DNA of 64,000 bases from the IMG/VR virus record IMGVR_UViG_3300043446_000899, positions 9,159 to 73,158 of that record. The stretch is one strand, 5' to 3'. The position numbers and the translations under genes are program-made. Shown piece after piece: positions 1-64,000 of the stretch. Every line of letters starts with the position of its first letter. Positions within the stretch are counted from its first letter, which is position 1. Source of the DNA: a virus. The notes beneath the pieces are model-generated. The model did not search any database. It was not told where the DNA came from and saw nothing but the letters and a program-made list of their open reading frames with translations.

Positions 1-3000
1 ACCATCTTTTGGTTTAGCTGGTAGCTTACCATTTTGAATGTAGTCAATTAACTCTTCAGCTAATTGTTCCTCTATTTGTATATCTGTAGCATCAGAGTAT
101 TTAAGCTCCTGACCAGTAGCTCTATCTGTAAAGCTTCCTGCTCTAGATCTAAATTCATCTCTGATGCTATTGCGTTCCTCTGGGCTTGTAAACATTCTGT
201 AAACACCATGGAACACCTCATGATATACCGTACCAGTTTCTGCACCTTCATATACATAGATAGCACCATCTTTGAACATACCAAACATCTCTTGTCCAGC
301 AGCATTTCTAATGATGTTCTTAACTCTATATACAGGAAGATTAGGGAATTTATCTTTTAAGAACTTCTCTACTTTAGGCCAGTTCTCTTTTTCAAATGAT
401 TCTTCTTGATTTTGTAATTTAGTACGGAAAGGAGCATCGTCCTCAGTTTCATTCATTTGTCTTCTCATCAACTCCTCATCACTCTCAGAGATCTTGTTCT
501 CTTCAATAATAGGAGCTACAGCCTTAGCCTCCTCTTTAACTGCAGCTTGCTCGTTTCTAATCTTCTGAGCAATAGATGCAGCAATCTTACCAGCTTCCAC
601 TTTAGCAAAAGCAGCAGCGTTATCTGCAGCCATCTTAATAGACTCTGGATTAGTTGGGTCAGTTGTAACAAATTCAATCTCATCTAAATTATTGAAGTTA
701 GGGATAAAGTGAACTGTACCAAAAGTAGGATTACTGATTGTAGTTAACTTACCATCTTCAATAGCATTAGCAACATCAGCTTTAGGAGAACCTGGAGTTA
801 ATGTTTTAGGAGCTTTTACCTTTGGAAGAGGAGTAGCATATCTGTCAGCCATATCTGTAGCTACAAAGTATACACCTTGTCTGTTAACTTCATCTTCATT
901 AGATACAGCTTTGATGTTAGTAGTCAAAGGAATATCTTCACTGTTTCTTCCTTCAGAAGATAACAAGTATGATTGATAGTTCTTCCATTGTTTAGATTCT
1001 ATCTTACCATCTTTTACACCAAGGATTTGTTCGTAAGGCAATGTCCAGTTTTCAACACTGTTAGTTTTTAATTCACTAGATACAGATGCTGATCTAACAT
1101 TATGATACATGTTCTGTAGGTTAGCAATGATTTCTGTCCTAGCAGCTTCTATACCAGCTTGTGTGAATGTGTATGTTTTACCTTCATTACCCATGTGTAA
1201 CTTACCTTTCTCAAACCACACACTATTTACACCAGGAGCATTGTAAGGTTTACCCCAATATACAGTACTTCTCAACCAGTTAACTAATCTCTTAGCATTG
1301 TCTGATTGTAAATTAAATTCACTGTTTGCAATCTTTGCAAGTTCTAATACTGCATCGTAAATTACAGCAGCCTGCTTCTCGCTATGTTTGTTGTTCTGTA
1401 ACATAACATAACCGTTAGCAGCTTTTAAGAATATCTTACCTAATGGATTTGTATAAGAAGTAGAACCTCTTGTAATTGCACCATCAGTTGTAGGAACATA
1501 TAATACAGCCTTTGTATTTAAATCAGAAGGCTTAATTAAATCAGCACTTGTTACAGCAGTTTTGCTGTTAGCTACAGTTTCAGCTTTACCAAAAGAAGCT
1601 TCTATCGTATGAGGAATTAAGCTAGTCTCAGATAGAGTTTCGTTAACCCATGCTGTATACTTAGCAATAATATCTTCTTTTACCTCTTCTGGAGTACCTT
1701 CTCTGAACATACTCTTTCCACCATACTTCTCACTCACCTTGAACTTAGGATCAGGCATCACTTGATACACAGCATCTTCTACTGTAGGTTTAGCAAGTGG
1801 TTTACCGTCTTTACCAATAACAGTTAGTTTATCCCCTATTTGTTCCACCATTACAAATGCAATAGTCTTAGCAGGATCTACATCACTGTCACCTTTTAAA
1901 TAAACCATTAATCCAGATAAACCTAATTGAGCCTCATTAGCTTGTGTAACATATACACCACGGATGTTCTTTCTGTTAGGGAAGCTGTTTAACTTAACTC
2001 CAAAGAAGTTAGAGTTTCTGTATCCAGGGATTTGTTGAGATGCAACAGTTGCTCTAGGAAGAACATCTGTTGGTTTAGTTGCACTAGGAGCAGTAGCTTG
2101 TTCTGTACCTCCCACTTCACTACCTATATCTAAAGTATCATTTAACTCTTTAGCAAGTTTATTGTCTTTAGCAATCTTTTCAGCTTGCTTCATGAATGCT
2201 TCAGACTCAGTTTTAAACGCTGCCTCAATTTCATCAATCAATTCAGGATTATCCTGCTCATTGATATGTTGTAATAATGTTTTTTCAGCATCTTCTCCAG
2301 CAGGCATTGTATCAGCTACATCTTTATACTTAGGTTGACTAACAACTCTAGTAATTACATTATCCAATAAGTTAGCCAATTCATCAGATGTATTATCTAC
2401 GTCACTAACTTTATAAGCTTTAAATTGCTCAGGAGTCAAGAAGCTAGTTCTTCCGTTAGGAAGTTTCACCTCATACTCTCCACCAAGAGTTTGTGCTTGA
2501 ACTGTTATCTTAGGGGCTAATACTAAACCATTACCATCTCTGATATAAGATTGGTCTAAAGAATACTCTTGACCTACGGTCAATTCTTTCTTCTTAGTCT
2601 TACCATCTTCAACTTGTTGTACTTCAACTGGAGCTTCTTCTTCATCAGCCAATTGTGTTCTAACCTGATACTTTTCAGGGTTAGCTTTAATATCATCATA
2701 TTGATCAATGAATAACTTTCTACGTAAAGAAAGTTCAATAGTATCAGTTAATGCTAACTTAAGGTCATCCTTCACTTCAGAAGTTACATCCATGTTATTG
2801 ATTTGCTCAATAGCAGCTTCTGTTGCTTCTTTGTTAGGTTTCTTGTTTGTAATAATATCTGTTAATATAGTAGTGGTATCAATACCAGCTTCTGCTAATG
2901 GAGCATTCACTTGAGGGATACGTGTATCATAGTTCATGATTTTAGCACCAGCGTATACCATCTTATCAAGTACTTGAGTGGAATACTTTCTGTTACCTTT

Positions 3001-4938
3001 ATCATCAATCTCACCAGAGTATCTTAAATCAAGAGACTTGTATAACTCTTCTACTTGTCCAGCTACCTTCTCAAAGTTATTAAGTCTTTGTAAGTAGGTT
3101 TCAACAGTATCGTTAATGTTAGCAAGTCCTTGTTCTTTAAGTTGACTTAATCCACCTTCTGTCATGCCATCTCTTTTCAACTCTTTGATGTCATCAGAAA
3201 TCATATCAAATCTACCATACTTGATACGTGGGGCTAAGTAGTTATGTAATAAATCTGCTTCAAGATCTTTAGCTTCTAATCTATCACCTTGAAGAATAGC
3301 GGCTTGTTGTTGCTGTTGCAACATTACACCTCTATTAATGCCATCCATTCTATCTTGGAAGGCTTGTTTAAATGATGGTGTGCTATTAAGTGTATTAACA
3401 AATGCTTGGGTATTTTCAGCAACAGCTCTGTTTTGAGCAATGTTACCACGAATCTGCATCATTCCTCCAGTGATACCACCAAGTAAAAGGCTTTCCATAC
3501 CTTCTTTAGAATTCAAGACACCTACACCTTTACCTTCTTTGTTGGTACCATTTAAACCATATAAGAATCCATCTACCCAAACATTAGCATTGTTTGTTTG
3601 GAATGCTTTGTTATAGTAGTTCTGAACACCAACTTGTAAGCCAGTTTGTAAACCTTCTTGCAATGCCTCTTTAGGATCAAATGCATATCTAGCTACACCT
3701 TTAGCTTTGTCATAAATTTTAGCAAACTTAGTTGCAGCTTCTTCAGCTACATATTTACCATCTCTTAATACAACATTATCAATTTGTCCCATTAAGCTAT
3801 TAGCAGCCTGCTTACTAGCAGAATAAGAAGATCCTAATATCTTAGGAAGTTGTACATATTCTGTAGCACTCAAGATAGCCATGTTACCAAAGAATGAAGT
3901 TTTACCTACAGTCTCAGCTTCTTTGTTAATTTGATCTAAGTCTTCACCAGTAGGCTCAACACCATTAGCTTCTACATACTGAGCAATTGCATTCTTTCTA
4001 TATTCTCTACTTGTTTGTAATGCTTCAAAAGATGCTTCACCTGCAGAAGAATATGCAGCAATAGCTGTTCTTCTACCAATGTCATTAATCTTAAATAATG
4101 TATTTGTTTGAGATGCAATCTCAGCTAACTCAGAAGACTGAGCAGCAATATCTGCAACAGATGCAATACCTTTCTCCAATACAGCAGCAGCCTCAATGTT
4201 TTTACCAACACTGAAAGCTCTTGACATATTCTTTAATAAAGGAGTGAAAGTTTTAAATGACTGAGAAGCTTCAGCTCCTACAGCATATGCATCAGCTAAT
4301 GCACCAAGAGCACGTCCTGCTTTTAAAATACCAGCATTAGCAATATTACCACTAATCATTGCACCTACAGCATACCCACTGTTCTTTACCAACTTATCAA
4401 ATAAGAAGTTTGGTCTGAACCAGTTGTCTGTAGAATACCAGTTAGCTGTTGTTTCTTTTGTACTATAATAGTTAGGTAGATACTCTTGGTCTACTTTATT
4501 GTTCCAATCATCTAATCCTCTTAAAATACTGTTATCCCAAATGTCAGCAAGTCTTCCAGAGAAGGTTGCTTCTAATGCACCTTCTAACATACCAAAGCCA
4601 CCAATAGTTGTAGTGGCAGCTAAGTTTAATCCTTTCAAGATACCATTGGCAGCTTGAGTTCCCCAAGATTGAGCATTAGCTTTTTGATTCTCAATATCTG
4701 TAATGTCAGGACTGAATATAGCATAACGTCTATTGTCATATAGTTCCTGACTAGTAACTGTAGGAGCCATATCATTTACAATAGGACCTTTACCAAAGAA
4801 ACTATCTACAGCACTTTGGCCACTACCCAAACTTTGCTGATACCCAAATCTTCCAGTAGAAGCTGGGTTATCCAAATTAGGAAGCGTTGAACTTTCGTTC
4901 TTTAGAATAGGTTTGAGGTTTTGATCAAAATCTGGCAT
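1..4938 (-). CDS. giant virion/internal protein (>1645 aa), C-terminal part runs past window start; HEVFH zincin-like motif at ~208-222
   Basis: Minus-strand ATG at complement of 4936-4938 (MPDFDQNLKPILKNESSTLPNLD...). Uninterrupted frame to position 1. Absent from the ORF track, consistent with having no in-window stop. Translation of 181-300 gives ...GAIYVYEGAETGTVYHEVFHGVYRMFTSP. Confidence 0.65.
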   Translation of the reverse strand, partial: MPDFDQNLKPILKNESSTLPNLDNPASTGRFGYQQSLGSGQSAVDSFFGKGPIVNDMAPTVTSQELYDNRRYAIFSPDITDIENQKANAQSWGTQAANGILKGLNLAATTTIGGFGMLEGALEATFSGRLADIWDNSILRGLDDWNNKVDQEYLPNYYSTKETTANWYSTDNWFRPNFLFDKLVKNSGYAVGAMISGNIANAGILKAGRALGALADAYAVGAEASQSFKTFTPLLKNMSRAFSVGKNIEAAAVLEKGIASVADIAAQSSELAEIASQTNTLFKINDIGRRTAIAAYSSAGEASFEALQTSREYRKNAIAQYVEANGVEPTGEDLDQINKEAETVGKTSFFGNMAILSATEYVQLPKILGSSYSASKQAANSLMGQIDNVVLRDGKYVAEEAATKFAKIYDKAKGVARYAFDPKEALQEGLQTGLQVGVQNYYNKAFQTNNANVWVDGFLYGLNGTNKEGKGVGVLNSKEGMESLLLGGITGGMMQIRGNIAQNRAVAENTQAFVNTLNSTPSFKQAFQDRMDGINRGVMLQQQQQAAILQGDRLEAKDLEADLLHNYLAPRIKYGRFDMISDDIKELKRDGMTEGGLSQLKEQGLANINDTVETYLQRLNNFEKVAGQVEELYKSLDLRYSGEIDDKGNRKYSTQVLDKMVYAGAKIMNYDTRIPQVNAPLAEAGIDTTTILTDIITNKKPNKEATEAAIEQINNMDVTSEVKDDLKLALTDTIELSLRRKLFIDQYDDIKANPEKYQVRTQLADEEEAPVEVQQVEDGKTKKKELTVGQEYSLDQSYIRDGNGLVLAPKITVQAQTLGGEYEVKLPNGRTSFLTPEQFKAYKVSDVDNTSDELANLLDNVITRVVSQPKYKDVADTMPAGEDAEKTLLQHINEQDNPELIDEIEAAFKTESEAFMKQAEKIAKDNKLAKELNDTLDIGSEVGGTEQATAPSATKPTDVLPRATVASQQIPGYRNSNFFGVKLNSFPNRKNIRGVYVTQANEAQLGLSGLMVYLKGDSDVDPAKTIAFVMVEQIGDKLTVIGKDGKPLAKPTVEDAVYQVMPDPKFKVSEKYGGKSMFREGTPEEVKEDIIAKYTAWVNETLSETSLIPHTIEASFGKAETVANSKTAVTSADLIKPSDLNTKAVLYVPTTDGAITRGSTSYTNPLGKIFLKAANGYVMLQNNKHSEKQAAVIYDAVLELAKIANSEFNLQSDNAKRLVNWLRSTVYWGKPYNAPGVNSVWFEKGKLHMGNEGKTYTFTQAGIEAARTEIIANLQNMYHNVRSASVSSELKTNSVENWTLPYEQILGVKDGKIESKQWKNYQSYLLSSEGRNSEDIPLTTNIKAVSNEDEVNRQGVYFVATDMADRYATPLPKVKAPKTLTPGSPKADVANAIEDGKLTTISNPTFGTVHFIPNFNNLDEIEFVTTDPTNPESIKMAADNAAAFAKVEAGKIAASIAQKIRNEQAAVKEEAKAVAPIIEENKISESDEELMRRQMNETEDDAPFRTKLQNQEESFEKENWPKVEKFLKDKFPNLPVYRVKNIIRNAAGQEMFGMFKDGAIYVYEGAETGTVYHEVFHGVYRMFTSPEERNSIRDEFRSRAGSFTDRATGQELKYSDATDIQIEEQLAEELIDYIQNGKLPAKPKDG

Positions 4939-4940
4939 AG

Positions 4941-7511
4941 TTATTTTCTGTAGATTTGAGAAAAATCATATTTAGGATAAGACTCTTTTAACAGTTTTAA
5001 TAGTGTGTCATCTGTTAAATTACTTAATTGTTGTTTACCTTGATCATATCCAAGTCTTTGAGATCTGTTTTTTCCAGAGATTTCAAATGTTTGATATGAA
5101 CCATCGTTCTTCATTAAGTGAATCTTTGGTACAAATTGTCCTTTGTACTTAGCATCTTCATCTAACTGAGCTGTTACTTGGAAGCTATGGATATTAGGGA
5201 AGTCACCAAACTGAGTCTGCATAGGTGCAGATTGAGGTTTTCCATTAACATTATTACTACCTCTACCAGCTCTAATTCTTAATGCATCTTGTTTATTAGT
5301 ATTTACATATTGAGCTCCAAATGTTTTGATAGCTTGATCTTGAGTCATGTTTAACACTTGATCATTTTTCATATCAGTAAGGTCTCTAATGATTGCTTGA
5401 TATCCATCAGCAGTTTGACGAAGTAACACTTTAGTATTCTTTAAGTTGTCACCTGTAAGTCTCTTTGCAGCTGTTTCAGTACTGTAGTTCTCATCAGCAG
5501 CAATTTCTTTAGCATCAGCAGCTCCAATAAATGCAACTAAGTTATTAGCAATGTTTGTTGGTACCATATGGTCCTTACCAAAACCTATACCTGTAATTGT
5601 TGGAACTAATTCAGCAACTCTAGAACCTAGCTTTTGTCTGAATAGATCATCTGTTTTCTTTGCAATATCTTTTTCCACACTACCATACTTAGTATAATAA
5701 CTATGTGCTTTTTCAATCAACTTTGCAAACTCAGGATTTGATCCATATCCTGACTTTTTAAATTCTACTTGACGTCCATTAATATTTAATCTATATTCAC
5801 CAAGAGGAGCTTTATCAATACTGTATGTAATAGTACCATTTCTAACACCATCCATAAATGATTTCTCATCTAAAGCTATTGGTAAACCATCGTATGTTCT
5901 AGAGGATACTCTCTTACGTGGATCAAAGTTAGCTTGTATATAAGCTTCTCCTTGTGCTCTCTTAGCAGCAAGACCATGATCTTTTAAAACCTCAGCAGTT
6001 GCTTCAGCTCTTGTAGACTCTTTTAAGTTCTTTAAATCATTGAAATATTGTTGTTGCTTTAAGATGTCTTGGATAGTTCCAATTGCTGTAGCAGGAACAT
6101 TAGCTTTATTACCATTCTTAGCATAGTCAGCAACCATACCATTAACTTGAGCATCTGTAAAACCTTGGTTCATCAAAGATTGCTTATCTCCTATGATAGT
6201 CTTTGCAACATTAGACATGTGACCATCTAATCTCTCAGGAGACTTTAATGTATTATCAGTTGCATTACCTTCTTCTACAGGAATACCTGGAGTACCAAAA
6301 GCAGCTTGCATATCAAGTTCTAATTGTTTTTCATCAACTATCACCTTTCTTTCTTGTAAAGCAAGACTTTTTTCTCCTTGAATTCTTTGTCTATTTTCAG
6401 ATGCCCACTTAAGATCCATTTCTTTAATCCAGTTTTCCTGAGTCTTGAATGGATTTGTTTGGTAGCTATAGTCTTCATTTCTCCACTTGAAACCATTACC
6501 AAACTGTTGGAAGAAACCTTGTGTATACAATGCTTCCTTCACCTTATTTGGGTTGGTTCTAACCATCTCTAAGTTAGCTTTAGCTTGTGCATCTAATGTG
6601 CCAGGTTGACCATCAACACCTAATCTAGTTTCGTAATACTTAATTCTCTTCTCAAGTTGTGAAGTTAACACTGGATCTTGTACTTGAGTGGTTAATTGCT
6701 CTTTTAAGTTGGCAAGCTCAATTGCATCATTCTTTTTAGTTTCAGCTAAGTCAGTGTTGATGATAAAATTTAATTTATCTTCAGACACATCTCTAAACTT
6801 AGATCTACCATCAATAGCTAATTGGTTATAAGCTTCTGCAGATAACCCAGCTCTCAAGGCTGTTTCAATCTGACCTTCTGTAACACCTTCAATTTTATTA
6901 CGTTTCATTGCATCCCCAATAGCTTTACTATTAATCTTACCATCTTGTATTAAAAATGGAATATCAATAGATCTTAGTTCAGGATGCAAGTTCTTTATAA
7001 TCTCCAAAGCTTCTTTACTAACATCTCTATATTGAGAATAGCTAGCTTGTAGCTTTGCTCCAGGTGTTTTACTCTCTATCCAAGGTTTAGCTTGTGCATA
7101 GAAATCTTCTATATTGTTTGCACCTGCTTTACCATCAGTTTGGTCTTTTTCAATTCTAGATAGAATCTTTCTAAACTGTGCTGTTTGAGCAAGAGCGTTT
7201 TGGACATTAGGGTCTTTAACAATTTGAGTTGCCATACCCCCTACAGAGTTAACTAATTGCTGATTAGAGAAATCTCCAGCAGCAACCATTTTAAGATTAT
7301 CTCCTAGACCATCAAGCTTAGACTGTAAGTATGCTTTATCTCCTTCATTGTATACATCCATTCCAGCTATGTTATCCATATAGGACTGGATCTTTTGCAC
7401 ACCAGCGTCATACTGAGCCTGTTTGTACATGCCCACTTTCACCATTGCGTCTGTAGGCAATTGTGCTATATAAGGATTAAATTTTGATATTTGGTCTGTA
7501 AATGAAGCCAT
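4941..7511 (-). CDS. large virion-associated protein (856 aa), function unknown
   Basis: Long ORF in the structural arm, tightly spaced with its neighbours. No motif recognised. Confidence 0.6.
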   Translation of the reverse strand: MASFTDQISKFNPYIAQLPTDAMVKVGMYKQAQYDAGVQKIQSYMDNIAGMDVYNEGDKAYLQSKLDGLGDNLKMVAAGDFSNQQLVNSVGGMATQIVKDPNVQNALAQTAQFRKILSRIEKDQTDGKAGANNIEDFYAQAKPWIESKTPGAKLQASYSQYRDVSKEALEIIKNLHPELRSIDIPFLIQDGKINSKAIGDAMKRNKIEGVTEGQIETALRAGLSAEAYNQLAIDGRSKFRDVSEDKLNFIINTDLAETKKNDAIELANLKEQLTTQVQDPVLTSQLEKRIKYYETRLGVDGQPGTLDAQAKANLEMVRTNPNKVKEALYTQGFFQQFGNGFKWRNEDYSYQTNPFKTQENWIKEMDLKWASENRQRIQGEKSLALQERKVIVDEKQLELDMQAAFGTPGIPVEEGNATDNTLKSPERLDGHMSNVAKTIIGDKQSLMNQGFTDAQVNGMVADYAKNGNKANVPATAIGTIQDILKQQQYFNDLKNLKESTRAEATAEVLKDHGLAAKRAQGEAYIQANFDPRKRVSSRTYDGLPIALDEKSFMDGVRNGTITYSIDKAPLGEYRLNINGRQVEFKKSGYGSNPEFAKLIEKAHSYYTKYGSVEKDIAKKTDDLFRQKLGSRVAELVPTITGIGFGKDHMVPTNIANNLVAFIGAADAKEIAADENYSTETAAKRLTGDNLKNTKVLLRQTADGYQAIIRDLTDMKNDQVLNMTQDQAIKTFGAQYVNTNKQDALRIRAGRGSNNVNGKPQSAPMQTQFGDFPNIHSFQVTAQLDEDAKYKGQFVPKIHLMKNDGSYQTFEISGKNRSQRLGYDQGKQQLSNLTDDTLLKLLKESYPKYDFSQIYRK

Positions 7512-7597
7512 GATATAAGAATTAGCAAATGTAATTTAAATTATTATAAATACCAAGAGTTTTAACTGTTTTGATTAACTTGGTATAACTGAATTGA

Positions 7598-10500
7598 TTA
7601 GATGTTTTTAAGAGCTTTTACAATAGCACCGTTTCTTTTTTCTTCCTTTCCTTCATTCTTAAACTTCTTTTCATAAGCATTAGTAATTGCCTTTGCTTTT
7701 TCATATTCAGACATGTTACCTAATGAGTTGGCACCTACCGTAGGATTGTTAAAGAAGTAAGGATTGTTTGCATTGTAAACAGTACCTGCCTCATTGAATC
7801 TGTATCCATATAAGTTCTCCATAACATTCAAGTTTCTGTTCTCAAGCTTGTTCTGTGCAATCTTGCTAGCAATAGAACCAAGAGCTTCAATAGCTTGTTC
7901 TTTAGTCTTAGACTTAGCTGTTGCTTGTCTAACTTGTTGAGTATCAAGGATTCCTATGTTCTTTAATACAGCATCATTAATTGCCGCTCTATTAGCTTGA
8001 TAAACTTGAGCTTTATTAGCTTGGTTGATTCTCATTTGCTCACCCAACACTTTGTTCTTAAGATCAGCAGCTTGACTCATAATGTAAGCTTGAGAAGCAG
8101 GGTCATTACCAGCAGCTCTAATAGCAGCTCTAGATTGAGAGTCAATAGCATTTACTTGATCTTGTAATGAAATGTCATAAGGATTATCCAACATTGGCTG
8201 ATATGTTTGAGCATATACAGGCTCTTGTTGGTTACTACCTAATGCATACATCTCACCCATAAGTTGATTTGGATCTAATGTAGACTTAGTGTGAGGTCTG
8301 AAATAATCACCTAATCCAGAAGCCAATGTTAAAGCAGCTGTATTCCAATCAAACTTACCTTTACCTTTTTTACCTTTAGGTCCTTTGATATCACCTGGCA
8401 TATCTTCAATGCTAGGAGGATGATCAACAGTTTTTCTCTTTGCAGAAACTGTAACATCTGGTAATGAGTTACCTGTATAACCTGGGCTATATGGAACAAT
8501 GTTATTGTTAGTAGCATTATTTGGATTTAAGAAAGGAGCTTTTTTAAGGAAGTCTAATACTCCAGAAGCAGGTGCAGGGGCATAAGGGATAGTAACATTA
8601 TTGTTAACTCCACCCTTACTAAAATTAGAATATGCATTATATAGAGCACTATTTTGTTTAGCACTTCCTACATAGTCTTTAGCTTTCTTAACGATTCCTA
8701 AACTTTCTGCAAGAGCAGCTCTTGATGACTTATCTGTCTTTTGGTTATTCTTTGCTAGTAAATCTACAATAGATCCACTCTGAGCTTTTGACAACTTCTT
8801 ACCATCTCTACCAATTAATGGGTCTTTGATAGGCTTGATTTGTCCTTTGGATAAACCATCACTCTCTACACCAAACTCATTGGCTGTATCAAGGATTGCA
8901 TTCTGTACCATTGCAGCTGCTTGCTTCTTACCAGCAATATCTTTTAATTTCATATTAGCTCCTAATAGGTTAGCACGGCTAGCATTCATTGCTAATTGAT
9001 CAAATGGATTGTCACTATCAATGCTATTAACCGTTTTAATTGATTTGTCTATAATTCTATTTTGTTTAGCCTCCACCTTGCTAAGATCTGCAATGTAGTG
9101 TTTAAACTTCTTACCTTTAGCTTTGTCATCACCAATCTCTTTAACACCATAGTCAGGAATCATCATGTTACCAAATACTACCAAGTTTCCATCTGGAGAA
9201 CCACCATCTGCTAATTTAACAGCTGGTTCACCACCTTCTACCTCTACACCATTCTCACCATAGCTAATTGGCATACCACCATTGTCATGAGAAGGACCTC
9301 TGAACATTACAGTTTCACCACCTTCTGGTAAGTATGGATTATAAGACATTGTTTCAGCTTTGCCACGGTGAACTTTTAAATCACCACCCATAGCAAATTG
9401 TTCTCTTCCTGTGTACATAGCCTCTGCACTAGGAGGAGTGTATTCTTTTAAATGACCACCAGCACGTAACATATCTGCATCATGAGGAGGCTGCAATAAG
9501 TCTTTTAACTTATGTTCACCAAATGTAGCAATCACCTGTGGCTGCCAATCATTACTTACCCATCCACCATCTTCCATATTGCTAGAATATGTAGAATGTA
9601 TATTCTGAGCACCTTGTGCCCAAGCAGCTCTTTCTGTATTCTTCTTTGTTGTATCTTGGAAACCTGCAAGCTTATTAGCATCATCAGCACCACCTAATAG
9701 GTTACCAGCAACACCACCTAAGAATCCACCAATAGTACTACCTAATGGACCAAATGCACTACCAATTGCAGAACCTACACCTTTACCAATAGATGCTTGA
9801 CCTGAATCTTGAAAGTAATCACCAAACTCAGCTGTAGGTAAGTTACCACCGTAAGCATATTGTTTAACATCACCATTGCTTAATGGTGTATATCCAAGGT
9901 TTGAATATATATCTAAAGGGCTATTATATGAATTCTGAATTTCTGTTTTATTACCTCCAACAGTTGTACCATTCTGAGCAAGGTAGTTTGTACCTCCACC
10001 TTGAGGATTACCTAACTGTCCTGGTTGTACCAACGTATCTTCTGGTCTTACGTATCTATTTTTTTGTAATTGAGGTTGTGACTCAGCAGCCTGTGCAGTA
10101 AGTCCTGATATCTGAGCAGATTGATCTGCTTTCTTAATAGCTGCTTTTTGTTCTTTGATTTGACCAATACCTTGTAAGATTTGAGGAGCAGCATTTAAAA
10201 CTCCTAAACCTGCAGCTTTGCCAGCAGCACCTAATCCTTCAGATGTACCTAAAGTTTTTAATCCTCCAACAAGACCCTTACCTTTAAACATATTTTGACT
10301 AGCATCCATGATACCTTTAGACGTACCTTTTCCACCAAACATGTCAGCAAGTCCACTACCAAGACCACCTTGTTTTTGAAAACCTGTTCCAATAACATTA
10401 CCTAGTTTTGTAAAATCAAAACCATTCTGAGCCATTGGTAAACTATAACCATATTCACCTGTATCACCTTCAGTAAAATGAGTAGCAACTTCAGATAACA

Positions 10501-10876
10501 TATTTCCAAAACCACCATCATCTTGTTTAGCAGGAGCAGCATTAGCAGCAAGAGCTTGTGTGTCTTGTTGTTTCTGATACTGTTCTTTAGTAATACCCAT
10601 GTTGTTAGCAGAAGCACCTGCCATTAGATCATTGAATGCCATAGGTTTAGCATTAGGAGCTGAACTACCACCTCCAATCATTGTACCTACTTGTGCTTTT
10701 GGTTCGCCACTAAAATCAGTTAACTGATCTAATTGTTCAGCCACCATAGCTTTTCCCATAGCAGCTTTCTTGAATGCTTTACCATGAGCCTTCATAAATG
10801 CTTCTTCTGTAGGATACTTCTTGTAGAATTCCTTTTCAGATTTAACTTTAGCGATCTTTAAGAGTTGATCTTTCAT
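7598..10876 (-). CDS. Gly-rich large virion protein (1092 aa), candidate internal/ejection or tail protein
   Basis: Long ORF. Low-complexity G/A/K-rich stretches (GGLGSGLADMFGGKG...). Sits in the structural arm. Confidence 0.6.
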   Translation of the reverse strand: MKDQLLKIAKVKSEKEFYKKYPTEEAFMKAHGKAFKKAAMGKAMVAEQLDQLTDFSGEPKAQVGTMIGGGSSAPNAKPMAFNDLMAGASANNMGITKEQYQKQQDTQALAANAAPAKQDDGGFGNMLSEVATHFTEGDTGEYGYSLPMAQNGFDFTKLGNVIGTGFQKQGGLGSGLADMFGGKGTSKGIMDASQNMFKGKGLVGGLKTLGTSEGLGAAGKAAGLGVLNAAPQILQGIGQIKEQKAAIKKADQSAQISGLTAQAAESQPQLQKNRYVRPEDTLVQPGQLGNPQGGGTNYLAQNGTTVGGNKTEIQNSYNSPLDIYSNLGYTPLSNGDVKQYAYGGNLPTAEFGDYFQDSGQASIGKGVGSAIGSAFGPLGSTIGGFLGGVAGNLLGGADDANKLAGFQDTTKKNTERAAWAQGAQNIHSTYSSNMEDGGWVSNDWQPQVIATFGEHKLKDLLQPPHDADMLRAGGHLKEYTPPSAEAMYTGREQFAMGGDLKVHRGKAETMSYNPYLPEGGETVMFRGPSHDNGGMPISYGENGVEVEGGEPAVKLADGGSPDGNLVVFGNMMIPDYGVKEIGDDKAKGKKFKHYIADLSKVEAKQNRIIDKSIKTVNSIDSDNPFDQLAMNASRANLLGANMKLKDIAGKKQAAAMVQNAILDTANEFGVESDGLSKGQIKPIKDPLIGRDGKKLSKAQSGSIVDLLAKNNQKTDKSSRAALAESLGIVKKAKDYVGSAKQNSALYNAYSNFSKGGVNNNVTIPYAPAPASGVLDFLKKAPFLNPNNATNNNIVPYSPGYTGNSLPDVTVSAKRKTVDHPPSIEDMPGDIKGPKGKKGKGKFDWNTAALTLASGLGDYFRPHTKSTLDPNQLMGEMYALGSNQQEPVYAQTYQPMLDNPYDISLQDQVNAIDSQSRAAIRAAGNDPASQAYIMSQAADLKNKVLGEQMRINQANKAQVYQANRAAINDAVLKNIGILDTQQVRQATAKSKTKEQAIEALGSIASKIAQNKLENRNLNVMENLYGYRFNEAGTVYNANNPYFFNNPTVGANSLGNMSEYEKAKAITNAYEKKFKNEGKEEKRNGAIVKALKNI

Positions 10877-10894
10877 ATTAATCTATTGTATGAT

Positions 10895-13594
10895 TTATTT
10901 ATATTTATTTAACCAGCCACCGTTTTCTTGTTGTCTAATGTGACCAGCAGCTCTTCTTTCAGAAAGATGTTCTAGAATGTCTCTTAATTGATCTCTGTTA
11001 AGTTCATTTAAACGAATTCTATCTCTATGCCCTGTAATTGTTTCCATAACATCTCTATCAGGAATAATTCCATGATCTTGAACTTGATTACGAATGATAT
11101 AAGCCATATCAGTTCTATCTTGATTAGCTCTACGTGCCTCCTGTTCTCTATGTCTTTCTAATAACTGTTTACTATTTGTACGTTCTACTGATTGGATTTC
11201 GTTATCTCTTATATCTCTAAGATAATTTTCTTCAAACAGTCTATCTTCTCCTTCTAACTCTTGATCTAAATTATTTAAATTACGTTCATAGTCAGCATGT
11301 ATACTATTTATTCTTTCTTTCTTTAATTTGTTAGCAGCTTTTATATCACTAGGATTAAATTTAGAAAGTGCTTCTAATCCACTCTCTTCATTGAATGCCT
11401 TTAAACCTTTTTTACCAGCCTCTTTTAACATTCCTGTCACCCTAGCATTTGGATTCTTAATAGATATAGCTGTAGGAGTTTCATAGAATCCTGGAAAAAA
11501 TCTATCACCTGTAACATTAGACATTGGGAAATTTAAACCTGTAGCACTATTTAATCTTTCAATAGGTCTATCCATCTCAGGTTTATAGTTTTTAACAAAC
11601 TGATCATAGCTATCTGGTTCTTCCTGTCTAGCATATCTTAACATTTTCATGACAGGATTGTTATCTTCCTCGTATGCAAGCTTTTCTCTAACTAGTCTAT
11701 TTCTTTCTTCAGGAGCAGCATTTTTAATCCTATTCTCCCAATCTAATTGATTGTTCTTAAACTCTAATAGCTCATTACTATATTTTTGTTTTATCTCAGC
11801 AGGAATAGCATCTTCAACACGTTTACCTCTCCAACCAAAGAAGTTAGTAGGTTGCATTTCTCCAGTTCTTACAGGAGTTAAAGTTTTTGCTTCTCTTGTT
11901 GCATTTGTAAAATACAAAGGAGTAGAGTTTATACTCATGTTTAAATCTCCCAACATTGCTCCTGCTGGAGCATTTGCTTTCTCTGCTGCAATTTTAGCAG
12001 CAACTTCTTCAGGAGTCATTTTAAAATATGCATGATGCATCATGTCTCCAGGTAGTTCTTTAGCAGTTGTACCTGAATATATTGCATTTCTTAATCTCTT
12101 ACCTAAAGATGGAATATCTGATGTAGCATTAAATGTTTTCACTCCTTGTTTAACCAATGGAGAAAGTTCTTCACCAATTGCTGTAGCACCTCCAGCTACT
12201 CCATGTACAAAAGGAACAGCTTGTAACAAATCTCCACCAAGTCTTACTCCTGTTGCTAACGAAGGATCTTTTATAAATTCATATCCTGCACTAGGAACAT
12301 CCCCCACTGCATTTATATAACTCATTGGGTTAACTATATTCACAGCATGTTCAAGAGGGTTTAACGCACCCCTATCAAAATGCTCAGGTAATCCTCTTCC
12401 AGCAATAGCATATTGAGCTGCTGTTACAGGATTACTAAGAACTGCCATAGCTTTAGACATAAAAGATCTAGGTGCTTCAGCAGCACTAATCTCTCCTCTA
12501 TTAGCCAAATACTTATTAAGTCTATCTTGTTCTTCAATTTGTGCAACTTCTTTCTGACTTAAATTCTTAGAAGTTGATTTAGTAGTACCAGATTTAACTC
12601 CTGTAGTAATACTTGTTTTAGGATTACTCTCAGTTAATGTAGCAGCAGGTAATCCTCCTCCTTTTTGATATTTATCTGCCCAACCACCTTTTGGATATTC
12701 TGTTACCTTAGTTCCTTCAAATTTATAATCCTTACCAGGTTGCATTAGTTTAGTATCTCCTGTATCAGATATACCAAGTACAGGATAGTCTACACCTTTC
12801 ATTGTAATTTGGTTAGAACCTATTTCTGTTATCTCACCTGGATGAGCCCATTGACCCATGTCATCTTTAATTACAGAACCATTCTTGCTTATAGTTTTAG
12901 GTTTGAAGTCTAATCCATTTTGATAGAATTCCATCTCATGACCATTCTGTGCACTAGCTTTAGTCTTCTTAGTATACTTACCATTAGCAGGAGCAGATCC
13001 AGCTGTACGTGCGTACATGAAGCCTACAGCACCTGGCATACTTCCACCCATTTGTTTTTTCTTAAGAACACCTGTTCCTTTCTTATATCCATTATCTGCA
13101 TACCATGCAGCTTGTTCATCAGTAGGAAACTTTATAAATTGTCCTGTTTTATTAGCATAGTTCCAAGCAGCATTTTTATCATTCTGATTCAAATACTGGA
13201 GCTTTCCGTTAGGCATTTGTACTACTGTAGGATAAGCTTTACCATCTCCTGATTCCATAAAATGAGTAGATGTACCACGTTGTCCAGGTATTTGTATAGA
13301 ACCTGCACTCTGATCAAAATATCTTTGTACAAAGTTTAAGTCACCTTTTCTAGCATTATGAATACTATCTACCCAAGCTGTTCTATCTGTATTCCACAAA
13401 CTACCACCATCTTGAAACTGTCCACCCCATGCAGGAGAATAGTTTCTACCTGTTGTATCATAACCAGCTCCTACAAAACCAGGGCCCACTGATGCTTGTA
13501 CATCATTGACATTAGCTTTTAAGTCATAGTTATCTTTGGTCTTTTTCTTTAAAACCAAACCCCCTTGTTCGTATTTGTCTAACCACTTAGCCAT
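10895..13594 (-). CDS. large virion protein (899 aa), function unknown
   Basis: Long ORF. Its start overlaps the stop of the downstream gene at 13594. Confidence 0.6.
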   Translation of the reverse strand: MAKWLDKYEQGGLVLKKKTKDNYDLKANVNDVQASVGPGFVGAGYDTTGRNYSPAWGGQFQDGGSLWNTDRTAWVDSIHNARKGDLNFVQRYFDQSAGSIQIPGQRGTSTHFMESGDGKAYPTVVQMPNGKLQYLNQNDKNAAWNYANKTGQFIKFPTDEQAAWYADNGYKKGTGVLKKKQMGGSMPGAVGFMYARTAGSAPANGKYTKKTKASAQNGHEMEFYQNGLDFKPKTISKNGSVIKDDMGQWAHPGEITEIGSNQITMKGVDYPVLGISDTGDTKLMQPGKDYKFEGTKVTEYPKGGWADKYQKGGGLPAATLTESNPKTSITTGVKSGTTKSTSKNLSQKEVAQIEEQDRLNKYLANRGEISAAEAPRSFMSKAMAVLSNPVTAAQYAIAGRGLPEHFDRGALNPLEHAVNIVNPMSYINAVGDVPSAGYEFIKDPSLATGVRLGGDLLQAVPFVHGVAGGATAIGEELSPLVKQGVKTFNATSDIPSLGKRLRNAIYSGTTAKELPGDMMHHAYFKMTPEEVAAKIAAEKANAPAGAMLGDLNMSINSTPLYFTNATREAKTLTPVRTGEMQPTNFFGWRGKRVEDAIPAEIKQKYSNELLEFKNNQLDWENRIKNAAPEERNRLVREKLAYEEDNNPVMKMLRYARQEEPDSYDQFVKNYKPEMDRPIERLNSATGLNFPMSNVTGDRFFPGFYETPTAISIKNPNARVTGMLKEAGKKGLKAFNEESGLEALSKFNPSDIKAANKLKKERINSIHADYERNLNNLDQELEGEDRLFEENYLRDIRDNEIQSVERTNSKQLLERHREQEARRANQDRTDMAYIIRNQVQDHGIIPDRDVMETITGHRDRIRLNELNRDQLRDILEHLSERRAAGHIRQQENGGWLNKYK

Positions 13595-14460
13595 TATTTG
13601 TAAGAGATTTGAGATGGTGTAATGATGAATTGAGATACCAAATGAGCTTCTGATGTGTTATCAAGAATATGTCTAACCTTCAACTCTTTTGCTCTTAGTG
13701 GCTCTTTCTTATATGATCTTTTTCCATAATCCATATTAGCTTGATTTACCACTTTATCTATTGATAATGACTCACAGCTCACCTCAAACAAAGGTACGGA
13801 TTTATTTCTAACCAAACTCCAGAAAGTATTATACTGATAGAAATTATCTGACTTAGTGTACATGATAGTTTTACTCTCAGTACCATAGATAGGATATTGT
13901 AAATATGCTTTTAGGTTATTGATTGGTTTTGGTACCAATTCTAATATACCTGTAGATTGTTGACCATTGTACAACACGGCTTTATTAAACCAATGATTGT
14001 CTGTTTCAATCTGAGCGTTATCATTAAACACACCATCTGGAATAGGTAAATACTTATATGCCTTAGTGTAATCTTTTACATTCTGAAGGATTTCATCATA
14101 TGACTGATATGAGAAAGGATACTCAATAATATAAGGTTCTATATTACCATAATAGAAATTATAGATCATTGTATTAGTAAGATGTCTCCACAATGATGCA
14201 GTGTTAATTGGAGTGTATGTCACAGCTGCTATTTCTTCAATAGTCATTTGTGTAATAGCCATCTCTATTACAGTGTGACATTTACCTGTAGATTCTAAAA
14301 CAATCATTTCTACAGAATCAGAAACAGTCACTGAATATCCATCAATGAGATTACTCTTAGATATGTTTGTACCTAAGACTGTTCCCAAGTCATCGTAGAC
14401 ATTGAAAGGTCCTGTTCTGTTTCCAGCTCCTGTTAATTTTATAATTACCGTTTTAGACAT
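13594..14460 (-). CDS. tail fibre/spike-family protein (288 aa) with the shared N-terminal adaptor domain
   Basis: N-terminal ~65 aa (KLTGAGNRTGPFNVYDD...ISKSNLIDGYSVTVSD...IVLESTGKC) aligns with the N-termini of the ORFs at 22594..23232 and 23244..24527. Confidence 0.55.
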   Translation of the reverse strand: MSKTVIIKLTGAGNRTGPFNVYDDLGTVLGTNISKSNLIDGYSVTVSDSVEMIVLESTGKCHTVIEMAITQMTIEEIAAVTYTPINTASLWRHLTNTMIYNFYYGNIEPYIIEYPFSYQSYDEILQNVKDYTKAYKYLPIPDGVFNDNAQIETDNHWFNKAVLYNGQQSTGILELVPKPINNLKAYLQYPIYGTESKTIMYTKSDNFYQYNTFWSLVRNKSVPLFEVSCESLSIDKVVNQANMDYGKRSYKKEPLRAKELKVRHILDNTSEAHLVSQFIITPSQISYK

Positions 14461-14489
14461 CTATATTAAATTTATAATATTCTATTGTA

Positions 14490-17400
14490 TTAAGAAACAT
14501 AAACTGCTGTACCATCCAATGTACAATCCAAAGGAACTGCTGTAGTAGTACTACTTGTAGTTGGAGTAGGAATTTCTTGAATAGCTATTGCATGTAAGTC
14601 ACATCCTTCATTCAATCCACTATAGAAGAAGTTATTCTCAGCTATGTAGAAGTTAGGAATGTAGCTATGGAAACTCACCCAGCTTTGAGTGTTTACACTA
14701 TATGATAAAGTCCAAGACTTATTGCAGAAATATTCTCTATCTGTTAAATCAACAACCTTTCTTAATGTAAGCTGACCATAAGCTTTGTTTATATAATACT
14801 CACCAGTTGTAGCATCATATTGAATAACACCAACATATTGTGGTTGAGGAATATAGTCAAGTTTAGAAATAATAATTCTATCATACTTACTATCATATAC
14901 ACCATGTAAACCACAAGCATTGAAGTGATTATCTGTATCAGCATTAGGATAGTAACGTAAGATTTCAAATGCTAAATGGTCTGTAAAAAACTTGTTAAGT
15001 CCTGAACCAAATGCAGATAAATCTTGTATTTGACCACCTATTCCACCAATAAGAAACACTTGTCCTCTCTTAGCATCAATTGTTATTTGACCGTTAGGAA
15101 TCTTTAATAAGAACTTATTCTGACTTCCTACATATCCAAGATCTGTTTCTGCAAAGTCAATTGGAGGAGCAGATCTAAATAATGAAGGATTGCCTAAATA
15201 AGCAGCTTGAGGATTACTTGTGTTCATTGTTAACAATGTATTGTATAACAATGACTTATTCTCAAAGCGAGCAAGGATAGCTTTGTTCTGAATACCATCA
15301 AGAGATACTAAGTTACCATAGTTTTGAGGGAAATCAAAATATGATATAGGAGCATAGTTTAACCAGCTATTTACTCTAACACTTGGATTATCAGCTTGTG
15401 CCTCAGAATAGATTGCTCTGAATGGGAAGTTGGTATAACATTGATTATCATCCCAATCTACAGGTAGATGTGAGAAGTAATTCTCTTTGTTTTGCTTTGA
15501 GTAAGTTACATTATAAGTGTAAGTGTTATCAAACTGAATAGGAACAACAGATTGTTGTAACCAGTTATCAGGGATACCTGAGCTCACGTGTGGGTAGAAG
15601 TCACCTTCTAAGTTATTAAATGCCTGACGTAAGTCCACATTTATAGAACTCTCCACATAGTAATAAGGAATACCATAAGCAAATAAATACATCTTACCAT
15701 CATATGAGTAAGTTGAATCACTCATTGTTGTACTTCCTGGAGCAGGTGTAGTAGATGTAGTGGTAGTTGTATTTTGAAGAGCTGTGTAATCATTAGGACA
15801 ATCAAAGTAGTGAGCTTTAACTGATATAATGTTTTTCATCAAAGTTGGACCAGCCATGTAATTGCTTAATATTGATCTAGAAGAATACCAGTATTGTGGG
15901 TATGCCACATTACCTAATTCATCATAGAATATATCACTATCATCAGGAGCACCCACTCTATTATCAATAAAGAATGGAAGCTTAGTCTTATATGCAAATC
16001 TACCAATGAATGTATCTCCACCAAATACAGTTTCAACTCCTGCTACATCTGTCAGCTTTTTCTGGAAACCTGTATCAATTGTATTGTAAGAATACATCTG
16101 TCCCCATTGGTTGATGTTTATATTTTTTATAGATCCATAGTAAGAAACCACTTTAATTGGTTCTTGCATTTCTGGAGCACCGCAGTTATTCTTTTGTGAG
16201 ATTGTGAATCTTGAATCATCAGTAATTAAACTGTTTCCAGCAACTACTAATGATGGAGTTTTTTCAGCAAACGGTAATGCACTTATAGTATCTGGTGTTT
16301 TTAAATAAACAGAAGATTCTCTTTGATAGTTATTTACATTATGAATATCTCCTACTGATTGTACACCAGGGATAAGGTATTGATACAAAGAAAGTTCTCT
16401 TTGTTTAACACCTAATCCATTATCAATATTTGCATTATAATCATATTGAGCAACAGAGTTAAATGAATAAGCAAAGTTTCTCTTACTGATACCATTAATG
16501 TATATTTGTAGATATGCTTGGTATGCAGTAAACATTGCTGTTGCATCTAGTGTACCTGTAATCTTAGCAATATTATAACTAGAGTTAAGAGCATCTACTT
16601 GAGCTTGCTTACTAACAAGTTTGTATAATGCGTGCTTTTTAACTTGTACAAAGTGTGCTTTACCTCCTCCAAATACAGCACTTTCTAGTTTAAGAATATT
16701 ACCTAGATAAGGTTGTCCAAAGGAAGTTTCTGGTGAGTTAAAAACCATTCTATATTTAGAACTGTCACCAAATCCATTTAAGTTAACTGGATAGCAATTT
16801 GTATTTTTATTATTAGTTGCCTCTAGTATTGTATATTTATTAGATCCACTCACGTACGCAGGTACGGTTGTAGAGCTTACTGTAAGGGGTGTATTTGGTG
16901 TAACAGTTGTATTAACACTTACTAATGAAACTGGATCAGTGTATGTAAATGCTGTAGATGAACCATATGCAGTTAATGTATAAGCAATTGCAGTGACATT
17001 TGTAAATGTAGCAGCTCCTTTGATTACAAGAGGAACTGTAACAGAACATATAGTAGTCATGCTCAAAGGCATATCAATAGCAACCACCTCACCTGAATAA
17101 CAGTCAGTATATTGTAATGTACCAGCAGTGGTAACAACTACCTTAAATGTTTGACACTGAGAGTTATATGCATTGTTCTGTGCAAGTAAGAATGGGTCAG
17201 TCTTAATGTCATTATAAGGGTAGTTAGGATAATAGTAGTCAGTACCTTCTCTATTGTATGTACCAACGTTTCTTAACATACCTTTTGCTACAATAGACTT
17301 ATTAGTAGATCTATCACCTCTAACAATCTTATATGCAACTATATCAGCTTTTTGTTCAGCTGTTAAATTAGAATTATTAATCAACGATGCTACCTGTTGT

Positions 17401-18983
17401 GTACTTATTTTAACACCAATAGGATATAAAGCATTAGCTGTTTGTAACTCTGGATTAGAATAGTTTGGAGTTTGTGATTCAAATATAGGGCTAACTAATA
17501 CATCTGGAAACTTGTGATGTCTAATAGGTGTACCAGCAAGACTTCCCCAAACAAGTGTGTTACAAGGATATTCTTCTCCAGATTCCCAATACGCAAACTC
17601 ACCATATTGATAAGGTGTAGCGTTTCCAATATTAGGTCCTACAGCAGTTCCTATTACAGATGCTGTGTTGTATATTTTCCAATAAGGAGCAGATGTACCT
17701 TCACCAATGTAGTCATCATTGCTGGACTTATTTACTGTAACTAAGTCATCAGCTGTAGCTTCTCTACCAGGAATGTGGAAACCATCTGTCTGTTTACCGT
17801 TCTTTAATAAGAATACAATCTCAAAGGCATACACCTCATCTCTAAGGTATCCTCTTAAGTTTGTAGCATTCAACTCATCTGCATAGTTCTCTCCAGCAGG
17901 AATCTTATATGTTTGCCATTGAAGATCAATCTTATTAGCAATTTGCTGATAGTTAATCTTATCAATAGATGTAAGCTGGTCCCATACAAGAACATCTTGT
18001 ACAGCAGTTAAGTCTTGTGCAATATCGTAGTATGGAAACTTCTCAAATATATCAGCAGTTGATAAACTAATTGCTGTTTGATTTTGTCCTGTGTAAGTTA
18101 TTTGTTTTGTAGCACTGTCAATAAAATATGTACCAACTAATTGTACAGATGTAATATCATTGATAGTCTTAATAACAGCTAAGTTATAATACTCAAAGTA
18201 TCCTGTTAGATCAATATTGCTTATATCAATTACAATAGACTTACCTACAACATAATCAAAATTAGTTGTGGTAAGTTGAGGATTAGCAATAGGAGTGGGA
18301 TTTGTTACAGAGTAATAAGATGTGTAAGCATCTCCTTGAGCACTACAGTATTGAATAGCAAACTGATACGTACCAGCTTTTAATTCTCCACCATTAATAA
18401 TACTATTAATAGTTAAGTTTGGAATGCTGAAGTTAGGCTGTATCTTTAATTTATTACAGTCAAGTACTGGTATAACTACAGGATCACAGATAACATCATC
18501 TGTAAAAGTTGTAATATAAGGAATGTTTTCAAGGTCTAAATATCTTCTAGGATTAAGACCATCTGTCCAATATATCTCTGTAGTACAGTTTGAAATCTTA
18601 TGTACTACTTTTTGGATAGGGTTATTAATGTTAAAATTTAAACATGCTCCTTCTACATAAGTGTGATAGACACAATCATTATTATTCATGTATCCAATCT
18701 GAGAAGCTCCTGTTTCAGGATTTGTCAAAAAGAATATATGTTGATTCTTTTCTTGGATGAAATGAGTTCCAATAAGATGAAAGTTCTCAGGAAAGTTTAG
18801 ACATAATTCATTACCTGGTTCATTCTGGTAGTTTACAGCAGTAGCATCAAAGTTCTCAATAGAAGCATTTAAAGCATAAGTAAGCTTACCTTTCTCAACC
18901 TGGTTTACAGATGAATCCATATTTAATCCAGTTCTACCTAGATTAAACTCCTGTCTGATATTTCCTTGTTCTTGATCTGCCAT
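14490..18983 (-). CDS. very large tail/baseplate-associated structural protein (1497 aa)
   Basis: 4.5-kb ORF. Internal Thr/Ser-rich linker (TTTTSTTPAPGSTT) and a C-terminal TTSSTTT stretch. Structural arm. Confidence 0.6.
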   Translation of the reverse strand: MADQEQGNIRQEFNLGRTGLNMDSSVNQVEKGKLTYALNASIENFDATAVNYQNEPGNELCLNFPENFHLIGTHFIQEKNQHIFFLTNPETGASQIGYMNNNDCVYHTYVEGACLNFNINNPIQKVVHKISNCTTEIYWTDGLNPRRYLDLENIPYITTFTDDVICDPVVIPVLDCNKLKIQPNFSIPNLTINSIINGGELKAGTYQFAIQYCSAQGDAYTSYYSVTNPTPIANPQLTTTNFDYVVGKSIVIDISNIDLTGYFEYYNLAVIKTINDITSVQLVGTYFIDSATKQITYTGQNQTAISLSTADIFEKFPYYDIAQDLTAVQDVLVWDQLTSIDKINYQQIANKIDLQWQTYKIPAGENYADELNATNLRGYLRDEVYAFEIVFLLKNGKQTDGFHIPGREATADDLVTVNKSSNDDYIGEGTSAPYWKIYNTASVIGTAVGPNIGNATPYQYGEFAYWESGEEYPCNTLVWGSLAGTPIRHHKFPDVLVSPIFESQTPNYSNPELQTANALYPIGVKISTQQVASLINNSNLTAEQKADIVAYKIVRGDRSTNKSIVAKGMLRNVGTYNREGTDYYYPNYPYNDIKTDPFLLAQNNAYNSQCQTFKVVVTTAGTLQYTDCYSGEVVAIDMPLSMTTICSVTVPLVIKGAATFTNVTAIAYTLTAYGSSTAFTYTDPVSLVSVNTTVTPNTPLTVSSTTVPAYVSGSNKYTILEATNNKNTNCYPVNLNGFGDSSKYRMVFNSPETSFGQPYLGNILKLESAVFGGGKAHFVQVKKHALYKLVSKQAQVDALNSSYNIAKITGTLDATAMFTAYQAYLQIYINGISKRNFAYSFNSVAQYDYNANIDNGLGVKQRELSLYQYLIPGVQSVGDIHNVNNYQRESSVYLKTPDTISALPFAEKTPSLVVAGNSLITDDSRFTISQKNNCGAPEMQEPIKVVSYYGSIKNININQWGQMYSYNTIDTGFQKKLTDVAGVETVFGGDTFIGRFAYKTKLPFFIDNRVGAPDDSDIFYDELGNVAYPQYWYSSRSILSNYMAGPTLMKNIISVKAHYFDCPNDYTALQNTTTTTSTTPAPGSTTMSDSTYSYDGKMYLFAYGIPYYYVESSINVDLRQAFNNLEGDFYPHVSSGIPDNWLQQSVVPIQFDNTYTYNVTYSKQNKENYFSHLPVDWDDNQCYTNFPFRAIYSEAQADNPSVRVNSWLNYAPISYFDFPQNYGNLVSLDGIQNKAILARFENKSLLYNTLLTMNTSNPQAAYLGNPSLFRSAPPIDFAETDLGYVGSQNKFLLKIPNGQITIDAKRGQVFLIGGIGGQIQDLSAFGSGLNKFFTDHLAFEILRYYPNADTDNHFNACGLHGVYDSKYDRIIISKLDYIPQPQYVGVIQYDATTGEYYINKAYGQLTLRKVVDLTDREYFCNKSWTLSYSVNTQSWVSFHSYIPNFYIAENNFFYSGLNEGCDLHAIAIQEIPTPTTSSTTTAVPLDCTLDGTAVYVS

Positions 18984-18988
18984 GATTA

Positions 18989-19957
18989 TTAATTATTTCT
19001 TCTCCAGCCGTATCTATAACTTCTGTTTGGTAATTCGTACATATTGAACCTGTTAAGGTCATTCTTAATCCTTCTCTGCTTTTCCCAAGGAGTTTGTTTT
19101 TTGATTTCAATATCTGCCATGATAAATGCTTCATCAGCTAACTGCTTGTAGTAAGCAAGTTTCTGTTGTATCTGCTGGAAAGTTTCATCATTGATTTGGT
19201 TAGATAGTGTTTCAAATACTTTGTACTTGATAAACGCTTCTATAAATTCTCTAACACGGTAGTTATCAGGGATTAACTGATTACCAATAGCATCATACTC
19301 TGTAGCATAAAATAGCAAGTGCACAATACCATTTCTAAAGTTAGTAACAAACTTATTGTCTCTGATATCAAAGCTATCATAGCTAGCTGAACCAGGAGTA
19401 AATTCATGTACTGTTGGAGGTGGAGAATAAAACTCCCAAGCATTACTATATTCAACCTCACAGTTCTGTCTAGCAGAAATGTTACCTGGTCTTAATAAGT
19501 ATTCATGTCTATAAGATCTAGCTACCTGCTGATTGGTTTTGTATACAGCTTGTATAATCTCAGGCATACAACTAGGGCATCCTGTTGTACATTGAGGATT
19601 AGTACAAGGTAAACCACCACTTGTAACAGGGGCTACTTGTATTGTTGTTTGTGATGCAGCTTGAGAATAGAATGAGTTAGCTGATTGGTATGGATATCCA
19701 GGAACCTCAGTACACATCCAAGCTTCTCTTGCAGCATAGAAGTTATCAGGAAGTCTGCATTCAAAGTCTTGAATCTCCAGAATCTCTTCACTAATAACCA
19801 AAGTGGTCCTACCTAACTTTCTAAGACACTTGTCTAAGTAAGTAGGGAAAAGCAAATCATCCACAGCTCCTGTGTCAAAATAGCTTTTTAACTCCTCTTT
19901 GACAGTTGAGTAAACTGGCTCAGGAGATACAAATCTGTATTTGTAATAGTATGACAT
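18989..19957 (-). CDS. hypothetical structural protein (322 aa)
   Basis: ORF tightly packed in the structural arm. Confidence 0.5.
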   Translation of the reverse strand: MSYYYKYRFVSPEPVYSTVKEELKSYFDTGAVDDLLFPTYLDKCLRKLGRTTLVISEEILEIQDFECRLPDNFYAAREAWMCTEVPGYPYQSANSFYSQAASQTTIQVAPVTSGGLPCTNPQCTTGCPSCMPEIIQAVYKTNQQVARSYRHEYLLRPGNISARQNCEVEYSNAWEFYSPPPTVHEFTPGSASYDSFDIRDNKFVTNFRNGIVHLLFYATEYDAIGNQLIPDNYRVREFIEAFIKYKVFETLSNQINDETFQQIQQKLAYYKQLADEAFIMADIEIKKQTPWEKQRRIKNDLNRFNMYELPNRSYRYGWRRNN

Positions 19958-19960
19958 AAT

Positions 19961-20437
19961 TTATTTTTTCCACTCACGATAGATATGTTGATACGTATCG
20001 TTTGTTTTTATATAATGTGAGAGTAATCTTGATGTAACTCTAGAAGGTTTGAAATACCACAAGTCTACATTTCTTAGCCTGGCAGTTTCTTTGAACCATA
20101 TCCAACCAAAAAAATAACCTTCTGTGTGGTAATTAAAATTGTATATAATTTTCCCTCTTTCTTTAGACTTCTTCCAGTCTACTGGTAAGTTAACGTATTC
20201 CTTACCATTGATATCTTTTACCTTCTTTCTTTTCTTCTTATTGATAGAGAACTCACCAAACCCAAAAGGGAGCTTAGCTTTCTCACCAGTTTCTAATATG
20301 TAACTTTTAAAGTTCTCATTATACTGATATATAATGTTTCTCCACTCATCAAATGTAATTTTAATTGTGGGATGTTTCTTGCAAAAGTTATTGTAGTTTT
20401 CTTTACTGGAGCTTCTCCAATCAATCTTTGTCCTCAT
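19961..20437 (-). CDS. hypothetical protein (158 aa)
   Basis: Stop/start coupled with its neighbours. Confidence 0.45.
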   Translation of the reverse strand: MRTKIDWRSSSKENYNNFCKKHPTIKITFDEWRNIIYQYNENFKSYILETGEKAKLPFGFGEFSINKKKRKKVKDINGKEYVNLPVDWKKSKERGKIIYNFNYHTEGYFFGWIWFKETARLRNVDLWYFKPSRVTSRLLSHYIKTNDTYQHIYREWKK

Positions 20438-21171
20438 TACTGCGTTGGTTGTGCATTAGGAGCTTGTCCATCAACACCGTTATCTGTCATATCCGTTTTG
20501 ATATTGAAATATGTAGATAATAATTTTTGGGATGTAAGCTCTAACACTTGTTTTTCAAGGTATCCTGGACAAGCATATTCTTTGTCCAAAGGATTCTTAC
20601 AATATTCCTCATTGGTTACTTCAGGGCTAGAACCACAACCACACTCTGGATATGCAATCTCATTAGGTATATCTTCTTCAAAGAATGCTGATATCCTAAC
20701 TGATTTTAAATTTGGATTACTCAAATATAAGTAACCTCCATTTGCTATCCAATAGTAAGTTTGATTTTTTATAATAGGAAGTTTCAATAGATTTAAATAT
20801 CTATTGATTGTAATTTCTTTAAATTTAGTTCCTTGTCCACCCATAGCATTTATGGAGTAGACACCTTGAATTAAATATTGGTAATTTCCTTCTGTGATTC
20901 TAGGAAGTTTGTATTTGCTTCTAGAAACAGTACATGGATCTACGTAGTTGCAACATTCAGAAATAGGAACTTCAACCATTTCCAAACATTGGATGGTATC
21001 AAAGACAGTATCAGTAGCCCAAAGCTTTCTGAGATTTGTCTCACGTTTAACTAATAACTGTGTGTTGTTTCTAATCTCTGATGCAATAACCCTATCTGTA
21101 ATAAGGTTATCCGTGGATATAAGCTTATGCATTCCACGCACATCTGAAACTAACTTACGTAATGTTGCCAT
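20437..21171 (-). CDS. hypothetical Cys-containing structural protein (244 aa)
   Basis: Start/stop overlap (ATGA-type coupling) with the flanking genes. Confidence 0.5.
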   Translation of the reverse strand: MATLRKLVSDVRGMHKLISTDNLITDRVIASEIRNNTQLLVKRETNLRKLWATDTVFDTIQCLEMVEVPISECCNYVDPCTVSRSKYKLPRITEGNYQYLIQGVYSINAMGGQGTKFKEITINRYLNLLKLPIIKNQTYYWIANGGYLYLSNPNLKSVRISAFFEEDIPNEIAYPECGCGSSPEVTNEEYCKNPLDKEYACPGYLEKQVLELTSQKLLSTYFNIKTDMTDNGVDGQAPNAQPTQ

Positions 21172-22412
21172 TATAAATACTGTTTAAATATATTTGTCAT
21201 TCCTGAGGCTTCTTCTATTAAGAATCCTGTCACTTCAGCTTTAGACATTGTGTGACCGTTCTTATCATCCCAAAGACTCTTAGCATTTGAAAATGCTGGG
21301 ATTTGGTAAAACTTGATACCATTGAAGTCTTGACTTACTTCATGGTGTTTATCTCCTGTGAATATATAAAAATTATTGTGAAAAGACCAACCATTTTTAA
21401 ATTCCATTGGAAATAATGCTGCTAATTTAGCAGGCTTTATTGCATCTCCGTGGTTAAACATTAATGCTGAATTTCCATAACTTACATACTTTCTATACTT
21501 AGGAGAGCAGTCAAAGCTAACTCTTTCTGTATTTCTAAAGAAAGCTTCTAACCAAGTAATCATATGCCACCCAGCGTACTCATCATGGTTACCAGCTACA
21601 TATACTACATTTACATTTGTAGCATATTGTAATAACATTGTAATCACTAATATCTCATGGTCACAGATAAACTTGAAAGAATCATGGTATGTGTGAGTAT
21701 TAGTTTGAGGAGTACCTTTTGTTGTGGTTCCTGTAAATTCACTATTGAATTCATCAGAACCAATGATGTATGTAATTTGCTCTAAGTTATTTGAAATTGT
21801 TGCTTGGTTAGCAATTAACTCTAACTTGTATACAAGCTCTGCCAACCTTTGTCCTATGTTGTTGTTACCATCAATATCAAACTTATTCAAGTGAGAGTCT
21901 TGTTTGTTAATAACTAACATGGCAGGGAACTTATTTCCCTCCCACTTAGGACTCATAACTTCTTGACTTACAGGCTCATATGAAGCTAAAAAGTCTACAA
22001 AGCTATCTTGAAAAACTTGCTCTGTAGACTTTTTCCCCAACCAGGCTTTTACCTGCCAATGAGGGTTTTCTCCATTTCCCCAGTAGTTTTGTACGTATTT
22101 AGTTATTTCCCATTTATCTGTGTCAATCTTACACTTCTCAATAAGATCTTCTAAGCTTTTAATTTCTTCTGTAACGTTAGCTACAATCTCTCCAGTTCCT
22201 TTAACTAAGTCTTCTGTAAACTTGACTATTGTGTCTTCTAAGTCAGCTATATAGTTACCAACCACCGCTTCATCATGCCTCTTTCTAATATCTGTTAACA
22301 ATTCGTCAATCTCTAATTCTGTCACTCCTAGCTTCTCAGCGTAATATTTCTTTGATTTTTTCCAATGTAACATTTGCTGAAGTTGCTCTAAAAGGGGTTG
22401 ATTTCCAGACAT
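21171..22412 (-). CDS. calcineurin-like metallophosphoesterase-domain protein (413 aa)
   Basis: VAGNHDEY (the GNHD/E motif), followed by NHGD and GDKHHE. Upstream DSH and GSDEF fit the motif I/II order. N-terminal ~170 aa extension. Confidence 0.5.
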   Translation of the reverse strand: MSGNQPLLEQLQQMLHWKKSKKYYAEKLGVTELEIDELLTDIRKRHDEAVVGNYIADLEDTIVKFTEDLVKGTGEIVANVTEEIKSLEDLIEKCKIDTDKWEITKYVQNYWGNGENPHWQVKAWLGKKSTEQVFQDSFVDFLASYEPVSQEVMSPKWEGNKFPAMLVINKQDSHLNKFDIDGNNNIGQRLAELVYKLELIANQATISNNLEQITYIIGSDEFNSEFTGTTTKGTPQTNTHTYHDSFKFICDHEILVITMLLQYATNVNVVYVAGNHDEYAGWHMITWLEAFFRNTERVSFDCSPKYRKYVSYGNSALMFNHGDAIKPAKLAALFPMEFKNGWSFHNNFYIFTGDKHHEVSQDFNGIKFYQIPAFSNAKSLWDDKNGHTMSKAEVTGFLIEEASGMTNIFKQYL

Positions 22413-22523
22413 ATGGGTTTTGAGTTTGGTTAAAATTGATGTAAAGATAGGAAACTTTTTTCATATTTACCAAATTTTATTAACTAATTTAATTATATAG
22501 TTTAACTAACTTGATTAGAGTTC

Positions 22524-22557
22524 AAATAAAAAACCCCCAGCCTAGAAAGGCCAGGGG
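22524..22557 (-). terminator. rho-independent terminator after the fibre gene 22594..23232
   Basis: GC-rich hairpin CCCC(C)aGCCT-agaa-AGGCcaGGGG in an AT-rich region. On the minus strand it is followed by UUUUUUAUUU. Confidence 0.45.
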
Positions 22558-22593
22558 ATACTCTGTAAACCAACAAACAGAGTTTTTTATCTT

Positions 22594-23232
22594 TTAGCAC
22601 GCATAATTGTTCTCACATGCTCCATTTATAATAACTGTGACAATTGTACCACCTATATTTACCGTTTGACCATTTGTCAGAACTCCCACTCCAGAAACAA
22701 CAATTGGAGATCTTCGTTTCCAACTATTAACAGAGCAAGTCATAGGTGAATTACCTGGTCCAGAACCATAATTCATACCTGCTGGTATAGTGATTGGATT
22801 GCCAGCTATGTCATCAGATTCTTCATATGGTCCACAATTGTTTACATGTGAACCATCTACATTAGCAGTAGTAATTGTTACAGGTACACTTAACGCATTA
22901 GTTAATGTGAATATAAAGTACCCACCTTCATAGTTTTCAAAAGTTAACGTAGAAGTTGGAGGTGGAGGTATAATTGTTGTTGTACTAGTAGTTGTTGTAG
23001 TAATAGGGGTAGGAGCTCCAGATACATCTAGATATAAATCTCTCTTACATGCACCTGTAGATTTTAAAAGCACATATGTAGTTCCATCAGGAACAGTTGC
23101 AGTATATCCACTTAATAATGCAGCTTTGCTAATTCCTGATGTAATAACGTTTGTAAACCCATCTACATTAGAATATAAGTTAAAAGGTCCTGTATCAGAA
23201 CCAGCTGTTGTTAATGTTATTAATACTATCAT
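22594..23232 (-). CDS. tail fibre/spike-family protein (212 aa): shared N-terminal adaptor, poly-Thr linker, Cys-containing C-terminal domain
   Basis: N-terminus TLTTAGSDTGPFNLYSN...ISKAALLSGYTATVPDG...VLLKSTGAC is paralogous to 13594..14460. Contains a TTTTTSTTT linker. Confidence 0.55.
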   Translation of the reverse strand: MIVLITLTTAGSDTGPFNLYSNVDGFTNVITSGISKAALLSGYTATVPDGTTYVLLKSTGACKRDLYLDVSGAPTPITTTTTSTTTIIPPPPTSTLTFENYEGGYFIFTLTNALSVPVTITTANVDGSHVNNCGPYEESDDIAGNPITIPAGMNYGSGPGNSPMTCSVNSWKRRSPIVVSGVGVLTNGQTVNIGGTIVTVIINGACENNYAC

Positions 23233-23243
23233 ATTGGTTTATT

Positions 23244-24527
23244 TTAAGTTAGTTTTGTCCAGCTAGCTCCACTGTCTATAGATCTCCAAATTCCTGTTTG
23301 CTCTGTTGCATAAGCATATCCTGTGTAAGACATTGCTACATCACCCCAAGCTCTACTTCCTGGCCCAGTAACTGCTGTTACGGTTCCAAGATTAGTTGAT
23401 CTGTAGATGTAACCAGGATCATAAGTTGTAACAATTAAATTGTTTCCTGTACCATCCATAGCAACATTTGTCCATTTCTTTTGAGTTACACCAAACGTAG
23501 TCCATGTAGCTCCACTATCAGAACTTTTTACTAATAATGTGTTATTCAATAAAGCAGGTGCATCAAAATATCCATAAGATCTTGCAATAACTTGAACTGC
23601 TCCGTTTGAAGACATTGCACAATCAAAATTGTTAACACTACCATCTACTAGTTTTGTAGTAAAGGTTGCTCCACTATTTGTTGAAACATATGCTGCTCCA
23701 TCAAAGTCAGTGCTACTGTTTGGAGAAACTAATAATTGAGTTTGTCCATTTGAACTAATTGCAGATCCATAAATAAAATATTTACTGCCATCAGGTGCAT
23801 TATTTGTTCTGGTAAAAGTTGCACCATAAGTTGTTGATAACCAATACTGTGAAGTTTGAAACCAATAAGCTGAATCGTTTCCAGGATAAACTTCATCTAC
23901 ATTAGTTGCTGTAGCCATTACGTATTGTCCTGTTCTAGAAACACTTATTGAAGACCACGCACGTGGACTGGTAAATGTAGGAACTTTAAACCAAGTAACT
24001 CCGTAATCTTGAGATCTCCATATCCATTTACCAGCACTAGTATTAGTTTCAACTACATACATGTATTGCCCTGTTCCAGAAACACCTACACTTGCACAAC
24101 TTCCACCAGATGCAAAAGCCATAGTGACATTTCTAAAACCTGTTCCGTAATTATCTGATATTTTTAAAATATTTGTTCCTGTTTTTCCTATTAGTACATA
24201 CTTTCCATCATTGCTTGTATTAACATCATCTCTACTCACTGCAACTTTGTAATAGCTTTGTCCACTTGTAGGAGGATAGGCTGTAGTTGTTGTAGTGGTT
24301 GTAGATACACACGGAATACTTTGTGTTATTGAGTTTGTACAAAGCCCTGTAGATGTAATAGTAACTAAAGTTGCTGCATCATCTACACTTACAATCTTTC
24401 CTGCCAACAACTCAGTCTTAGTACCAGTTGATGGAGTCACACTTCCTATGTCTGCTGTAAGATTAAAGTTTGGACCTAAGTCACTTGATAGACCACCTCC
24501 TAATATTAATGTTATACTTCTTGCCAT
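23244..24527 (-). CDS. BNR/Asp-box repeat (sialidase-like beta-propeller) tail-spike protein (427 aa) with the shared N-terminal adaptor
   Basis: Five SxDxGxTW/F-type Asp boxes (SQDYGVTW, STTYGATF, STNSGATF, SSDSGATW, SIDSGASW). Poly-T linker. The N-terminus is related to the two paralogues. Confidence 0.55.
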   Translation of the reverse strand: MARSITLILGGGLSSDLGPNFNLTADIGSVTPSTGTKTELLAGKIVSVDDAATLVTITSTGLCTNSITQSIPCVSTTTTTTTAYPPTSGQSYYKVAVSRDDVNTSNDGKYVLIGKTGTNILKISDNYGTGFRNVTMAFASGGSCASVGVSGTGQYMYVVETNTSAGKWIWRSQDYGVTWFKVPTFTSPRAWSSISVSRTGQYVMATATNVDEVYPGNDSAYWFQTSQYWLSTTYGATFTRTNNAPDGSKYFIYGSAISSNGQTQLLVSPNSSTDFDGAAYVSTNSGATFTTKLVDGSVNNFDCAMSSNGAVQVIARSYGYFDAPALLNNTLLVKSSDSGATWTTFGVTQKKWTNVAMDGTGNNLIVTTYDPGYIYRSTNLGTVTAVTGPGSRAWGDVAMSYTGYAYATEQTGIWRSIDSGASWTKLT

Positions 24528-24539
24528 TTATTTTATCAA

Positions 24540-25403
24540 TTATACACAACCACTATCACAAGTTGCATAAGCGTTTAAAGTTAATGTATTTCCAATATCT
24601 CCACTTGTTACAGTATATACTCCTGTAAATAAGTTTGTTGAACCTGATCCACAAGCTGCATCTGCAATTATACCTACTGTCCACGCATTTGCAGTACCGT
24701 TGTTACCACTGCAACCAGTAGAACTTATTTCAACATTTATTGTATCACCAACATTTACTGGCCATGTTCCAGTTGAACTACTATTTCTATCTTCAATAAC
24801 ATTACCATTTAAATATAAAATCATTTCACCAGTTGCTCCAATACCTTCATTAAAACTCCACGATAAAGTTGCAGATGTTGGACTGTTACAAACTATGTTA
24901 AATCCATTATAATTACATGTAGGTATATAAACAGTCGTAGTTGTTGTAGTAGTACAAGGACCAAATCCTGGACAACAGTTTCCATAAGTTATTTCACGTA
25001 AACCACTGCCATATATAGATCCTCTTAAAATACCACAACCTGTATATCCACCTGGATCTTGAGTTGTACATCCAACAATGACAACAGCAGTACCAGCTGC
25101 TACAAATTGAGTTTTACCATTACCTGAACAATCTTGATATGTTACATATTGATCAATTGCTCCTTCTAAATCATTATATACAGTAACTTCTCCAACACAA
25201 GGACAAGGGTAGTCTTGATATTTAGGAGCTCTATCGTTAGTATATGTGGACCAAGGAATAGCTGATTGATCTATGTAATAGTTAGCATCAGCCTCTCCTT
25301 TGTTCATGATGTTTCCATCTAAAGGAGGGGTTGCTCCAGGTTTCTTTACATAACCCATTGTAGCAAGGTCTGCACCTGTTACTAAATAGTTGTTAACTTT
25401 CAT
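24540..25403 (-). CDS. Cys-rich fibre-associated protein (287 aa) with poly-Thr linker
   Basis: TTTTTTT linker and many Cys pairs. Its start overlaps the stop of the collagen-like fibre gene. Confidence 0.5.
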   Translation of the reverse strand: MKVNNYLVTGADLATMGYVKKPGATPPLDGNIMNKGEADANYYIDQSAIPWSTYTNDRAPKYQDYPCPCVGEVTVYNDLEGAIDQYVTYQDCSGNGKTQFVAAGTAVVIVGCTTQDPGGYTGCGILRGSIYGSGLREITYGNCCPGFGPCTTTTTTTVYIPTCNYNGFNIVCNSPTSATLSWSFNEGIGATGEMILYLNGNVIEDRNSSSTGTWPVNVGDTINVEISSTGCSGNNGTANAWTVGIIADAACGSGSTNLFTGVYTVTSGDIGNTLTLNAYATCDSGCV

Positions 25404-27163
25404 TATTTTAATTTAGCTTCTAGTTCAGCAATACGTTTTTCTAATTGTGCTATTTTTAATGTATGCACATCTGAATAGTTTACCACCAATTTATCTTCTC
25501 CTGCTACAGCATCTGGTAATATTGATTGTACCTGCTGAGCTGAGTAACCATATCTAATTTGATCAGACTCTTCATCTATACGTGTAAATTTAATTACATC
25601 TATTCCAGATAAGTCTATGTTAGGATTTGTTTCTAATACACTCTTAAATCTAATATCTGATGTCTCATAGAATGACCCAGCATTCAATTGAGATCCAGCA
25701 ATAGTAACTCCTGTATTAGCTGTGGCAGTGTTTGCTGTACCATTAGCTGTAAGTACAGCCCCTGCAGTAGTTGGAGATATGCTAGTAAATCCTGCACCAG
25801 AAGTTCCAGAAGTTCCAGAAGTTCCACTGTTTCCTGAAGTACCACTTGTACCAGTTGTTCCTGAAGAACCAGACGTTCCACCAGTACTAACTCCGCTTGA
25901 TCCACTTGTACCAGTTGTACCAGAGCTTCCTGAAGTACCACTTGACCCTGAACTTCCAGAAGTACCTGATGTTCCACTAGTACCAGTTGTTCCAGAGGTA
26001 CCTGTGGTGCCTGAAGTACCTGTTGTACCAGACGTACCAGACGTACCAGTTGTTCCACTAGTTCCTGTAGTTCCGCTGGTTCCAGAGGTACCAGTAGTAC
26101 CTGAGGTTCCACTCGTACCTGTTGTACCTGAAGATCCAGCTGTACCAGAAGTACCTGAGCTACCAGCAGCACCTACAGGAACTAACATAAACGTTTCACC
26201 ATTAGAAGGATTTGTACCCTGAGCTGCAGTTTGTGTAACTACGAATCTTTCATATCCAACTTCAAAAGGAGATACAGATACAATTTCTAATATTTTAAAT
26301 CTAGAAGAATCAACAGTACTAACTAACTTAAGTGCTGAGTAAGGATTTAATGCATCTAGATATGCTGAGAAATCAGCACTAGGATTAAATGATAAATCAC
26401 TGATTGCTATCTGAGAAGCAGAAGCTAACCAACTTGCATCATTTAAAGTGAAATATGTGGCACCAGGATTAACGTTTGTATTTGTACTAGAATTATATCT
26501 CCATAGTGCAAGACCTCCTTCATAACCTGAAGTACCACTCGTACCTGTAGTTCCAGAAGAACCTGAAGTACCAGTTGTTCCTGAACTACCAGAGGTTCCA
26601 TCTACACCAGAGGTTCCAGACGTTCCTGAACTACCATCTACACCAGAACTACCATCTGTTCCAGAACTTCCTGAACTACCAGATGTTCCAGTAAGCCCAC
26701 TTGTACCATTAATACCACTTGTACCATTAATACCACTAGTTCCATCAGCACCTCTTCCACCAGAAGTTCCGCTTGTACCTGATACACCACTTGTACCTGA
26801 TACTCCAGAAGTACCGTTAACTCCAGAAGTACCATTGACACCTGAAGTACCATTTTGTCCAGAAGTTCCGCTAGATCCAGATGCACCATTAACTCCTGAT
26901 GTGCCATTAACTCCAGAAGTTCCGTTATGTCCAGATGTACCAGAAGTGCCAGAAGTACCTGTACCTCCACCACCTGTACCAATAGCATTATCTAATTTCT
27001 CTAAGGCTGTTGTTAATATATCTAAATTTTGTACTCCTGAATTAGGAAGATTAGGTCCTATGTATGTAACGTTGTCACTTGTTGTGCAACAGTCTTGGCA
27101 TCCACAATTTTCATCAGGATGATAGTATGCATCATAGCAAGGAGTACCAGGTAAACAGTTCAT
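25403..27163 (-). CDS. collagen-like tail fibre with a C-terminal intramolecular chaperone / S74-type autoprocessing domain
   Basis: Two long (G-T/S-S) Gly-X-Y blocks. Cys-rich N-terminus. C-terminal TSDIRFKSV matches the SDxRxK autocleavage motif of endosialidase-type chaperone domains, followed by a coiled-coil tail ([13 protein letters not shown]). Confidence 0.65.
25690..26990. repeat. collagen-like Gly-X-Y coding microrepeats in two blocks (GGTACNAGTGGNACN...)
   Basis: Visible 9-nt periodicity. The repeats generate the spurious alternate-frame ORFs at 25684..26172, 25722..26222, 26638..26988 and 26835..27122. Confidence 0.7.
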
Positions 27164-27183
27164 TTATATTTTGGTTTATAATA

Positions 27184-28287
27184 TTAAGGAATATACATAA
27201 TGTAATATGCAGCAATAACAGGTTGAATATTTGGATGACCTTGATTGCTACCAGTATTACTATTGCTAACATTTACAGTTGTAGCTACTGTGATACCTGT
27301 TGTAGAAACAGTTGTTTGTACATTTTTAGGAAGCTCATTTGTTATACCAATAGTTCCTGAGCTACTCCAACCTTTAGGAGTATATCCTGAATAGTGACTG
27401 TGACCAGGATCTGATACACTAGATGTAGCAGATGCTGTTGCAGTGTGTGTATGACTAGGAAGTTGGTTAACATTTAGTGTTATAGTATTTGCACCAGCAA
27501 CATCTTCAATATCGTAATTAGGGTTACCTGCATAGACAGGATCTACTGCAGCAGCTAACGGTCCACCAGGAACATTTAATATAGCTCCTACACCAACTCT
27601 ACCTCTTTTATCAGGAGTACCATTAGATCCATTACACAGATAGATTTTATCCCATCCTAATGAACCAATACCAGCACCTGTACCATCAAAGTTAGTTAGA
27701 GGACCATAGTATTCCACTACAGTGTAAGGAACCATTTTTAAATAGTTCTGAGTAACATTACCAGACTGACCAGCTATGTATGCAGCTATTAATGCATCTA
27801 GGTCAGCAAGTTTTACATAGTTTGTATCTACATCAAGAGCTAGTGCAGCTAAATCTGCAACCACTGAACATAGTCTTGTAATAACTGCTTGCAAGATAGC
27901 ATGGGTATCAGAAGATGCTGTTACACCTGTAAGACAACCAATGTTATAGTCTGCATTTAATGTAGCAATATCAGCAGCAACAGCAGTCACTTGAGTTTGT
28001 AAACTACAAACAGATTTGATCAATGCTGTAAATAACTGAGTAGAATTAGGAGAAGTGATTCCTGTTAGGAAACTATTAATAAGAGCACACTTATCACCAG
28101 GAGCAATAGTTATAACATCACCTGTACCAGTTAATAATGGAACAAGATGAGTTGTAATCATTTCTTCTACATGAAGTAAAGTGTCTCCTGTAGTAATATT
28201 TAGAGCAGGAATAGTTGGACCTGTGTACCTAACACATTGGTCAGAAACAGTCTCAACACATCCATTATAGCAACTTGTACAAGACAT
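27184..28287 (-). CDS. tail fibre protein with a phage tail-collar domain (367 aa)
   Basis: IYLCNGSNGTPDKRGRVGVG plus NQLPSHTHT match the tail-collar signature (xxCNG...PDLRGR...MPxHxH). The Cys-rich N-terminus resembles that of the collagen-like fibre. Confidence 0.6.
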   Translation of the reverse strand: MSCTSCYNGCVETVSDQCVRYTGPTIPALNITTGDTLLHVEEMITTHLVPLLTGTGDVITIAPGDKCALINSFLTGITSPNSTQLFTALIKSVCSLQTQVTAVAADIATLNADYNIGCLTGVTASSDTHAILQAVITRLCSVVADLAALALDVDTNYVKLADLDALIAAYIAGQSGNVTQNYLKMVPYTVVEYYGPLTNFDGTGAGIGSLGWDKIYLCNGSNGTPDKRGRVGVGAILNVPGGPLAAAVDPVYAGNPNYDIEDVAGANTITLNVNQLPSHTHTATASATSSVSDPGHSHYSGYTPKGWSSSGTIGITNELPKNVQTTVSTTGITVATTVNVSNSNTGSNQGHPNIQPVIAAYYIMYIP

Positions 28288-28295
28288 TTTTATAA

Positions 28296-28562
28296 TTATT
28301 TATTAATTAACACAATTACTCTACTTGCAATCATTGGTACCGTAAAAGGTTTACAGTATTCTGGATTACAAAGTTTGTAAGTTAATATTTGTTTATAGTG
28401 CAATAGGTCACCTATTACCTGTCCAGGAATATAATAATTCAAGGAGTACACAATATTATTGTACTGATCATTAGCTAATGCAGTTAGCTTAATATCAATA
28501 TCATTTAATAGTGCAGGTATGCTAGCACACTCAATACAGTCCGTTAATCTTGGTGATAACAT
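28296..28562 (-). CDS. hypothetical protein (88 aa)
   Basis: Small ORF in the operon. ATG confirmed at complement of 28560-28562. Confidence 0.4.
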   Translation of the reverse strand: MLSPRLTDCIECASIPALLNDIDIKLTALANDQYNNIVYSLNYYIPGQVIGDLLHYKQILTYKLCNPEYCKPFTVPMIASRVIVLINK

Positions 28563-28675
28563 TTTTTATTCGTTGATTTATTTGTTTCAACTTGTTGTTA
28601 CATGCTGAACACAAACCATTAATTAATTGACATCCGCAACCTACCTTTAGGCCACAGTTTCTACAGTTTGCCATA

Positions 28676-29281
28676 TCAATAGAAGTTATTTATATAATTG
28701 TTTCCAGAACAACCACAATTGTTCTTAATAAAATTATTCAACTGTCTATCAGCCTGGGCATACAACTTATTAGCTGTATCTATAGCACAATTATTTGCAG
28801 CAGCAATTGATCCTTGGATCATGTAGTAGATACTGTTTAAATCTACTTTTGCTTGAGTTCTAATTGCACTATCACATTCCATCATATCAAGTTTCATAAA
28901 TGCATTATCAAACTTCTCTTGGATTCTTTCAGTACGCATTATGTTCTTTTCTACAAAATTTTGATATGCAGGAGCAACAGAGTACTTCATGTAATAAACA
29001 CCGTCAGGAAGTGGTTGAAAACCTCCACCTAAAGGATTTAAACCTAGTGTAACAGAGTTGTATACATTAAAATCTTGAGGAATAAATGGAAGAGACACAG
29101 GAGTAGTATATCCAGGAATAGTAATCTCCATAGTAGGAGCAACCACAACAGGAGGATTTGTATCATAGATTGATATATCAGCTACCCCCAATGTTTTGGT
29201 ATTAAAAGTATTTATTACTAGAAAATCTAAAGTCATGTCTTTAAAATAAAAATGCCAGAGGATTTGAGAATATCCTCTCAC
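28676..29281 (-). CDS. hypothetical structural protein (201 aa)
   Basis: ORF from the track. It appears to start with GTG on my reading; my own indexing of this gene disagrees with the track by 1 nt. Confidence 0.45.
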   Translation of the reverse strand: MRGYSQILWHFYFKDMTLDFLVINTFNTKTLGVADISIYDTNPPVVVAPTMEITIPGYTTPVSLPFIPQDFNVYNSVTLGLNPLGGGFQPLPDGVYYMKYSVAPAYQNFVEKNIMRTERIQEKFDNAFMKLDMMECDSAIRTQAKVDLNSIYYMIQGSIAAANNCAIDTANKLYAQADRQLNNFIKNNCGCSGNNYINNFY

Positions 29282-29317
29282 CCTCTGGCATAGGTTAATA
29301 TGATACTACCTTAAATC

Positions 29318-30457
29318 TTAAGGGATCAAAGTAGTTGTTGTTGAAGTACTAGGCCAAATAGTAGTTGTTGTACTAGTTGTAGAAGTAATATCACCACTTT
29401 CATCAGTTACTGTACCTAAAGCAGCCTCTAATACATCTAAGATGTCTTGAGTTAAGTTTTGAGGAGAAGCAATGATTACTTGGCTATCTTCTTTGATATA
29501 ATCACCCCAAGAATAAGCAGACTTGTCATACTCATTAAACTTGATGTATAATGTATCATAAGTAGTACCGTCAGTTACCCAAGACTCAAAGTTCTCGTTG
29601 TAACCTACCATTCTGTACAAATGCTTCAAATAACCAGCTTGGTAGCTATAGAAGTTTTTCTCTAATTGTTGGATCTCTGCAGAAGTACCAGAAACATAAG
29701 AACTACGTTGAGTAATTACAGCTTCAGCTACTTGGTTACAAGGATCTGCAACAATGAAGTCAGCAGTTGTAGCAGGACCAGAGAAGATGAATGTACGGAA
29801 GTACATACGATCGTATTCCCAAGGGAATGCAGCCACATCACATGGTTGACCATATTGAGTTAATGGTTTACCACTGATAACTAACTTAGCATTTTGATCA
29901 TCACCAACTCTTTGGAATTGATAGAATGTGTTAAAGCTAATGTTGTCAGGGTTGTTACCTGGAGCTCTTAACTCTAAGTGATAAATTAAATCATCAATTA
30001 AAGCAGGTACATCAACATCAGTACAAGGATTCTCACCGCATTGTAAACATGGAGCGTTTACAGTTACTGAACGTGTGAAACCATTGAAATACAATGTGTT
30101 AATGTAGCTAGAGAAAGCACGTAAAGTTAAAGTTACAACTTCACCTGGTTTTACAGTGAAATTACCAACTTCAGTTACTTGGTTCGCAGCAACTGGGTTA
30201 CCAGTAACTTTGTACCATTCTGTTACATTGCTCGCAGAGATCTTGTCAGAACGCTTAGAACCTTGTAAGTAAGTGTTTACTCTACCTTGAGCCAAATAGA
30301 AATAAGGGGCAGCAGCAATGTTACCTGCAGTTGCAACAACATAGTTATTGGTAAAGATACCAAATTGACCAGCTGTTAAGTCTTGTGTTGATCCAGAGCT
30401 AGGTAATGAATTGCCTACTGGTACAACAAAGAGGGTGGTTAATGAAAAATCCGCCAT
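29318..30457 (-). CDS. hypothetical structural protein (379 aa), Thr/Ser-rich C-terminus
   Basis: The ORF ends in STTSTTTTIWPSTSTTTT. Confidence 0.5.
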   Translation of the reverse strand: MADFSLTTLFVVPVGNSLPSSGSTQDLTAGQFGIFTNNYVVATAGNIAAAPYFYLAQGRVNTYLQGSKRSDKISASNVTEWYKVTGNPVAANQVTEVGNFTVKPGEVVTLTLRAFSSYINTLYFNGFTRSVTVNAPCLQCGENPCTDVDVPALIDDLIYHLELRAPGNNPDNISFNTFYQFQRVGDDQNAKLVISGKPLTQYGQPCDVAAFPWEYDRMYFRTFIFSGPATTADFIVADPCNQVAEAVITQRSSYVSGTSAEIQQLEKNFYSYQAGYLKHLYRMVGYNENFESWVTDGTTYDTLYIKFNEYDKSAYSWGDYIKEDSQVIIASPQNLTQDILDVLEAALGTVTDESGDITSTTSTTTTIWPSTSTTTTLIP

Positions 30458-30483
30458 TTTGTTTTATTTTAAATTATGAAAAA

Positions 30484-31215
30484 TTACTCGTTTGTTTGAA
30501 TCCTCATCTGAGCTGTTTGAACTGCAGACATGTTTTCAGTGTACATCGCTAAAGCTTGAACAGTTAAATCTAAAAGTTCATCTTCTAAATATGTTTCTAA
30601 TTCACAATCTTGATCATATGAATCTAAACCATCTAACATAACATATCCTGCTTTATTAATATACACTGGATATCTCATGTAGGAGATATATATTTTAGTT
30701 GGTGTAAAAGTACCATCTGTAAATATACTTATCTCATCAGAGGATAAAAAGTTAAACGTTTCTTGATATTCAAATGATGGTCTATAGTGAGTATTGTTTA
30801 AGCAATATTGTAAATCACCATGCTTAGCCAAATCTCTATTAATCCATATTTTTCTATCTCTACATCTACCTTTGTCTGCTAATACATAACTATCAATATA
30901 GAACATGTATTTTGGAACTAAGGCATGCACATTTGCTGCCCATTGGTTTAACTCTGGGTTCTTTAAAGCTAGGGGTAGCTCACCATCATTGTAAGCTACC
31001 ACTAAACTTTGAAGATCTTCGTAACGCTTTTTAAAAGCGTCTAAACCTAAACCATTAACTGTATTTGTACCATCAACCTTTTGCTTTATCAGCTTAATCT
31101 GAGCTTCATTCAAAGCTAGGATTTTGTCTTCTAGGTTGATTTGTTGATGCTCATTGGTTGATAGTTTATTTAGTTTTTGATCAATCTTATATAATAAACT
31201 ATCTACAGGGATCAT
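30484..31215 (-). CDS. hypothetical structural protein (243 aa)
   Basis: ORF overlapping the next gene by 4 nt. Confidence 0.5.
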   Translation of the reverse strand: MIPVDSLLYKIDQKLNKLSTNEHQQINLEDKILALNEAQIKLIKQKVDGTNTVNGLGLDAFKKRYEDLQSLVVAYNDGELPLALKNPELNQWAANVHALVPKYMFYIDSYVLADKGRCRDRKIWINRDLAKHGDLQYCLNNTHYRPSFEYQETFNFLSSDEISIFTDGTFTPTKIYISYMRYPVYINKAGYVMLDGLDSYDQDCELETYLEDELLDLTVQALAMYTENMSAVQTAQMRIQTNE

Positions 31216-32180
31216 ACAGAAGCTAGTTTTTTAAGTTTTAATTTTTGTTCTAAGGTAATTAATGCATCTTGATTATCTTCATCTGCTAAGAATCTGATTA
31301 AATCATCTTCATCTTTTGCAATTGCATTCTCACCTTCATATACTTTATCATTTGCTTTCACTCTATAAATAGAATGTGAAATTGCTTGTTTTACTAAATC
31401 TTTAATATGGAGTAAGTTTTCACTCATGTCTGCAAATCTGTTAAACACTTCTACAGGATTTAAACCAGCGTGTTTACCATTTTTGAATTCAGTTTGTTTT
31501 AATAGGTTGTCTACCTGGTTGTATACAGCTTCTTCTTTAGAATCTTCACTAACTGGTAAACCTAACAATCTTGCTACCTTACGTTTCTTCTCAGGAGTCA
31601 TTGCATCAAACTTAACAATAGCCTTGTTGATCAATTGTTTCTTCTTGAAGATAACTTGGTTTTCAATCTCATCATCTGCAACATAGAATTGTGTATCTGC
31701 AGGATATTCACCACGCTCCCATGCTTGATAGCTAGAAGCAATTGTTGGATGAACTCTTAACCATGCAAAGGCTAATTCTTGAGATGGATTACTGAAATCA
31801 AAGAAGTTATCACCATCCATTAACTTAACAGCTTGTACATGTAGTACATCATCTGTGCTGGTTGATAATCCATAGTTCCAGAATTGAGAACGAGGACCTA
31901 AATCAATATCACCTAAAGCAGCTTCAAGTTTTGCACGTAATGCAGTTACTCTTTCTATTTCTAGTTCTCTTTCTAAGTTATCAGCAATACGTCTGATATA
32001 AGCAGCATTTGGATCTAATCCTGTTCTGTACTGACCATCAAGTTCTTTATAAGGATACTTGAATACTCCTGTACCAGGAATTCTTGTTAAACCTTTTTGT
32101 GCCAAACCAGCTTGCATTGTTTGCAATTGAGAATTGTTATACTCTTTTTTTAACGTAGAGATTTTTCCTATCTTACCCAT
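31212..32180 (-). CDS. hypothetical head-associated protein (322 aa)
   Basis: First ORF downstream of the MCP gene and its hairpin cluster. Confidence 0.5.
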   Translation of the reverse strand: MGKIGKISTLKKEYNNSQLQTMQAGLAQKGLTRIPGTGVFKYPYKELDGQYRTGLDPNAAYIRRIADNLERELEIERVTALRAKLEAALGDIDLGPRSQFWNYGLSTSTDDVLHVQAVKLMDGDNFFDFSNPSQELAFAWLRVHPTIASSYQAWERGEYPADTQFYVADDEIENQVIFKKKQLINKAIVKFDAMTPEKKRKVARLLGLPVSEDSKEEAVYNQVDNLLKQTEFKNGKHAGLNPVEVFNRFADMSENLLHIKDLVKQAISHSIYRVKANDKVYEGENAIAKDEDDLIRFLADEDNQDALITLEQKLKLKKLASV

Positions 32181-32215
32181 ATGTAGTTGTTTTTATTTGG
32201 TTTATTTGCAGATGG

Positions 32216-32335
32216 TTCCCATTGAAGGGAATGCGATTGGGAATCCCCCAATCCATCCATCTGTGTAGAAGACTCCCCCTCGTTGAAGGAGGGGGGTAAT
32301 TCTTCTTTGTGTAGTTTTAAGGATTTTACCCTTAA
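32216..32335 (-). promoter_or_regulatory. cluster of four GC-rich hairpins in the MCP 3' region (attenuator/terminator/3' stabiliser candidate)
   Basis: Hairpins: TTCCC-attgaa-GGGAA; GATTGGG-aatcc-CCCAATC; CCCCCTC-gttgaag-GAGGGGG; TTAAGG-attttac-CCTTAA. All sit within the 163 nt between the MCP stop and the next start. Confidence 0.4.
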
Positions 32336-32343
32336 AGCCTTTA

Positions 32344-33897
32344 TTAGTATTGAGGAATTTCTTCAATCAAAACTGTACGTGATAAATCTTCAATGAATAC
32401 ATCACAACGATCCTTCATCCAGATTTCGTATCCTGGGAATTTGTTTGCAGAACTCATACCTTGAGACTTAGCAAAACCTAAGTGGTGACGAGTACCATCA
32501 ATATAACCCCAAGTCATAGAAGGTGCACCCTTCATACGTACTTCACGGATGTTGTTAACCATAGAACCATCAGACATTGGAGACACGTCAAATACCATAA
32601 ATACTGGAGTGCTCTTCTTGTTTTGACCAAATTCTAAGTTAGTTTGAGGAAGGTCTAATTCTTTCAAGTGGATTAATTCAACACGACCAGTCTCACGTGT
32701 AACCATTGCATCAAATGCAAAGTTGTAAGTGATGTGTTGTCCTTCTCCTTGCATGTAGCGATTACCAGAATCAGCCATGAAAGTTAAACCAGAATTTAAT
32801 GCATCATTTTTTAAAGCTTGTTGGAACACGTCAAAACCAGCTTCATTAGTGTACATTTTAACTCTACGATCCTTAACGTCCACACGTCTGTAGAATAAGT
32901 CACCAAACACTGAACGGATCAAGTTTGCAGTGAACTCACCACGGTTGTATTGAACTAAGTTACCGTTGTTACGCATTCTGTGGTAAACACCAGCAGATGT
33001 ACGCTTTAATTCTTGCTTAGAACCATTAGTCTTCACGGTACCAGGCTTAGCCCAGATCATACGCTTAACTTTTAATTCTAACATAGACTTACGCATCCAG
33101 AATTCAATAAATGGTTCCCACTTAACATCATTACGAGTTAAAGGTAATTGGTTACGTCTTTGAGGAGCATATACTAAGATATCTAATGGCTTACCAGAAG
33201 CATCACGCATCATCTTGTCATCAGCCCACTCAGTGATTTTGTGCTCATAACCATATGCAGAACCTAATGATTCAAACATTGTGATTTGCTCACCTAAACG
33301 AGGAAGACCTAACAAGTCTTGGTCAAATTCACCAATTGCAGCATCAACTAATTCCAATTCAATACCAACTCTTAAGAAGTTAGGACTAACGAAATCTACA
33401 GTTGGATTGTCTGTAACTAAAGTGAAAGTGTATAAGTAACCCATGTTCCATTGTACTGGATCTTTGATTACATAGAAACGAGGACCATATTGACGAGTAC
33501 CTACAGAAACGATAGCGTTCTTAGAGAACTCATTTGTGTCAATTACTAATTGGAACTCTTGACCATCAATACCTGGCTTCTGTAACTCTAAAGTTGAAGT
33601 AGGGATGTCAATGATCTTAGGGAACTTGTAAGGAACTTGTACTTGCCACTTCCAAGCATCACTGTTATTGTCAATATAGTAAGGAGTGCTCTTGTTAATC
33701 ATGTCCAAGAAGTCATTACTGTAAAGAGAGCTCTGTGTGTACAAGCTTATGATTTTCTTATCATAATCTGCTGGCTCTGTAGAGTGAAAGCTTTCCAAGT
33801 GGTTTGCATCTGTCAATTTACCTACAGCACGCTTGTCCATAGAAGCGACTCTCGCATAGGTAAAACCAGTTAAACCTGGAATTGTTTGAATTGCCAT
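32344..33897 (-). CDS. major capsid protein (candidate, 517 aa)
   Basis: Position immediately after an acidic scaffold-like gene in the TerL-portal-scaffold order. Size typical of an MCP. Followed by a structured RNA region. No motif-level proof. Confidence 0.5.
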   Translation of the reverse strand: MAIQTIPGLTGFTYARVASMDKRAVGKLTDANHLESFHSTEPADYDKKIISLYTQSSLYSNDFLDMINKSTPYYIDNNSDAWKWQVQVPYKFPKIIDIPTSTLELQKPGIDGQEFQLVIDTNEFSKNAIVSVGTRQYGPRFYVIKDPVQWNMGYLYTFTLVTDNPTVDFVSPNFLRVGIELELVDAAIGEFDQDLLGLPRLGEQITMFESLGSAYGYEHKITEWADDKMMRDASGKPLDILVYAPQRRNQLPLTRNDVKWEPFIEFWMRKSMLELKVKRMIWAKPGTVKTNGSKQELKRTSAGVYHRMRNNGNLVQYNRGEFTANLIRSVFGDLFYRRVDVKDRRVKMYTNEAGFDVFQQALKNDALNSGLTFMADSGNRYMQGEGQHITYNFAFDAMVTRETGRVELIHLKELDLPQTNLEFGQNKKSTPVFMVFDVSPMSDGSMVNNIREVRMKGAPSMTWGYIDGTRHHLGFAKSQGMSSANKFPGYEIWMKDRCDVFIEDLSRTVLIEEIPQY

Positions 33898-33933
33898 TTT
33901 GTTATTGTTTTAAATTTTTGTTATAGAAATTGT

Positions 33934-35223
33934 TTATTGAAACCATGAGGTAGGTTTAGCAGATGGTTTAGATTTCACAGCACTTTTACTTACTTGTCTG
34001 GCTACCTCACCAAACAATTCATTTGACTTTTTGGTGACACCAGTCTTTTGAATCGTAGATAAAGTAGGATCTTTTTCTAAGATCTTAAGTAGCAATGCCA
34101 CCTTTACTTTTTTCTCATGATTCTCAGGACGTTTAAGTTCTAGAATAGTACGGTCAAAGTCTGTTAATGTTTCACCAGAATTTGTCTTATACTTATCTGT
34201 AACTAAGAAATCTTGTAGTTCACCAGCTAATTTTGGATTAAGAGGAATACCATCAAACTCTTTAGCTTTTAGCTTCTCCTGTAACACTTGAGTTACATTG
34301 TTAGCATATTGCTGTTTGTATTGAGCTTGTTGTTGCAATTGTGCTTCTCTCTCTTGCTCCATTTGTTGAAGCCTTGCAGCTTCTTTCTTTATTAAGACCT
34401 TGTGATGCTTTGTAGCAACATTCTCAAGATCTCCATAATTCTTAAGTCTTTCAACTTCAGAAGTAATATCTTCATCATCAAAACCTTGATCTGCTAATGC
34501 TTGTTTAATTACAGATACTTGATTTGACTCTTGTGTAAGATCCATATCAGCAAATGACTGAATTTGGTTATATGTACCAAAGTAATCTTTAGGATTTACT
34601 CCTTTTACAAATATGGCATCAAACGCATTACGGTAATCTTCTCCAAATTGACCTAAGAAGTTGTCAACAACTTCAATAGCTCCTTTCTTCTTTTCAGCAT
34701 TAAAACGCTCTAAGAATTGTTCAGGAGTTGTAATTGGTTCTTCATCTTCATCACCCTCAGTGAATACACCAAGTTTGAAAAGATCTTTGGATAAAGATGA
34801 GAATGTTGATTCAGGAGCTTCATCTCCGTCATCTTCATCCGCTTCATCTTGTTTACTATCTTGTTTACTAGTTTTTGTAACTTGTTGATTATCAGTATCA
34901 TCTGAATCATCATCATTATCTTCATCATCATCTCCACCTAATAAAAAGTCTTGTAAAGACTTCTTTTCATCAGGAGCATCATCTGAAGTATCATCACTAG
35001 ATTTTGCTGCAGGATCTGCTTTCTTAGCAGGTACAGAAGTAGTTTTTTTCTCAGGAGCAGGAGCTGGAGGAGTGTCATTAATATCCTGAATGTCATCAGG
35101 ATTAGATGTAGCACTATCAGGGCCCATTAAATCGTTTAACAATTCAGCGTTGCCCATTCCCATTTCCATTGTATCTTGGATACTAAAGTTCCCAAAACCT
35201 GGATTATCTAGATTTTCAGCCAT
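33934..35223 (-). CDS. scaffolding protein (candidate, 429 aa, highly acidic)
   Basis: Long D/E-rich low-complexity region (DDDEDNDDDSDDTDN...). Coiled-coil-like C-terminal half. Located upstream of the MCP. Confidence 0.5.
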   Translation of the reverse strand: MAENLDNPGFGNFSIQDTMEMGMGNAELLNDLMGPDSATSNPDDIQDINDTPPAPAPEKKTTSVPAKKADPAAKSSDDTSDDAPDEKKSLQDFLLGGDDDEDNDDDSDDTDNQQVTKTSKQDSKQDEADEDDGDEAPESTFSSLSKDLFKLGVFTEGDEDEEPITTPEQFLERFNAEKKKGAIEVVDNFLGQFGEDYRNAFDAIFVKGVNPKDYFGTYNQIQSFADMDLTQESNQVSVIKQALADQGFDDEDITSEVERLKNYGDLENVATKHHKVLIKKEAARLQQMEQEREAQLQQQAQYKQQYANNVTQVLQEKLKAKEFDGIPLNPKLAGELQDFLVTDKYKTNSGETLTDFDRTILELKRPENHEKKVKVALLLKILEKDPTLSTIQKTGVTKKSNELFGEVARQVSKSAVKSKPSAKPTSWFQ

Positions 35224-35343
35224 ATGTAGTTGAGTTTTAATTGGTTTTGTAATGTAAAAGTATATTATCCTAAATTAATATCAAAGAGATAGTGCTCCAT
35301 ATGGATCATTATTTATGATAATATAGCATTAATATTTTTTACT

Positions 35344-35874
35344 CTAATCTAATTTGTTAAGAAAAGAGTCGTTTATAAATCTAAAGCTTCTAATTGGAGC
35401 AAGGTCAGTGAGCGTAACTTGTTGAACCTCAACCCCCCACTTCCTAGCTTCTACCCTTACTTTCTTAGTAAGAGTGTTGTCTAATTCTGAATCTGTACAT
35501 TCTTCTAACGTCATAGACATAATTACATTCTTAATGATGCTTTGAGACATATCTGACAAAGCGTCTTGTGCATCATATACTTCCAGTAAGAATGTCTTAA
35601 CATCTGATATCTTATACTTGATCACTCCTTTTACAACTATGTTCTGCTTATCCTTAGTATATAAAGATTGAGCATCTAAACTTAATGTTGTAACAACTAC
35701 GTGTTGATCTATAACTTCATCAATCAGAGGTATTTTAAAATGCATACCTGCAAGTAGCACTTTGTTAAATATTCCAAATCTTAAAAGTACAGCTTCTTCG
35801 TAATCTCTGATAATAATCACTGGGGTTATTTGTAACCACCAGTGACTTATTATATCAATCAGTTTATCAAACAT
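35344..35874 (-). CDS. SPFH/band-7 (stomatin/prohibitin-like) domain protein (176 aa)
   Basis: EEAVLLRFGIF...AGMHFKIPLIDEV...TKDKQNIVVKGVIKYKISD aligns with the stomatin core (E.AV.FRLGR...G.HF..P.ID...TKD...Y.I.D). Confidence 0.6.
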   Translation of the reverse strand: MFDKLIDIISHWWLQITPVIIIRDYEEAVLLRFGIFNKVLLAGMHFKIPLIDEVIDQHVVVTTLSLDAQSLYTKDKQNIVVKGVIKYKISDVKTFLLEVYDAQDALSDMSQSIIKNVIMSMTLEECTDSELDNTLTKKVRVEARKWGVEVQQVTLTDLAPIRSFRFINDSFLNKLD

Positions 35875-35876
35875 AG

Positions 35877-38459
35877 TTATTTGGTTTTCTTACTAGCTCT
35901 GTTCTTAGCGTTCATTTGTGCAATCTTCAAATCATTAACTTGATTCTCTCTAGCCACTTTTAATTTTTCTTTTTCTACGGCTATCTTTTGAGCAGCTAAT
36001 GAGCTTTTAGATTGAATATCAGCCATTTTTAATTGATAGTCATTTGCAGCTTTTGATTGTTCATGAGATAACTTATCAATCTCTAATGCATCAGGAATGT
36101 TATTCATATCTGCATCTGGTAATCCACCTTTAGCCTCAGCTGCAATGATTGCAATTTCTTTCTTATTAATTCTATCCAACTCATTTTGGTAATCCTGATG
36201 AGCAAGCTCTTGTTCATGTTGTTGTTGAGCGGCAGCAATTTGTTGGTCAGCAATTTGTTTTTGTTGCTCCATTTGTTGCTGTTGTTGTTGCATTTGTTGA
36301 TCCTGAAGTTGCTCTTGACGGTCTTTAAGAGTCTTGAACACCTTCTTCATCTGACGGATAGAGTTAGTGCTGTAAAGCTCAATGATATCGTGCAATGATC
36401 CACCATTTTGTAGAACAGCTTGAGACAATCCACGAATTTCTTGGAACATCTTCTGATCTTCAGGTCTGTTAGTTAAATATACTTTTAAGTCACGGAACTT
36501 AAGATCATTACCATTAACCTGTACAAATGCAGACTCTCCTTCATTAGTAATGTAAGAGATTGTTGACTCAGGCTTTTTAGATTCTACATATAATGATGCA
36601 TCAATGATTGCTTGGTACAACTGACCTAATACATACTCATGTGCAACAAAGATGGGTTCTGTTTGAGAGTATGATTGTGTAATAGCTGTGTTTGTACCTG
36701 TAGCAGATTCACTAGCTGACACAGATCCTAAACGCTGCTTTGACATACCAATCAATTCCCAACACTCATTCTTCAATTGTTGTGCCAAAGTATATCTTGA
36801 CTGAATCTCTTGTGTACGTGTGAGGTCAATATCACGGAACTGGTTAAATGATGATGGGCTCTTCAAGTTTTCAGGGCTGTCATCAATAAACATTACACCA
36901 CGGTTACGTGCTTCCATTTCCCAAATATCCAATGCATCTTGAGCATCACCATCTTTAGGAATAGGAATATGTCTAATAGATGTTAAATACACCTTACCCA
37001 CTTCTTTCTCTAATAGCTTGTATAACTGATTCATACAAACGTTGTAAAGAACTTGGAACGGTTTCATCATGTCTACTAAGCTCTTAGCTTCTGTATTTTT
37101 GATTTCATGAACCAATCCAATGATAGGGCAATAAGGTAATAACTTAAATGGTTTAATGTGATAGATGTCTGGACCAATCTTAATACCCTGATACCATTGG
37201 TTAATCCAACCCCACTCTAATGAAATCTCTGTAGGAATAGTACCAGATTTATAAGTCTCATCTACAAGCATAGATTGTTCATTACCTAACTCATCTGTAT
37301 AGATAAGCTTACCAATCTTCTTCTTAGAAATCCAGTATGTACGTACAACAACATACTTATATCCAAATGAGCTTACATTAGAGGTAAGTCCTAAGAAGTC
37401 TTTCAAGCCATCATTGTTCTCTTTCATCTCAGACTCAATAACCATTCTAGTCTGAAGAACTAATGGGTCATATGTATCATATTGTACAGAGTCTTGACCT
37501 GGAATAGCATTAGGATTACCAAGGTTAGATTCACGTACGTTGATCAAACCATAATCCTGTAATGAACTACGTAAGTGATCAATTTCTTCTTTGGTTAAGT
37601 CTGGGATAGATTCAATAATCTCTGACAATTCCATAACTTGTACAGTACCAGCAGCATATGCTCCTTGTGCTCTACCTGTAGGATCTGAAATATACTTTCT
37701 ATCTGGTGTAGTTAAGAAGTAAGTGTTTTTAGGGTTAGCCACCTCTACATTAAATCCCACCTTAGAGTTATCTTCATATACATGATAGAACTCTCTAGAT
37801 GAAATTAATAAATCTCTGAATGCGTCTTCAGATTTCTCTTTAAGAATAAATTCTGCCTTCTGTGCTGTAAGAACGTGGTTAGCCCACTTCTCAGCTACAG
37901 ATGTATAGCTATCAAGTTGATCTTGAACTTGATCCATTGTCATTTGCTGTAAATCTTCATCAGCAATTTCTTCTCCTCTCTCAGCAGCTTGTTGTTGTAT
38001 TTTAGCCTTAGCTTGACTGATTACATATTCTTGTAATATACCAGTTTTAAATTCTAACTCTTCTGCCTTACTATCATCATCAAAAGCTTTCACACGGAAA
38101 GCATCTGGTCTTTTAGAAATCTCACCTACAAGTTCATTGATAGGAGTGGTTAAAATAGAATAATGTTTTACATATGCAGGAAGCTGCAAGTCAGCTGTTA
38201 GCATATCTGTAAAACTTCTCACCTCAGGTTCTTGATAGAAATCCTCATGTCTCAAGATACCCTTTACTAAATCATAGTTCTTAACAAACGTGTCACGGTT
38301 CTTTACATACTCAGCATAAGCCTTGTTTGCAAAGTAGTCCATAGTATTCTTTATCCAACTCTCATCCATCTTCTCCTTTTCAGTTTTAAACTGGTCAGGG
38401 AAAATGTTTAAGTAGGCATACCTGATTGTTGCGTCTTTTGTATATCTTATAATTGCCAT
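35877..38459 (-). CDS. portal protein (candidate, 860 aa)
   Basis: Immediately downstream of TerL with a 1-nt overlap. Size and position typical. Gln-rich coiled-coil C-terminus. Confidence 0.5.
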   Translation of the reverse strand: MAIIRYTKDATIRYAYLNIFPDQFKTEKEKMDESWIKNTMDYFANKAYAEYVKNRDTFVKNYDLVKGILRHEDFYQEPEVRSFTDMLTADLQLPAYVKHYSILTTPINELVGEISKRPDAFRVKAFDDDSKAEELEFKTGILQEYVISQAKAKIQQQAAERGEEIADEDLQQMTMDQVQDQLDSYTSVAEKWANHVLTAQKAEFILKEKSEDAFRDLLISSREFYHVYEDNSKVGFNVEVANPKNTYFLTTPDRKYISDPTGRAQGAYAAGTVQVMELSEIIESIPDLTKEEIDHLRSSLQDYGLINVRESNLGNPNAIPGQDSVQYDTYDPLVLQTRMVIESEMKENNDGLKDFLGLTSNVSSFGYKYVVVRTYWISKKKIGKLIYTDELGNEQSMLVDETYKSGTIPTEISLEWGWINQWYQGIKIGPDIYHIKPFKLLPYCPIIGLVHEIKNTEAKSLVDMMKPFQVLYNVCMNQLYKLLEKEVGKVYLTSIRHIPIPKDGDAQDALDIWEMEARNRGVMFIDDSPENLKSPSSFNQFRDIDLTRTQEIQSRYTLAQQLKNECWELIGMSKQRLGSVSASESATGTNTAITQSYSQTEPIFVAHEYVLGQLYQAIIDASLYVESKKPESTISYITNEGESAFVQVNGNDLKFRDLKVYLTNRPEDQKMFQEIRGLSQAVLQNGGSLHDIIELYSTNSIRQMKKVFKTLKDRQEQLQDQQMQQQQQQMEQQKQIADQQIAAAQQQHEQELAHQDYQNELDRINKKEIAIIAAEAKGGLPDADMNNIPDALEIDKLSHEQSKAANDYQLKMADIQSKSSLAAQKIAVEKEKLKVARENQVNDLKIAQMNAKNRASKKTK

Positions 38460-40498
38460 TATGTAAACAATTTATTTCTTTTATATTTATTGTTAGAGGT
38501 TCCAAACATCCCACCTCTTGATTCTGTAAACAGTATGTTTCCTTTCTTCTTACTGAACATTGCCTTCACTCTATCATCAGATGTTCCACCAATCTTACCC
38601 ATAATAGGGTCCATCTTAAGAGCTTGTGCAATAGCTAGCTCAGCAGCAATGATACGGTCAAAGTTACCTTGATCATTGTATTGGATAATCTCTTCAAGCA
38701 ATACAGGATCAAATATCTTACTCACACCTAACACCTCTCTTATAGTATCACCAGCTTCATTAGTTTCTTTGAATATTACAGACTCCATATACTTCTTTAA
38801 GCAGGTATGAAGATACTCAATTATTTTGTCACTTGAACGGTGAATTCCATAATCTCTTTTAACTGTTGTGTTTGGAACAATTTCTTTAAGCCATTCAGGT
38901 TGCTTCTCTAAGTAGTGAGCATCCCCTTTGGCTTTCATATATTCTATGAATGATATATCATCATTCTCACACAGTGTTCTAGCATTATAATACTTAATAA
39001 GCAATCTAGCTTGTTCTTCCCAAGTTTCTTTCTTATCAGGTCTAGCACAATACGAAGCTACGAACATATCCTGATATTTCTCACCACTAATTTCATGCAT
39101 CCTCTTATATATGTATACAGACCCAAGTGAACTTGAATATGCAGACTTACCTTGTCTGTAGGGGTCAACTCCTGCTACATACAATCCATAAGGTGGATTT
39201 TCTACAGGGAATTCATATATAACTACAGGAGCATCCTTTGTATCACTATTCTTAAGAGGGAAGTTAGTGATAGGAAGCTTGTCTGTAAACTCATGTTCTA
39301 CACCACTCTCTCCAGAGAACAATATAACAGGAGTTCCTGTTCTTTCTTGTTGTAACAATCTAGTTTTCTGTCTCTTAGCTGATTCAATATCAAAGATGTT
39401 TGTATCCTCGTTAAGGAATATGTCATCCACTTCCATAGGATAGTACATCTTTTCCTTTAAATATGCTATTCTGTCTCCAGCTTTCTTAAGTCTTTCTAGA
39501 TTAGTTTCTGTAATTTGTCTAGCTCTCTCTTCATCTCCTACCAACATCTCAATGTTGTATAGATCAGATCCAACAGGCTCATCTAAAAATGCACCTAATG
39601 TAGATTTCTCCTTTGCCTCCATTCTATATTTAGCTGGGATGAACAATCCGTGTACACGTTTATCATCTTTGGCATTATTATATGTAAGGAAATTAAAGTT
39701 ATCTACGTCAAACATCAAGGACTTAGCATCCTGAAATTTCTTCATGTCACCACCAGTACCTGTAAGAATTGGAGAACATCCCCAACCATAGGGTGTAGTG
39801 AAACCAGGAATAGCTGCCTGTAAGCCTCTAAGGAAATTACCTTTACCAATCTCATCTATAATTAGTTTACGTGGTTTTGTACCTGCAATTGCCTCTTCAT
39901 TATTACCTTCATCAAGGTTACGTATTAGGATGGAAGAGAATGGGATACGTTCACCAGACTTGGTTTTAATACCTAATGTGACCTGGTTTTTCCAGTTGTC
40001 CTCAATCCTCTGCCATCTCCAATACTCAGGGATAAAGTTTAATCCTTTATCTATTTTATCCGTAATAAGTTTAATATCTGGTGCATTCAAACCAGCAATA
40101 ATGTTCTGGGAGTTCTCATCAAATGTTGCACCCCATGCAATATAGGATGCTTCAAGAACGGACTTAGCAAAACGTCTAATACCTAGAATAACCAAGCCCT
40201 TTTTTTCCTGTTGGGCCCTGTCAATTTCGTTTGTTACCAGCCACTCATTATCTCTCAAAAACGGATTTGCATATTTTTGTGCAATTCTTCCTCTATCATC
40301 AATAACATCCACCTCTGTATGCCAGATGTTTAGGTGCCAATACAAAAAGGGGTTGATATACACACCCCCCATCATAGCACCGTTCAAGCATAACTCTCTA
40401 TGAAAATCATAAAAAGGTTTACATTCAGCAGAGTCCTTATCAGGAAGTCTCTTCTGATTGATGAACCAGTCTTTATAATCTATATTCTGTAGTTGCAT
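38459..40498 (-). CDS. terminase large subunit
   Basis: ATPase Walker A-like LGIRRFAKS, Walker B LIIDEIG, and a C-terminal nuclease-sized domain. 679 aa. Confidence 0.7.
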   Translation of the reverse strand: MQLQNIDYKDWFINQKRLPDKDSAECKPFYDFHRELCLNGAMMGGVYINPFLYWHLNIWHTEVDVIDDRGRIAQKYANPFLRDNEWLVTNEIDRAQQEKKGLVILGIRRFAKSVLEASYIAWGATFDENSQNIIAGLNAPDIKLITDKIDKGLNFIPEYWRWQRIEDNWKNQVTLGIKTKSGERIPFSSILIRNLDEGNNEEAIAGTKPRKLIIDEIGKGNFLRGLQAAIPGFTTPYGWGCSPILTGTGGDMKKFQDAKSLMFDVDNFNFLTYNNAKDDKRVHGLFIPAKYRMEAKEKSTLGAFLDEPVGSDLYNIEMLVGDEERARQITETNLERLKKAGDRIAYLKEKMYYPMEVDDIFLNEDTNIFDIESAKRQKTRLLQQERTGTPVILFSGESGVEHEFTDKLPITNFPLKNSDTKDAPVVIYEFPVENPPYGLYVAGVDPYRQGKSAYSSSLGSVYIYKRMHEISGEKYQDMFVASYCARPDKKETWEEQARLLIKYYNARTLCENDDISFIEYMKAKGDAHYLEKQPEWLKEIVPNTTVKRDYGIHRSSDKIIEYLHTCLKKYMESVIFKETNEAGDTIREVLGVSKIFDPVLLEEIIQYNDQGNFDRIIAAELAIAQALKMDPIMGKIGGTSDDRVKAMFSKKKGNILFTESRGGMFGTSNNKYKRNKLFT

Positions 40499-40830
40499 TA
40501 CTTTCTATTTGCTAAGAATTCAGCAGCTGCTCCAGACAACTCGCCTTTACCTCTCACTTCTACCTTTGCCTCTTCTGCACTTCTTAACTTATCTACCACT
40601 TCTACCAAAGCTAGGTAGTTTTTCATTGTCTCCTGTACAAATTTACCTTGAGCTTCAATACTGGCTATTACCATAGGTAACATTCCGCCTTTAGCTGTAG
40701 GTTTCCACTCAATTCTATCTTTCAATTCATGTAGTGGGTTTGCATCTACATAAGCTTTCCATGAGACAAGCTGTGACTCAGCCCACTCAAGCTCTGTATT
40801 TATATATGTAGTTTTTTTAATAGTCGCCAT
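40498..40830 (-). CDS. hypothetical protein (110 aa); candidate small terminase subunit by position only
   Basis: Directly upstream of TerL with overlapping start/stop. Confidence 0.3.
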   Translation of the reverse strand: MATIKKTTYINTELEWAESQLVSWKAYVDANPLHELKDRIEWKPTAKGGMLPMVIASIEAQGKFVQETMKNYLALVEVVDKLRSAEEAKVEVRGKGELSGAAAEFLANRK

Positions 40831-41101
40831 CTTCTTCTTCCTCTTTTAAAATGTTATCAAGATCCATACCTTCCTTAATGATCTTGTCCAATTCAGACTC
40901 ATCTGTATGTGGGACATCCATTTCTATTTCAGTCCTGTATTTCTCTAATGCAAATACTAACTCTTTATCTGTCATCCCCCAAATGTCTCCATAATCACTA
41001 AGAGCTGTAGATAGGTGTCTTCCTAAATTGTAATTAGGGAAACTCTTATGTAGTTCTTGTAGTATATGAAGAGCTTTATCGTAATGATTTTTCTTACTCA
41101 T
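40817..41101 (-). CDS. hypothetical acidic protein (94 aa)
   Basis: ORF in the operon. Acidic C-terminus. Confidence 0.4.
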   Translation of the reverse strand: MSKKNHYDKALHILQELHKSFPNYNLGRHLSTALSDYGDIWGMTDKELVFALEKYRTEIEMDVPHTDESELDKIIKEGMDLDNILKEEEEDGDY

Positions 41102-41364
41102 ATTAATTGGTTCAAATCTTCGTCAGACAATTTCTTGTTTAACAGCTCATTTATGTCCATTCCTTCCAATGGTACATCTTTAAAGTTTTCTTCAGCTCCA
41201 TCCATCATATAATCAGTGGTGAAAGAGATAGCCATCTTATCTTCAGCACCATCTTGCACTCCTGTAATATCAATATAGTCTACACCTTTGTTATACAACT
41301 CCACTAGAATCTCTATGAAGGTATCAAGGTGAACTTTTCTTATAGTGATGTTATTATTTTCCAT
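41098..41364 (-). CDS. hypothetical protein (88 aa)
   Basis: ORF coupled to its neighbours. Confidence 0.4.
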   Translation of the reverse strand: MENNNITIRKVHLDTFIEILVELYNKGVDYIDITGVQDGAEDKMAISFTTDYMMDGAEENFKDVPLEGMDINELLNKKLSDEDLNQLI

Positions 41365-41653
41365 GAACTTCTTTTTTAAGTGCCTGTTCTTCTTCCTGTG
41401 TAGCTACAACAGCCACCCATTTGTTAAGAGGACACGCACATGAAAGACATTTTGTTTTAGCAGCTAATGTACATCCACAGTTTTTGCAATGAACATCAGG
41501 TCTGACAGTTTCGTGTTTTGTTGATATGAGATCACATTCTTCACATATAGCCATTCTCTCTTCACCTACTTGTCTAATGTAGTCTCTCATGTTCTCAGCT
41601 GGAAATAAGTTGTTTTTCCAACCCTCATAGATTTGTGAGAAGTTAATCTTCAT
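41354..41653 (-). CDS. Cys-rich zinc-ribbon-like protein (99 aa)
   Basis: CEEC...HCKNCGC...CLSCAC cysteine clusters. Confidence 0.45.
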   Translation of the reverse strand: MKINFSQIYEGWKNNLFPAENMRDYIRQVGEERMAICEECDLISTKHETVRPDVHCKNCGCTLAAKTKCLSCACPLNKWVAVVATQEEEQALKKEVHGK

Positions 41654-41996
41654 ATGTAGTTCTTGGTTTAAGTTGGTTTATTTGCACTATTGTCTTTTCT
41701 AATGTGACAATAGAAGACTTTCTCTTTTGTTCAGACGTATTAACATCATTTATAATACGTTCCATTGCAGCTTTCTTAGCTTGTAGCTTATCTATTTTCT
41801 TTCCAGCCTTCTTTAGGTTGAAGAAGAGCTTTCCAAATCCAGAAATTTCTATGCTGTTATTTAAGTCCATTGCCTCATTGGCAGATTGGAACTGATGATT
41901 TACCACCGTCTCAATTACTTTCTCAGAAACCATCATCTTAACAGCTAGTGTCCTGACTAGGTAATCCTTCACTGACATTGAGATTGGCTTATCCAT
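41643..41996 (-). CDS. hypothetical basic protein (117 aa)
   Basis: Lys-rich ORF. Confidence 0.4.
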   Translation of the reverse strand: MDKPISMSVKDYLVRTLAVKMMVSEKVIETVVNHQFQSANEAMDLNNSIEISGFGKLFFNLKKAGKKIDKLQAKKAAMERIINDVNTSEQKRKSSIVTLEKTIVQINQLKPRTTYED

Positions 41997-42351
41997 GGCT
42001 CACCGTTATTTGTAAGACGATGTCCTTCTCAAAGTCTAGTATGATGACTGGGTTGACCTTCACCTTGGTACCGTCCTTGACAAACACCCCAATCTTCTTT
42101 AGCTTGGAGATGATGTTGTTGATGGTTGGGGGCGAGCTTTTGTACTTCTCACAGAACTCAGCACGAATGTTGGCATAGGAGATGTTACCTTTGATGGCTG
42201 TGAAAGCAATCAACTGCACCTCACGTTCTGTCAATCCAAGACCATTCACAGCTGACAGTATATGATAGTACTTCTCAGCCACAGCGTAGGAATCCCCCAC
42301 TGGTCTCTTCATCTTCTGAACAATTAGCCTCTTGTTTTCTGTTGGTTCCAT
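41989..42351 (-). CDS. hypothetical protein (120 aa) with elevated GC relative to neighbours; first gene of the leftward arm
   Basis: Local GC ~43-45% against ~33% around it. Preceded by the Bacteroidota-type promoter. Confidence 0.45.
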   Translation of the reverse strand: MEPTENKRLIVQKMKRPVGDSYAVAEKYYHILSAVNGLGLTEREVQLIAFTAIKGNISYANIRAEFCEKYKSSPPTINNIISKLKKIGVFVKDGTKVKVNPVIILDFEKDIVLQITVSHG

Positions 42352-42363
42352 AATTAGTTAAAG

Positions 42364-42394
42364 CAAAGGTATGTATATTCCTTTGATTCTCAAA
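42364..42394 (-). promoter_or_regulatory. Bacteroidota-type sigma-A promoter (TTTG-N19-TACCTTTG) for the leftward arm
   Basis: Minus strand reads TTTG agaatcaaaggaatataca TACCTTTG, with the -7 element ending 11 nt before the ATG of the gene at 42351. Confidence 0.4.
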
Positions 42395-42517
42395 TAACTA
42401 TTTTAGTTATCTAGAATAGGAATGCTATATTATGCACTATTTTTATAACCTATATAGTTATAACCCTAAAATTGTACATACTATATAAGCTGTTTAGATA
42501 AGTGGTGATTCTTAGGA

Positions 42518-42536
42518 CCCCCCCTAAATCCCCCCC
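42518..42536. repeat. two C7 homopolymer tracts separated by TAAAT
   Basis: ggaCCCCCCCtaaatCCCCCCCaaag within an otherwise AT-rich control region. Confidence 0.5.
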
Positions 42537-42799
42537 AAAGTTACAAAGACTTTTTTGAAACTACCAAATTTATTTTCTGCAAGGGATTATAATTCCGGTA
42601 CAGCACCATATTATAACATCCCTTATAAGGAACAACTTAAGGCTATGATGGGTCATATAAGTCAAGTTATAGGTTTACTATTTACTGTATATAGTAAAGA
42701 CATAGCTTGACAAACCAGGAAGCAAAAAGCTGCCAAAACAGGAAGTGACTGGAGCCATGGTTCCACGTGGAACAATTTCTAAAATTTTTTTTCCAATGC

Positions 42800-42883
42800 C
42801 TATACCCCCCATGTTGATGGGAGAGGAGGCTACTCCTACCAGATACCCCACCTGTGAATTGAGAAGTTGGGGATACCCCTCCT
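42800..42883 (+). promoter_or_regulatory. three direct repeats (T/G)ATACCCC-NN-(A/C)TG upstream of the first rightward gene (operator/promoter candidates)
   Basis: TATACCCCCCATG (~42800), GATACCCCACCTG (42841), GATACCCCTCCTG (42871). Spacings of 41 and 30 bp. Confidence 0.4.
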
Positions 42884-42956
42884 GATCGTTGACAATACAA
42901 TCAAATTACAATTAAACAAAAAACCTTATGGTGTTTAGGTCAACCAACCAATTATT

Positions 42957-43397
42957 ATGGCTTTACCACAATTCCAAGCTTACCAAAGACAAGCAACCGC
43001 TACTACATTAGTTAATAACGGTACTGTAAGAGACTTAATGACTGAGAAAGGTGCATTAGGTTTGATTCCATCTAACTTAAAGCGTGAGACTAAGTTGAAT
43101 GCTAAGGGCGAAATGGTTTACAATCGTGTCTTAGTGTTAGTGTACAATGGCAAGATTGCTGAAAATGGACAACCTGAGTCTATCAGCATTAGTTGTTCTG
43201 AGTCTGTTAGTAGAGACTTAAGAGCTAAGAACATCACATTATCTGAGTTAGCAGACTATTCCATCTTAGAAGATGAGAATGGAATCAATTACATCAGTAT
43301 GCCAGGAACAGGTGTTGTTAAGTACAATGCTTCTGAATTGAAGACTGTTGCTGTTAGTACAAAAGCAACTAACTATCAAGACTTAATTGCATTGTAA
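42957..43397 (+). CDS. hypothetical protein (146 aa), first rightward gene, followed by a strong terminator
   Basis: ORF followed by the terminator at 43410-43445. Confidence 0.6.
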   Translation: MALPQFQAYQRQATATTLVNNGTVRDLMTEKGALGLIPSNLKRETKLNAKGEMVYNRVLVLVYNGKIAENGQPESISISCSESVSRDLRAKNITLSELADYSILEDENGINYISMPGTGVVKYNASELKTVAVSTKATNYQDLIAL

Positions 43398-43409
43398 TTA
43401 GTTAATTAA

Positions 43410-43445
43410 CAAGGGGATAGAGCAATCTATCTCCTTGTTTTTATA
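43410..43445 (+). terminator. rho-independent terminator
   Basis: AAGGGGATAGAG-caat-CTATCTCCTT followed by GTTTTTAT. Confidence 0.55.
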
Positions 43446-43624
43446 CATAGGGTGGGCATATGATACATATATAGGGTTGGGCTTTTAAAAACACACTGAT
43501 AATCAACACTTTAATGTAAGTGTGAGAATAGGTGTGTGACCATAGATAGGTTATCACAGTAAAAATATACATTCATCAATCATGCTATACAATTAAATAT
43601 ATATAGCATTAAATACACAATCAC

Positions 43625-43855
43625 ATGAACTTAATCAAACACCTTGCAAACATTTTTGCACTATGGACTATACCATATGTTATAGTCTTATTCTTTATGC
43701 TTATTACAGGATTTGCTTTCACTTATAGTGAAGCTGTACGTTCTGAGGTGTTCATTGTCGTGTCGTTCTTCTACAATGTATTATCATTCATTACATATGT
43801 AGCATTGGGACATGATGAGGAATTTGATTCCATTAAAGTATTTAAAACCAAGTAA
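43625..43855 (+). CDS. small membrane protein (76 aa, two predicted TM helices)
   Basis: Hydrophobic stretches LANIFALWTIPYVIVLFFMLITGFAF and FIVVSFFYNVLSFITYVAL. Confidence 0.5.
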   Translation: MNLIKHLANIFALWTIPYVIVLFFMLITGFAFTYSEAVRSEVFIVVSFFYNVLSFITYVALGHDEEFDSIKVFKTK

Positions 43856-43857
43856 TT

Positions 43858-44019
43858 ATGAAAAAGCAATTACCTACATTACTAGCATGGTTCTTTGCTA
43901 CACTATTAATTATAGTGTTAATGTCATCATGCACAGTTATTAAGACTACATGTCCTTCAACAGATCCACAATTCTGGTACAAGCAAGCACATGTTAAACC
44001 ACATTATTACAAGCGTTAG
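43858..44019 (+). CDS. small lipoprotein-like ORF (53 aa; signal peptide ending ...LMSSC), not in the ORF track
   Basis: ATG 2 nt after the preceding stop. Translates MKKQLPTLLAWFFATLLIIVLMSSCTVIKTTCPSTDPQFWYKQAHVKPHYYKR. Confidence 0.35.
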   Translation: MKKQLPTLLAWFFATLLIIVLMSSCTVIKTTCPSTDPQFWYKQAHVKPHYYKR

Positions 44020-44112
44020 TATATTCTTTTAGTTATTAGCCTTTAGCGTACCAAAGGTAAGAATATACATTATTACAGGAGTTTATCTGTTCTACTTCAT
44101 TGAATAGAGGCT

Positions 44113-44139
44113 TTATGGTGAGGCCAAACCATATCTTTT
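44113..44139 (+). terminator. candidate terminator hairpin
   Basis: TATGGT-gaggccaa-ACCATA followed by TCTTTTT. Confidence 0.3.
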
Positions 44140-44181
44140 TACACAACACATTGATTATTAATCTATTAACACACATCGTTT

Positions 44182-44421
44182 ATGAAAAAATTTGAATTAC
44201 TACTTGGCATCTTTATGATTGTCATAACAACATCGTTGGATATACTATTTCCAATGATTGTTCCATTTAGTGCTAGTAATCTAGCATTGATATGTATATT
44301 ATCTGCAATAGGATATATGACTGGCTATTTGCTAGTTGATAGTCATATCTGCAGAGTTGAAACACATTATTATGTCAAAGGATATAATGATGGATTAGAA
44401 GACGCACATTTAAATAAATAA
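44182..44421 (+). CDS. small membrane protein (79 aa, two TM helices)
   Basis: LLLGIFMIVITTSLDILFPMIV and LALICILSAIGYMTGYLLV. Confidence 0.5.
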   Translation: MKKFELLLGIFMIVITTSLDILFPMIVPFSASNLALICILSAIGYMTGYLLVDSHICRVETHYYVKGYNDGLEDAHLNK

Positions 44422-44426
44422 AACAA

Positions 44427-44834
44427 ATGAAACACACATTTTACAAAGAAAACGGATTATGGTATATTGATTTACCAGAGTTCTTAGAAGCAGGTTTAGG
44501 CACTACAGCTAATTTATTAATGGTAGATGGTGCTGATACATTCTTAGACTATTTATCTAATAATGGTAATAGAGTGTCTATTGAAATGGACGTAAAGCCA
44601 TTTGATGGTCATACACATACATTAAACAAAATTGATATGGGTAAGAACCAATCATTATTAGATGCAATTGGTCATGCACCAGTTGATTACGGTGCGTATT
44701 ACTCTGTACCTGAGCACAACAATCACCATTTGTGGTTGTGTCCTGTAACAGAATATGTATTTGGTGGAAACTATCCAGATAACATTTACATTCAAGTAGT
44801 ACCAAGATTTAACCTAACTAAGAACCCACAATAA
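44427..44834 (+). CDS. hypothetical protein (135 aa)
   Basis: ORF 5 nt after the previous gene. Confidence 0.5.
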   Translation: MKHTFYKENGLWYIDLPEFLEAGLGTTANLLMVDGADTFLDYLSNNGNRVSIEMDVKPFDGHTHTLNKIDMGKNQSLLDAIGHAPVDYGAYYSVPEHNNHHLWLCPVTEYVFGGNYPDNIYIQVVPRFNLTKNPQ

Positions 44835-44843
44835 TATAGCATT

Positions 44844-45095
44844 ATGAAAGAAGTTATCGTATTAGGGGCAAAGATTATGCCCATGAATGAAATCATTGAA
44901 CAGCTTGAAGAAGCAATAGCTGAATACAAGCTTGATGATTCTAATAAGAAGGCTGAAGGAGCAATTGTTTTATTCTCACAGATGTTTGCATTAAAATGTC
45001 TATTGGATAGAGGTGAATCTGTATCATCTATACTAGCAGGACTAGAAGGTGAAGATAGTTTACCAAGCATGTTAAAACGTATGTCTAAAAACTAA
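44844..45095 (+). CDS. hypothetical protein (83 aa)
   Basis: ORF in the early region. Confidence 0.45.
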   Translation: MKEVIVLGAKIMPMNEIIEQLEEAIAEYKLDDSNKKAEGAIVLFSQMFALKCLLDRGESVSSILAGLEGEDSLPSMLKRMSKN

Positions 45096-45305
45096 CAATT
45101 AATAGTTATGAAAACAATACAACTAACTCCTCAAGAATTCTATATATTTAAAGTGGTAGCAAAGTTTAAATATAGGATACAAAGAATTAAACACACATCA
45201 GTCTTCATAGAGGCTGATACAAAAGATTTGGCTTTAATAGGTTATTAGATGTGTGTGTGTTGGTAAATATAGGGCTCAGCTTCCCCCAGCTGGGTCCTTA
45301 TTTAT

Positions 45306-45932
45306 TTGTTATTCATTATTAAAAATACGAATATGTTTATAAGAGCAAAACTAGTGTTTGAATCCTATCTACCTGAAGAACTACAACCAGGTATGTGGTT
45401 TAAACAACAAATCACAGACACAATATATGGTAAAAGATATACATATGATAGAATCTTTCAATTGTTTCACAAACCACAAGACCCAGATGCATATATAGCA
45501 GAAAATGGTTGTCCTGTTAATCCTATCATTGTGTCCATCACAGCTAATGCTGATGCAAGAGCAGAAGTGCTAGCTTATCCTTATCAAATAGGTTGGTGGG
45601 ATGATGGACCTGATTCTGATGAGCTTAGAGATATAGAGCTCAAAGATATCAATACGATATTATCAGACTATGAAGGTGAATTGGATATAGAAGTGGTTGA
45701 TGAAGCTATGGAAGATGATCTAGCTGTTCCTATAATATATATGGACAAGGTAACAATCAGATTACCATGGGATGAAGATGATTACTTGTATGAGCAAGAT
45801 GATTATCCTGAAGACGAAGAAGATTGGGATGACATAGATGATTGGACTCATGATGAACCAGACACAGACAGTGCAGGTTTTACATCAGAAGATAGATGTC
45901 CAAGATATGATTCTGATCATGAGACAGAATAA
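45306..45932 (+). CDS. hypothetical protein (208 aa) with strongly acidic C-terminal half
   Basis: DEDDYLYEQDDYPEDEEDWDDIDDWTHDEPDTD. Confidence 0.5.
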   Translation: MLFIIKNTNMFIRAKLVFESYLPEELQPGMWFKQQITDTIYGKRYTYDRIFQLFHKPQDPDAYIAENGCPVNPIIVSITANADARAEVLAYPYQIGWWDDGPDSDELRDIELKDINTILSDYEGELDIEVVDEAMEDDLAVPIIYMDKVTIRLPWDEDDYLYEQDDYPEDEEDWDDIDDWTHDEPDTDSAGFTSEDRCPRYDSDHETE

Positions 45933-45963
45933 TCAAATTAATTAATCTCTAATTAAACCAATT

Positions 45964-46203
45964 ATGAAAAAGGTATTAGATTTATTGTACAAAGACAAAG
46001 CTCCTGAAGACAGACCAAAGATATGTGTAATCAAAACAAAATCTACTGTCATGCCAGATGAGCAATTGACTTATGAACAATGGGCTGCTGAATACAGGGT
46101 TGGTATTGCTTGGTACAATAACGGATCAACAGATAACGCTCACAACATGATGAGTCTGTATGATGATGCAGCTATGTCTGAGCATATAAAGAACAAGAAA
46201 TAA
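45964..46203 (+). CDS. hypothetical protein (79 aa)
   Basis: ORF. Confidence 0.45.
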   Translation: MKKVLDLLYKDKAPEDRPKICVIKTKSTVMPDEQLTYEQWAAEYRVGIAWYNNGSTDNAHNMMSLYDDAAMSEHIKNKK

Positions 46204-46243
46204 ATAACAAATCTAGAAAACAAAAAGTCAAAACACAGAAAGC

Positions 46244-46975
46244 ATGAAAATTCAAACTTTAACAAAAAACAGCAAACAGTCATTCTCTTATTTAGCAGGT
46301 ATTAATAGACCTATTAATCCTTCTCAAGTGACTAAATTAGCAAATTCAGTAAACAAGATGGGCATCATTAGACCAGTTGTAATATCTGAGTTAGCATTTA
46401 TTGATGGTAAGAAGAAACCATATATCATTGATGGTCAACACTTATTCAATGCATTGATTAGAAATAATATGGATATTCCATACGTATCAATTGATATAAA
46501 GGATAAAAAAGAGTTAGTAGAGAAGATTGCATTGTTAAATGCATCATCTAAAAACTGGGCAATGGTTGATTATGTAACAGCATGGGCATCATTAGTGCCT
46601 GATTATGTTAAGTTAAATCATTATTTCCAAGTGTATGATTTTGAAATCAGTTTTCTTGCAGGAGTATTATTAACTCTTCCAAGTGCTGATACAGGATCTG
46701 CAGGTAGAAAGATTAAATCAGGTGAGTTCAGAATCTCAAATGAGAAAGAGAATGTACAAATCCTTGATTATGTTACAGACATGTTAAAAGTTGTTCCTAG
46801 AATGAACAGATTTGAGAATAAATATGCTTGTTCAGAGTATGTTAAGTTCTTGAGAGTGACTAAAAACTATAATCACAAGAAGTTCATATCAAATCTAGAG
46901 AAGAACAAGAAACAGTTTGTAATGGCTACACATGAAGAAGGTAAATTGTCTGAATTGTTCACAAAATTAAAATAA
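46244..46975 (+). CDS. ParB-N/DGQHR-like domain protein (243 aa)
   Basis: PYIIDGQHLFNALIRN resembles the ParB/Srx/DndB-type DGQHR core, with the Arg replaced by Leu. Confidence 0.4.
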   Translation: MKIQTLTKNSKQSFSYLAGINRPINPSQVTKLANSVNKMGIIRPVVISELAFIDGKKKPYIIDGQHLFNALIRNNMDIPYVSIDIKDKKELVEKIALLNASSKNWAMVDYVTAWASLVPDYVKLNHYFQVYDFEISFLAGVLLTLPSADTGSAGRKIKSGEFRISNEKENVQILDYVTDMLKVVPRMNRFENKYACSEYVKFLRVTKNYNHKKFISNLEKNKKQFVMATHEEGKLSELFTKLK

Positions 46976-46981
46976 CAACAC

Positions 46982-47218
46982 ATGGCAACATTAATTTATT
47001 CCACTAGAATGCATTCAAGAGATAGTATTCTTACTTATGATCCAATGGCTGGTATAGATCATGCTATTGATAAGCTAATTGATACAGTATTTAACAGACC
47101 AACTACAGCTGCTGCAGCTAACAGATTGGTGATCCAAAATGGACGCTACATGTATACACCATCAAATGAGTATACAAAAGTTAAATCAAGATTTATCAGA
47201 GCAAAATTCAATAGATAA
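46982..47218 (+). CDS. hypothetical protein (78 aa)
   Basis: ORF. Confidence 0.4.
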   Translation: MATLIYSTRMHSRDSILTYDPMAGIDHAIDKLIDTVFNRPTTAAAANRLVIQNGRYMYTPSNEYTKVKSRFIRAKFNR

Positions 47219-47337
47219 TGATATATTTAGTTATCTTTGTTCTATTTTCAATCATCATTTGGATGTCCTATGAATTTCATAGGGCTCCAATGATGGATGA
47301 AGATGGTAACATCATCAACAAGAAAAAATAAGACTTT

Positions 47338-47755
47338 GGGGGTGTATTGGATTTGATCCACATGAGATGGGTAGTATCACATGCAAGCCTTGGAACAGGT
47401 AAACAAGTTCTAAACAATAACCGTAAAGAGTCAATCTGAGCGTGTTGCAGAAGGAGCTAGCATCATTGCTATGGCCTTCGCTTCTGAGGTAGCAGTAGCT
47501 GCCTAAGGCAACTGGGTGGTAACAACCTGGAAACAGAAAGTTACAAGAGTTTTCTCTGTAGTCATATAAACAGAGTGGTGGTAGAAAGCAGACCCTGCGA
47601 TCCCATTACGGTGCAAATACTTGTCTTAACAGACGGATGGAGAAACAGAAGGATAAAAGTTACTAACCACACCCTTCAGTATTAGTACTAAGCATGTAAG
47701 AACGGTATTACGTATACTTGTGGAGACAGGGGTTCAACTCCCCTCACCTCCACCA
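47338..47755 (+). ncRNA. ssrA: tmRNA (ssrA-like), phage-encoded; tag reading frame ~47447-47506 ending ...ASEVAVAA-stop
   Basis: 5' GGGGGUG-UAUU-GGAUUUGAUCC (cf. E. coli GGGGCUG-AUUCU-GGAUUCGAC). 3' GGGGUUCAACUCCCC-U-CACCUCC-ACCA with an encoded CCA. A 7-bp acceptor stem with one G.U pair. ~418 nt ORF-free gap between protein genes. Internal frame GCA GAA GGA ... GUA GCU GCC UAA. Confidence 0.55.
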
Positions 47756-47782
47756 ATTTTAAACAATTAAACAAACACAAAC

Positions 47783-48094
47783 ATGGCAAAAAGTAAACTT
47801 CCAGCACTTAAAGATTTAAGTGGCTATTTCTTTATGGCAATCCAAGGTGAAAACATAGAAATCATAATGCATGATAATACACCTAGAAACGCAGCAATTG
47901 GTGCAGCATTGGCTACAGTAATGCAAGATGATGATAAGTTTTTTGATCTAATGAGTGCTGCATTATTAACAGTTATTGAAAGAAAAGAAAAAGATTCTAA
48001 TTGGGAAAGAGTAAAATTTTCTCAAAAAGAGAAATCTATTTCTAAAAAGAGCAATATAGTGCCTAAGAAAACAGCATCTAAGCCTAAGAAATAA
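47783..48094 (+). CDS. hypothetical protein with Lys-rich C-terminus (103 aa)
   Basis: ORF. Confidence 0.45.
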   Translation: MAKSKLPALKDLSGYFFMAIQGENIEIIMHDNTPRNAAIGAALATVMQDDDKFFDLMSAALLTVIERKEKDSNWERVKFSQKEKSISKKSNIVPKKTASKPKK

Positions 48095-48111
48095 ATATTA
48101 GATTTGGTAGT

Positions 48112-48717
48112 GTGAAATATATTTCATATATTTGTAGCATGAATCAATATTTAATATATGGACTTAGATGTCCCAAAACAGATGACTACAAATATATAGG
48201 TAAAAGTAGTTCAGGATTAGAAAGAGCCAAAGCTCATTTAACGTATTCACATAATGAATCAGTGAATCATTGGGTAGCTGAGTTAAGAGAGCAAGGTTTT
48301 TGTCCTTTAATAGATGTACTTGAAGAGTGTTTAGAAGAAGATTTGCAGATAAAAGAGCACTTCTGGATACAATATTATACAGCTAGAGGATGTAAGCTAA
48401 TGAATTCTATATTCTATAGAGGTGCAGCGATAGAAAAACTTGAACAACAAGTTGCTGAAGCTCAGAAAGAATTAGATGCAACATTAAATAAAGTGCTTGA
48501 CACTATTAATGAACTACGCACTATTAATGGCTTTATCAAACATATAAGAAAGACAAGAGGCTTAACACAGCAAGATTTATCAGAGATGGCTGGTATTACA
48601 TCAAGAACATTAACTGATATTGAGCTAGGAAAAGGCAATCCTTCTTATGCTACTATTGAGAAGCTATTAGATATATTGGGATATAAATTAACACCAACAT
48701 TAAAAAACTCAGTATAA
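48112..48717 (+). CDS. GIY-YIG nuclease domain fused to an XRE-type HTH (homing-endonuclease-like or regulator)
   Basis: YLIYGLRCPKTDDYKYIGKSS...RAKAH matches the GIY-x10-YIG-...R...H pattern. C-terminal LTQQDLSEMAGITSRTLTDIELGKGNPSYATIEKLLDILG matches an XRE HTH. Confidence 0.55.
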   Translation: MKYISYICSMNQYLIYGLRCPKTDDYKYIGKSSSGLERAKAHLTYSHNESVNHWVAELREQGFCPLIDVLEECLEEDLQIKEHFWIQYYTARGCKLMNSIFYRGAAIEKLEQQVAEAQKELDATLNKVLDTINELRTINGFIKHIRKTRGLTQQDLSEMAGITSRTLTDIELGKGNPSYATIEKLLDILGYKLTPTLKNSV

Positions 48718-48772
48718 ATACTTAATGATACATTATTGTATTTAAGTAATTTTGTACAAAAACAAATAACCT

Positions 48773-49012
48773 ATGAAAACAGCAATGCAAGAATTGATAG
48801 AAGATTTGTCAAATAATATGGTTATATCAATATTTGAAAGACTTGAAAGGGAAGGAATGTTTATTAAAGCACTTGAAAAAGAAAAAGAGCAGATAATAAA
48901 TGCTTATGAAGATGGATATGAGGCTTGTGATATGGATGAAGTTATGGAAGTAAATAAAAAGCTAACAAGCGGAGATTTATATTACAATATGAATTATAAC
49001 CAAAACAAATAA
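48773..49012 (+). CDS. small protein, paralogue A (79 aa, MKTAMQELIE...NQNK)
   Basis: N-terminus and the EKEKEQI core are shared with the next ORF. Confidence 0.5.
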   Translation: MKTAMQELIEDLSNNMVISIFERLEREGMFIKALEKEKEQIINAYEDGYEACDMDEVMEVNKKLTSGDLYYNMNYNQNK

Positions 49013-49015
49013 CCT

Positions 49016-49228
49016 ATGAAAACAGCAATGCAAGAACTAATTGAGTTATTAGAACTTAATACAACAAACGAGCCTTTACCACATTTGATTGATGTTATTA
49101 AAGAGGTTTATATTGAAAAAGAAAAAGAGCAGATACAAGAATGGTATGCAAAAGGTTGGGAAGAAGCTACAAAAATTGGTATTGAAGAATCACATAAATA
49201 CCAAGATTTAATTAACCAAAACAAATAA
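49016..49228 (+). CDS. small protein, paralogue B (70 aa, MKTAMQELIE...NQNK)
   Basis: Paralogous to the ORF at 48773..49012. Confidence 0.5.
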   Translation: MKTAMQELIELLELNTTNEPLPHLIDVIKEVYIEKEKEQIQEWYAKGWEEATKIGIEESHKYQDLINQNK

Positions 49229-49231
49229 CCT

Positions 49232-49387
49232 ATGAAATGTTATGTAGTAGTATCTTGCAGTATAAATGAAGGATATTATTTTAATAATTCTTATGTCTTT
49301 AAAAACAAAATGGATGCTGAAAAGTATATTGAACAATTAGACAGTGAAGATACTTTTGATATAGTAGAATTAAATTTTATTGATTAA
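49232..49387 (+). CDS. small ORF (51 aa) preceded by the same junction repeat; not in the track
   Basis: MKCYVVVSCSINEGYYFNNSYVFKNKMDAEKYIEQLDSEDTFDIVELNFID. Confidence 0.35.
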   Translation: MKCYVVVSCSINEGYYFNNSYVFKNKMDAEKYIEQLDSEDTFDIVELNFID

Positions 49388-49400
49388 AAACAAATAACCT

Positions 49401-49619
49401 ATGAAATGGGAAATAACAAATAATAGACCAAACCTTGGTGATGTTAGATTCAAAACTAGATTTGCATTCCTTCCAACACGTGTTCTTAGCAAGTTAACAA
49501 TGACTGATCATTGGATATGGTTAGAATTATATGTTGCTGAGCAAGTGTACTCTTCATGTAATGATGGATGGGACTATTGGGAAGAGTGGAAAACTGTAGC
49601 TAAAACAATACACATATGA
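49401..49619 (+). CDS. hypothetical protein (72 aa)
   Basis: ORF with the junction repeat at its start. Confidence 0.45.
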   Translation: MKWEITNNRPNLGDVRFKTRFAFLPTRVLSKLTMTDHWIWLELYVAEQVYSSCNDGWDYWEEWKTVAKTIHI

Positions 49620-49846
49620 GACAATTAATAATTGTGGCAATATGTATACTGATAATGTTTTACATTGCTGTGGGTGACAACAAACAGCTAGGTGAACAGC
49701 AACAGGTAATAGATTCACTACAGCAAGAACTATATATTACTAATATAAACCTTAGTAGATATGAAATGACTCTTGAGCTATTATCAGAACAAGATAGTTT
49801 ATCTGCAGTAAAATTTGATAGTATATACACTAACGAAACAGAATAA
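49616..49846 (+). CDS. small membrane-anchored protein (76 aa)
   Basis: N-terminal LIIVAICILIMFYIAV. Confidence 0.45.
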   Translation: MRQLIIVAICILIMFYIAVGDNKQLGEQQQVIDSLQQELYITNINLSRYEMTLELLSEQDSLSAVKFDSIYTNETE

Positions 49847-50007
49847 TGGCAACAAAAATAGAAAAACAGGTACAATTTAACGATTGGGCACGTAAATTTG
49901 CAGTGTCTTCACTATGGGACAATGAAAAGTTTGAGAACAAACAGTTCATAAGGCAATTAGATGAAGCAAGACCAATTTATGAAGCTAAACGAAATAAACG
50001 AAACTAA
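49846..50007 (+). CDS. small ORF (53 aa), not in the track
   Basis: ATG overlaps the preceding TAA. Ends 2 nt before the polymerase ATG. Confidence 0.3.
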   Translation: MATKIEKQVQFNDWARKFAVSSLWDNEKFENKQFIRQLDEARPIYEAKRNKRN

Positions 50008-50009
50008 TT

Positions 50010-51962
50010 ATGAATATACTCATCTATGACATAGAAACCATGCAGGAGCTGTTTCTAGTTTGTATATATAATCCTGAGACACAGCAATGGCATGAATTCC
50101 AGGTGAGTAAGAATACAAACCAGATTGATGCATTTGTTAGGTTTACAGAAGATTACAAAGACTTCTATTGGGTAGGTTATAACAATCTACGCTTTGACAG
50201 TCAAGTAGTTGAGTGGATCATACGCACTCATCAAGATTGGCATGAATTAGGTGCATTAGAAGTAACTGCATTAATAGCTCAGAAAGCTGCAGATGTTATA
50301 CATGATGCTAACTATGATGTATTCCCTGAATATAGAGAGGAATGGTTACACAACAAACAGATAGATTTATTCAGAGTGAACCACTATGATAACAAGAATC
50401 GTAGAGTGAGCCTGAAGAGACTAGAGTTTGAGATGGACCTAGAGAACATAGAAGAGATGCCTATACATCACACCAAGACAAACATGACAGATGAAGAAAT
50501 TCAGCTGACTATTGAGTATTGTCGTAATGATATATATGCAACCTATGAGTTCTACAAAGTAACAACAGGTGATACAGATCATCCATTGTACAAGGGCAAT
50601 AATCAAATAGAGCTCAGACAAGATATTGAAGAAGAGTTTGGTATACCATGTCTTAACTATTCTGATAGTAAGATTGGTGACGAGATGATTAAGAAATATT
50701 ATTGTCAAGAGAAAGGTATACAATATGGTGATCTACCAAAGAAAGGATATTTTCGTAAGGAAGTGAAGGCCAAGAATTGTATAGCTGATTATGTAGCATT
50801 CCAGACACCAGAGCTGCAACAGTTCTTAAAACATGTACAAAAGCAAGTATTTACACTCACTGATGATTTTAAAGAGTCATTAGAATTCTATGATAATGTA
50901 TATACGTTTGCCAAGGGTGGTTTACATACAGAAAACAAACCTAAAATATTTGAAGCTGATGAAGAAACTCTTATTGTGGATTGGGATGTCTCCTCTTATT
51001 ATCCTGCTATTATTATTAACAACAATCGTTACCCTCAGCATTTGGGCCGTGAGTTTCTTAAGGGCTACAAGCAGATGTTTGAGAAAAGATTGGAACTTAA
51101 GCCTCTGGCTAAGAAAGATAAAAAGATTAAAGGTATTGTTGGTGCTCTCAAGCTTGCTGTTAATAGTGTGTACGGTAAATCTAGTGATATGCAGTCATGG
51201 ATCTATGATAGACAACTTACTATGTTTACTACTATCACTGGCGAGCTTAGCTTGCTTATGCTTATTGAAGCTTATGAACTAGCTAGTATACATGTTATAT
51301 CTGCAAATACAGACGGTGTAACTATCTCTGTAAAGCTTACGCATGTAGATAAGATGCATGAGATTAACAAATGGTGGATGGACATCACACAGTATGAACT
51401 AGAACGCACTGACTATTCTAAGATTATCTTCAGCACAGTTAATGACTATTTAGCAATTAAAACAGATGGAGAAATTAAAAAGAAAGGTGATTTTCTCACG
51501 GATTTTGAGCTGCATAAAAATAAGTCTGCTCGTATTGTTCCTATTGCTCTTGATAGATTTTATACAGAAGGTATACCTATTGATGAAACTATACGCAATC
51601 ATAAAAACATTTATGATTTCTGTCTAAGACAGAAGGCTAGTAAAGACTTTCATTATGAAGGTGTAGCTGGTACTAAGAGAACAGTGTACAATAAGCTTAT
51701 TCGTTATTATGTATCCAAAACAGGTGAGAAATTACTAAAAGTAAAGAATCCTGAATGTACTTCTAATGCTGCTGACGTATCTCAAGTGGAAGCAGGTGAA
51801 TGGGTGATGCATGTATGTAATCATCTAACACCAGATCATCCTCTAGATAACATTAACCACGCTTATTATATAGAGCGTGCTGAACGCATAGTTAGTAAGA
51901 TACAGTTTGAAGGTAAGAAACGTAAAATTATTGTTAATCCTAATCAAATGAGTTTATTCTAA
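50010..51962 (+). CDS. family B DNA polymerase with 3'-5' exonuclease (650 aa)
   Basis: ExoI IYDIET, ExoII YNNLRFDSQVV, ExoIII YCRNDIYATYEFY, motif A DWDVSSYYPA, motif B KLAVNSVYGKS, motif C variant ISANTDGVT. Confidence 0.75.
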   Translation: MNILIYDIETMQELFLVCIYNPETQQWHEFQVSKNTNQIDAFVRFTEDYKDFYWVGYNNLRFDSQVVEWIIRTHQDWHELGALEVTALIAQKAADVIHDANYDVFPEYREEWLHNKQIDLFRVNHYDNKNRRVSLKRLEFEMDLENIEEMPIHHTKTNMTDEEIQLTIEYCRNDIYATYEFYKVTTGDTDHPLYKGNNQIELRQDIEEEFGIPCLNYSDSKIGDEMIKKYYCQEKGIQYGDLPKKGYFRKEVKAKNCIADYVAFQTPELQQFLKHVQKQVFTLTDDFKESLEFYDNVYTFAKGGLHTENKPKIFEADEETLIVDWDVSSYYPAIIINNNRYPQHLGREFLKGYKQMFEKRLELKPLAKKDKKIKGIVGALKLAVNSVYGKSSDMQSWIYDRQLTMFTTITGELSLLMLIEAYELASIHVISANTDGVTISVKLTHVDKMHEINKWWMDITQYELERTDYSKIIFSTVNDYLAIKTDGEIKKKGDFLTDFELHKNKSARIVPIALDRFYTEGIPIDETIRNHKNIYDFCLRQKASKDFHYEGVAGTKRTVYNKLIRYYVSKTGEKLLKVKNPECTSNAADVSQVEAGEWVMHVCNHLTPDHPLDNINHAYYIERAERIVSKIQFEGKKRKIIVNPNQMSLF

Positions 51963-52216
51963 TGGCAAAGATTAATAGAGAAAACATAGCTGACCACTTG
52001 GTAGACTACCAATTATATATGATTGGTAAGTCTATACAAGAGGCTCATATGACAAAAGAATGGTATAGTAAATGGACTATGACAGAGGAACAGCATGAAG
52101 AATTCAAAGCTTATGCTATTCCTTTAATTAAAAAGGTATTTAAATGCAACAAAGCAAGAGCAGAAGCTACCTTTGGCTGGTTTGATTTACAATTTGGATT
52201 ACGCATAAAAGGTTAA
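51962..52216 (+). CDS. hypothetical protein (84 aa)
   Basis: ORF overlapping the polymerase stop. Confidence 0.45.
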   Translation: MAKINRENIADHLVDYQLYMIGKSIQEAHMTKEWYSKWTMTEEQHEEFKAYAIPLIKKVFKCNKARAEATFGWFDLQFGLRIKG

Positions 52217-52218
52217 GC

Positions 52219-52395
52219 ATGTCTGAACAAAAATATATAATAAGACCTGTTCAAGTGGGACAAAGATCACATCTTGGTAAAAGAATGATTAACTGGTGGA
52301 TATTCACCATGGTTCCTAAAAAGAAGAAACACAGCGGTCCATATTATTCTAGATGGGACGCACAACAACAATTAGATCAAATTTTAAACAAATAA
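52219..52395 (+). CDS. small basic ORF (58 aa), not in the track
   Basis: MSEQKYIIRPVQVGQRSHLGKRMINWWIFTMVPKKKKHSGPYYSRWDAQQQLDQILNK. Confidence 0.3.
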   Translation: MSEQKYIIRPVQVGQRSHLGKRMINWWIFTMVPKKKKHSGPYYSRWDAQQQLDQILNK

Positions 52396-52397
52396 TT

Positions 52398-52583
52398 ATG
52401 GCTTATTCAACATGTTGTGGGGCATACTCTCGTATGCCTGAGATAGACATTTGTCCAGACTGTATGGACCATTGCGATTGGGAAGATGAGACAGATGATG
52501 AACCATCTGATGATCAAATCAATAACAATCATAGAACAGAGGGAGGGATTTCATTTTCAACACCTGCTTGGAATGGCAGATAA
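52398..52583 (+). CDS. Cys-rich small protein (61 aa from the internal start; track ORF begins at 52353)
   Basis: MAYSTCCGAYS...CPDCMDHC. The internal ATG at 52398 avoids overlap and carries the AAACAAATAATTATG context. Confidence 0.4.
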   Translation: MAYSTCCGAYSRMPEIDICPDCMDHCDWEDETDDEPSDDQINNNHRTEGGISFSTPAWNGR

Positions 52584-52595
52584 AAACAATTAATT

Positions 52596-53159
52596 ATGGG
52601 AGCAACACAATTTAAAGTAAGAAGCACTGGCAGAACAGCAGCAGAAGCATACAAAAGAGCTTGTGAAGAAGCTGAAGAAGAATATGGTCATCAAGATGGT
52701 TACAATGGTACCATTAGTACTACTACTGGATTCAGAGATGAAACAGAAGCATATAAGAAAAGTAAGTTCAAAGATGTGTCTTCTTACATATATGATAGAT
52801 TTGATAGTCATAGCATGGGCAAACGTGATTGTTCAGCTATATGTGTTGTACCACCTATAGGTAATAAGAACAAGACCAAGTCTCAAGTGGAGCACATTGT
52901 TACACCAGGTACCAAGAAATGGGTACTTTATTATGTAGTGTACAATGGTTACAATGATCAGATGATTGCATCTTGTTCTACTAAAGGTGAAGCTGTCAAG
53001 AAAGCTAGAGAATATACAGAAAAGCATCAAACTCCTACAAACATATGCATGGAGAAAGGGCTTGAAAAAGGCAATAGAACAGTAGCTAGAATCACATATA
53101 AAAAAGCACCAACAGAAAGAAACGGTGAGTGGATTTTCTTTGGTTATGCAGCAGAATAA
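52596..53159 (+). CDS. hypothetical protein (187 aa)
   Basis: ORF. Confidence 0.5.
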   Translation: MGATQFKVRSTGRTAAEAYKRACEEAEEEYGHQDGYNGTISTTTGFRDETEAYKKSKFKDVSSYIYDRFDSHSMGKRDCSAICVVPPIGNKNKTKSQVEHIVTPGTKKWVLYYVVYNGYNDQMIASCSTKGEAVKKAREYTEKHQTPTNICMEKGLEKGNRTVARITYKKAPTERNGEWIFFGYAAE

Positions 53160-53161
53160 TT

Positions 53162-53401
53162 ATGCAAGGAAGAAAAGTAACAACAAAAGATATAAGAAGT
53201 AACAAGTTACCAAGCAAAAATATATTAAATACTACACTAGTTACACAAGTTGAAGTTATAGAGAACGGAGTTGTTAAATACTATAACTGGGACGGCAGAT
53301 GTAAAGTGTATGCAATGGTTGAAGACACAGGAAAGACATTACGATTATATATAAACCATAAAAATAGAACAGATGAGCAAATTACAGGTGTTGTACTTTA
53401 G
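53162..53401 (+). CDS. hypothetical protein (79 aa from the internal start; track ORF begins at 53129)
   Basis: MQGRKVTTKD.... The internal start avoids overlap with the previous gene. Confidence 0.4.
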   Translation: MQGRKVTTKDIRSNKLPSKNILNTTLVTQVEVIENGVVKYYNWDGRCKVYAMVEDTGKTLRLYINHKNRTDEQITGVVL

Positions 53402-53639
53402 TGCACCATGGTGTGGACCATGTAAAATGTTTAAACCAGCATTCAACGAGACAGTTGAAAAGTTTGATGATATTGATGTACAACAGATTAACGTTGATGA
53501 TAATCAAGAATTATCTAAGGATCATGCAGTTAGGAGTATTCCTACAGTTATAATGATTAAGGATAGTAAGGAAGTATTTAGAAACGTTGGTGTAATGCCA
53601 AAAAGTCAATTAGAATCATTAATCAAAACCCATAAATAA
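53373..53639 (+). CDS. thioredoxin (short-form, 88 aa)
   Basis: WCGPCK active site, cis-Pro motif SIPTVIMI, size and C-terminal helix. Confidence 0.75.
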   Translation: MSKLQVLYFSAPWCGPCKMFKPAFNETVEKFDDIDVQQINVDDNQELSKDHAVRSIPTVIMIKDSKEVFRNVGVMPKSQLESLIKTHK

Positions 53640-53640
53640 C

Positions 53641-53874
53641 ATGCCAGATATTTCAATGTGCAAAGGTGGTTCTTGTCCATTAAGACTGAACTGCCACAGA
53701 TATACAGCAACAGCTGAGCCATTAGGTCAATCATATTTTCAAGATCCTCCATATAAAATGGACTTTATGTTTAGTGAGCATTTTAACAGTTTTGGTGTTG
53801 TGACCACAGCATGTCCTTTCTTTTGGAACAATAAAGACTATGAAAATGAAAGACCAAAGTTTGAAAATAAATGA
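53641..53874 (+). CDS. Cys-rich small protein (77 aa)
   Basis: CKGGSCPLRLNCHRY...ACPFF. Confidence 0.4.
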   Translation: MPDISMCKGGSCPLRLNCHRYTATAEPLGQSYFQDPPYKMDFMFSEHFNSFGVVTTACPFFWNNKDYENERPKFENK

Positions 53875-54049
53875 GGATTGGGAGCGTGAAGCACTCAAAG
53901 ATTTCATATATTTGCATGAGGAAAAGCAGATAATTGCTGAAGAAATCCAACAGGAAATTAACAGAAAACCTGCTAAAATAACAGTTGTTGACAAAGACAA
54001 TATATTAGACAAACAACATGAATATCACAGTAACACATTACCATTTTGA
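53840..54049 (+). CDS. hypothetical protein (69 aa)
   Basis: ORF overlapping both neighbours by ~30 nt. Confidence 0.35.
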   Translation: MKMKDQSLKINEDWEREALKDFIYLHEEKQIIAEEIQQEINRKPAKITVVDKDNILDKQHEYHSNTLPF

Positions 54050-54644
54050 GGAGATTATTAAAGCTGGCTATACGCTAGATATGATTTATTTCCTTAAACT
54101 TGTGGAAGAAGGTGTTGATGTGGAAAGTATGTGCTCAGATCCAAAACTACAAATGCTTTGCCAGACAGTGAGAAGAAAGGGGCTATTATCAGAATCTTTC
54201 AAGCTCACTGTCATTGGTAAATCTGTATTAGGATTTCTAGATGAAGATGGTACACCAGAAACTAAATTAGTTAAGCAGAAAAAGAACGCTAATGATTTTG
54301 ATGAGTGGTGGAAAGCTTATCCAGGTACTGACACATTCACACACAAAGGACAATCTTTCACAGGTACTAGAAGCATGCGTGTAAAGAAAGATGACTGTAA
54401 GGTCAAGCTTTACAACATTCTATCTGAAGGTGAATACACTATCAAAGAAATGATAGCAGCTTTAGAATACGAAGTGCTTCAAAAGAAAGAGAATTCTGTA
54501 AAGACAAAGACCAATAGGTTGACATTTATGCAGAATAGTCTCACGTATCTAAATCAAAGAACATTTGAACCCTTCATTGAATTGATTAGAGAAGGTAAAA
54601 CGGTGGTTGAAGAACCAGTAGTAAGAGGAGGCACAGATATATGA
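54018..54644 (+). CDS. hypothetical protein (208 aa)
   Basis: ORF. Confidence 0.5.
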   Translation: MNITVTHYHFEEIIKAGYTLDMIYFLKLVEEGVDVESMCSDPKLQMLCQTVRRKGLLSESFKLTVIGKSVLGFLDEDGTPETKLVKQKKNANDFDEWWKAYPGTDTFTHKGQSFTGTRSMRVKKDDCKVKLYNILSEGEYTIKEMIAALEYEVLQKKENSVKTKTNRLTFMQNSLTYLNQRTFEPFIELIREGKTVVEEPVVRGGTDI

Positions 54645-55492
54645 AAATTATCAGACAAAGAACCAAAACTCTTGTTACAAGAGATAATGGTAGAAGTTCA
54701 GATGCTGTCACTCCAAACTTTGTATATGGTTGCTTAGGTGGATGTATGTCTTCTTATTGTTATGTAGGTAGATACAATAATGATAAAGTGTATCTAAATG
54801 AGAACACAGATGACATAATACAATCTATGGAACTATGGCTAGTTAAACAACCAGATGTAAAGATTCCTAATCAATGTGATGATAAATACTACACGCTTGA
54901 TATAGGCTGTAGTACAGATGTACCATTGATGTCCAAGCATTACAATTGGCAAGTGGTATTTGATTTCTTTAATACTCATCCAAAAGCCAAAAGCACCTTT
55001 GCCACTAAGTATCCTACAATGTTTAGACCAGAGAGATACACTCTGAACAAAGACAAGAATAGGATTAGAGTGAGTTTGATGCCTCAGAAGTATTCTGATA
55101 TATTAGAACCTAACACAGACTCTATATCAGATCGCATACAATCTATACCAAATCTGCAGAATTATATGGAAGTGCATATAAACTATAGCCCTATTATATA
55201 TGAAGAGGGATGGTTAGATGAGTATAGAAAGCTATTTCAAGAGGTGAAGGACGCAGGTATTGATGTTAAATGTGAATGTATATTCTTAACACACAATGTT
55301 CATCAGCATGCACGTAACAGTGATGCTGTACAAGAGTTGTTGTGGAAGCCAGATATACAGGAAGCAAAAGATTCAAGCTATGCTGCAGATAATATACGCT
55401 ATAAATGGCAATTGAAAAGAAATATGGTAGAACAGTTCAAAGAGTTGTATTCAGAATTCTTTGATGTATCAAATATACGTTACATATTTTAA
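54641..55492 (+). CDS. hypothetical protein with N-terminal Cys cluster (283 aa)
   Basis: FVYGCLGGCMSSYCYVGRY (a C-x3-C-x4-C arrangement). Not the canonical radical-SAM spacing. Confidence 0.5.
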   Translation: MKIIRQRTKTLVTRDNGRSSDAVTPNFVYGCLGGCMSSYCYVGRYNNDKVYLNENTDDIIQSMELWLVKQPDVKIPNQCDDKYYTLDIGCSTDVPLMSKHYNWQVVFDFFNTHPKAKSTFATKYPTMFRPERYTLNKDKNRIRVSLMPQKYSDILEPNTDSISDRIQSIPNLQNYMEVHINYSPIIYEEGWLDEYRKLFQEVKDAGIDVKCECIFLTHNVHQHARNSDAVQELLWKPDIQEAKDSSYAADNIRYKWQLKRNMVEQFKELYSEFFDVSNIRYIF

Positions 55493-55501
55493 ACAAAAAT
55501 T

Positions 55502-56566
55502 ATGAGTTTTGAAGATTTAAAGAAAGCAGTTCAAGAAGGTTTAGACGGTAGGAATAATGGTATTCCTATGGGCTTTAACAGATTGAACAGATATATAGGC
55601 ATTAGAAAGTCTATGTATACATTAGTGGGCGGACTAACTGGTTCTGGTAAAACATCATTCATTGATGATGCATATGTCCTTAATCCATTTGATTGGTATA
55701 TAAGCAAGGAGAATAAAACCAACATTAAGTTAAAGATTATCTATAGATCCATGGAGCGTAGCAGAACATATAAGTTTGCTAAGTGGGTGAGTCGTAAGAT
55801 ATTTCTTGATCAAGGTGTAATCATTCCTGTTAATAAACTATTAGGTTGGACAGACAAGATGACTCATGATGAACATGATTTGTTTCTGATGTATGAAGAC
55901 TACATGGGAGAGATGAATGAAGTGATGACTATCATAGATGGACCAGAGAATGCTGTAGGTATTGCTAAAGATTTAAAGACTCATGCTTTGGCTAATGGTA
56001 CAATAGAACAAATGGATCAATACAATAAGAAATACATTCCTAATAATGAGAATGAAATAACTATTGTTGTTATTGATCATATTGGTCTATTGAAAGTTAC
56101 CAAAGACCAACCAACTAAAAAGCAAGCTATTGATAAGATGTCTGATGAGCTGAGATATGCTCGTGACATGTATGGATATAGTCCTGTAGTGGTTAGTCAG
56201 TTTAACCGTGACATTTCAAATCAAATGAGATTGAAGAATGGTGACGTTGAACCAAGACTAGAGGATTTTAAAGAATCAAGTTCTACTCAGGATGATGCTG
56301 ATGTTGTATTAGCATTGTTTGACCCTATGAGATATAAAGTGGCAGATCCATCTGGTTATGATTTAAACAGACTAGTAGATGATTATGGTGCAAAGTATTT
56401 CAGATCACTGAGACTAATTAAGAATAGTTACGGTGAGGATGATGTAAGAATAGGCTTAGGTTTCCTAGGTCAAATTGGTATGTTTAAAGAACTACCAAGA
56501 CAGAGAGATATGACTGAAGATGATTATAGGTCTGTATTAAATAAAACGTATTTCCTAAACAAATAA
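55502..56566 (+). CDS. DnaB-family replicative helicase (RecA-fold domain, 354 aa)
   Basis: Walker A GGLTGSGKTSF, Walker B IVVIDHIGLL, H3-like SQFNR. Confidence 0.65.
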   Translation: MSFEDLKKAVQEGLDGRNNGIPMGFNRLNRYIGIRKSMYTLVGGLTGSGKTSFIDDAYVLNPFDWYISKENKTNIKLKIIYRSMERSRTYKFAKWVSRKIFLDQGVIIPVNKLLGWTDKMTHDEHDLFLMYEDYMGEMNEVMTIIDGPENAVGIAKDLKTHALANGTIEQMDQYNKKYIPNNENEITIVVIDHIGLLKVTKDQPTKKQAIDKMSDELRYARDMYGYSPVVVSQFNRDISNQMRLKNGDVEPRLEDFKESSSTQDDADVVLALFDPMRYKVADPSGYDLNRLVDDYGAKYFRSLRLIKNSYGEDDVRIGLGFLGQIGMFKELPRQRDMTEDDYRSVLNKTYFLNK

Positions 56567-56738
56567 AACATGAGAATAACAAGCAATGTGTACAACACAT
56601 TACCAAGTAAAGAAAGTCATTGGTGGCAGGTGGTCCTGATACCAACGATTGCTATTATGAATAACATTCAAGAGTTTGACCCATACATAGCAATTAATAT
56701 AGAATGGTTATTTTGGTCACATACAATTATTATAAATT

Positions 56739-57839
56739 ATGGCAACCCTCCAGAAGAACCAGAGTCCTACTTTAAGGAATAAAAGACAGCAAGAATTTGC
56801 TGATATATGGTTGAATCATGGAATGTTTGGTATCCTTAATCTATGTCCTAGATTTGGTAAGATATACACTACCATCAATATTCTAGAGAAATTAGATAAG
56901 AACATTAATATCCTGATAGCATATCCTGACTTAAAGATCAAAGCATCTTGGGAAGAGGATTTCAAAGCTAGAAAGTACAAGAATCCTAATATCACTTATA
57001 CTACGCACTTATCCATTAAAAAGCACACAGGTGGCTTTTATGACTTAGTTGTGCTTGATGAGATACATTTACTCTCTGAAGCACAAATAGAGGCTGTAAA
57101 AGAGCTTACGTGCACAAAGGTGCTTGGTTTAACTGGTACATTGTCTAGCTGGACTGAGAAAACACTCAGAGAAGAGCTTGACTTAACTGTATTAGCTGAA
57201 TATCCTATTGAACAGGCTATTGAAGAAGGTGTTATTGTAGACTATCAAATCACCGTGGTTACCACTCCTTTGGATGATGTAATAAAACGTAACTATAAGG
57301 GTAAATGGAAGACTGAGAAGAAGCAATTTGATGCATATGGATGGGTAATAGATCAAATGGAAAGACAGGGTAAGGCAACTATGTTCTTACGTCTAGCCAG
57401 AATGAGAATAATCCAGAACAGTGTGGCCAAATTGAATCTTACCAAAAGGATTCTAGATAAGTACAAGGATGAGCGTATTTTGGTGTTCTGTGGTGTAACA
57501 GCTATAGCAGATGAACTAGGTATACCTGTATATCATAGCAAAGCAGGAGACAAACAAGTCTTTGAAGACTTTGCTTCTGGTAAGGGTAATCACCTGGCTG
57601 TTGTAAAGATTGGAAACACTGGTGTAACATATAAACCACTCAACCGTGTGATTATCAATTACTTTGATAGTAATGGTGAAAACCTAGCCCAAAAGATTAA
57701 TAGATGTATGGCTATGGAATACAACAATCCAGAGAAGAAAGCACAAATATATATAGTGTGCTCTACAGAAGATGTAGAAAAGAAATGGCTCAACAAAGCG
57801 TTAGAGTTCTTTGACAAAAACAAAATTAAATACGTATGA
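56739..57839 (+). CDS. SF2 (DExH) helicase-like protein (366 aa)
   Basis: GK motif CPRFGKI, LVVLDEIHLL, LTGTL, and C-terminal helicase-like motifs. Confidence 0.5.
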   Translation: MATLQKNQSPTLRNKRQQEFADIWLNHGMFGILNLCPRFGKIYTTINILEKLDKNINILIAYPDLKIKASWEEDFKARKYKNPNITYTTHLSIKKHTGGFYDLVVLDEIHLLSEAQIEAVKELTCTKVLGLTGTLSSWTEKTLREELDLTVLAEYPIEQAIEEGVIVDYQITVVTTPLDDVIKRNYKGKWKTEKKQFDAYGWVIDQMERQGKATMFLRLARMRIIQNSVAKLNLTKRILDKYKDERILVFCGVTAIADELGIPVYHSKAGDKQVFEDFASGKGNHLAVVKIGNTGVTYKPLNRVIINYFDSNGENLAQKINRCMAMEYNNPEKKAQIYIVCSTEDVEKKWLNKALEFFDKNKIKYV

Positions 57840-58048
57840 TACTAGAATTATTTGAAGAAAGTAGACCTGATACAGGTACAATGTATGTAGTGAGAGCTGA
57901 TGGTTCAAGTCTTAAATGGTTTTCAAGAAAAGAAGACGCAGAGAAGTTTTATGATGAGATTTTAGCTAATCCAAGCGTACTAGAACCTACTAAAATTATT
58001 TTGAAAAGTGATGAAATTAATGTACCTTTGATAGAACAAAACAGTTAA
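57836..58048 (+). CDS. hypothetical protein (70 aa)
   Basis: ORF coupled to the helicase stop. Confidence 0.4.
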   Translation: MILELFEESRPDTGTMYVVRADGSSLKWFSRKEDAEKFYDEILANPSVLEPTKIILKSDEINVPLIEQNS

Positions 58049-58052
58049 AAAC

Positions 58053-58724
58053 ATGGCAAGTAAATTAATTGGGATTGTGGGTCCCACTGGAACAGGAAAG
58101 TCCACATCAATCAAACATTTAGATCCAAAAGAGACGTACATCATTAACGTTGCTAAGAAAGAATTACCTTTCAAAGGAGCAGAGAAGTTGTACAATTTGG
58201 AGAACAAGAATTACAAAGAGGTAGATGATGCTGTAGAAATCACAAAGTTATTACGAGTGATTTCAGAGAAAGCTCCTCACATCAAGAACATCATTATTGA
58301 AGACTCTAATTACATTATGGGTTTCAATATTGTATCTAAAGCTGACCAAGTTGGTTTTACTAAGTTTAGCTTAATGGCTAAGGATATGGTAGAACTATTC
58401 AGAGAAGCTCGTAAGTTACGTGATGACTTGAAGATATTCTATTTTACACACCCAGAGACTATTGAAGATTCTGGTGAGATTATAGGATATAAGATTAAAA
58501 CCGCTGGTAAGTTAATTGACAATCAAATTGTATTAGAGGGATTATTAACAATCTGCTTGTATACACATGTTGATGAGTCAAAAGATGGTACTGCTACCTA
58601 TAGTTTTGTAACTAACAGATTCAAGAAGTACCCAGCTAAGAGTCCAGATGGTATGTTTGCTGACATCAAGATTCCAAATAATTTACAGACAGTAGTAGAC
58701 ACAATTGACGAGTATTATAATTAA
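58053..58724 (+). CDS. P-loop NTPase (223 aa), replication/recombination-associated ATPase
   Basis: Walker A GIVGPTGTGKST, Walker B-like NIIIEDSNY. Confidence 0.55.
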   Translation: MASKLIGIVGPTGTGKSTSIKHLDPKETYIINVAKKELPFKGAEKLYNLENKNYKEVDDAVEITKLLRVISEKAPHIKNIIIEDSNYIMGFNIVSKADQVGFTKFSLMAKDMVELFREARKLRDDLKIFYFTHPETIEDSGEIIGYKIKTAGKLIDNQIVLEGLLTICLYTHVDESKDGTATYSFVTNRFKKYPAKSPDGMFADIKIPNNLQTVVDTIDEYYN

Positions 58725-58747
58725 TCATAAACAAAAACGTAGAAAAC

Positions 58748-59623
58748 ATGAGTAACATTGGAGGCAAAAAAAGAGAACAACAACAGTTTGATGGAAAAGA
58801 CTTTGCTAAAAAAGTAGGCTTATTTGAAGCTGAAGTAGTAGCAATCAATCCAACAACAGAAGAGTACAAGGACATTTTAGGAATGGACTTGAAAGAAGAC
58901 AGTAAAGCAACTGAGTATCTAAGTAAGAACCAAGATGGTAATACTATCTTACGTGTAGATGTTTGGTTGGAAGAAATCAAGAACAAAGATAAGTTCAAGG
59001 TGACTTTCTTCTTAGAAAACAAAGAGAAAGAGAACAAGGATGGTACCAAGAAGCAGTATATCAATTCTGTAGGTATGTGTACTTGGTCTGATGATGAAAA
59101 CAACTTACCTTCATGGTTCTCTGGTAGAGAATACCGTGTAGCATATGTAGGTGAAGAGGATTTATATAACTTCTTACGTACATGGTTAGGTAACTTGGAT
59201 TTACGTGATGCTGAATCTACATTACAGATTGAGTGGTCTAAATTGATGAAGGGTAACACCAAAGATTTAAGAGCTCAAGTTGGTGGTGAATTTGCTACGA
59301 ATGTAGTAGCATTAGCAGCTATCAAAACTGTAGAGAAAGAAGATGGTCCTAAAGAGTATCAAACAATTTACAATAAAGCATTCTTACCAGCTTATGCATT
59401 AAAGAACTTTAGATTGATCAATTATGGTGATGCAGATGTTCAAAAGACATTGCGTGCTAAGAAGTCTAAAGAGTTAAAACCTCATGAGCGTTTTGTAATC
59501 AATGTAACAGGTGAATATGGTTGTAGAGATTTCTATACACTAAAAGACTTGAAAGATTATAATGCTGATGATAATTTAGTAGCATCTGATAAGGTGATTG
59601 CTGAAGACGATAGTGATTATTAA
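58748..59623 (+). CDS. hypothetical protein (291 aa) with acidic C-terminal tail; candidate ssDNA-binding protein
   Basis: Ends ...ASDKVIAEDDSDY. Lies in the replication module and is followed by a terminator. The SSB call is positional and tail-based only. Confidence 0.4.
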   Translation: MSNIGGKKREQQQFDGKDFAKKVGLFEAEVVAINPTTEEYKDILGMDLKEDSKATEYLSKNQDGNTILRVDVWLEEIKNKDKFKVTFFLENKEKENKDGTKKQYINSVGMCTWSDDENNLPSWFSGREYRVAYVGEEDLYNFLRTWLGNLDLRDAESTLQIEWSKLMKGNTKDLRAQVGGEFATNVVALAAIKTVEKEDGPKEYQTIYNKAFLPAYALKNFRLINYGDADVQKTLRAKKSKELKPHERFVINVTGEYGCRDFYTLKDLKDYNADDNLVASDKVIAEDDSDY

Positions 59624-59644
59624 TAGTGTGTTTTGTCCATTGAG

Positions 59645-59671
59645 AGCCTCACAGAAATGTGGGGCTTTTTC
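59645..59671 (+). terminator. rho-independent terminator
   Basis: AGCCTCACA-gaaa-TGTGGGGCT followed by TTTTT. Confidence 0.5.
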
Positions 59672-59685
59672 ATTAAATTTGAATC

Positions 59686-60690
59686 ATGATTAAAGGAGTA
59701 AAAAAGACAAAATTGTCTATAGAAGCAGTGTTGAGCAAGATATCTGAGTATGATATATTTAGATTCTATATGCCAGATCATGATTGGAAACTTAATAGGG
59801 TTACATATTCTCCTTTTAGGAAAGAGAATAATCCATCGTTTGTTATTGGTAATAAACTTGGTTACATATCATTCATAGACTTTGCTGATACAAGCTTGAG
59901 AGGTGACTGTTTTAACTTTGTACAAAAGCTGTATAATTTACCAAACATGATAGATGTACTAAAACTCATAGATAAAGACTTTGGGTTGGGCATCAGTACA
60001 GGTAAATCAACAGAAGAGTATAAGAAGATAGTATCTGAATACAAGCAGCCTGAGATAGAGAAGAGATATTCTATCATCCAGGTGAGTACCAGGAAGTTTA
60101 CTAATAAGGAGCTTGAGTATTGGAATCAGTATCATATAGATATCCAAGACCTTAGAGATAATAATATATATGCAGTGAAAAACGTGTTCTTGAACAAGAG
60201 CAAGTTTGCCATCCCAGATAATGAATTTACATTTGGTTATCTGTATGAGGGACAGTATTGGAAGATTTATAGACCTTTTGGAGACAAGAAGCATAAATGG
60301 ATTCCTAATAATGTTCCTATTACATGCATGGATGGTAAAGAAGATATAGTTAACTGCAGTGTAGCATTTATCAACAAGAGTAAGAAGGACTATATGGTGA
60401 TGAAGAAAGTATTCCCATGTAGCTGTGCTGTACAGAATGAAGGTATAGGATGTTTCTCACATGAGAATGTAGAATATCTAAAAGCTAACTCTGACAGACA
60501 GATATTAAGTTTTGATAGTGATGTTACTGGTGTAACCAATTCTCAACAGATAACTAAGTTATTTGATTTTGGTTATGCTAACGTCCCACGTAAGTATTTA
60601 GCTGAAGGGATAAAAGATTGGGCAGATCTTGCAAAAGTCCATGGATTAGAAACAATTGAACAGTATTTAAAACAAAAACAGTTATTATAA
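59686..60690 (+). CDS. DnaG-like primase (zinc-binding-domain homologue lacking all four Zn ligands, plus TOPRIM-like DxD)
   Basis: YSPFRKENNPSFVIGNKLGYISFIDFADTSLRGDCFNFV aligns with DnaG [35 protein letters not shown]; the C, H, C and C positions are replaced. Later ILSFDSDVTGV resembles the TOPRIM LCFDGDRAG. Confidence 0.5.
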   Translation: MIKGVKKTKLSIEAVLSKISEYDIFRFYMPDHDWKLNRVTYSPFRKENNPSFVIGNKLGYISFIDFADTSLRGDCFNFVQKLYNLPNMIDVLKLIDKDFGLGISTGKSTEEYKKIVSEYKQPEIEKRYSIIQVSTRKFTNKELEYWNQYHIDIQDLRDNNIYAVKNVFLNKSKFAIPDNEFTFGYLYEGQYWKIYRPFGDKKHKWIPNNVPITCMDGKEDIVNCSVAFINKSKKDYMVMKKVFPCSCAVQNEGIGCFSHENVEYLKANSDRQILSFDSDVTGVTNSQQITKLFDFGYANVPRKYLAEGIKDWADLAKVHGLETIEQYLKQKQLL

Positions 60691-61487
60691 TGGAAATTTA
60701 TAACACAACAAAAGAGTTAATTCTCAACGCACCAGTTCCTGCACAGACAAGAACTTATAAGCCTGTTTCACATGGTCAATTAGTAGACCTTACATTAGAT
60801 GGTATTTTGAAAGCTGGTTTCATATTAGATAAAGAAACATATTCAGCAGCTGCAGATGGTCAAATTGCTAATGGTAGATTCTCTATCAGAAACGTAGCAG
60901 ATAGTGAGATGCAATTACAGATTGGTTGGCAGAATAGCTACAACAAGCAACTTACATTAAAGTTTGCTATTGGTACACGCATATTAGTATGTTCTAATGG
61001 TTGTGTGTCTGGTGATTATGGTGCATTCAAGAAGAAACACGTTGGTGAGATTCAATCATTCACACCACAGGCTATTGGAGATTACATCAAGACAGCTGCA
61101 GATTCATTCAAGTTAATGCAAACTCAAAGAGAAGCAATGAAGCAAGTGGAAATCACTAAGCGTACAAAAGCTGAGCTAATTGGTAGAATGATTATTGAAG
61201 AGCAGTTTATTCAGTCTACACAGCTGAATATCATCAGCAGAGAGTTAAAAGCTCCTACGCATGATTACGGTGCTCCAGATAGTTTATGGGAGTTGTACAA
61301 TTATACAACATTTGCTATGAAGGAAGTACATCCAGGATTATGGATGGAAAACCATATTAGTGCACATAAATTCTTTGTTGACGCTACAGGAACATTAATG
61401 ACTTCTACAGGAGCATCAGCAGAACAAATCATGTCTGTTAGTGTAGAAACTGAAGAAGAACATTTTAGACAATTATCAATATTTTAA
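60690..61487 (+). CDS. hypothetical protein (265 aa) with a VCSNG motif (resembles phage/plasmid DUF932-type proteins)
   Basis: WQNSYNKQLTLKFAIGTRILVCSNGCV. The family assignment is from memory only. Confidence 0.35.
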   Translation: MEIYNTTKELILNAPVPAQTRTYKPVSHGQLVDLTLDGILKAGFILDKETYSAAADGQIANGRFSIRNVADSEMQLQIGWQNSYNKQLTLKFAIGTRILVCSNGCVSGDYGAFKKKHVGEIQSFTPQAIGDYIKTAADSFKLMQTQREAMKQVEITKRTKAELIGRMIIEEQFIQSTQLNIISRELKAPTHDYGAPDSLWELYNYTTFAMKEVHPGLWMENHISAHKFFVDATGTLMTSTGASAEQIMSVSVETEEEHFRQLSIF

Positions 61488-61488
61488 T

Positions 61489-62205
61489 ATGAATTGGGAA
61501 AAATTTAAAGATCAGTTTCATGAGAGTTGGCACTTGAAGATGAAACCGTTTATTGAGAGCGAAGCTTGTGATAACATCTATAAATTTCTTAAGTCAGAGA
61601 GTCAGAGGGGCAAGAAAATTGCTCCTCTTTCTTCTAATGTCTATAGATGTTTTAAAGAGACCTCACTAGATGAGCTAAAAGTTGTTATAGTAGGTATGGC
61701 TCCATATCATACACTAAAACAGGGCTCTCCTGTAGCAGACGGATTACTAATGGGTTGTTCTACCACTGGTGTATTACAGCCATCATTAGAACAGTTTTAC
61801 AATGCTATTGAGAGAGAAGTGTATAATGGACTATGTCTTCATTGTGAGAAACCTGCAGATGTTAGCTATCTAGCTCATCAGGGTGTATTGATGTTTAATG
61901 CATCACTAACCACTGAGATAAACAAAGCAGGCTCTCATTTAGAGATATGGGAACCATTCACTAAATATGTACTAGAAGAGATAATATCTCCAACCATGGT
62001 GCCTATAGTATTCCTAGGTAAGGATGCAGCTAAATATGCTAGATATACAAGTCCTTTTGCATATTCATTTGTAACAACACATCCTGCGTCAGCTAGCTAT
62101 AAGAACACAGAATGGGAGTCTGGTGATGTATTCAGAATGGTTAACAAAGTAATTAAAGACAACAATAATTTTCAAATTGAATGGTTAGATGGTACACCAT
62201 TTTAA
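61489..62205 (+). CDS. uracil-DNA glycosylase family-1 homologue with catalytic Asp and intercalating Leu substituted (probable pseudo-enzyme or altered function)
   Basis: KVVIVGMAPYH vs Ung KVVILGQDPYH. QGVLMFNASLT vs QGVLLLNTVLT. HPASAS vs HPSPLS. Overall co-linear alignment with E. coli Ung. Confidence 0.65.
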   Translation: MNWEKFKDQFHESWHLKMKPFIESEACDNIYKFLKSESQRGKKIAPLSSNVYRCFKETSLDELKVVIVGMAPYHTLKQGSPVADGLLMGCSTTGVLQPSLEQFYNAIEREVYNGLCLHCEKPADVSYLAHQGVLMFNASLTTEINKAGSHLEIWEPFTKYVLEEIISPTMVPIVFLGKDAAKYARYTSPFAYSFVTTHPASASYKNTEWESGDVFRMVNKVIKDNNNFQIEWLDGTPF

Positions 62206-62217
62206 ACAAAAACAATT

Positions 62218-62577
62218 ATGTATACAGTTAAACACGGTGGAGATGTCCAAAAAGGAGATCTAATAGCAATTGCTAATGGTAATGATTTTAGTATTGGTAT
62301 TTATTATGGACAAGGTAGAGGCACAGTTCAATATTTTATGCCCCACGGAGTGATAAGCTCTAGAAATTGGTGGGAACAAGCACAAACAGATAGTGGATAT
62401 GACAGTTATAAAAAACCTTGGGCATTAAATAGAATATGGAAATGTTACATAAATTCTCCAAGAGACACCAGGATTATGAAATTAAACAGAGAAAACATTA
62501 CAGATCCAAAAGAAATAGAAACAATAGAAAAAGCAAAAGAAATATTACAAGAATTTAAAATTGAAGTAAACTTTTAA
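62218..62577 (+). CDS. hypothetical protein (119 aa)
   Basis: ORF. Confidence 0.45.
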   Translation: MYTVKHGGDVQKGDLIAIANGNDFSIGIYYGQGRGTVQYFMPHGVISSRNWWEQAQTDSGYDSYKKPWALNRIWKCYINSPRDTRIMKLNRENITDPKEIETIEKAKEILQEFKIEVNF

Positions 62578-62580
62578 TTA

Positions 62581-64000
62581 TGATCCTAGAAAAACAAACA
62601 GAAGCACACATCCTCCAAGAAGGAGAATCACAGGACACTGTGAAAATGTCACTAGACTTAGATTCTGCTCAAGTATTGATGCAGATGTTAAGTAAGAATC
62701 TCTATTCAGATTCAATAGGCTCTACTATCAGAGAATGTGCATCTAATGCACTAGATAGTCACAGAAGAGCTGGGAGTGACAAGCCTATCATTGTTTCATT
62801 TAAGAGAAACAACCAGGCAGATACATATGAATTTGCTGTTGAAGACTTTGGTATTGGTTTAGATGCAGATGATGTAGTTAACATTATCAGCAAGTACGGT
62901 AAATCAACCAAGCGTGACAGTAATACGGAGTTAGGTATGATGGGTTTAGGTTTCAAAGCCCCACTAGCTTACAGTTCTAGCTTTTATTTTGTAGCTAGAA
63001 AGAATGGTATGGAACGTAAGTACATGATGTATGAAGGTGAAGATACTAATAGTATTGACCTTTTATATGAGAAGCCAACTACAGAAGGTAATGGTGTAAA
63101 GGTGATTGTACCTGTAAACTATTATGATAGATACAACTTCACTCAGAAGATTAAAGAGCAATTAGCTTATTTTGAGAATGTTTACTTTGATGTAGATCAA
63201 TCTATTGGTCACTCTGTATCTAATGATTTTGTAATCTATAGAGCTGAACACTTTCAGTTCTCTAGTATGGCAACTAATAACAGCATGCACTTATGTTTGG
63301 ACAATGTTAGTTATCCAATTGACTGGGAGAAACTTGGTATTGATAGAATCAATATTAAGATAGCACTACGCTTTAGTCTCAGTGATGGATTGTTTCCTAC
63401 ACCAAATAGAGAGGCTATCAGATATACACAAGAAGCTAAGCAAGTTATCCTTAAGAAGATAGCTCAGGTAGCAGATGTATTCATGGAGAAGTTCAATGAG
63501 TCAATCTCTGATAACGCTAACATTGATGCTGTTATGAGTTTCTATGGAGAGAGATACAGATATCTACCAAGCTTTTATAGAAAAGATGAAGATAAAGTTC
63601 AGATTGATGAGCTTATCAAGCATGCTACAATTCCTATGAAGCAGCCTAAAATGGAAGGTATAGAGTTATTAGATCTACAAAGAATGGCTGAGAAGAATAA
63701 AGAATATATATTGTCTGAATATCAAATCAAATATAGATATCAGGGAAATAGATTCAACAATGCCAAAAACTATTGGACTACTAACTTGAGACTTCAGGAC
63801 TTGAATTCTTATAATTCTGGTAAAGTTTATGTGTTCTCTGATAGATTGACTAAAACTAAGCAGGATTACATGAGAAGTTTGCTTGGAGATAACAGTAAAT
63901 GTCACTTATTTGTAAAGAAAGATAAGCCTTTCACACTAATGAATGGTGAAGAAATTGATTACAATAAGTATTATCATTCTGTATTAGGTCTTAAGAACTA
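62581..64000 (+). CDS. HSP90/HtpG-like GHKL (Bergerat-fold) ATPase, N-terminal 473 aa; gene continues past window end
   Basis: Motif I LYSDSIGSTIRECASNALDS (HSP90: [22 protein letters not shown]). Motif II VEDFGIGLD. IISKYGKST (HSP90 IAKSGTKAF). Motif III GMMGLGFKAPLAYSS (GQFGVGFYSAFLVA). No stop before 64000. Confidence 0.6.

Follow-up and report, generated by a model that had tools for sequence, protein, structure and literature searches.

The 64,000-nucleotide stretch of viral DNA analysed here (hereafter the window) encodes a protein that resembles uracil-DNA glycosylases (UDGs) of the Ung type, except that the motif which normally carries the catalytic Asp reads GMAPYH. A sequence-only reading of this gene had described a family-1 UDG homologue lacking both the catalytic Asp and the intercalating Leu, and had proposed that the product is a uracil- or abasic-site-binding pseudo-enzyme, a polymerase accessory factor comparable to poxvirus D4, or a decoy against host UDG-dependent restriction of uracil-containing DNA. 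The locus thus raises the question of whether such a protein is a repair enzyme at all and, if it is not, what it does for the phage.

Family membership and active-site residues

The Pfam superfamily model for UDGs (PF03167) recognised the UDG-like protein with 32.5 bits against a cutoff of 24.3; no NCBIfam Ung equivalog cutoff was reached, the scores being 100.2 bits for TIGR00628 (cutoff 185.75) and 118.6 bits for NF003592 (cutoff 162). Searching the PDB with phmmer returned Ung and UNG structures at E values from 2.7e-16 to 1e-9, together with vaccinia D4 and mpox E4 at approximately 1e-3, the latter matches covering only the C-terminal half of the protein (residues 131-235). A profile built from 141 family sequences aligned with the PDB Ungs end to end (positions 15-240, E = 1e-50), the gqdPY columns coinciding, and matched D4 and E4 at 1e-9 to 1e-11. 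The AlphaFold2 model of the UDG-like protein had a pLDDT of 96.9, falling to 75 in its last block, and a pTM of 0.92, and the top 50 Foldseek matches of this model in the PDB were all family-1 UNGs, the best of them DNA-bound human UNG (TM 0.81); human UNG L272A on abasic DNA (2ssp) was also among these structural neighbours. The protein is therefore unambiguously a member of family 1 by both sequence and structure, and the co-linear homology claimed by the sequence-only reading, which had suggested structure prediction as a check, holds. UDG families 4 and 5, which are active despite carrying Ala at the equivalent motif-A position (GEAPG and GLAPA, respectively), belong to the same superfamily but not to family 1. 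The same is true of UdgX, a uracil-DNA binding protein (PMC4787834).

In three HMMER alignments the query 'vgmapyh' lies beneath 'lgqdpyh', and a MAFFT alignment with the E. coli, human and vaccinia sequences likewise places Ala71 on the Asp column, so that the proposed replacement of GQDPYH by GMAPYH stands. The sequence-only reading had left room for a different acidic residue at the catalytic position; in the alignment of the 141-sequence profile with the PDB Ungs, no alternative acidic residue fell on that column. Relative to human UNG, the protein carries Met70 for Gln144, Ala71 for Asp145 (Cys in most relatives), Asp84 for His154, Met88 for Phe158, Lys178 for Ser247 and Ala202 for Leu272, the last within a motif B that reads HPASAS for HPSPLS, as had been noted. 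Features shared with Ung and UNG are the Pro, Tyr and His of motif A (Pro146 = Pro72, Tyr147 = Tyr73, His148 = His74), the Ser of the Pro-rich loop (Ser169 = Ser99), the Asn of GVLLLN (Asn204 = Asn137) and the His-Pro of motif B (His268 = His198), the His being a second catalytic residue of Ung besides Asp. The side chains that recognise uracil are thus kept (Tyr73, Asn137, His198 and the hydrophobic Met88), including the Tyr, Asn and His that the earlier reading had listed as retained, and the loops that grip the DNA backbone are kept in part (Q97-P98-S99 and G177-K178).

Several residues were considered as substitutes for the missing Asp. Asp84, within the ADG motif, was rejected as it occurs in Asp-containing and Asp-less classes alike. 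E108 is the one acidic position with a strong class association, being more frequent among the Asp-less proteins; it aligns with a non-catalytic Ser at a helix end in human UNG. Cys71, the residue found in most close relatives, was rejected as an essential nucleophile or metal ligand because 8 of 84 clade members have Ala instead, with selection unchanged, and Ser, Ala or Gly is found there elsewhere in the family, while Cys90 is common to all classes of family representatives.

Conservation and repeated loss of the catalytic Asp

None of the 120 closest homologues has an acidic residue at the Asp column, and within the clade of 84 sequences to which the window protein belongs position 71 is Cys in 76, Ala in 8 and acidic in none. 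The remainder of the active site is held nearly constant in this clade: G69, P72, Y73, H74, D84 and N137 are invariant, H198-P-A-S-A is invariant except in one gapped sequence, and position 88, the equivalent of Phe158, is M, L or F in 84/84. The median dN/dS is 0.19, with values of 0.10-0.18 for the window gene against its nearest relatives. Judged from these sequence comparisons, the gene is not decaying, and the Asp-less state is fixed under strong purifying selection.

The wider family comprises 1,297 proteins at E<=1e-5 in a word-seeded search, or 6,159 cluster representatives at E<=0.001 when canonical UDGs are included. Among 141 phage representatives the Asp column holds D or E in 73, C, S or A in 51 and another residue in 17, and D, E, C, S, A, G, N, T, P, K and V all occur at position 71, making it the most variable active-site position across the family. 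The C/S/A class retains N137 in 49/51, Y73 in 49/51 and H198 in 46/51, whereas the remaining class has H198 in only 6/17 and nevertheless keeps the fold-core residues W154, W232, G177 and H150; in all, some 20 representatives without His198 and motif B are still intact, so full-length proteins with fully dead active sites persist in the phage family. Approximately 20 changes of Asp-column class were counted on a crude NJ tree, and the nearest neighbour falls into a different class for 41/141 sequences, some of these pairs being 50-53% identical. Across these diverse phage relatives, alignment and tree indicate repeated loss of the acidic residue, accompanied in some lineages by that of the His. 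Where D is replaced by C, S or A, position 74 tends to be His and position 75 Thr, His74 being retained in 34/51 of the C/S/A class versus 5/73 of the Asp/Glu class. One relative consists of a NADAR domain fused to an Asp-less UDG-like domain.

The missing Leu has a different distribution. Ala occupies the Leu position in 93/141 phage representatives, and a small residue is common there family-wide, including in members with an intact GQDPYP and in crAss001 and DAC15, whose motif B reads HPAYYAR. Loss of the Leu is thus ancestral to the phage family and not specific to the Asp-less proteins, and it is consequently weak evidence on activity: the sequence-only reading was right about the loss itself, but its argument from the Leu carries little weight.

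Among annotated phages, megablast of the 58-64 kb region returned no match and all protein matches were below 32% identity. The Asp is kept in the matches from crAss001, DAC15, cr111_1, PhiCrAssBcn2, FpV4, bajarodcaudo virus 1 and Dulem virus 41; the one exception among those read at the motifs is gp053 of Cellulophaga phage phi14:2, which has GKEPYR and no motif-B His, and for the Asp-less clade the annotated phages offered no host system in culture. The proteins of the Crassvirales and Flavobacterium phages (crAss001 gp74, DAC15 gp86, cr111_1 and FpV4) belong to the same phage-type UDG subfamily as the window protein, with ADG or ATG in place of AHG, an LTxE motif and a motif B of the form HPA(Y/S)xA(R/Y), and their genes likewise lie among those for replication or nucleotide metabolism in crAss-like genomes, but they carry GQDPYP with Asp and are 27-32% identical to the window protein. 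UDG has been listed among the genes of crAss-like phages without comment on the catalytic residues (Yutin et al. 2021), and we found no earlier description of Asp-less phage family-1 UDGs in the literature.

The replication module and the C-terminal tip

The genes around the UDG-like gene follow the order PolB, DnaB, helicase, Sak4-like, p291, primase, DUF932, UDG-like and rIIA-like (Table 1). Contigs with the exact protein were only 1.4-1.8 kb long, and the wider gene context was read from relatives. Synteny of the module is conserved in 56-79 related loci, and in 36/56 relatives with enough flank PolB is found upstream of the UDG-like gene at a distance of approximately 10 kb. The UDG-like gene thus has a fixed place in a conserved PolB replication module, although PolB is not adjacent to it, as the sequence-only reading had it, but 9.5 kb upstream in the window. 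No A20-like bridging protein could be recognised, the neighbours DUF932, p119 and p291 having no informative matches; p291, a candidate SSB (a protein that binds single-stranded DNA) by its tail and its position beside the Sak4-like gene, matched nothing in Pfam, PHROG, NCBIfam or the PDB sequences and gave an unusable single-sequence model (pLDDT 35.6). Among the + strand early and middle genes scanned in the window, and over 20 kb of downstream sequence in relatives, there was no second, canonical UDG.

Table 1. Coordinates of the UDG-like gene, its motifs and the surrounding replication module in the window.
Feature	Position	Strand	Description
Divergent family-B DNA polymerase (PolB)	50010..51962	+	phrog_1252 E=2e-139; weak PolB NCBIfam matches; PolB motifs read in sequence
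69-aa protein ending ...NTLPF	53840..54049	+	second PF-tipped protein of the module; 27/29 homologues end LPF
DnaB-like replicative helicase	55502..56566	+	DnaB in 56/56 related loci
Second helicase (ResIII / Helicase_C type)	56739..57839	+	
Sak4-like ATPase / ssDNA annealing protein	58053..58724	+	phrog_2872 E=3e-51
p291, 291 aa	58748..59623	+	acidic C-terminal tail, aromatic end (...AEDDSDY); candidate SSB
DNA primase	59686..60690	+	phrog_12622 E=4e-34; upstream of the UDG-like gene in 79/83 loci
DUF932 protein	60690..61487	+	directly upstream, stop one base before the ATG of the UDG-like ORF; adjoins in 56/79 loci
UDG-like gene	61489..62205	+	238 aa + stop; family-1 UDG fold without catalytic Asp
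Motif A GMAPYH (G69-M70-A71-P72-Y73-H74)	61693..61710	+	GQDPYH in Ung; A71 (GCT) in the catalytic Asp column
Asn137	61897..61899	+	human Asn204 (uracil O4/N3 recognition); invariant in clade
Motif B HPASASY (H198-P-A-S-A-S-Y204)	62080..62100	+	HPSPLS in Ung; His kept, Leu to Ala, Tyr at His+6
C-terminal tip L233-D-G-T-P-F238-COOH	62185..62202	+	SSB-Ct-like terminal Pro-Phe; lower-confidence, flexible tail
119-aa protein (p119)	62218..62577	+	directly downstream of the UDG-like gene; no informative match
rIIA-like GHKL ATPase	62580..64000	+	continues past the window end; in 63/69 loci

A new observation of this analysis is that the UDG-like protein ends in Pro-Phe, in a tip that resembles the DDD[IL]PF tip of bacterial SSB. 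A PF terminus is present in 72/84 clade members and in 69/141 representatives (49%), against 0.3% expected from composition, and only 2/73 window genes and 0/94 control ORFs end in this way. The tails of the representatives are 0-45 residues long and variable in sequence. A tail is more frequent in the non-acidic class than in the acidic class (64/68 versus 47/73; Fisher p=1e-5, with kinship ignored), but as a PF tail also occurs in 28/73 Asp-containing relatives it is by itself no sign of lost catalysis. Position -3 is L in 28, V in 17, C in 7 and T in 6 family members, and positions -6 to -3 hold a mean of 1.0 acidic residues; many tails read D/E-x-LPF, near the bacterial consensus D-D-D-I/L-P-F, while the window tip LDGTPF is weakly acidic, with a single Asp, and has Thr at -3 where SSB has Ile or Leu. 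Neither E. coli Ung nor the human UNG catalytic domain has such a tail or is encoded in a phage replication module, and the tip is missing from the proteins of crAss001, DAC15, cr111_1 and FpV4, whereas that of the uncultured Dulem virus 41 ends ...GLPF.

The SSB tip serves as a hub for recruitment to the fork, with Ung and DnaE in its interactome (PMC3000357), and the NDYPPF tip of the phage HK620 SSB is required to engage Sak4 (PMC5928155). With these tips the UDG-like protein shares the terminal Pro-Phe-COOH, a flexible and often acidic tail of variable length, and membership of the replication proteins (PMC3000357, PMC5872125, PMC5928155). It differs in that SSB has an OB fold and not a UDG fold, and in that Ung in the cell carries no such tip and is instead a client of SSB's.

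Possible roles at the replication fork

The sequence evidence taken together suggests that the UDG-like protein is probably a DNA-binding part of the replication machinery and not a normal repair enzyme. As a more specific reading, for which we see an even chance, it would be a UDG-fold subunit, analogous to poxvirus D4, that is tethered to the replisome, binds uracil and cleaves it barely or not at all. A family-1 repair fold would here have been repurposed as part of the PolB replication apparatus of the phage: the protein would still bind DNA and probably flip out and hold uracil, with cleavage that would be extremely slow or nil, and its PF tip would plug into a pocket on a replisome partner and keep the protein at the fork, as the bacterial SSB tip does. 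Candidate partners are the polymerase, the primase, the Sak4-like ATPase and host SSB-interacting proteins. At the fork it would serve as a DNA-binding subunit of an architectural or processivity type, perhaps also sensing uracil, with the single-stranded template being spared abasic sites. The D4-like accessory role named in the sequence-only reading is thus supported by comparative and circumstantial evidence, namely the fixed loss of the Asp, the repeated losses across the phage family, the synteny of the module and the PF tip; its decoy option is disfavoured, and its argument from the Leu is weak.

Two groups of viral proteins provide parallels. Poxvirus D4/E4, a subunit of the D4-A20-E9 polymerase holoenzyme, is likewise a viral UDG fold encoded with a family-B polymerase, and the vaccinia D4 motif B (HPAARDR) begins HPA and has no Leu, as in the UDG-like protein. 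The Tyr, Arg or His found at His+6 in the phage family lies as many residues from the His as does vaccinia Arg187, mutation of which abolishes processivity but not glycosylase activity (PMC3946371), and the essential part that D4 plays in replication does not depend on its catalytic site (PMC2630940). D4 nevertheless keeps Asp68 and His181, is an active glycosylase and has no PF tip, and its sequence likeness to the UDG-like protein is marginal, far weaker than that of cellular Ungs. The herpesvirus UNGs (UL2, BKRF3 and ORF46) share the family-1 fold and are structural elements of the replisome that bind polymerase and processivity factor without the catalytic residues (bioRxiv 10.1101/2023.05.19.541466; PMC5934625), as MHV68 vUNG does with its viral partners (bioRxiv 10.1101/2023.05.19.541466), but they retain full catalytic motifs and activity, and their non-catalytic role was revealed by engineered mutants and not by natural loss. 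The phage lineage would have gone one step further than both by discarding the catalytic residue.

Conservation of His198 and of the entire uracil pocket counts against a pure binder, as it fits an enzyme equally well, and the co-variation of His74 with loss of the Asp could reflect a substitute water-activating group. It is conceivable, if rather unlikely, that the protein is still a working glycosylase for uracil or a related pyrimidine, in which His198 stabilises the leaving group and the water is placed by His74, by Cys or Ser71 in relatives, or by the backbone; such an enzyme would be slower than Ung, yet fast enough for a phage whose own dUTPase also keeps dUTP in check. Asp-to-Asn mutants of Ung keep a slow activity. 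Within the clade the pocket and His198 hardly vary, and 90-96% of the C/S/A class keep them; the His74/Thr75 co-variation is suggestive of a Cys/Ser-His pair, and human UNG L272A with abasic DNA indicates that losing the Leu does not in itself abolish the chemistry. A dUTPase (PF00692, E=5e-22) lies approximately 11 kb downstream of the UDG-like gene in close relatives, and its pairing with a UDG is the classic viral arrangement for avoiding uracil. Against these points, position 71 is more variable than would be usual for a catalytic residue, and the exchange of Cys71 for Ala in 8/84 clade members with no visible relaxation of selection shows that the Cys is not essential; representatives without His198 and motif B remain intact, and there is no alternative acid on the catalytic column, E108 being at a helix end opposite a non-catalytic Ser.

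A distinctly unlikely elaboration of the tethered-subunit reading is that the non-cleaving, PF-tethered protein acts in trans as a 'read-ahead' sensor that captures template uracil ahead of the phage PolB and leaves no abasic sites in single-stranded DNA, as a functional counterpart of the uracil pocket built into archaeal PolB (PMC2241895). There is also a slim chance that the UDG fold is a scaffold that displays PF-COOH and competes with or hijacks the host SSB interactome of repair, restart and recombination enzymes during infection, with DNA or uracil binding secondary. Conservation of the tip on tails of variable length, the approach of many tails to the SSB consensus (PMC3000357) and the LPF end of the module's 69-residue protein would suit such a mimic, but a mere scaffold would not be expected to keep the uracil pocket essentially invariant, and the window tip has one acidic residue. 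The least probable role, to which we give very little credence, is that of a decoy or shield which hides phage DNA with uracil or another modification from host restriction of the UDG type. A uracil pocket kept without the catalytic Asp would suit a shield, and the NADAR fusion links the fold to DNA base modification. However, dUTPase is present in 60/65 related loci, 38 of which hold both genes, which is the opposite of what uracil-DNA phages need and disfavours a decoy for uracilated DNA; neither the + strand module of the window nor 20 kb of downstream sequence in relatives yielded any gene for thymidylate modification or dUMP hydroxymethylase, which together with the dUTPase also disfavours a uracil-DNA or hypermodified genome; and no PADLOC defence model was matched, so a role in defence or anti-defence was set aside.

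If the UDG-like protein is the replisome-tethered subunit proposed here, this phage lineage would be a natural experiment for a non-catalytic replisome UDG fold, which elsewhere has been shown by engineered D4 and herpesvirus mutants. To our knowledge, almost nothing is known experimentally about the assembly of crAss-related PolB replisomes, and the PF tip, if it is a true docking motif, would provide a testable handle on it. Should the read-ahead sensor prove correct, phages would repeatedly have recruited a repair enzyme as a subunit of the replisome, a course parallel to that of poxviruses and herpesviruses. Members of this large family are as a rule annotated 'uracil-DNA glycosylase', although the catalytic Asp, lost many times over, is dispensable in it; a phage 'UDG' annotation should not be taken as evidence of uracil repair capacity.

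Fold and active site of the UDG-like protein

The protein encoded by the UDG-like gene is clearly a family-1 UDG homologue. It scores 32.5 bits against the Pfam UDG model (cutoff 24.3), and a phmmer search of PDB sequences returned approximately 45 Ung/UNG sequences with E-values from 2.7e-16 to 1e-5, and poxvirus D4/E4 at E ~1e-3. An AlphaFold2 model was generated using an alignment of 141 representatives of the wider family as input (pLDDT 96.9, pTM 0.92), and the best 50 Foldseek matches to it in the PDB were family-1 UNGs throughout, including DNA-bound human UNG with a TM of 0.81. HMMER, MAFFT and the family profile each aligned Ala71 with the catalytic Asp, Met70 with the Gln and Ala202 with the intercalating Leu, while Tyr73, Asn137 and His198 correspond to human UNG Tyr147, Asn204 and His268; the profile also matched Coxiella Ung at E=1e-50 with its gqdPY column in register. 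The sequence-only reading, in which Asp, Gln and Leu are replaced by Ala, Met and Ala and the Tyr, Asn and His are kept, was therefore correct, and profile alignment brought no other acidic residue into the catalytic column, where all three methods put Ala71. The Leu is indeed absent, but this says little about inactivation because it is commonly missing across the phage subfamily as a whole, Asp-containing members included, and crAss001 gp74 and DAC15 gp86 read GQDPYP...HPAYYAR. By fold and sequence the protein belongs to the family-1 branch of the UDG superfamily; as it fails both the curated Ung equivalog thresholds and catalytic motif A (GQDPYH in Ung), it should not be filed functionally as a uracil-DNA glycosylase, the name assigned by JGI. 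The PHROGs entry for its family, phrog_12143, is listed as 'unknown function'.

Variation at the catalytic position

A homologue search with the UDG-like protein recovered 1,297 sequences at E<=1e-5. Among the 120 closest (67-100% identical), motif A reads GMCPYH in 99, GMAPYH in 15 and GFCPYH in 6, and none has an Asp at the catalytic position. In the clade set of 84 sequences, taken from 83 related loci plus the window, 76 have Cys at position 71 and 8 have Ala, and Cys is thus dispensable. G69, P72, Y73, H74, D84 and N137 are invariant, as is H198-P-A-S-A except in one gapped sequence, and the median pairwise dN/dS (Nei-Gojobori) is 0.19 over the clade, with values of 0.10-0.18 between the window and its nearest relatives. 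The invariant pocket and low dN/dS indicate that the Asp-less protein is under strong purifying selection. The gene is accordingly not in decay.

An exhaustive search over representatives clustered at 50% identity yielded 6,159 matches at E<=0.001, of which 138 reached E<=1e-30. Asp or Glu occupies the catalytic position in 73 of the 141 full-length representatives (retaining N137 in 71, H198 in 69 and Y73 in all 73), Cys, Ser or Ala, the class of the window, in 51 (49, 46 and 49, respectively), and G, N, T, P, K or V in 17 (13, 6 and 14). Members of this last class have often lost motif B (HPSPLS in Ung) entirely, yet none is truncated on that account: they remain full-length, and their fold core (W154, W232, G177 and H150) is intact. 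A crude NJ tree with parsimony gave approximately 20 state changes at the catalytic position, and the nearest neighbour falls in a different class for 41 of the 141, as in the pairs P0168 (GQDPYH) and P0177 (GDAPYS), at 53% identity, and P0124 (FMDPYN) and P0026 (GMCPYH), at 50%. As position 71 is the most variable of an otherwise conserved site, it is unlikely, on these alignments, to be essential to the common function of the family. Loss of the acidic residue co-varies with His74 (34/51 versus 5/73) and Thr75, giving [CSA]PYHT versus DPYP in the 141-sequence alignment, so that water may perhaps be activated by another group; the covariation could stem from a replacement catalytic pair, from structural coupling or from common ancestry.

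The representative search also recovered a NADAR domain fused to an Asp-less UDG-like domain (P0137; GLSPYH) and a GIY-YIG endonuclease domain ahead of a GMCPYH UDG-like domain (P0139), and a 723-aa Marseillevirus 'NADAR domain protein' (BFVD match) likewise has a UDG fold. In the cultured crAss-like phage phi14:2 of Cellulophaga, a tractable isolate, gp053 (L002 5980-6690; KC821624.1 27660-28370) is annotated 'uracil-DNA glycosylase' and has GKEPYR as motif A. Its UDG active site is degenerate, and it lacks the catalytic His since EDPIQ stands in place of the HP of motif B.

The C-terminal tip and the replication module

The UDG-like protein ends in Pro-Phe-COOH, a feature absent from the first reading. 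A PF ending is found in 72 of the 84 clade sequences (including loci L009-L091) and 69 of the 141 representatives (49% versus 0.3% expected from composition), with [LMVIT]PW in 13 further representatives. The tails that carry it across the family are 0-45 residues long and otherwise unrelated in sequence, and that of the window protein is modelled less confidently than the rest (last block pLDDT 75); no such tail is present on E. coli Ung or on the catalytic domain of human UNG. Only 2 of 73 window genes end in PF, versus 0 of 94 control ORFs; the second encodes the 69-aa protein p69. This protein of the same module has an LPF end in 27 of 29 homologues, and homologues of p291, a candidate SSB, have a terminal aromatic residue after an acidic run in 72 of 73 cases; among the module proteins checked, the primase, DnaB, helicase and Sak4-like proteins have no such tips. 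A conserved PF on variable tails is the pattern that short docking motifs show. Two known tips are similar: that of bacterial SSB, D-D-D-I/L-P-F, through which a dozen fork proteins including Ung and DnaE are recruited (PMC3000357; PMC5872125), and that of the phage HK620 SSB, NDYPPF, needed to engage Sak4, whose genes usually adjoin an ssb gene (PMC5928155). The tail is present in 64 of 68 non-acidic representatives versus 47 of 73 acidic ones (Fisher p=1e-5, uncorrected for phylogeny); as it is shared with Asp-containing proteins, the distribution suggests that tethering came first and catalysis was lost afterwards. Within the incomplete literature coverage searched, we found no account of phage family-1 UDGs that lack the Asp, or of the PF tips on them.

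Features of the window discussed here
Feature	Coordinates	Strand	Observation
UDG-like gene	61489-62205	+	238 aa; ATG 1 base past the upstream gene's stop codon
PF tip	62185-62202	+	residues 233-238, ...LDGTPF-COOH
PolB (family-B DNA polymerase)	50010-51962	+	
p69	53840-54049	+	ends ...NTLPF
p291	58748-59623	+	adjoins Sak4-like gene; ends ...AEDDSDY, acidic run and aromatic residue
SPL-like radical-SAM	54641-55492	+	NCBIfam TIGR03886 E=1.5e-61, below cutoff; Pfam SPL E=7e-11
Thioredoxin, phage-encoded	53373-53639	+	early region; WCGPC read in sequence; positional homologue in related locus L009 has thioredoxin Pfam matches
ParB-N-like protein	46244-46975	+	early region; weak, E=1e-3
DUF6717 protein	44427-44834	+	early region; E=8e-24
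Acidic 208-aa protein	45306-45932	+	early region
Giant late ORF	1-4944	-	>1,648 codons, runs past window start

The window, with a G+C content of 35%, is assigned on sequence grounds to a crAss-related phage; its MCP, portal and terminase match crAss-type PHROGs, and the terminase is closest to those of Leptolyngbya phage Lbo-JY46 (40.6% identical) and Cellulophaga phi17:2 (33.5%). The UDG-like gene lies in a plus-strand module that runs PolB, p69, a 208-aa protein, the SPL-like gene, a DnaB-like helicase, a second helicase, a Sak4-like ATPase, p291, primase, DUF932, the UDG-like gene, p119 and an rIIA-like ATPase. PolB, previously described as adjacent, is 9.5 kb upstream. Module order is kept among relatives, for primase in 79/83 loci and for DnaB in 56/56 with enough flank, with DUF932 directly upstream of the UDG-like gene in 56/79 and the rIIA-like gene in 63/69. 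Downstream in close relatives are an HNH endonuclease, ribonucleotide reductase, RecA and dUTPase (PF00692, E=5e-22). In locus L126 (12185-16041, plus strand), on the same contig as locus L015, the genes past that for ribonucleotide reductase encode RecA (PF00154, E=8e-82), dUTPase and a glycosyltransferase of Fringe-like type (PF02434, E=3e-7), which may act on the cell surface or on DNA.

The SPL-like gene, inserted in the module, occurs in only 1 of 56 related loci and is thus an accessory gene of this phage; its product may be a UV-damage repair enzyme. The acidic early-region protein, 41% Asp/Glu over its last 80 residues, has an extremely acidic C-terminal half (e.g. DEDDYLYEQDDYPEDEEDWDDIDDW) and no match in the family searches; anti-restriction or inhibitor proteins that mimic DNA typically have this composition. 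Further giant late proteins of 1,497, 1,092, 899 and 856 aa are encoded, as is typical of crAss-like phages.

Possible roles at the replication fork

A decoy or shield for uracilated DNA against host UDG, as had been proposed, is disfavoured: of the 65 loci with enough flank, 60 encode a dUTPase, 38 loci carrying it together with an Asp-less UDG-like gene, and uracil-DNA is improbable in a phage that lowers its dUTP. Defence-system models gave no match, and we regard the shield as very improbable, behind both the glycosylase and the fork-subunit readings. The main rival is a glycosylase that works slowly or by another catalytic route: the uracil pocket and His198 are intact, the His74 covariation is compatible with it, Ung Asp-to-Asn mutants keep slow activity, and UDG families 4 and 5 work with Ala at the position equivalent to the family-1 Asp. 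We consider this a tentative, rather unlikely alternative. An SSB-tip mimic that hijacks host factors is improbable, ranking below the glycosylase and the fork subunit.

We favour, with roughly even confidence, a DNA-binding and probably uracil-binding subunit of UDG fold that is held at the fork and cleaves very slowly or not at all. It is established that the protein has this fold, keeps the uracil pocket and some of the loops that grip DNA, lacks the water-activating carboxylate, carries a conserved PF tip and evolves under purifying selection, and that its gene is a fixed member of the replication module. By analogy, there is strong precedent for a non-catalytic replisome UDG: vaccinia D4 has an essential replication role that does not depend on its catalytic site (PMC2630940), the Arg187Val change in D4 abolishes processivity and spares glycosylase activity (PMC3946371), and MHV68 vUNG without catalytic residues still binds the viral polymerase and processivity factor (bioRxiv 10.1101/2023.05.19.541466). 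The proposed way of working resembles that of D4 and the herpesvirus UNGs, although sequence searches revealed no specific relationship to D4 and, unlike these proteins, the UDG-like protein has lost the Asp naturally. It would bind DNA, and probably also flipped-out uracil, with cleavage very slow or absent, and the PF tip would hold it at the fork, where it may act as an architectural or processivity-type subunit, or a uracil sensor, of the PolB replisome. A plausible selective rationale is that an active UDG tethered at the fork would make abasic sites in the single-stranded template.
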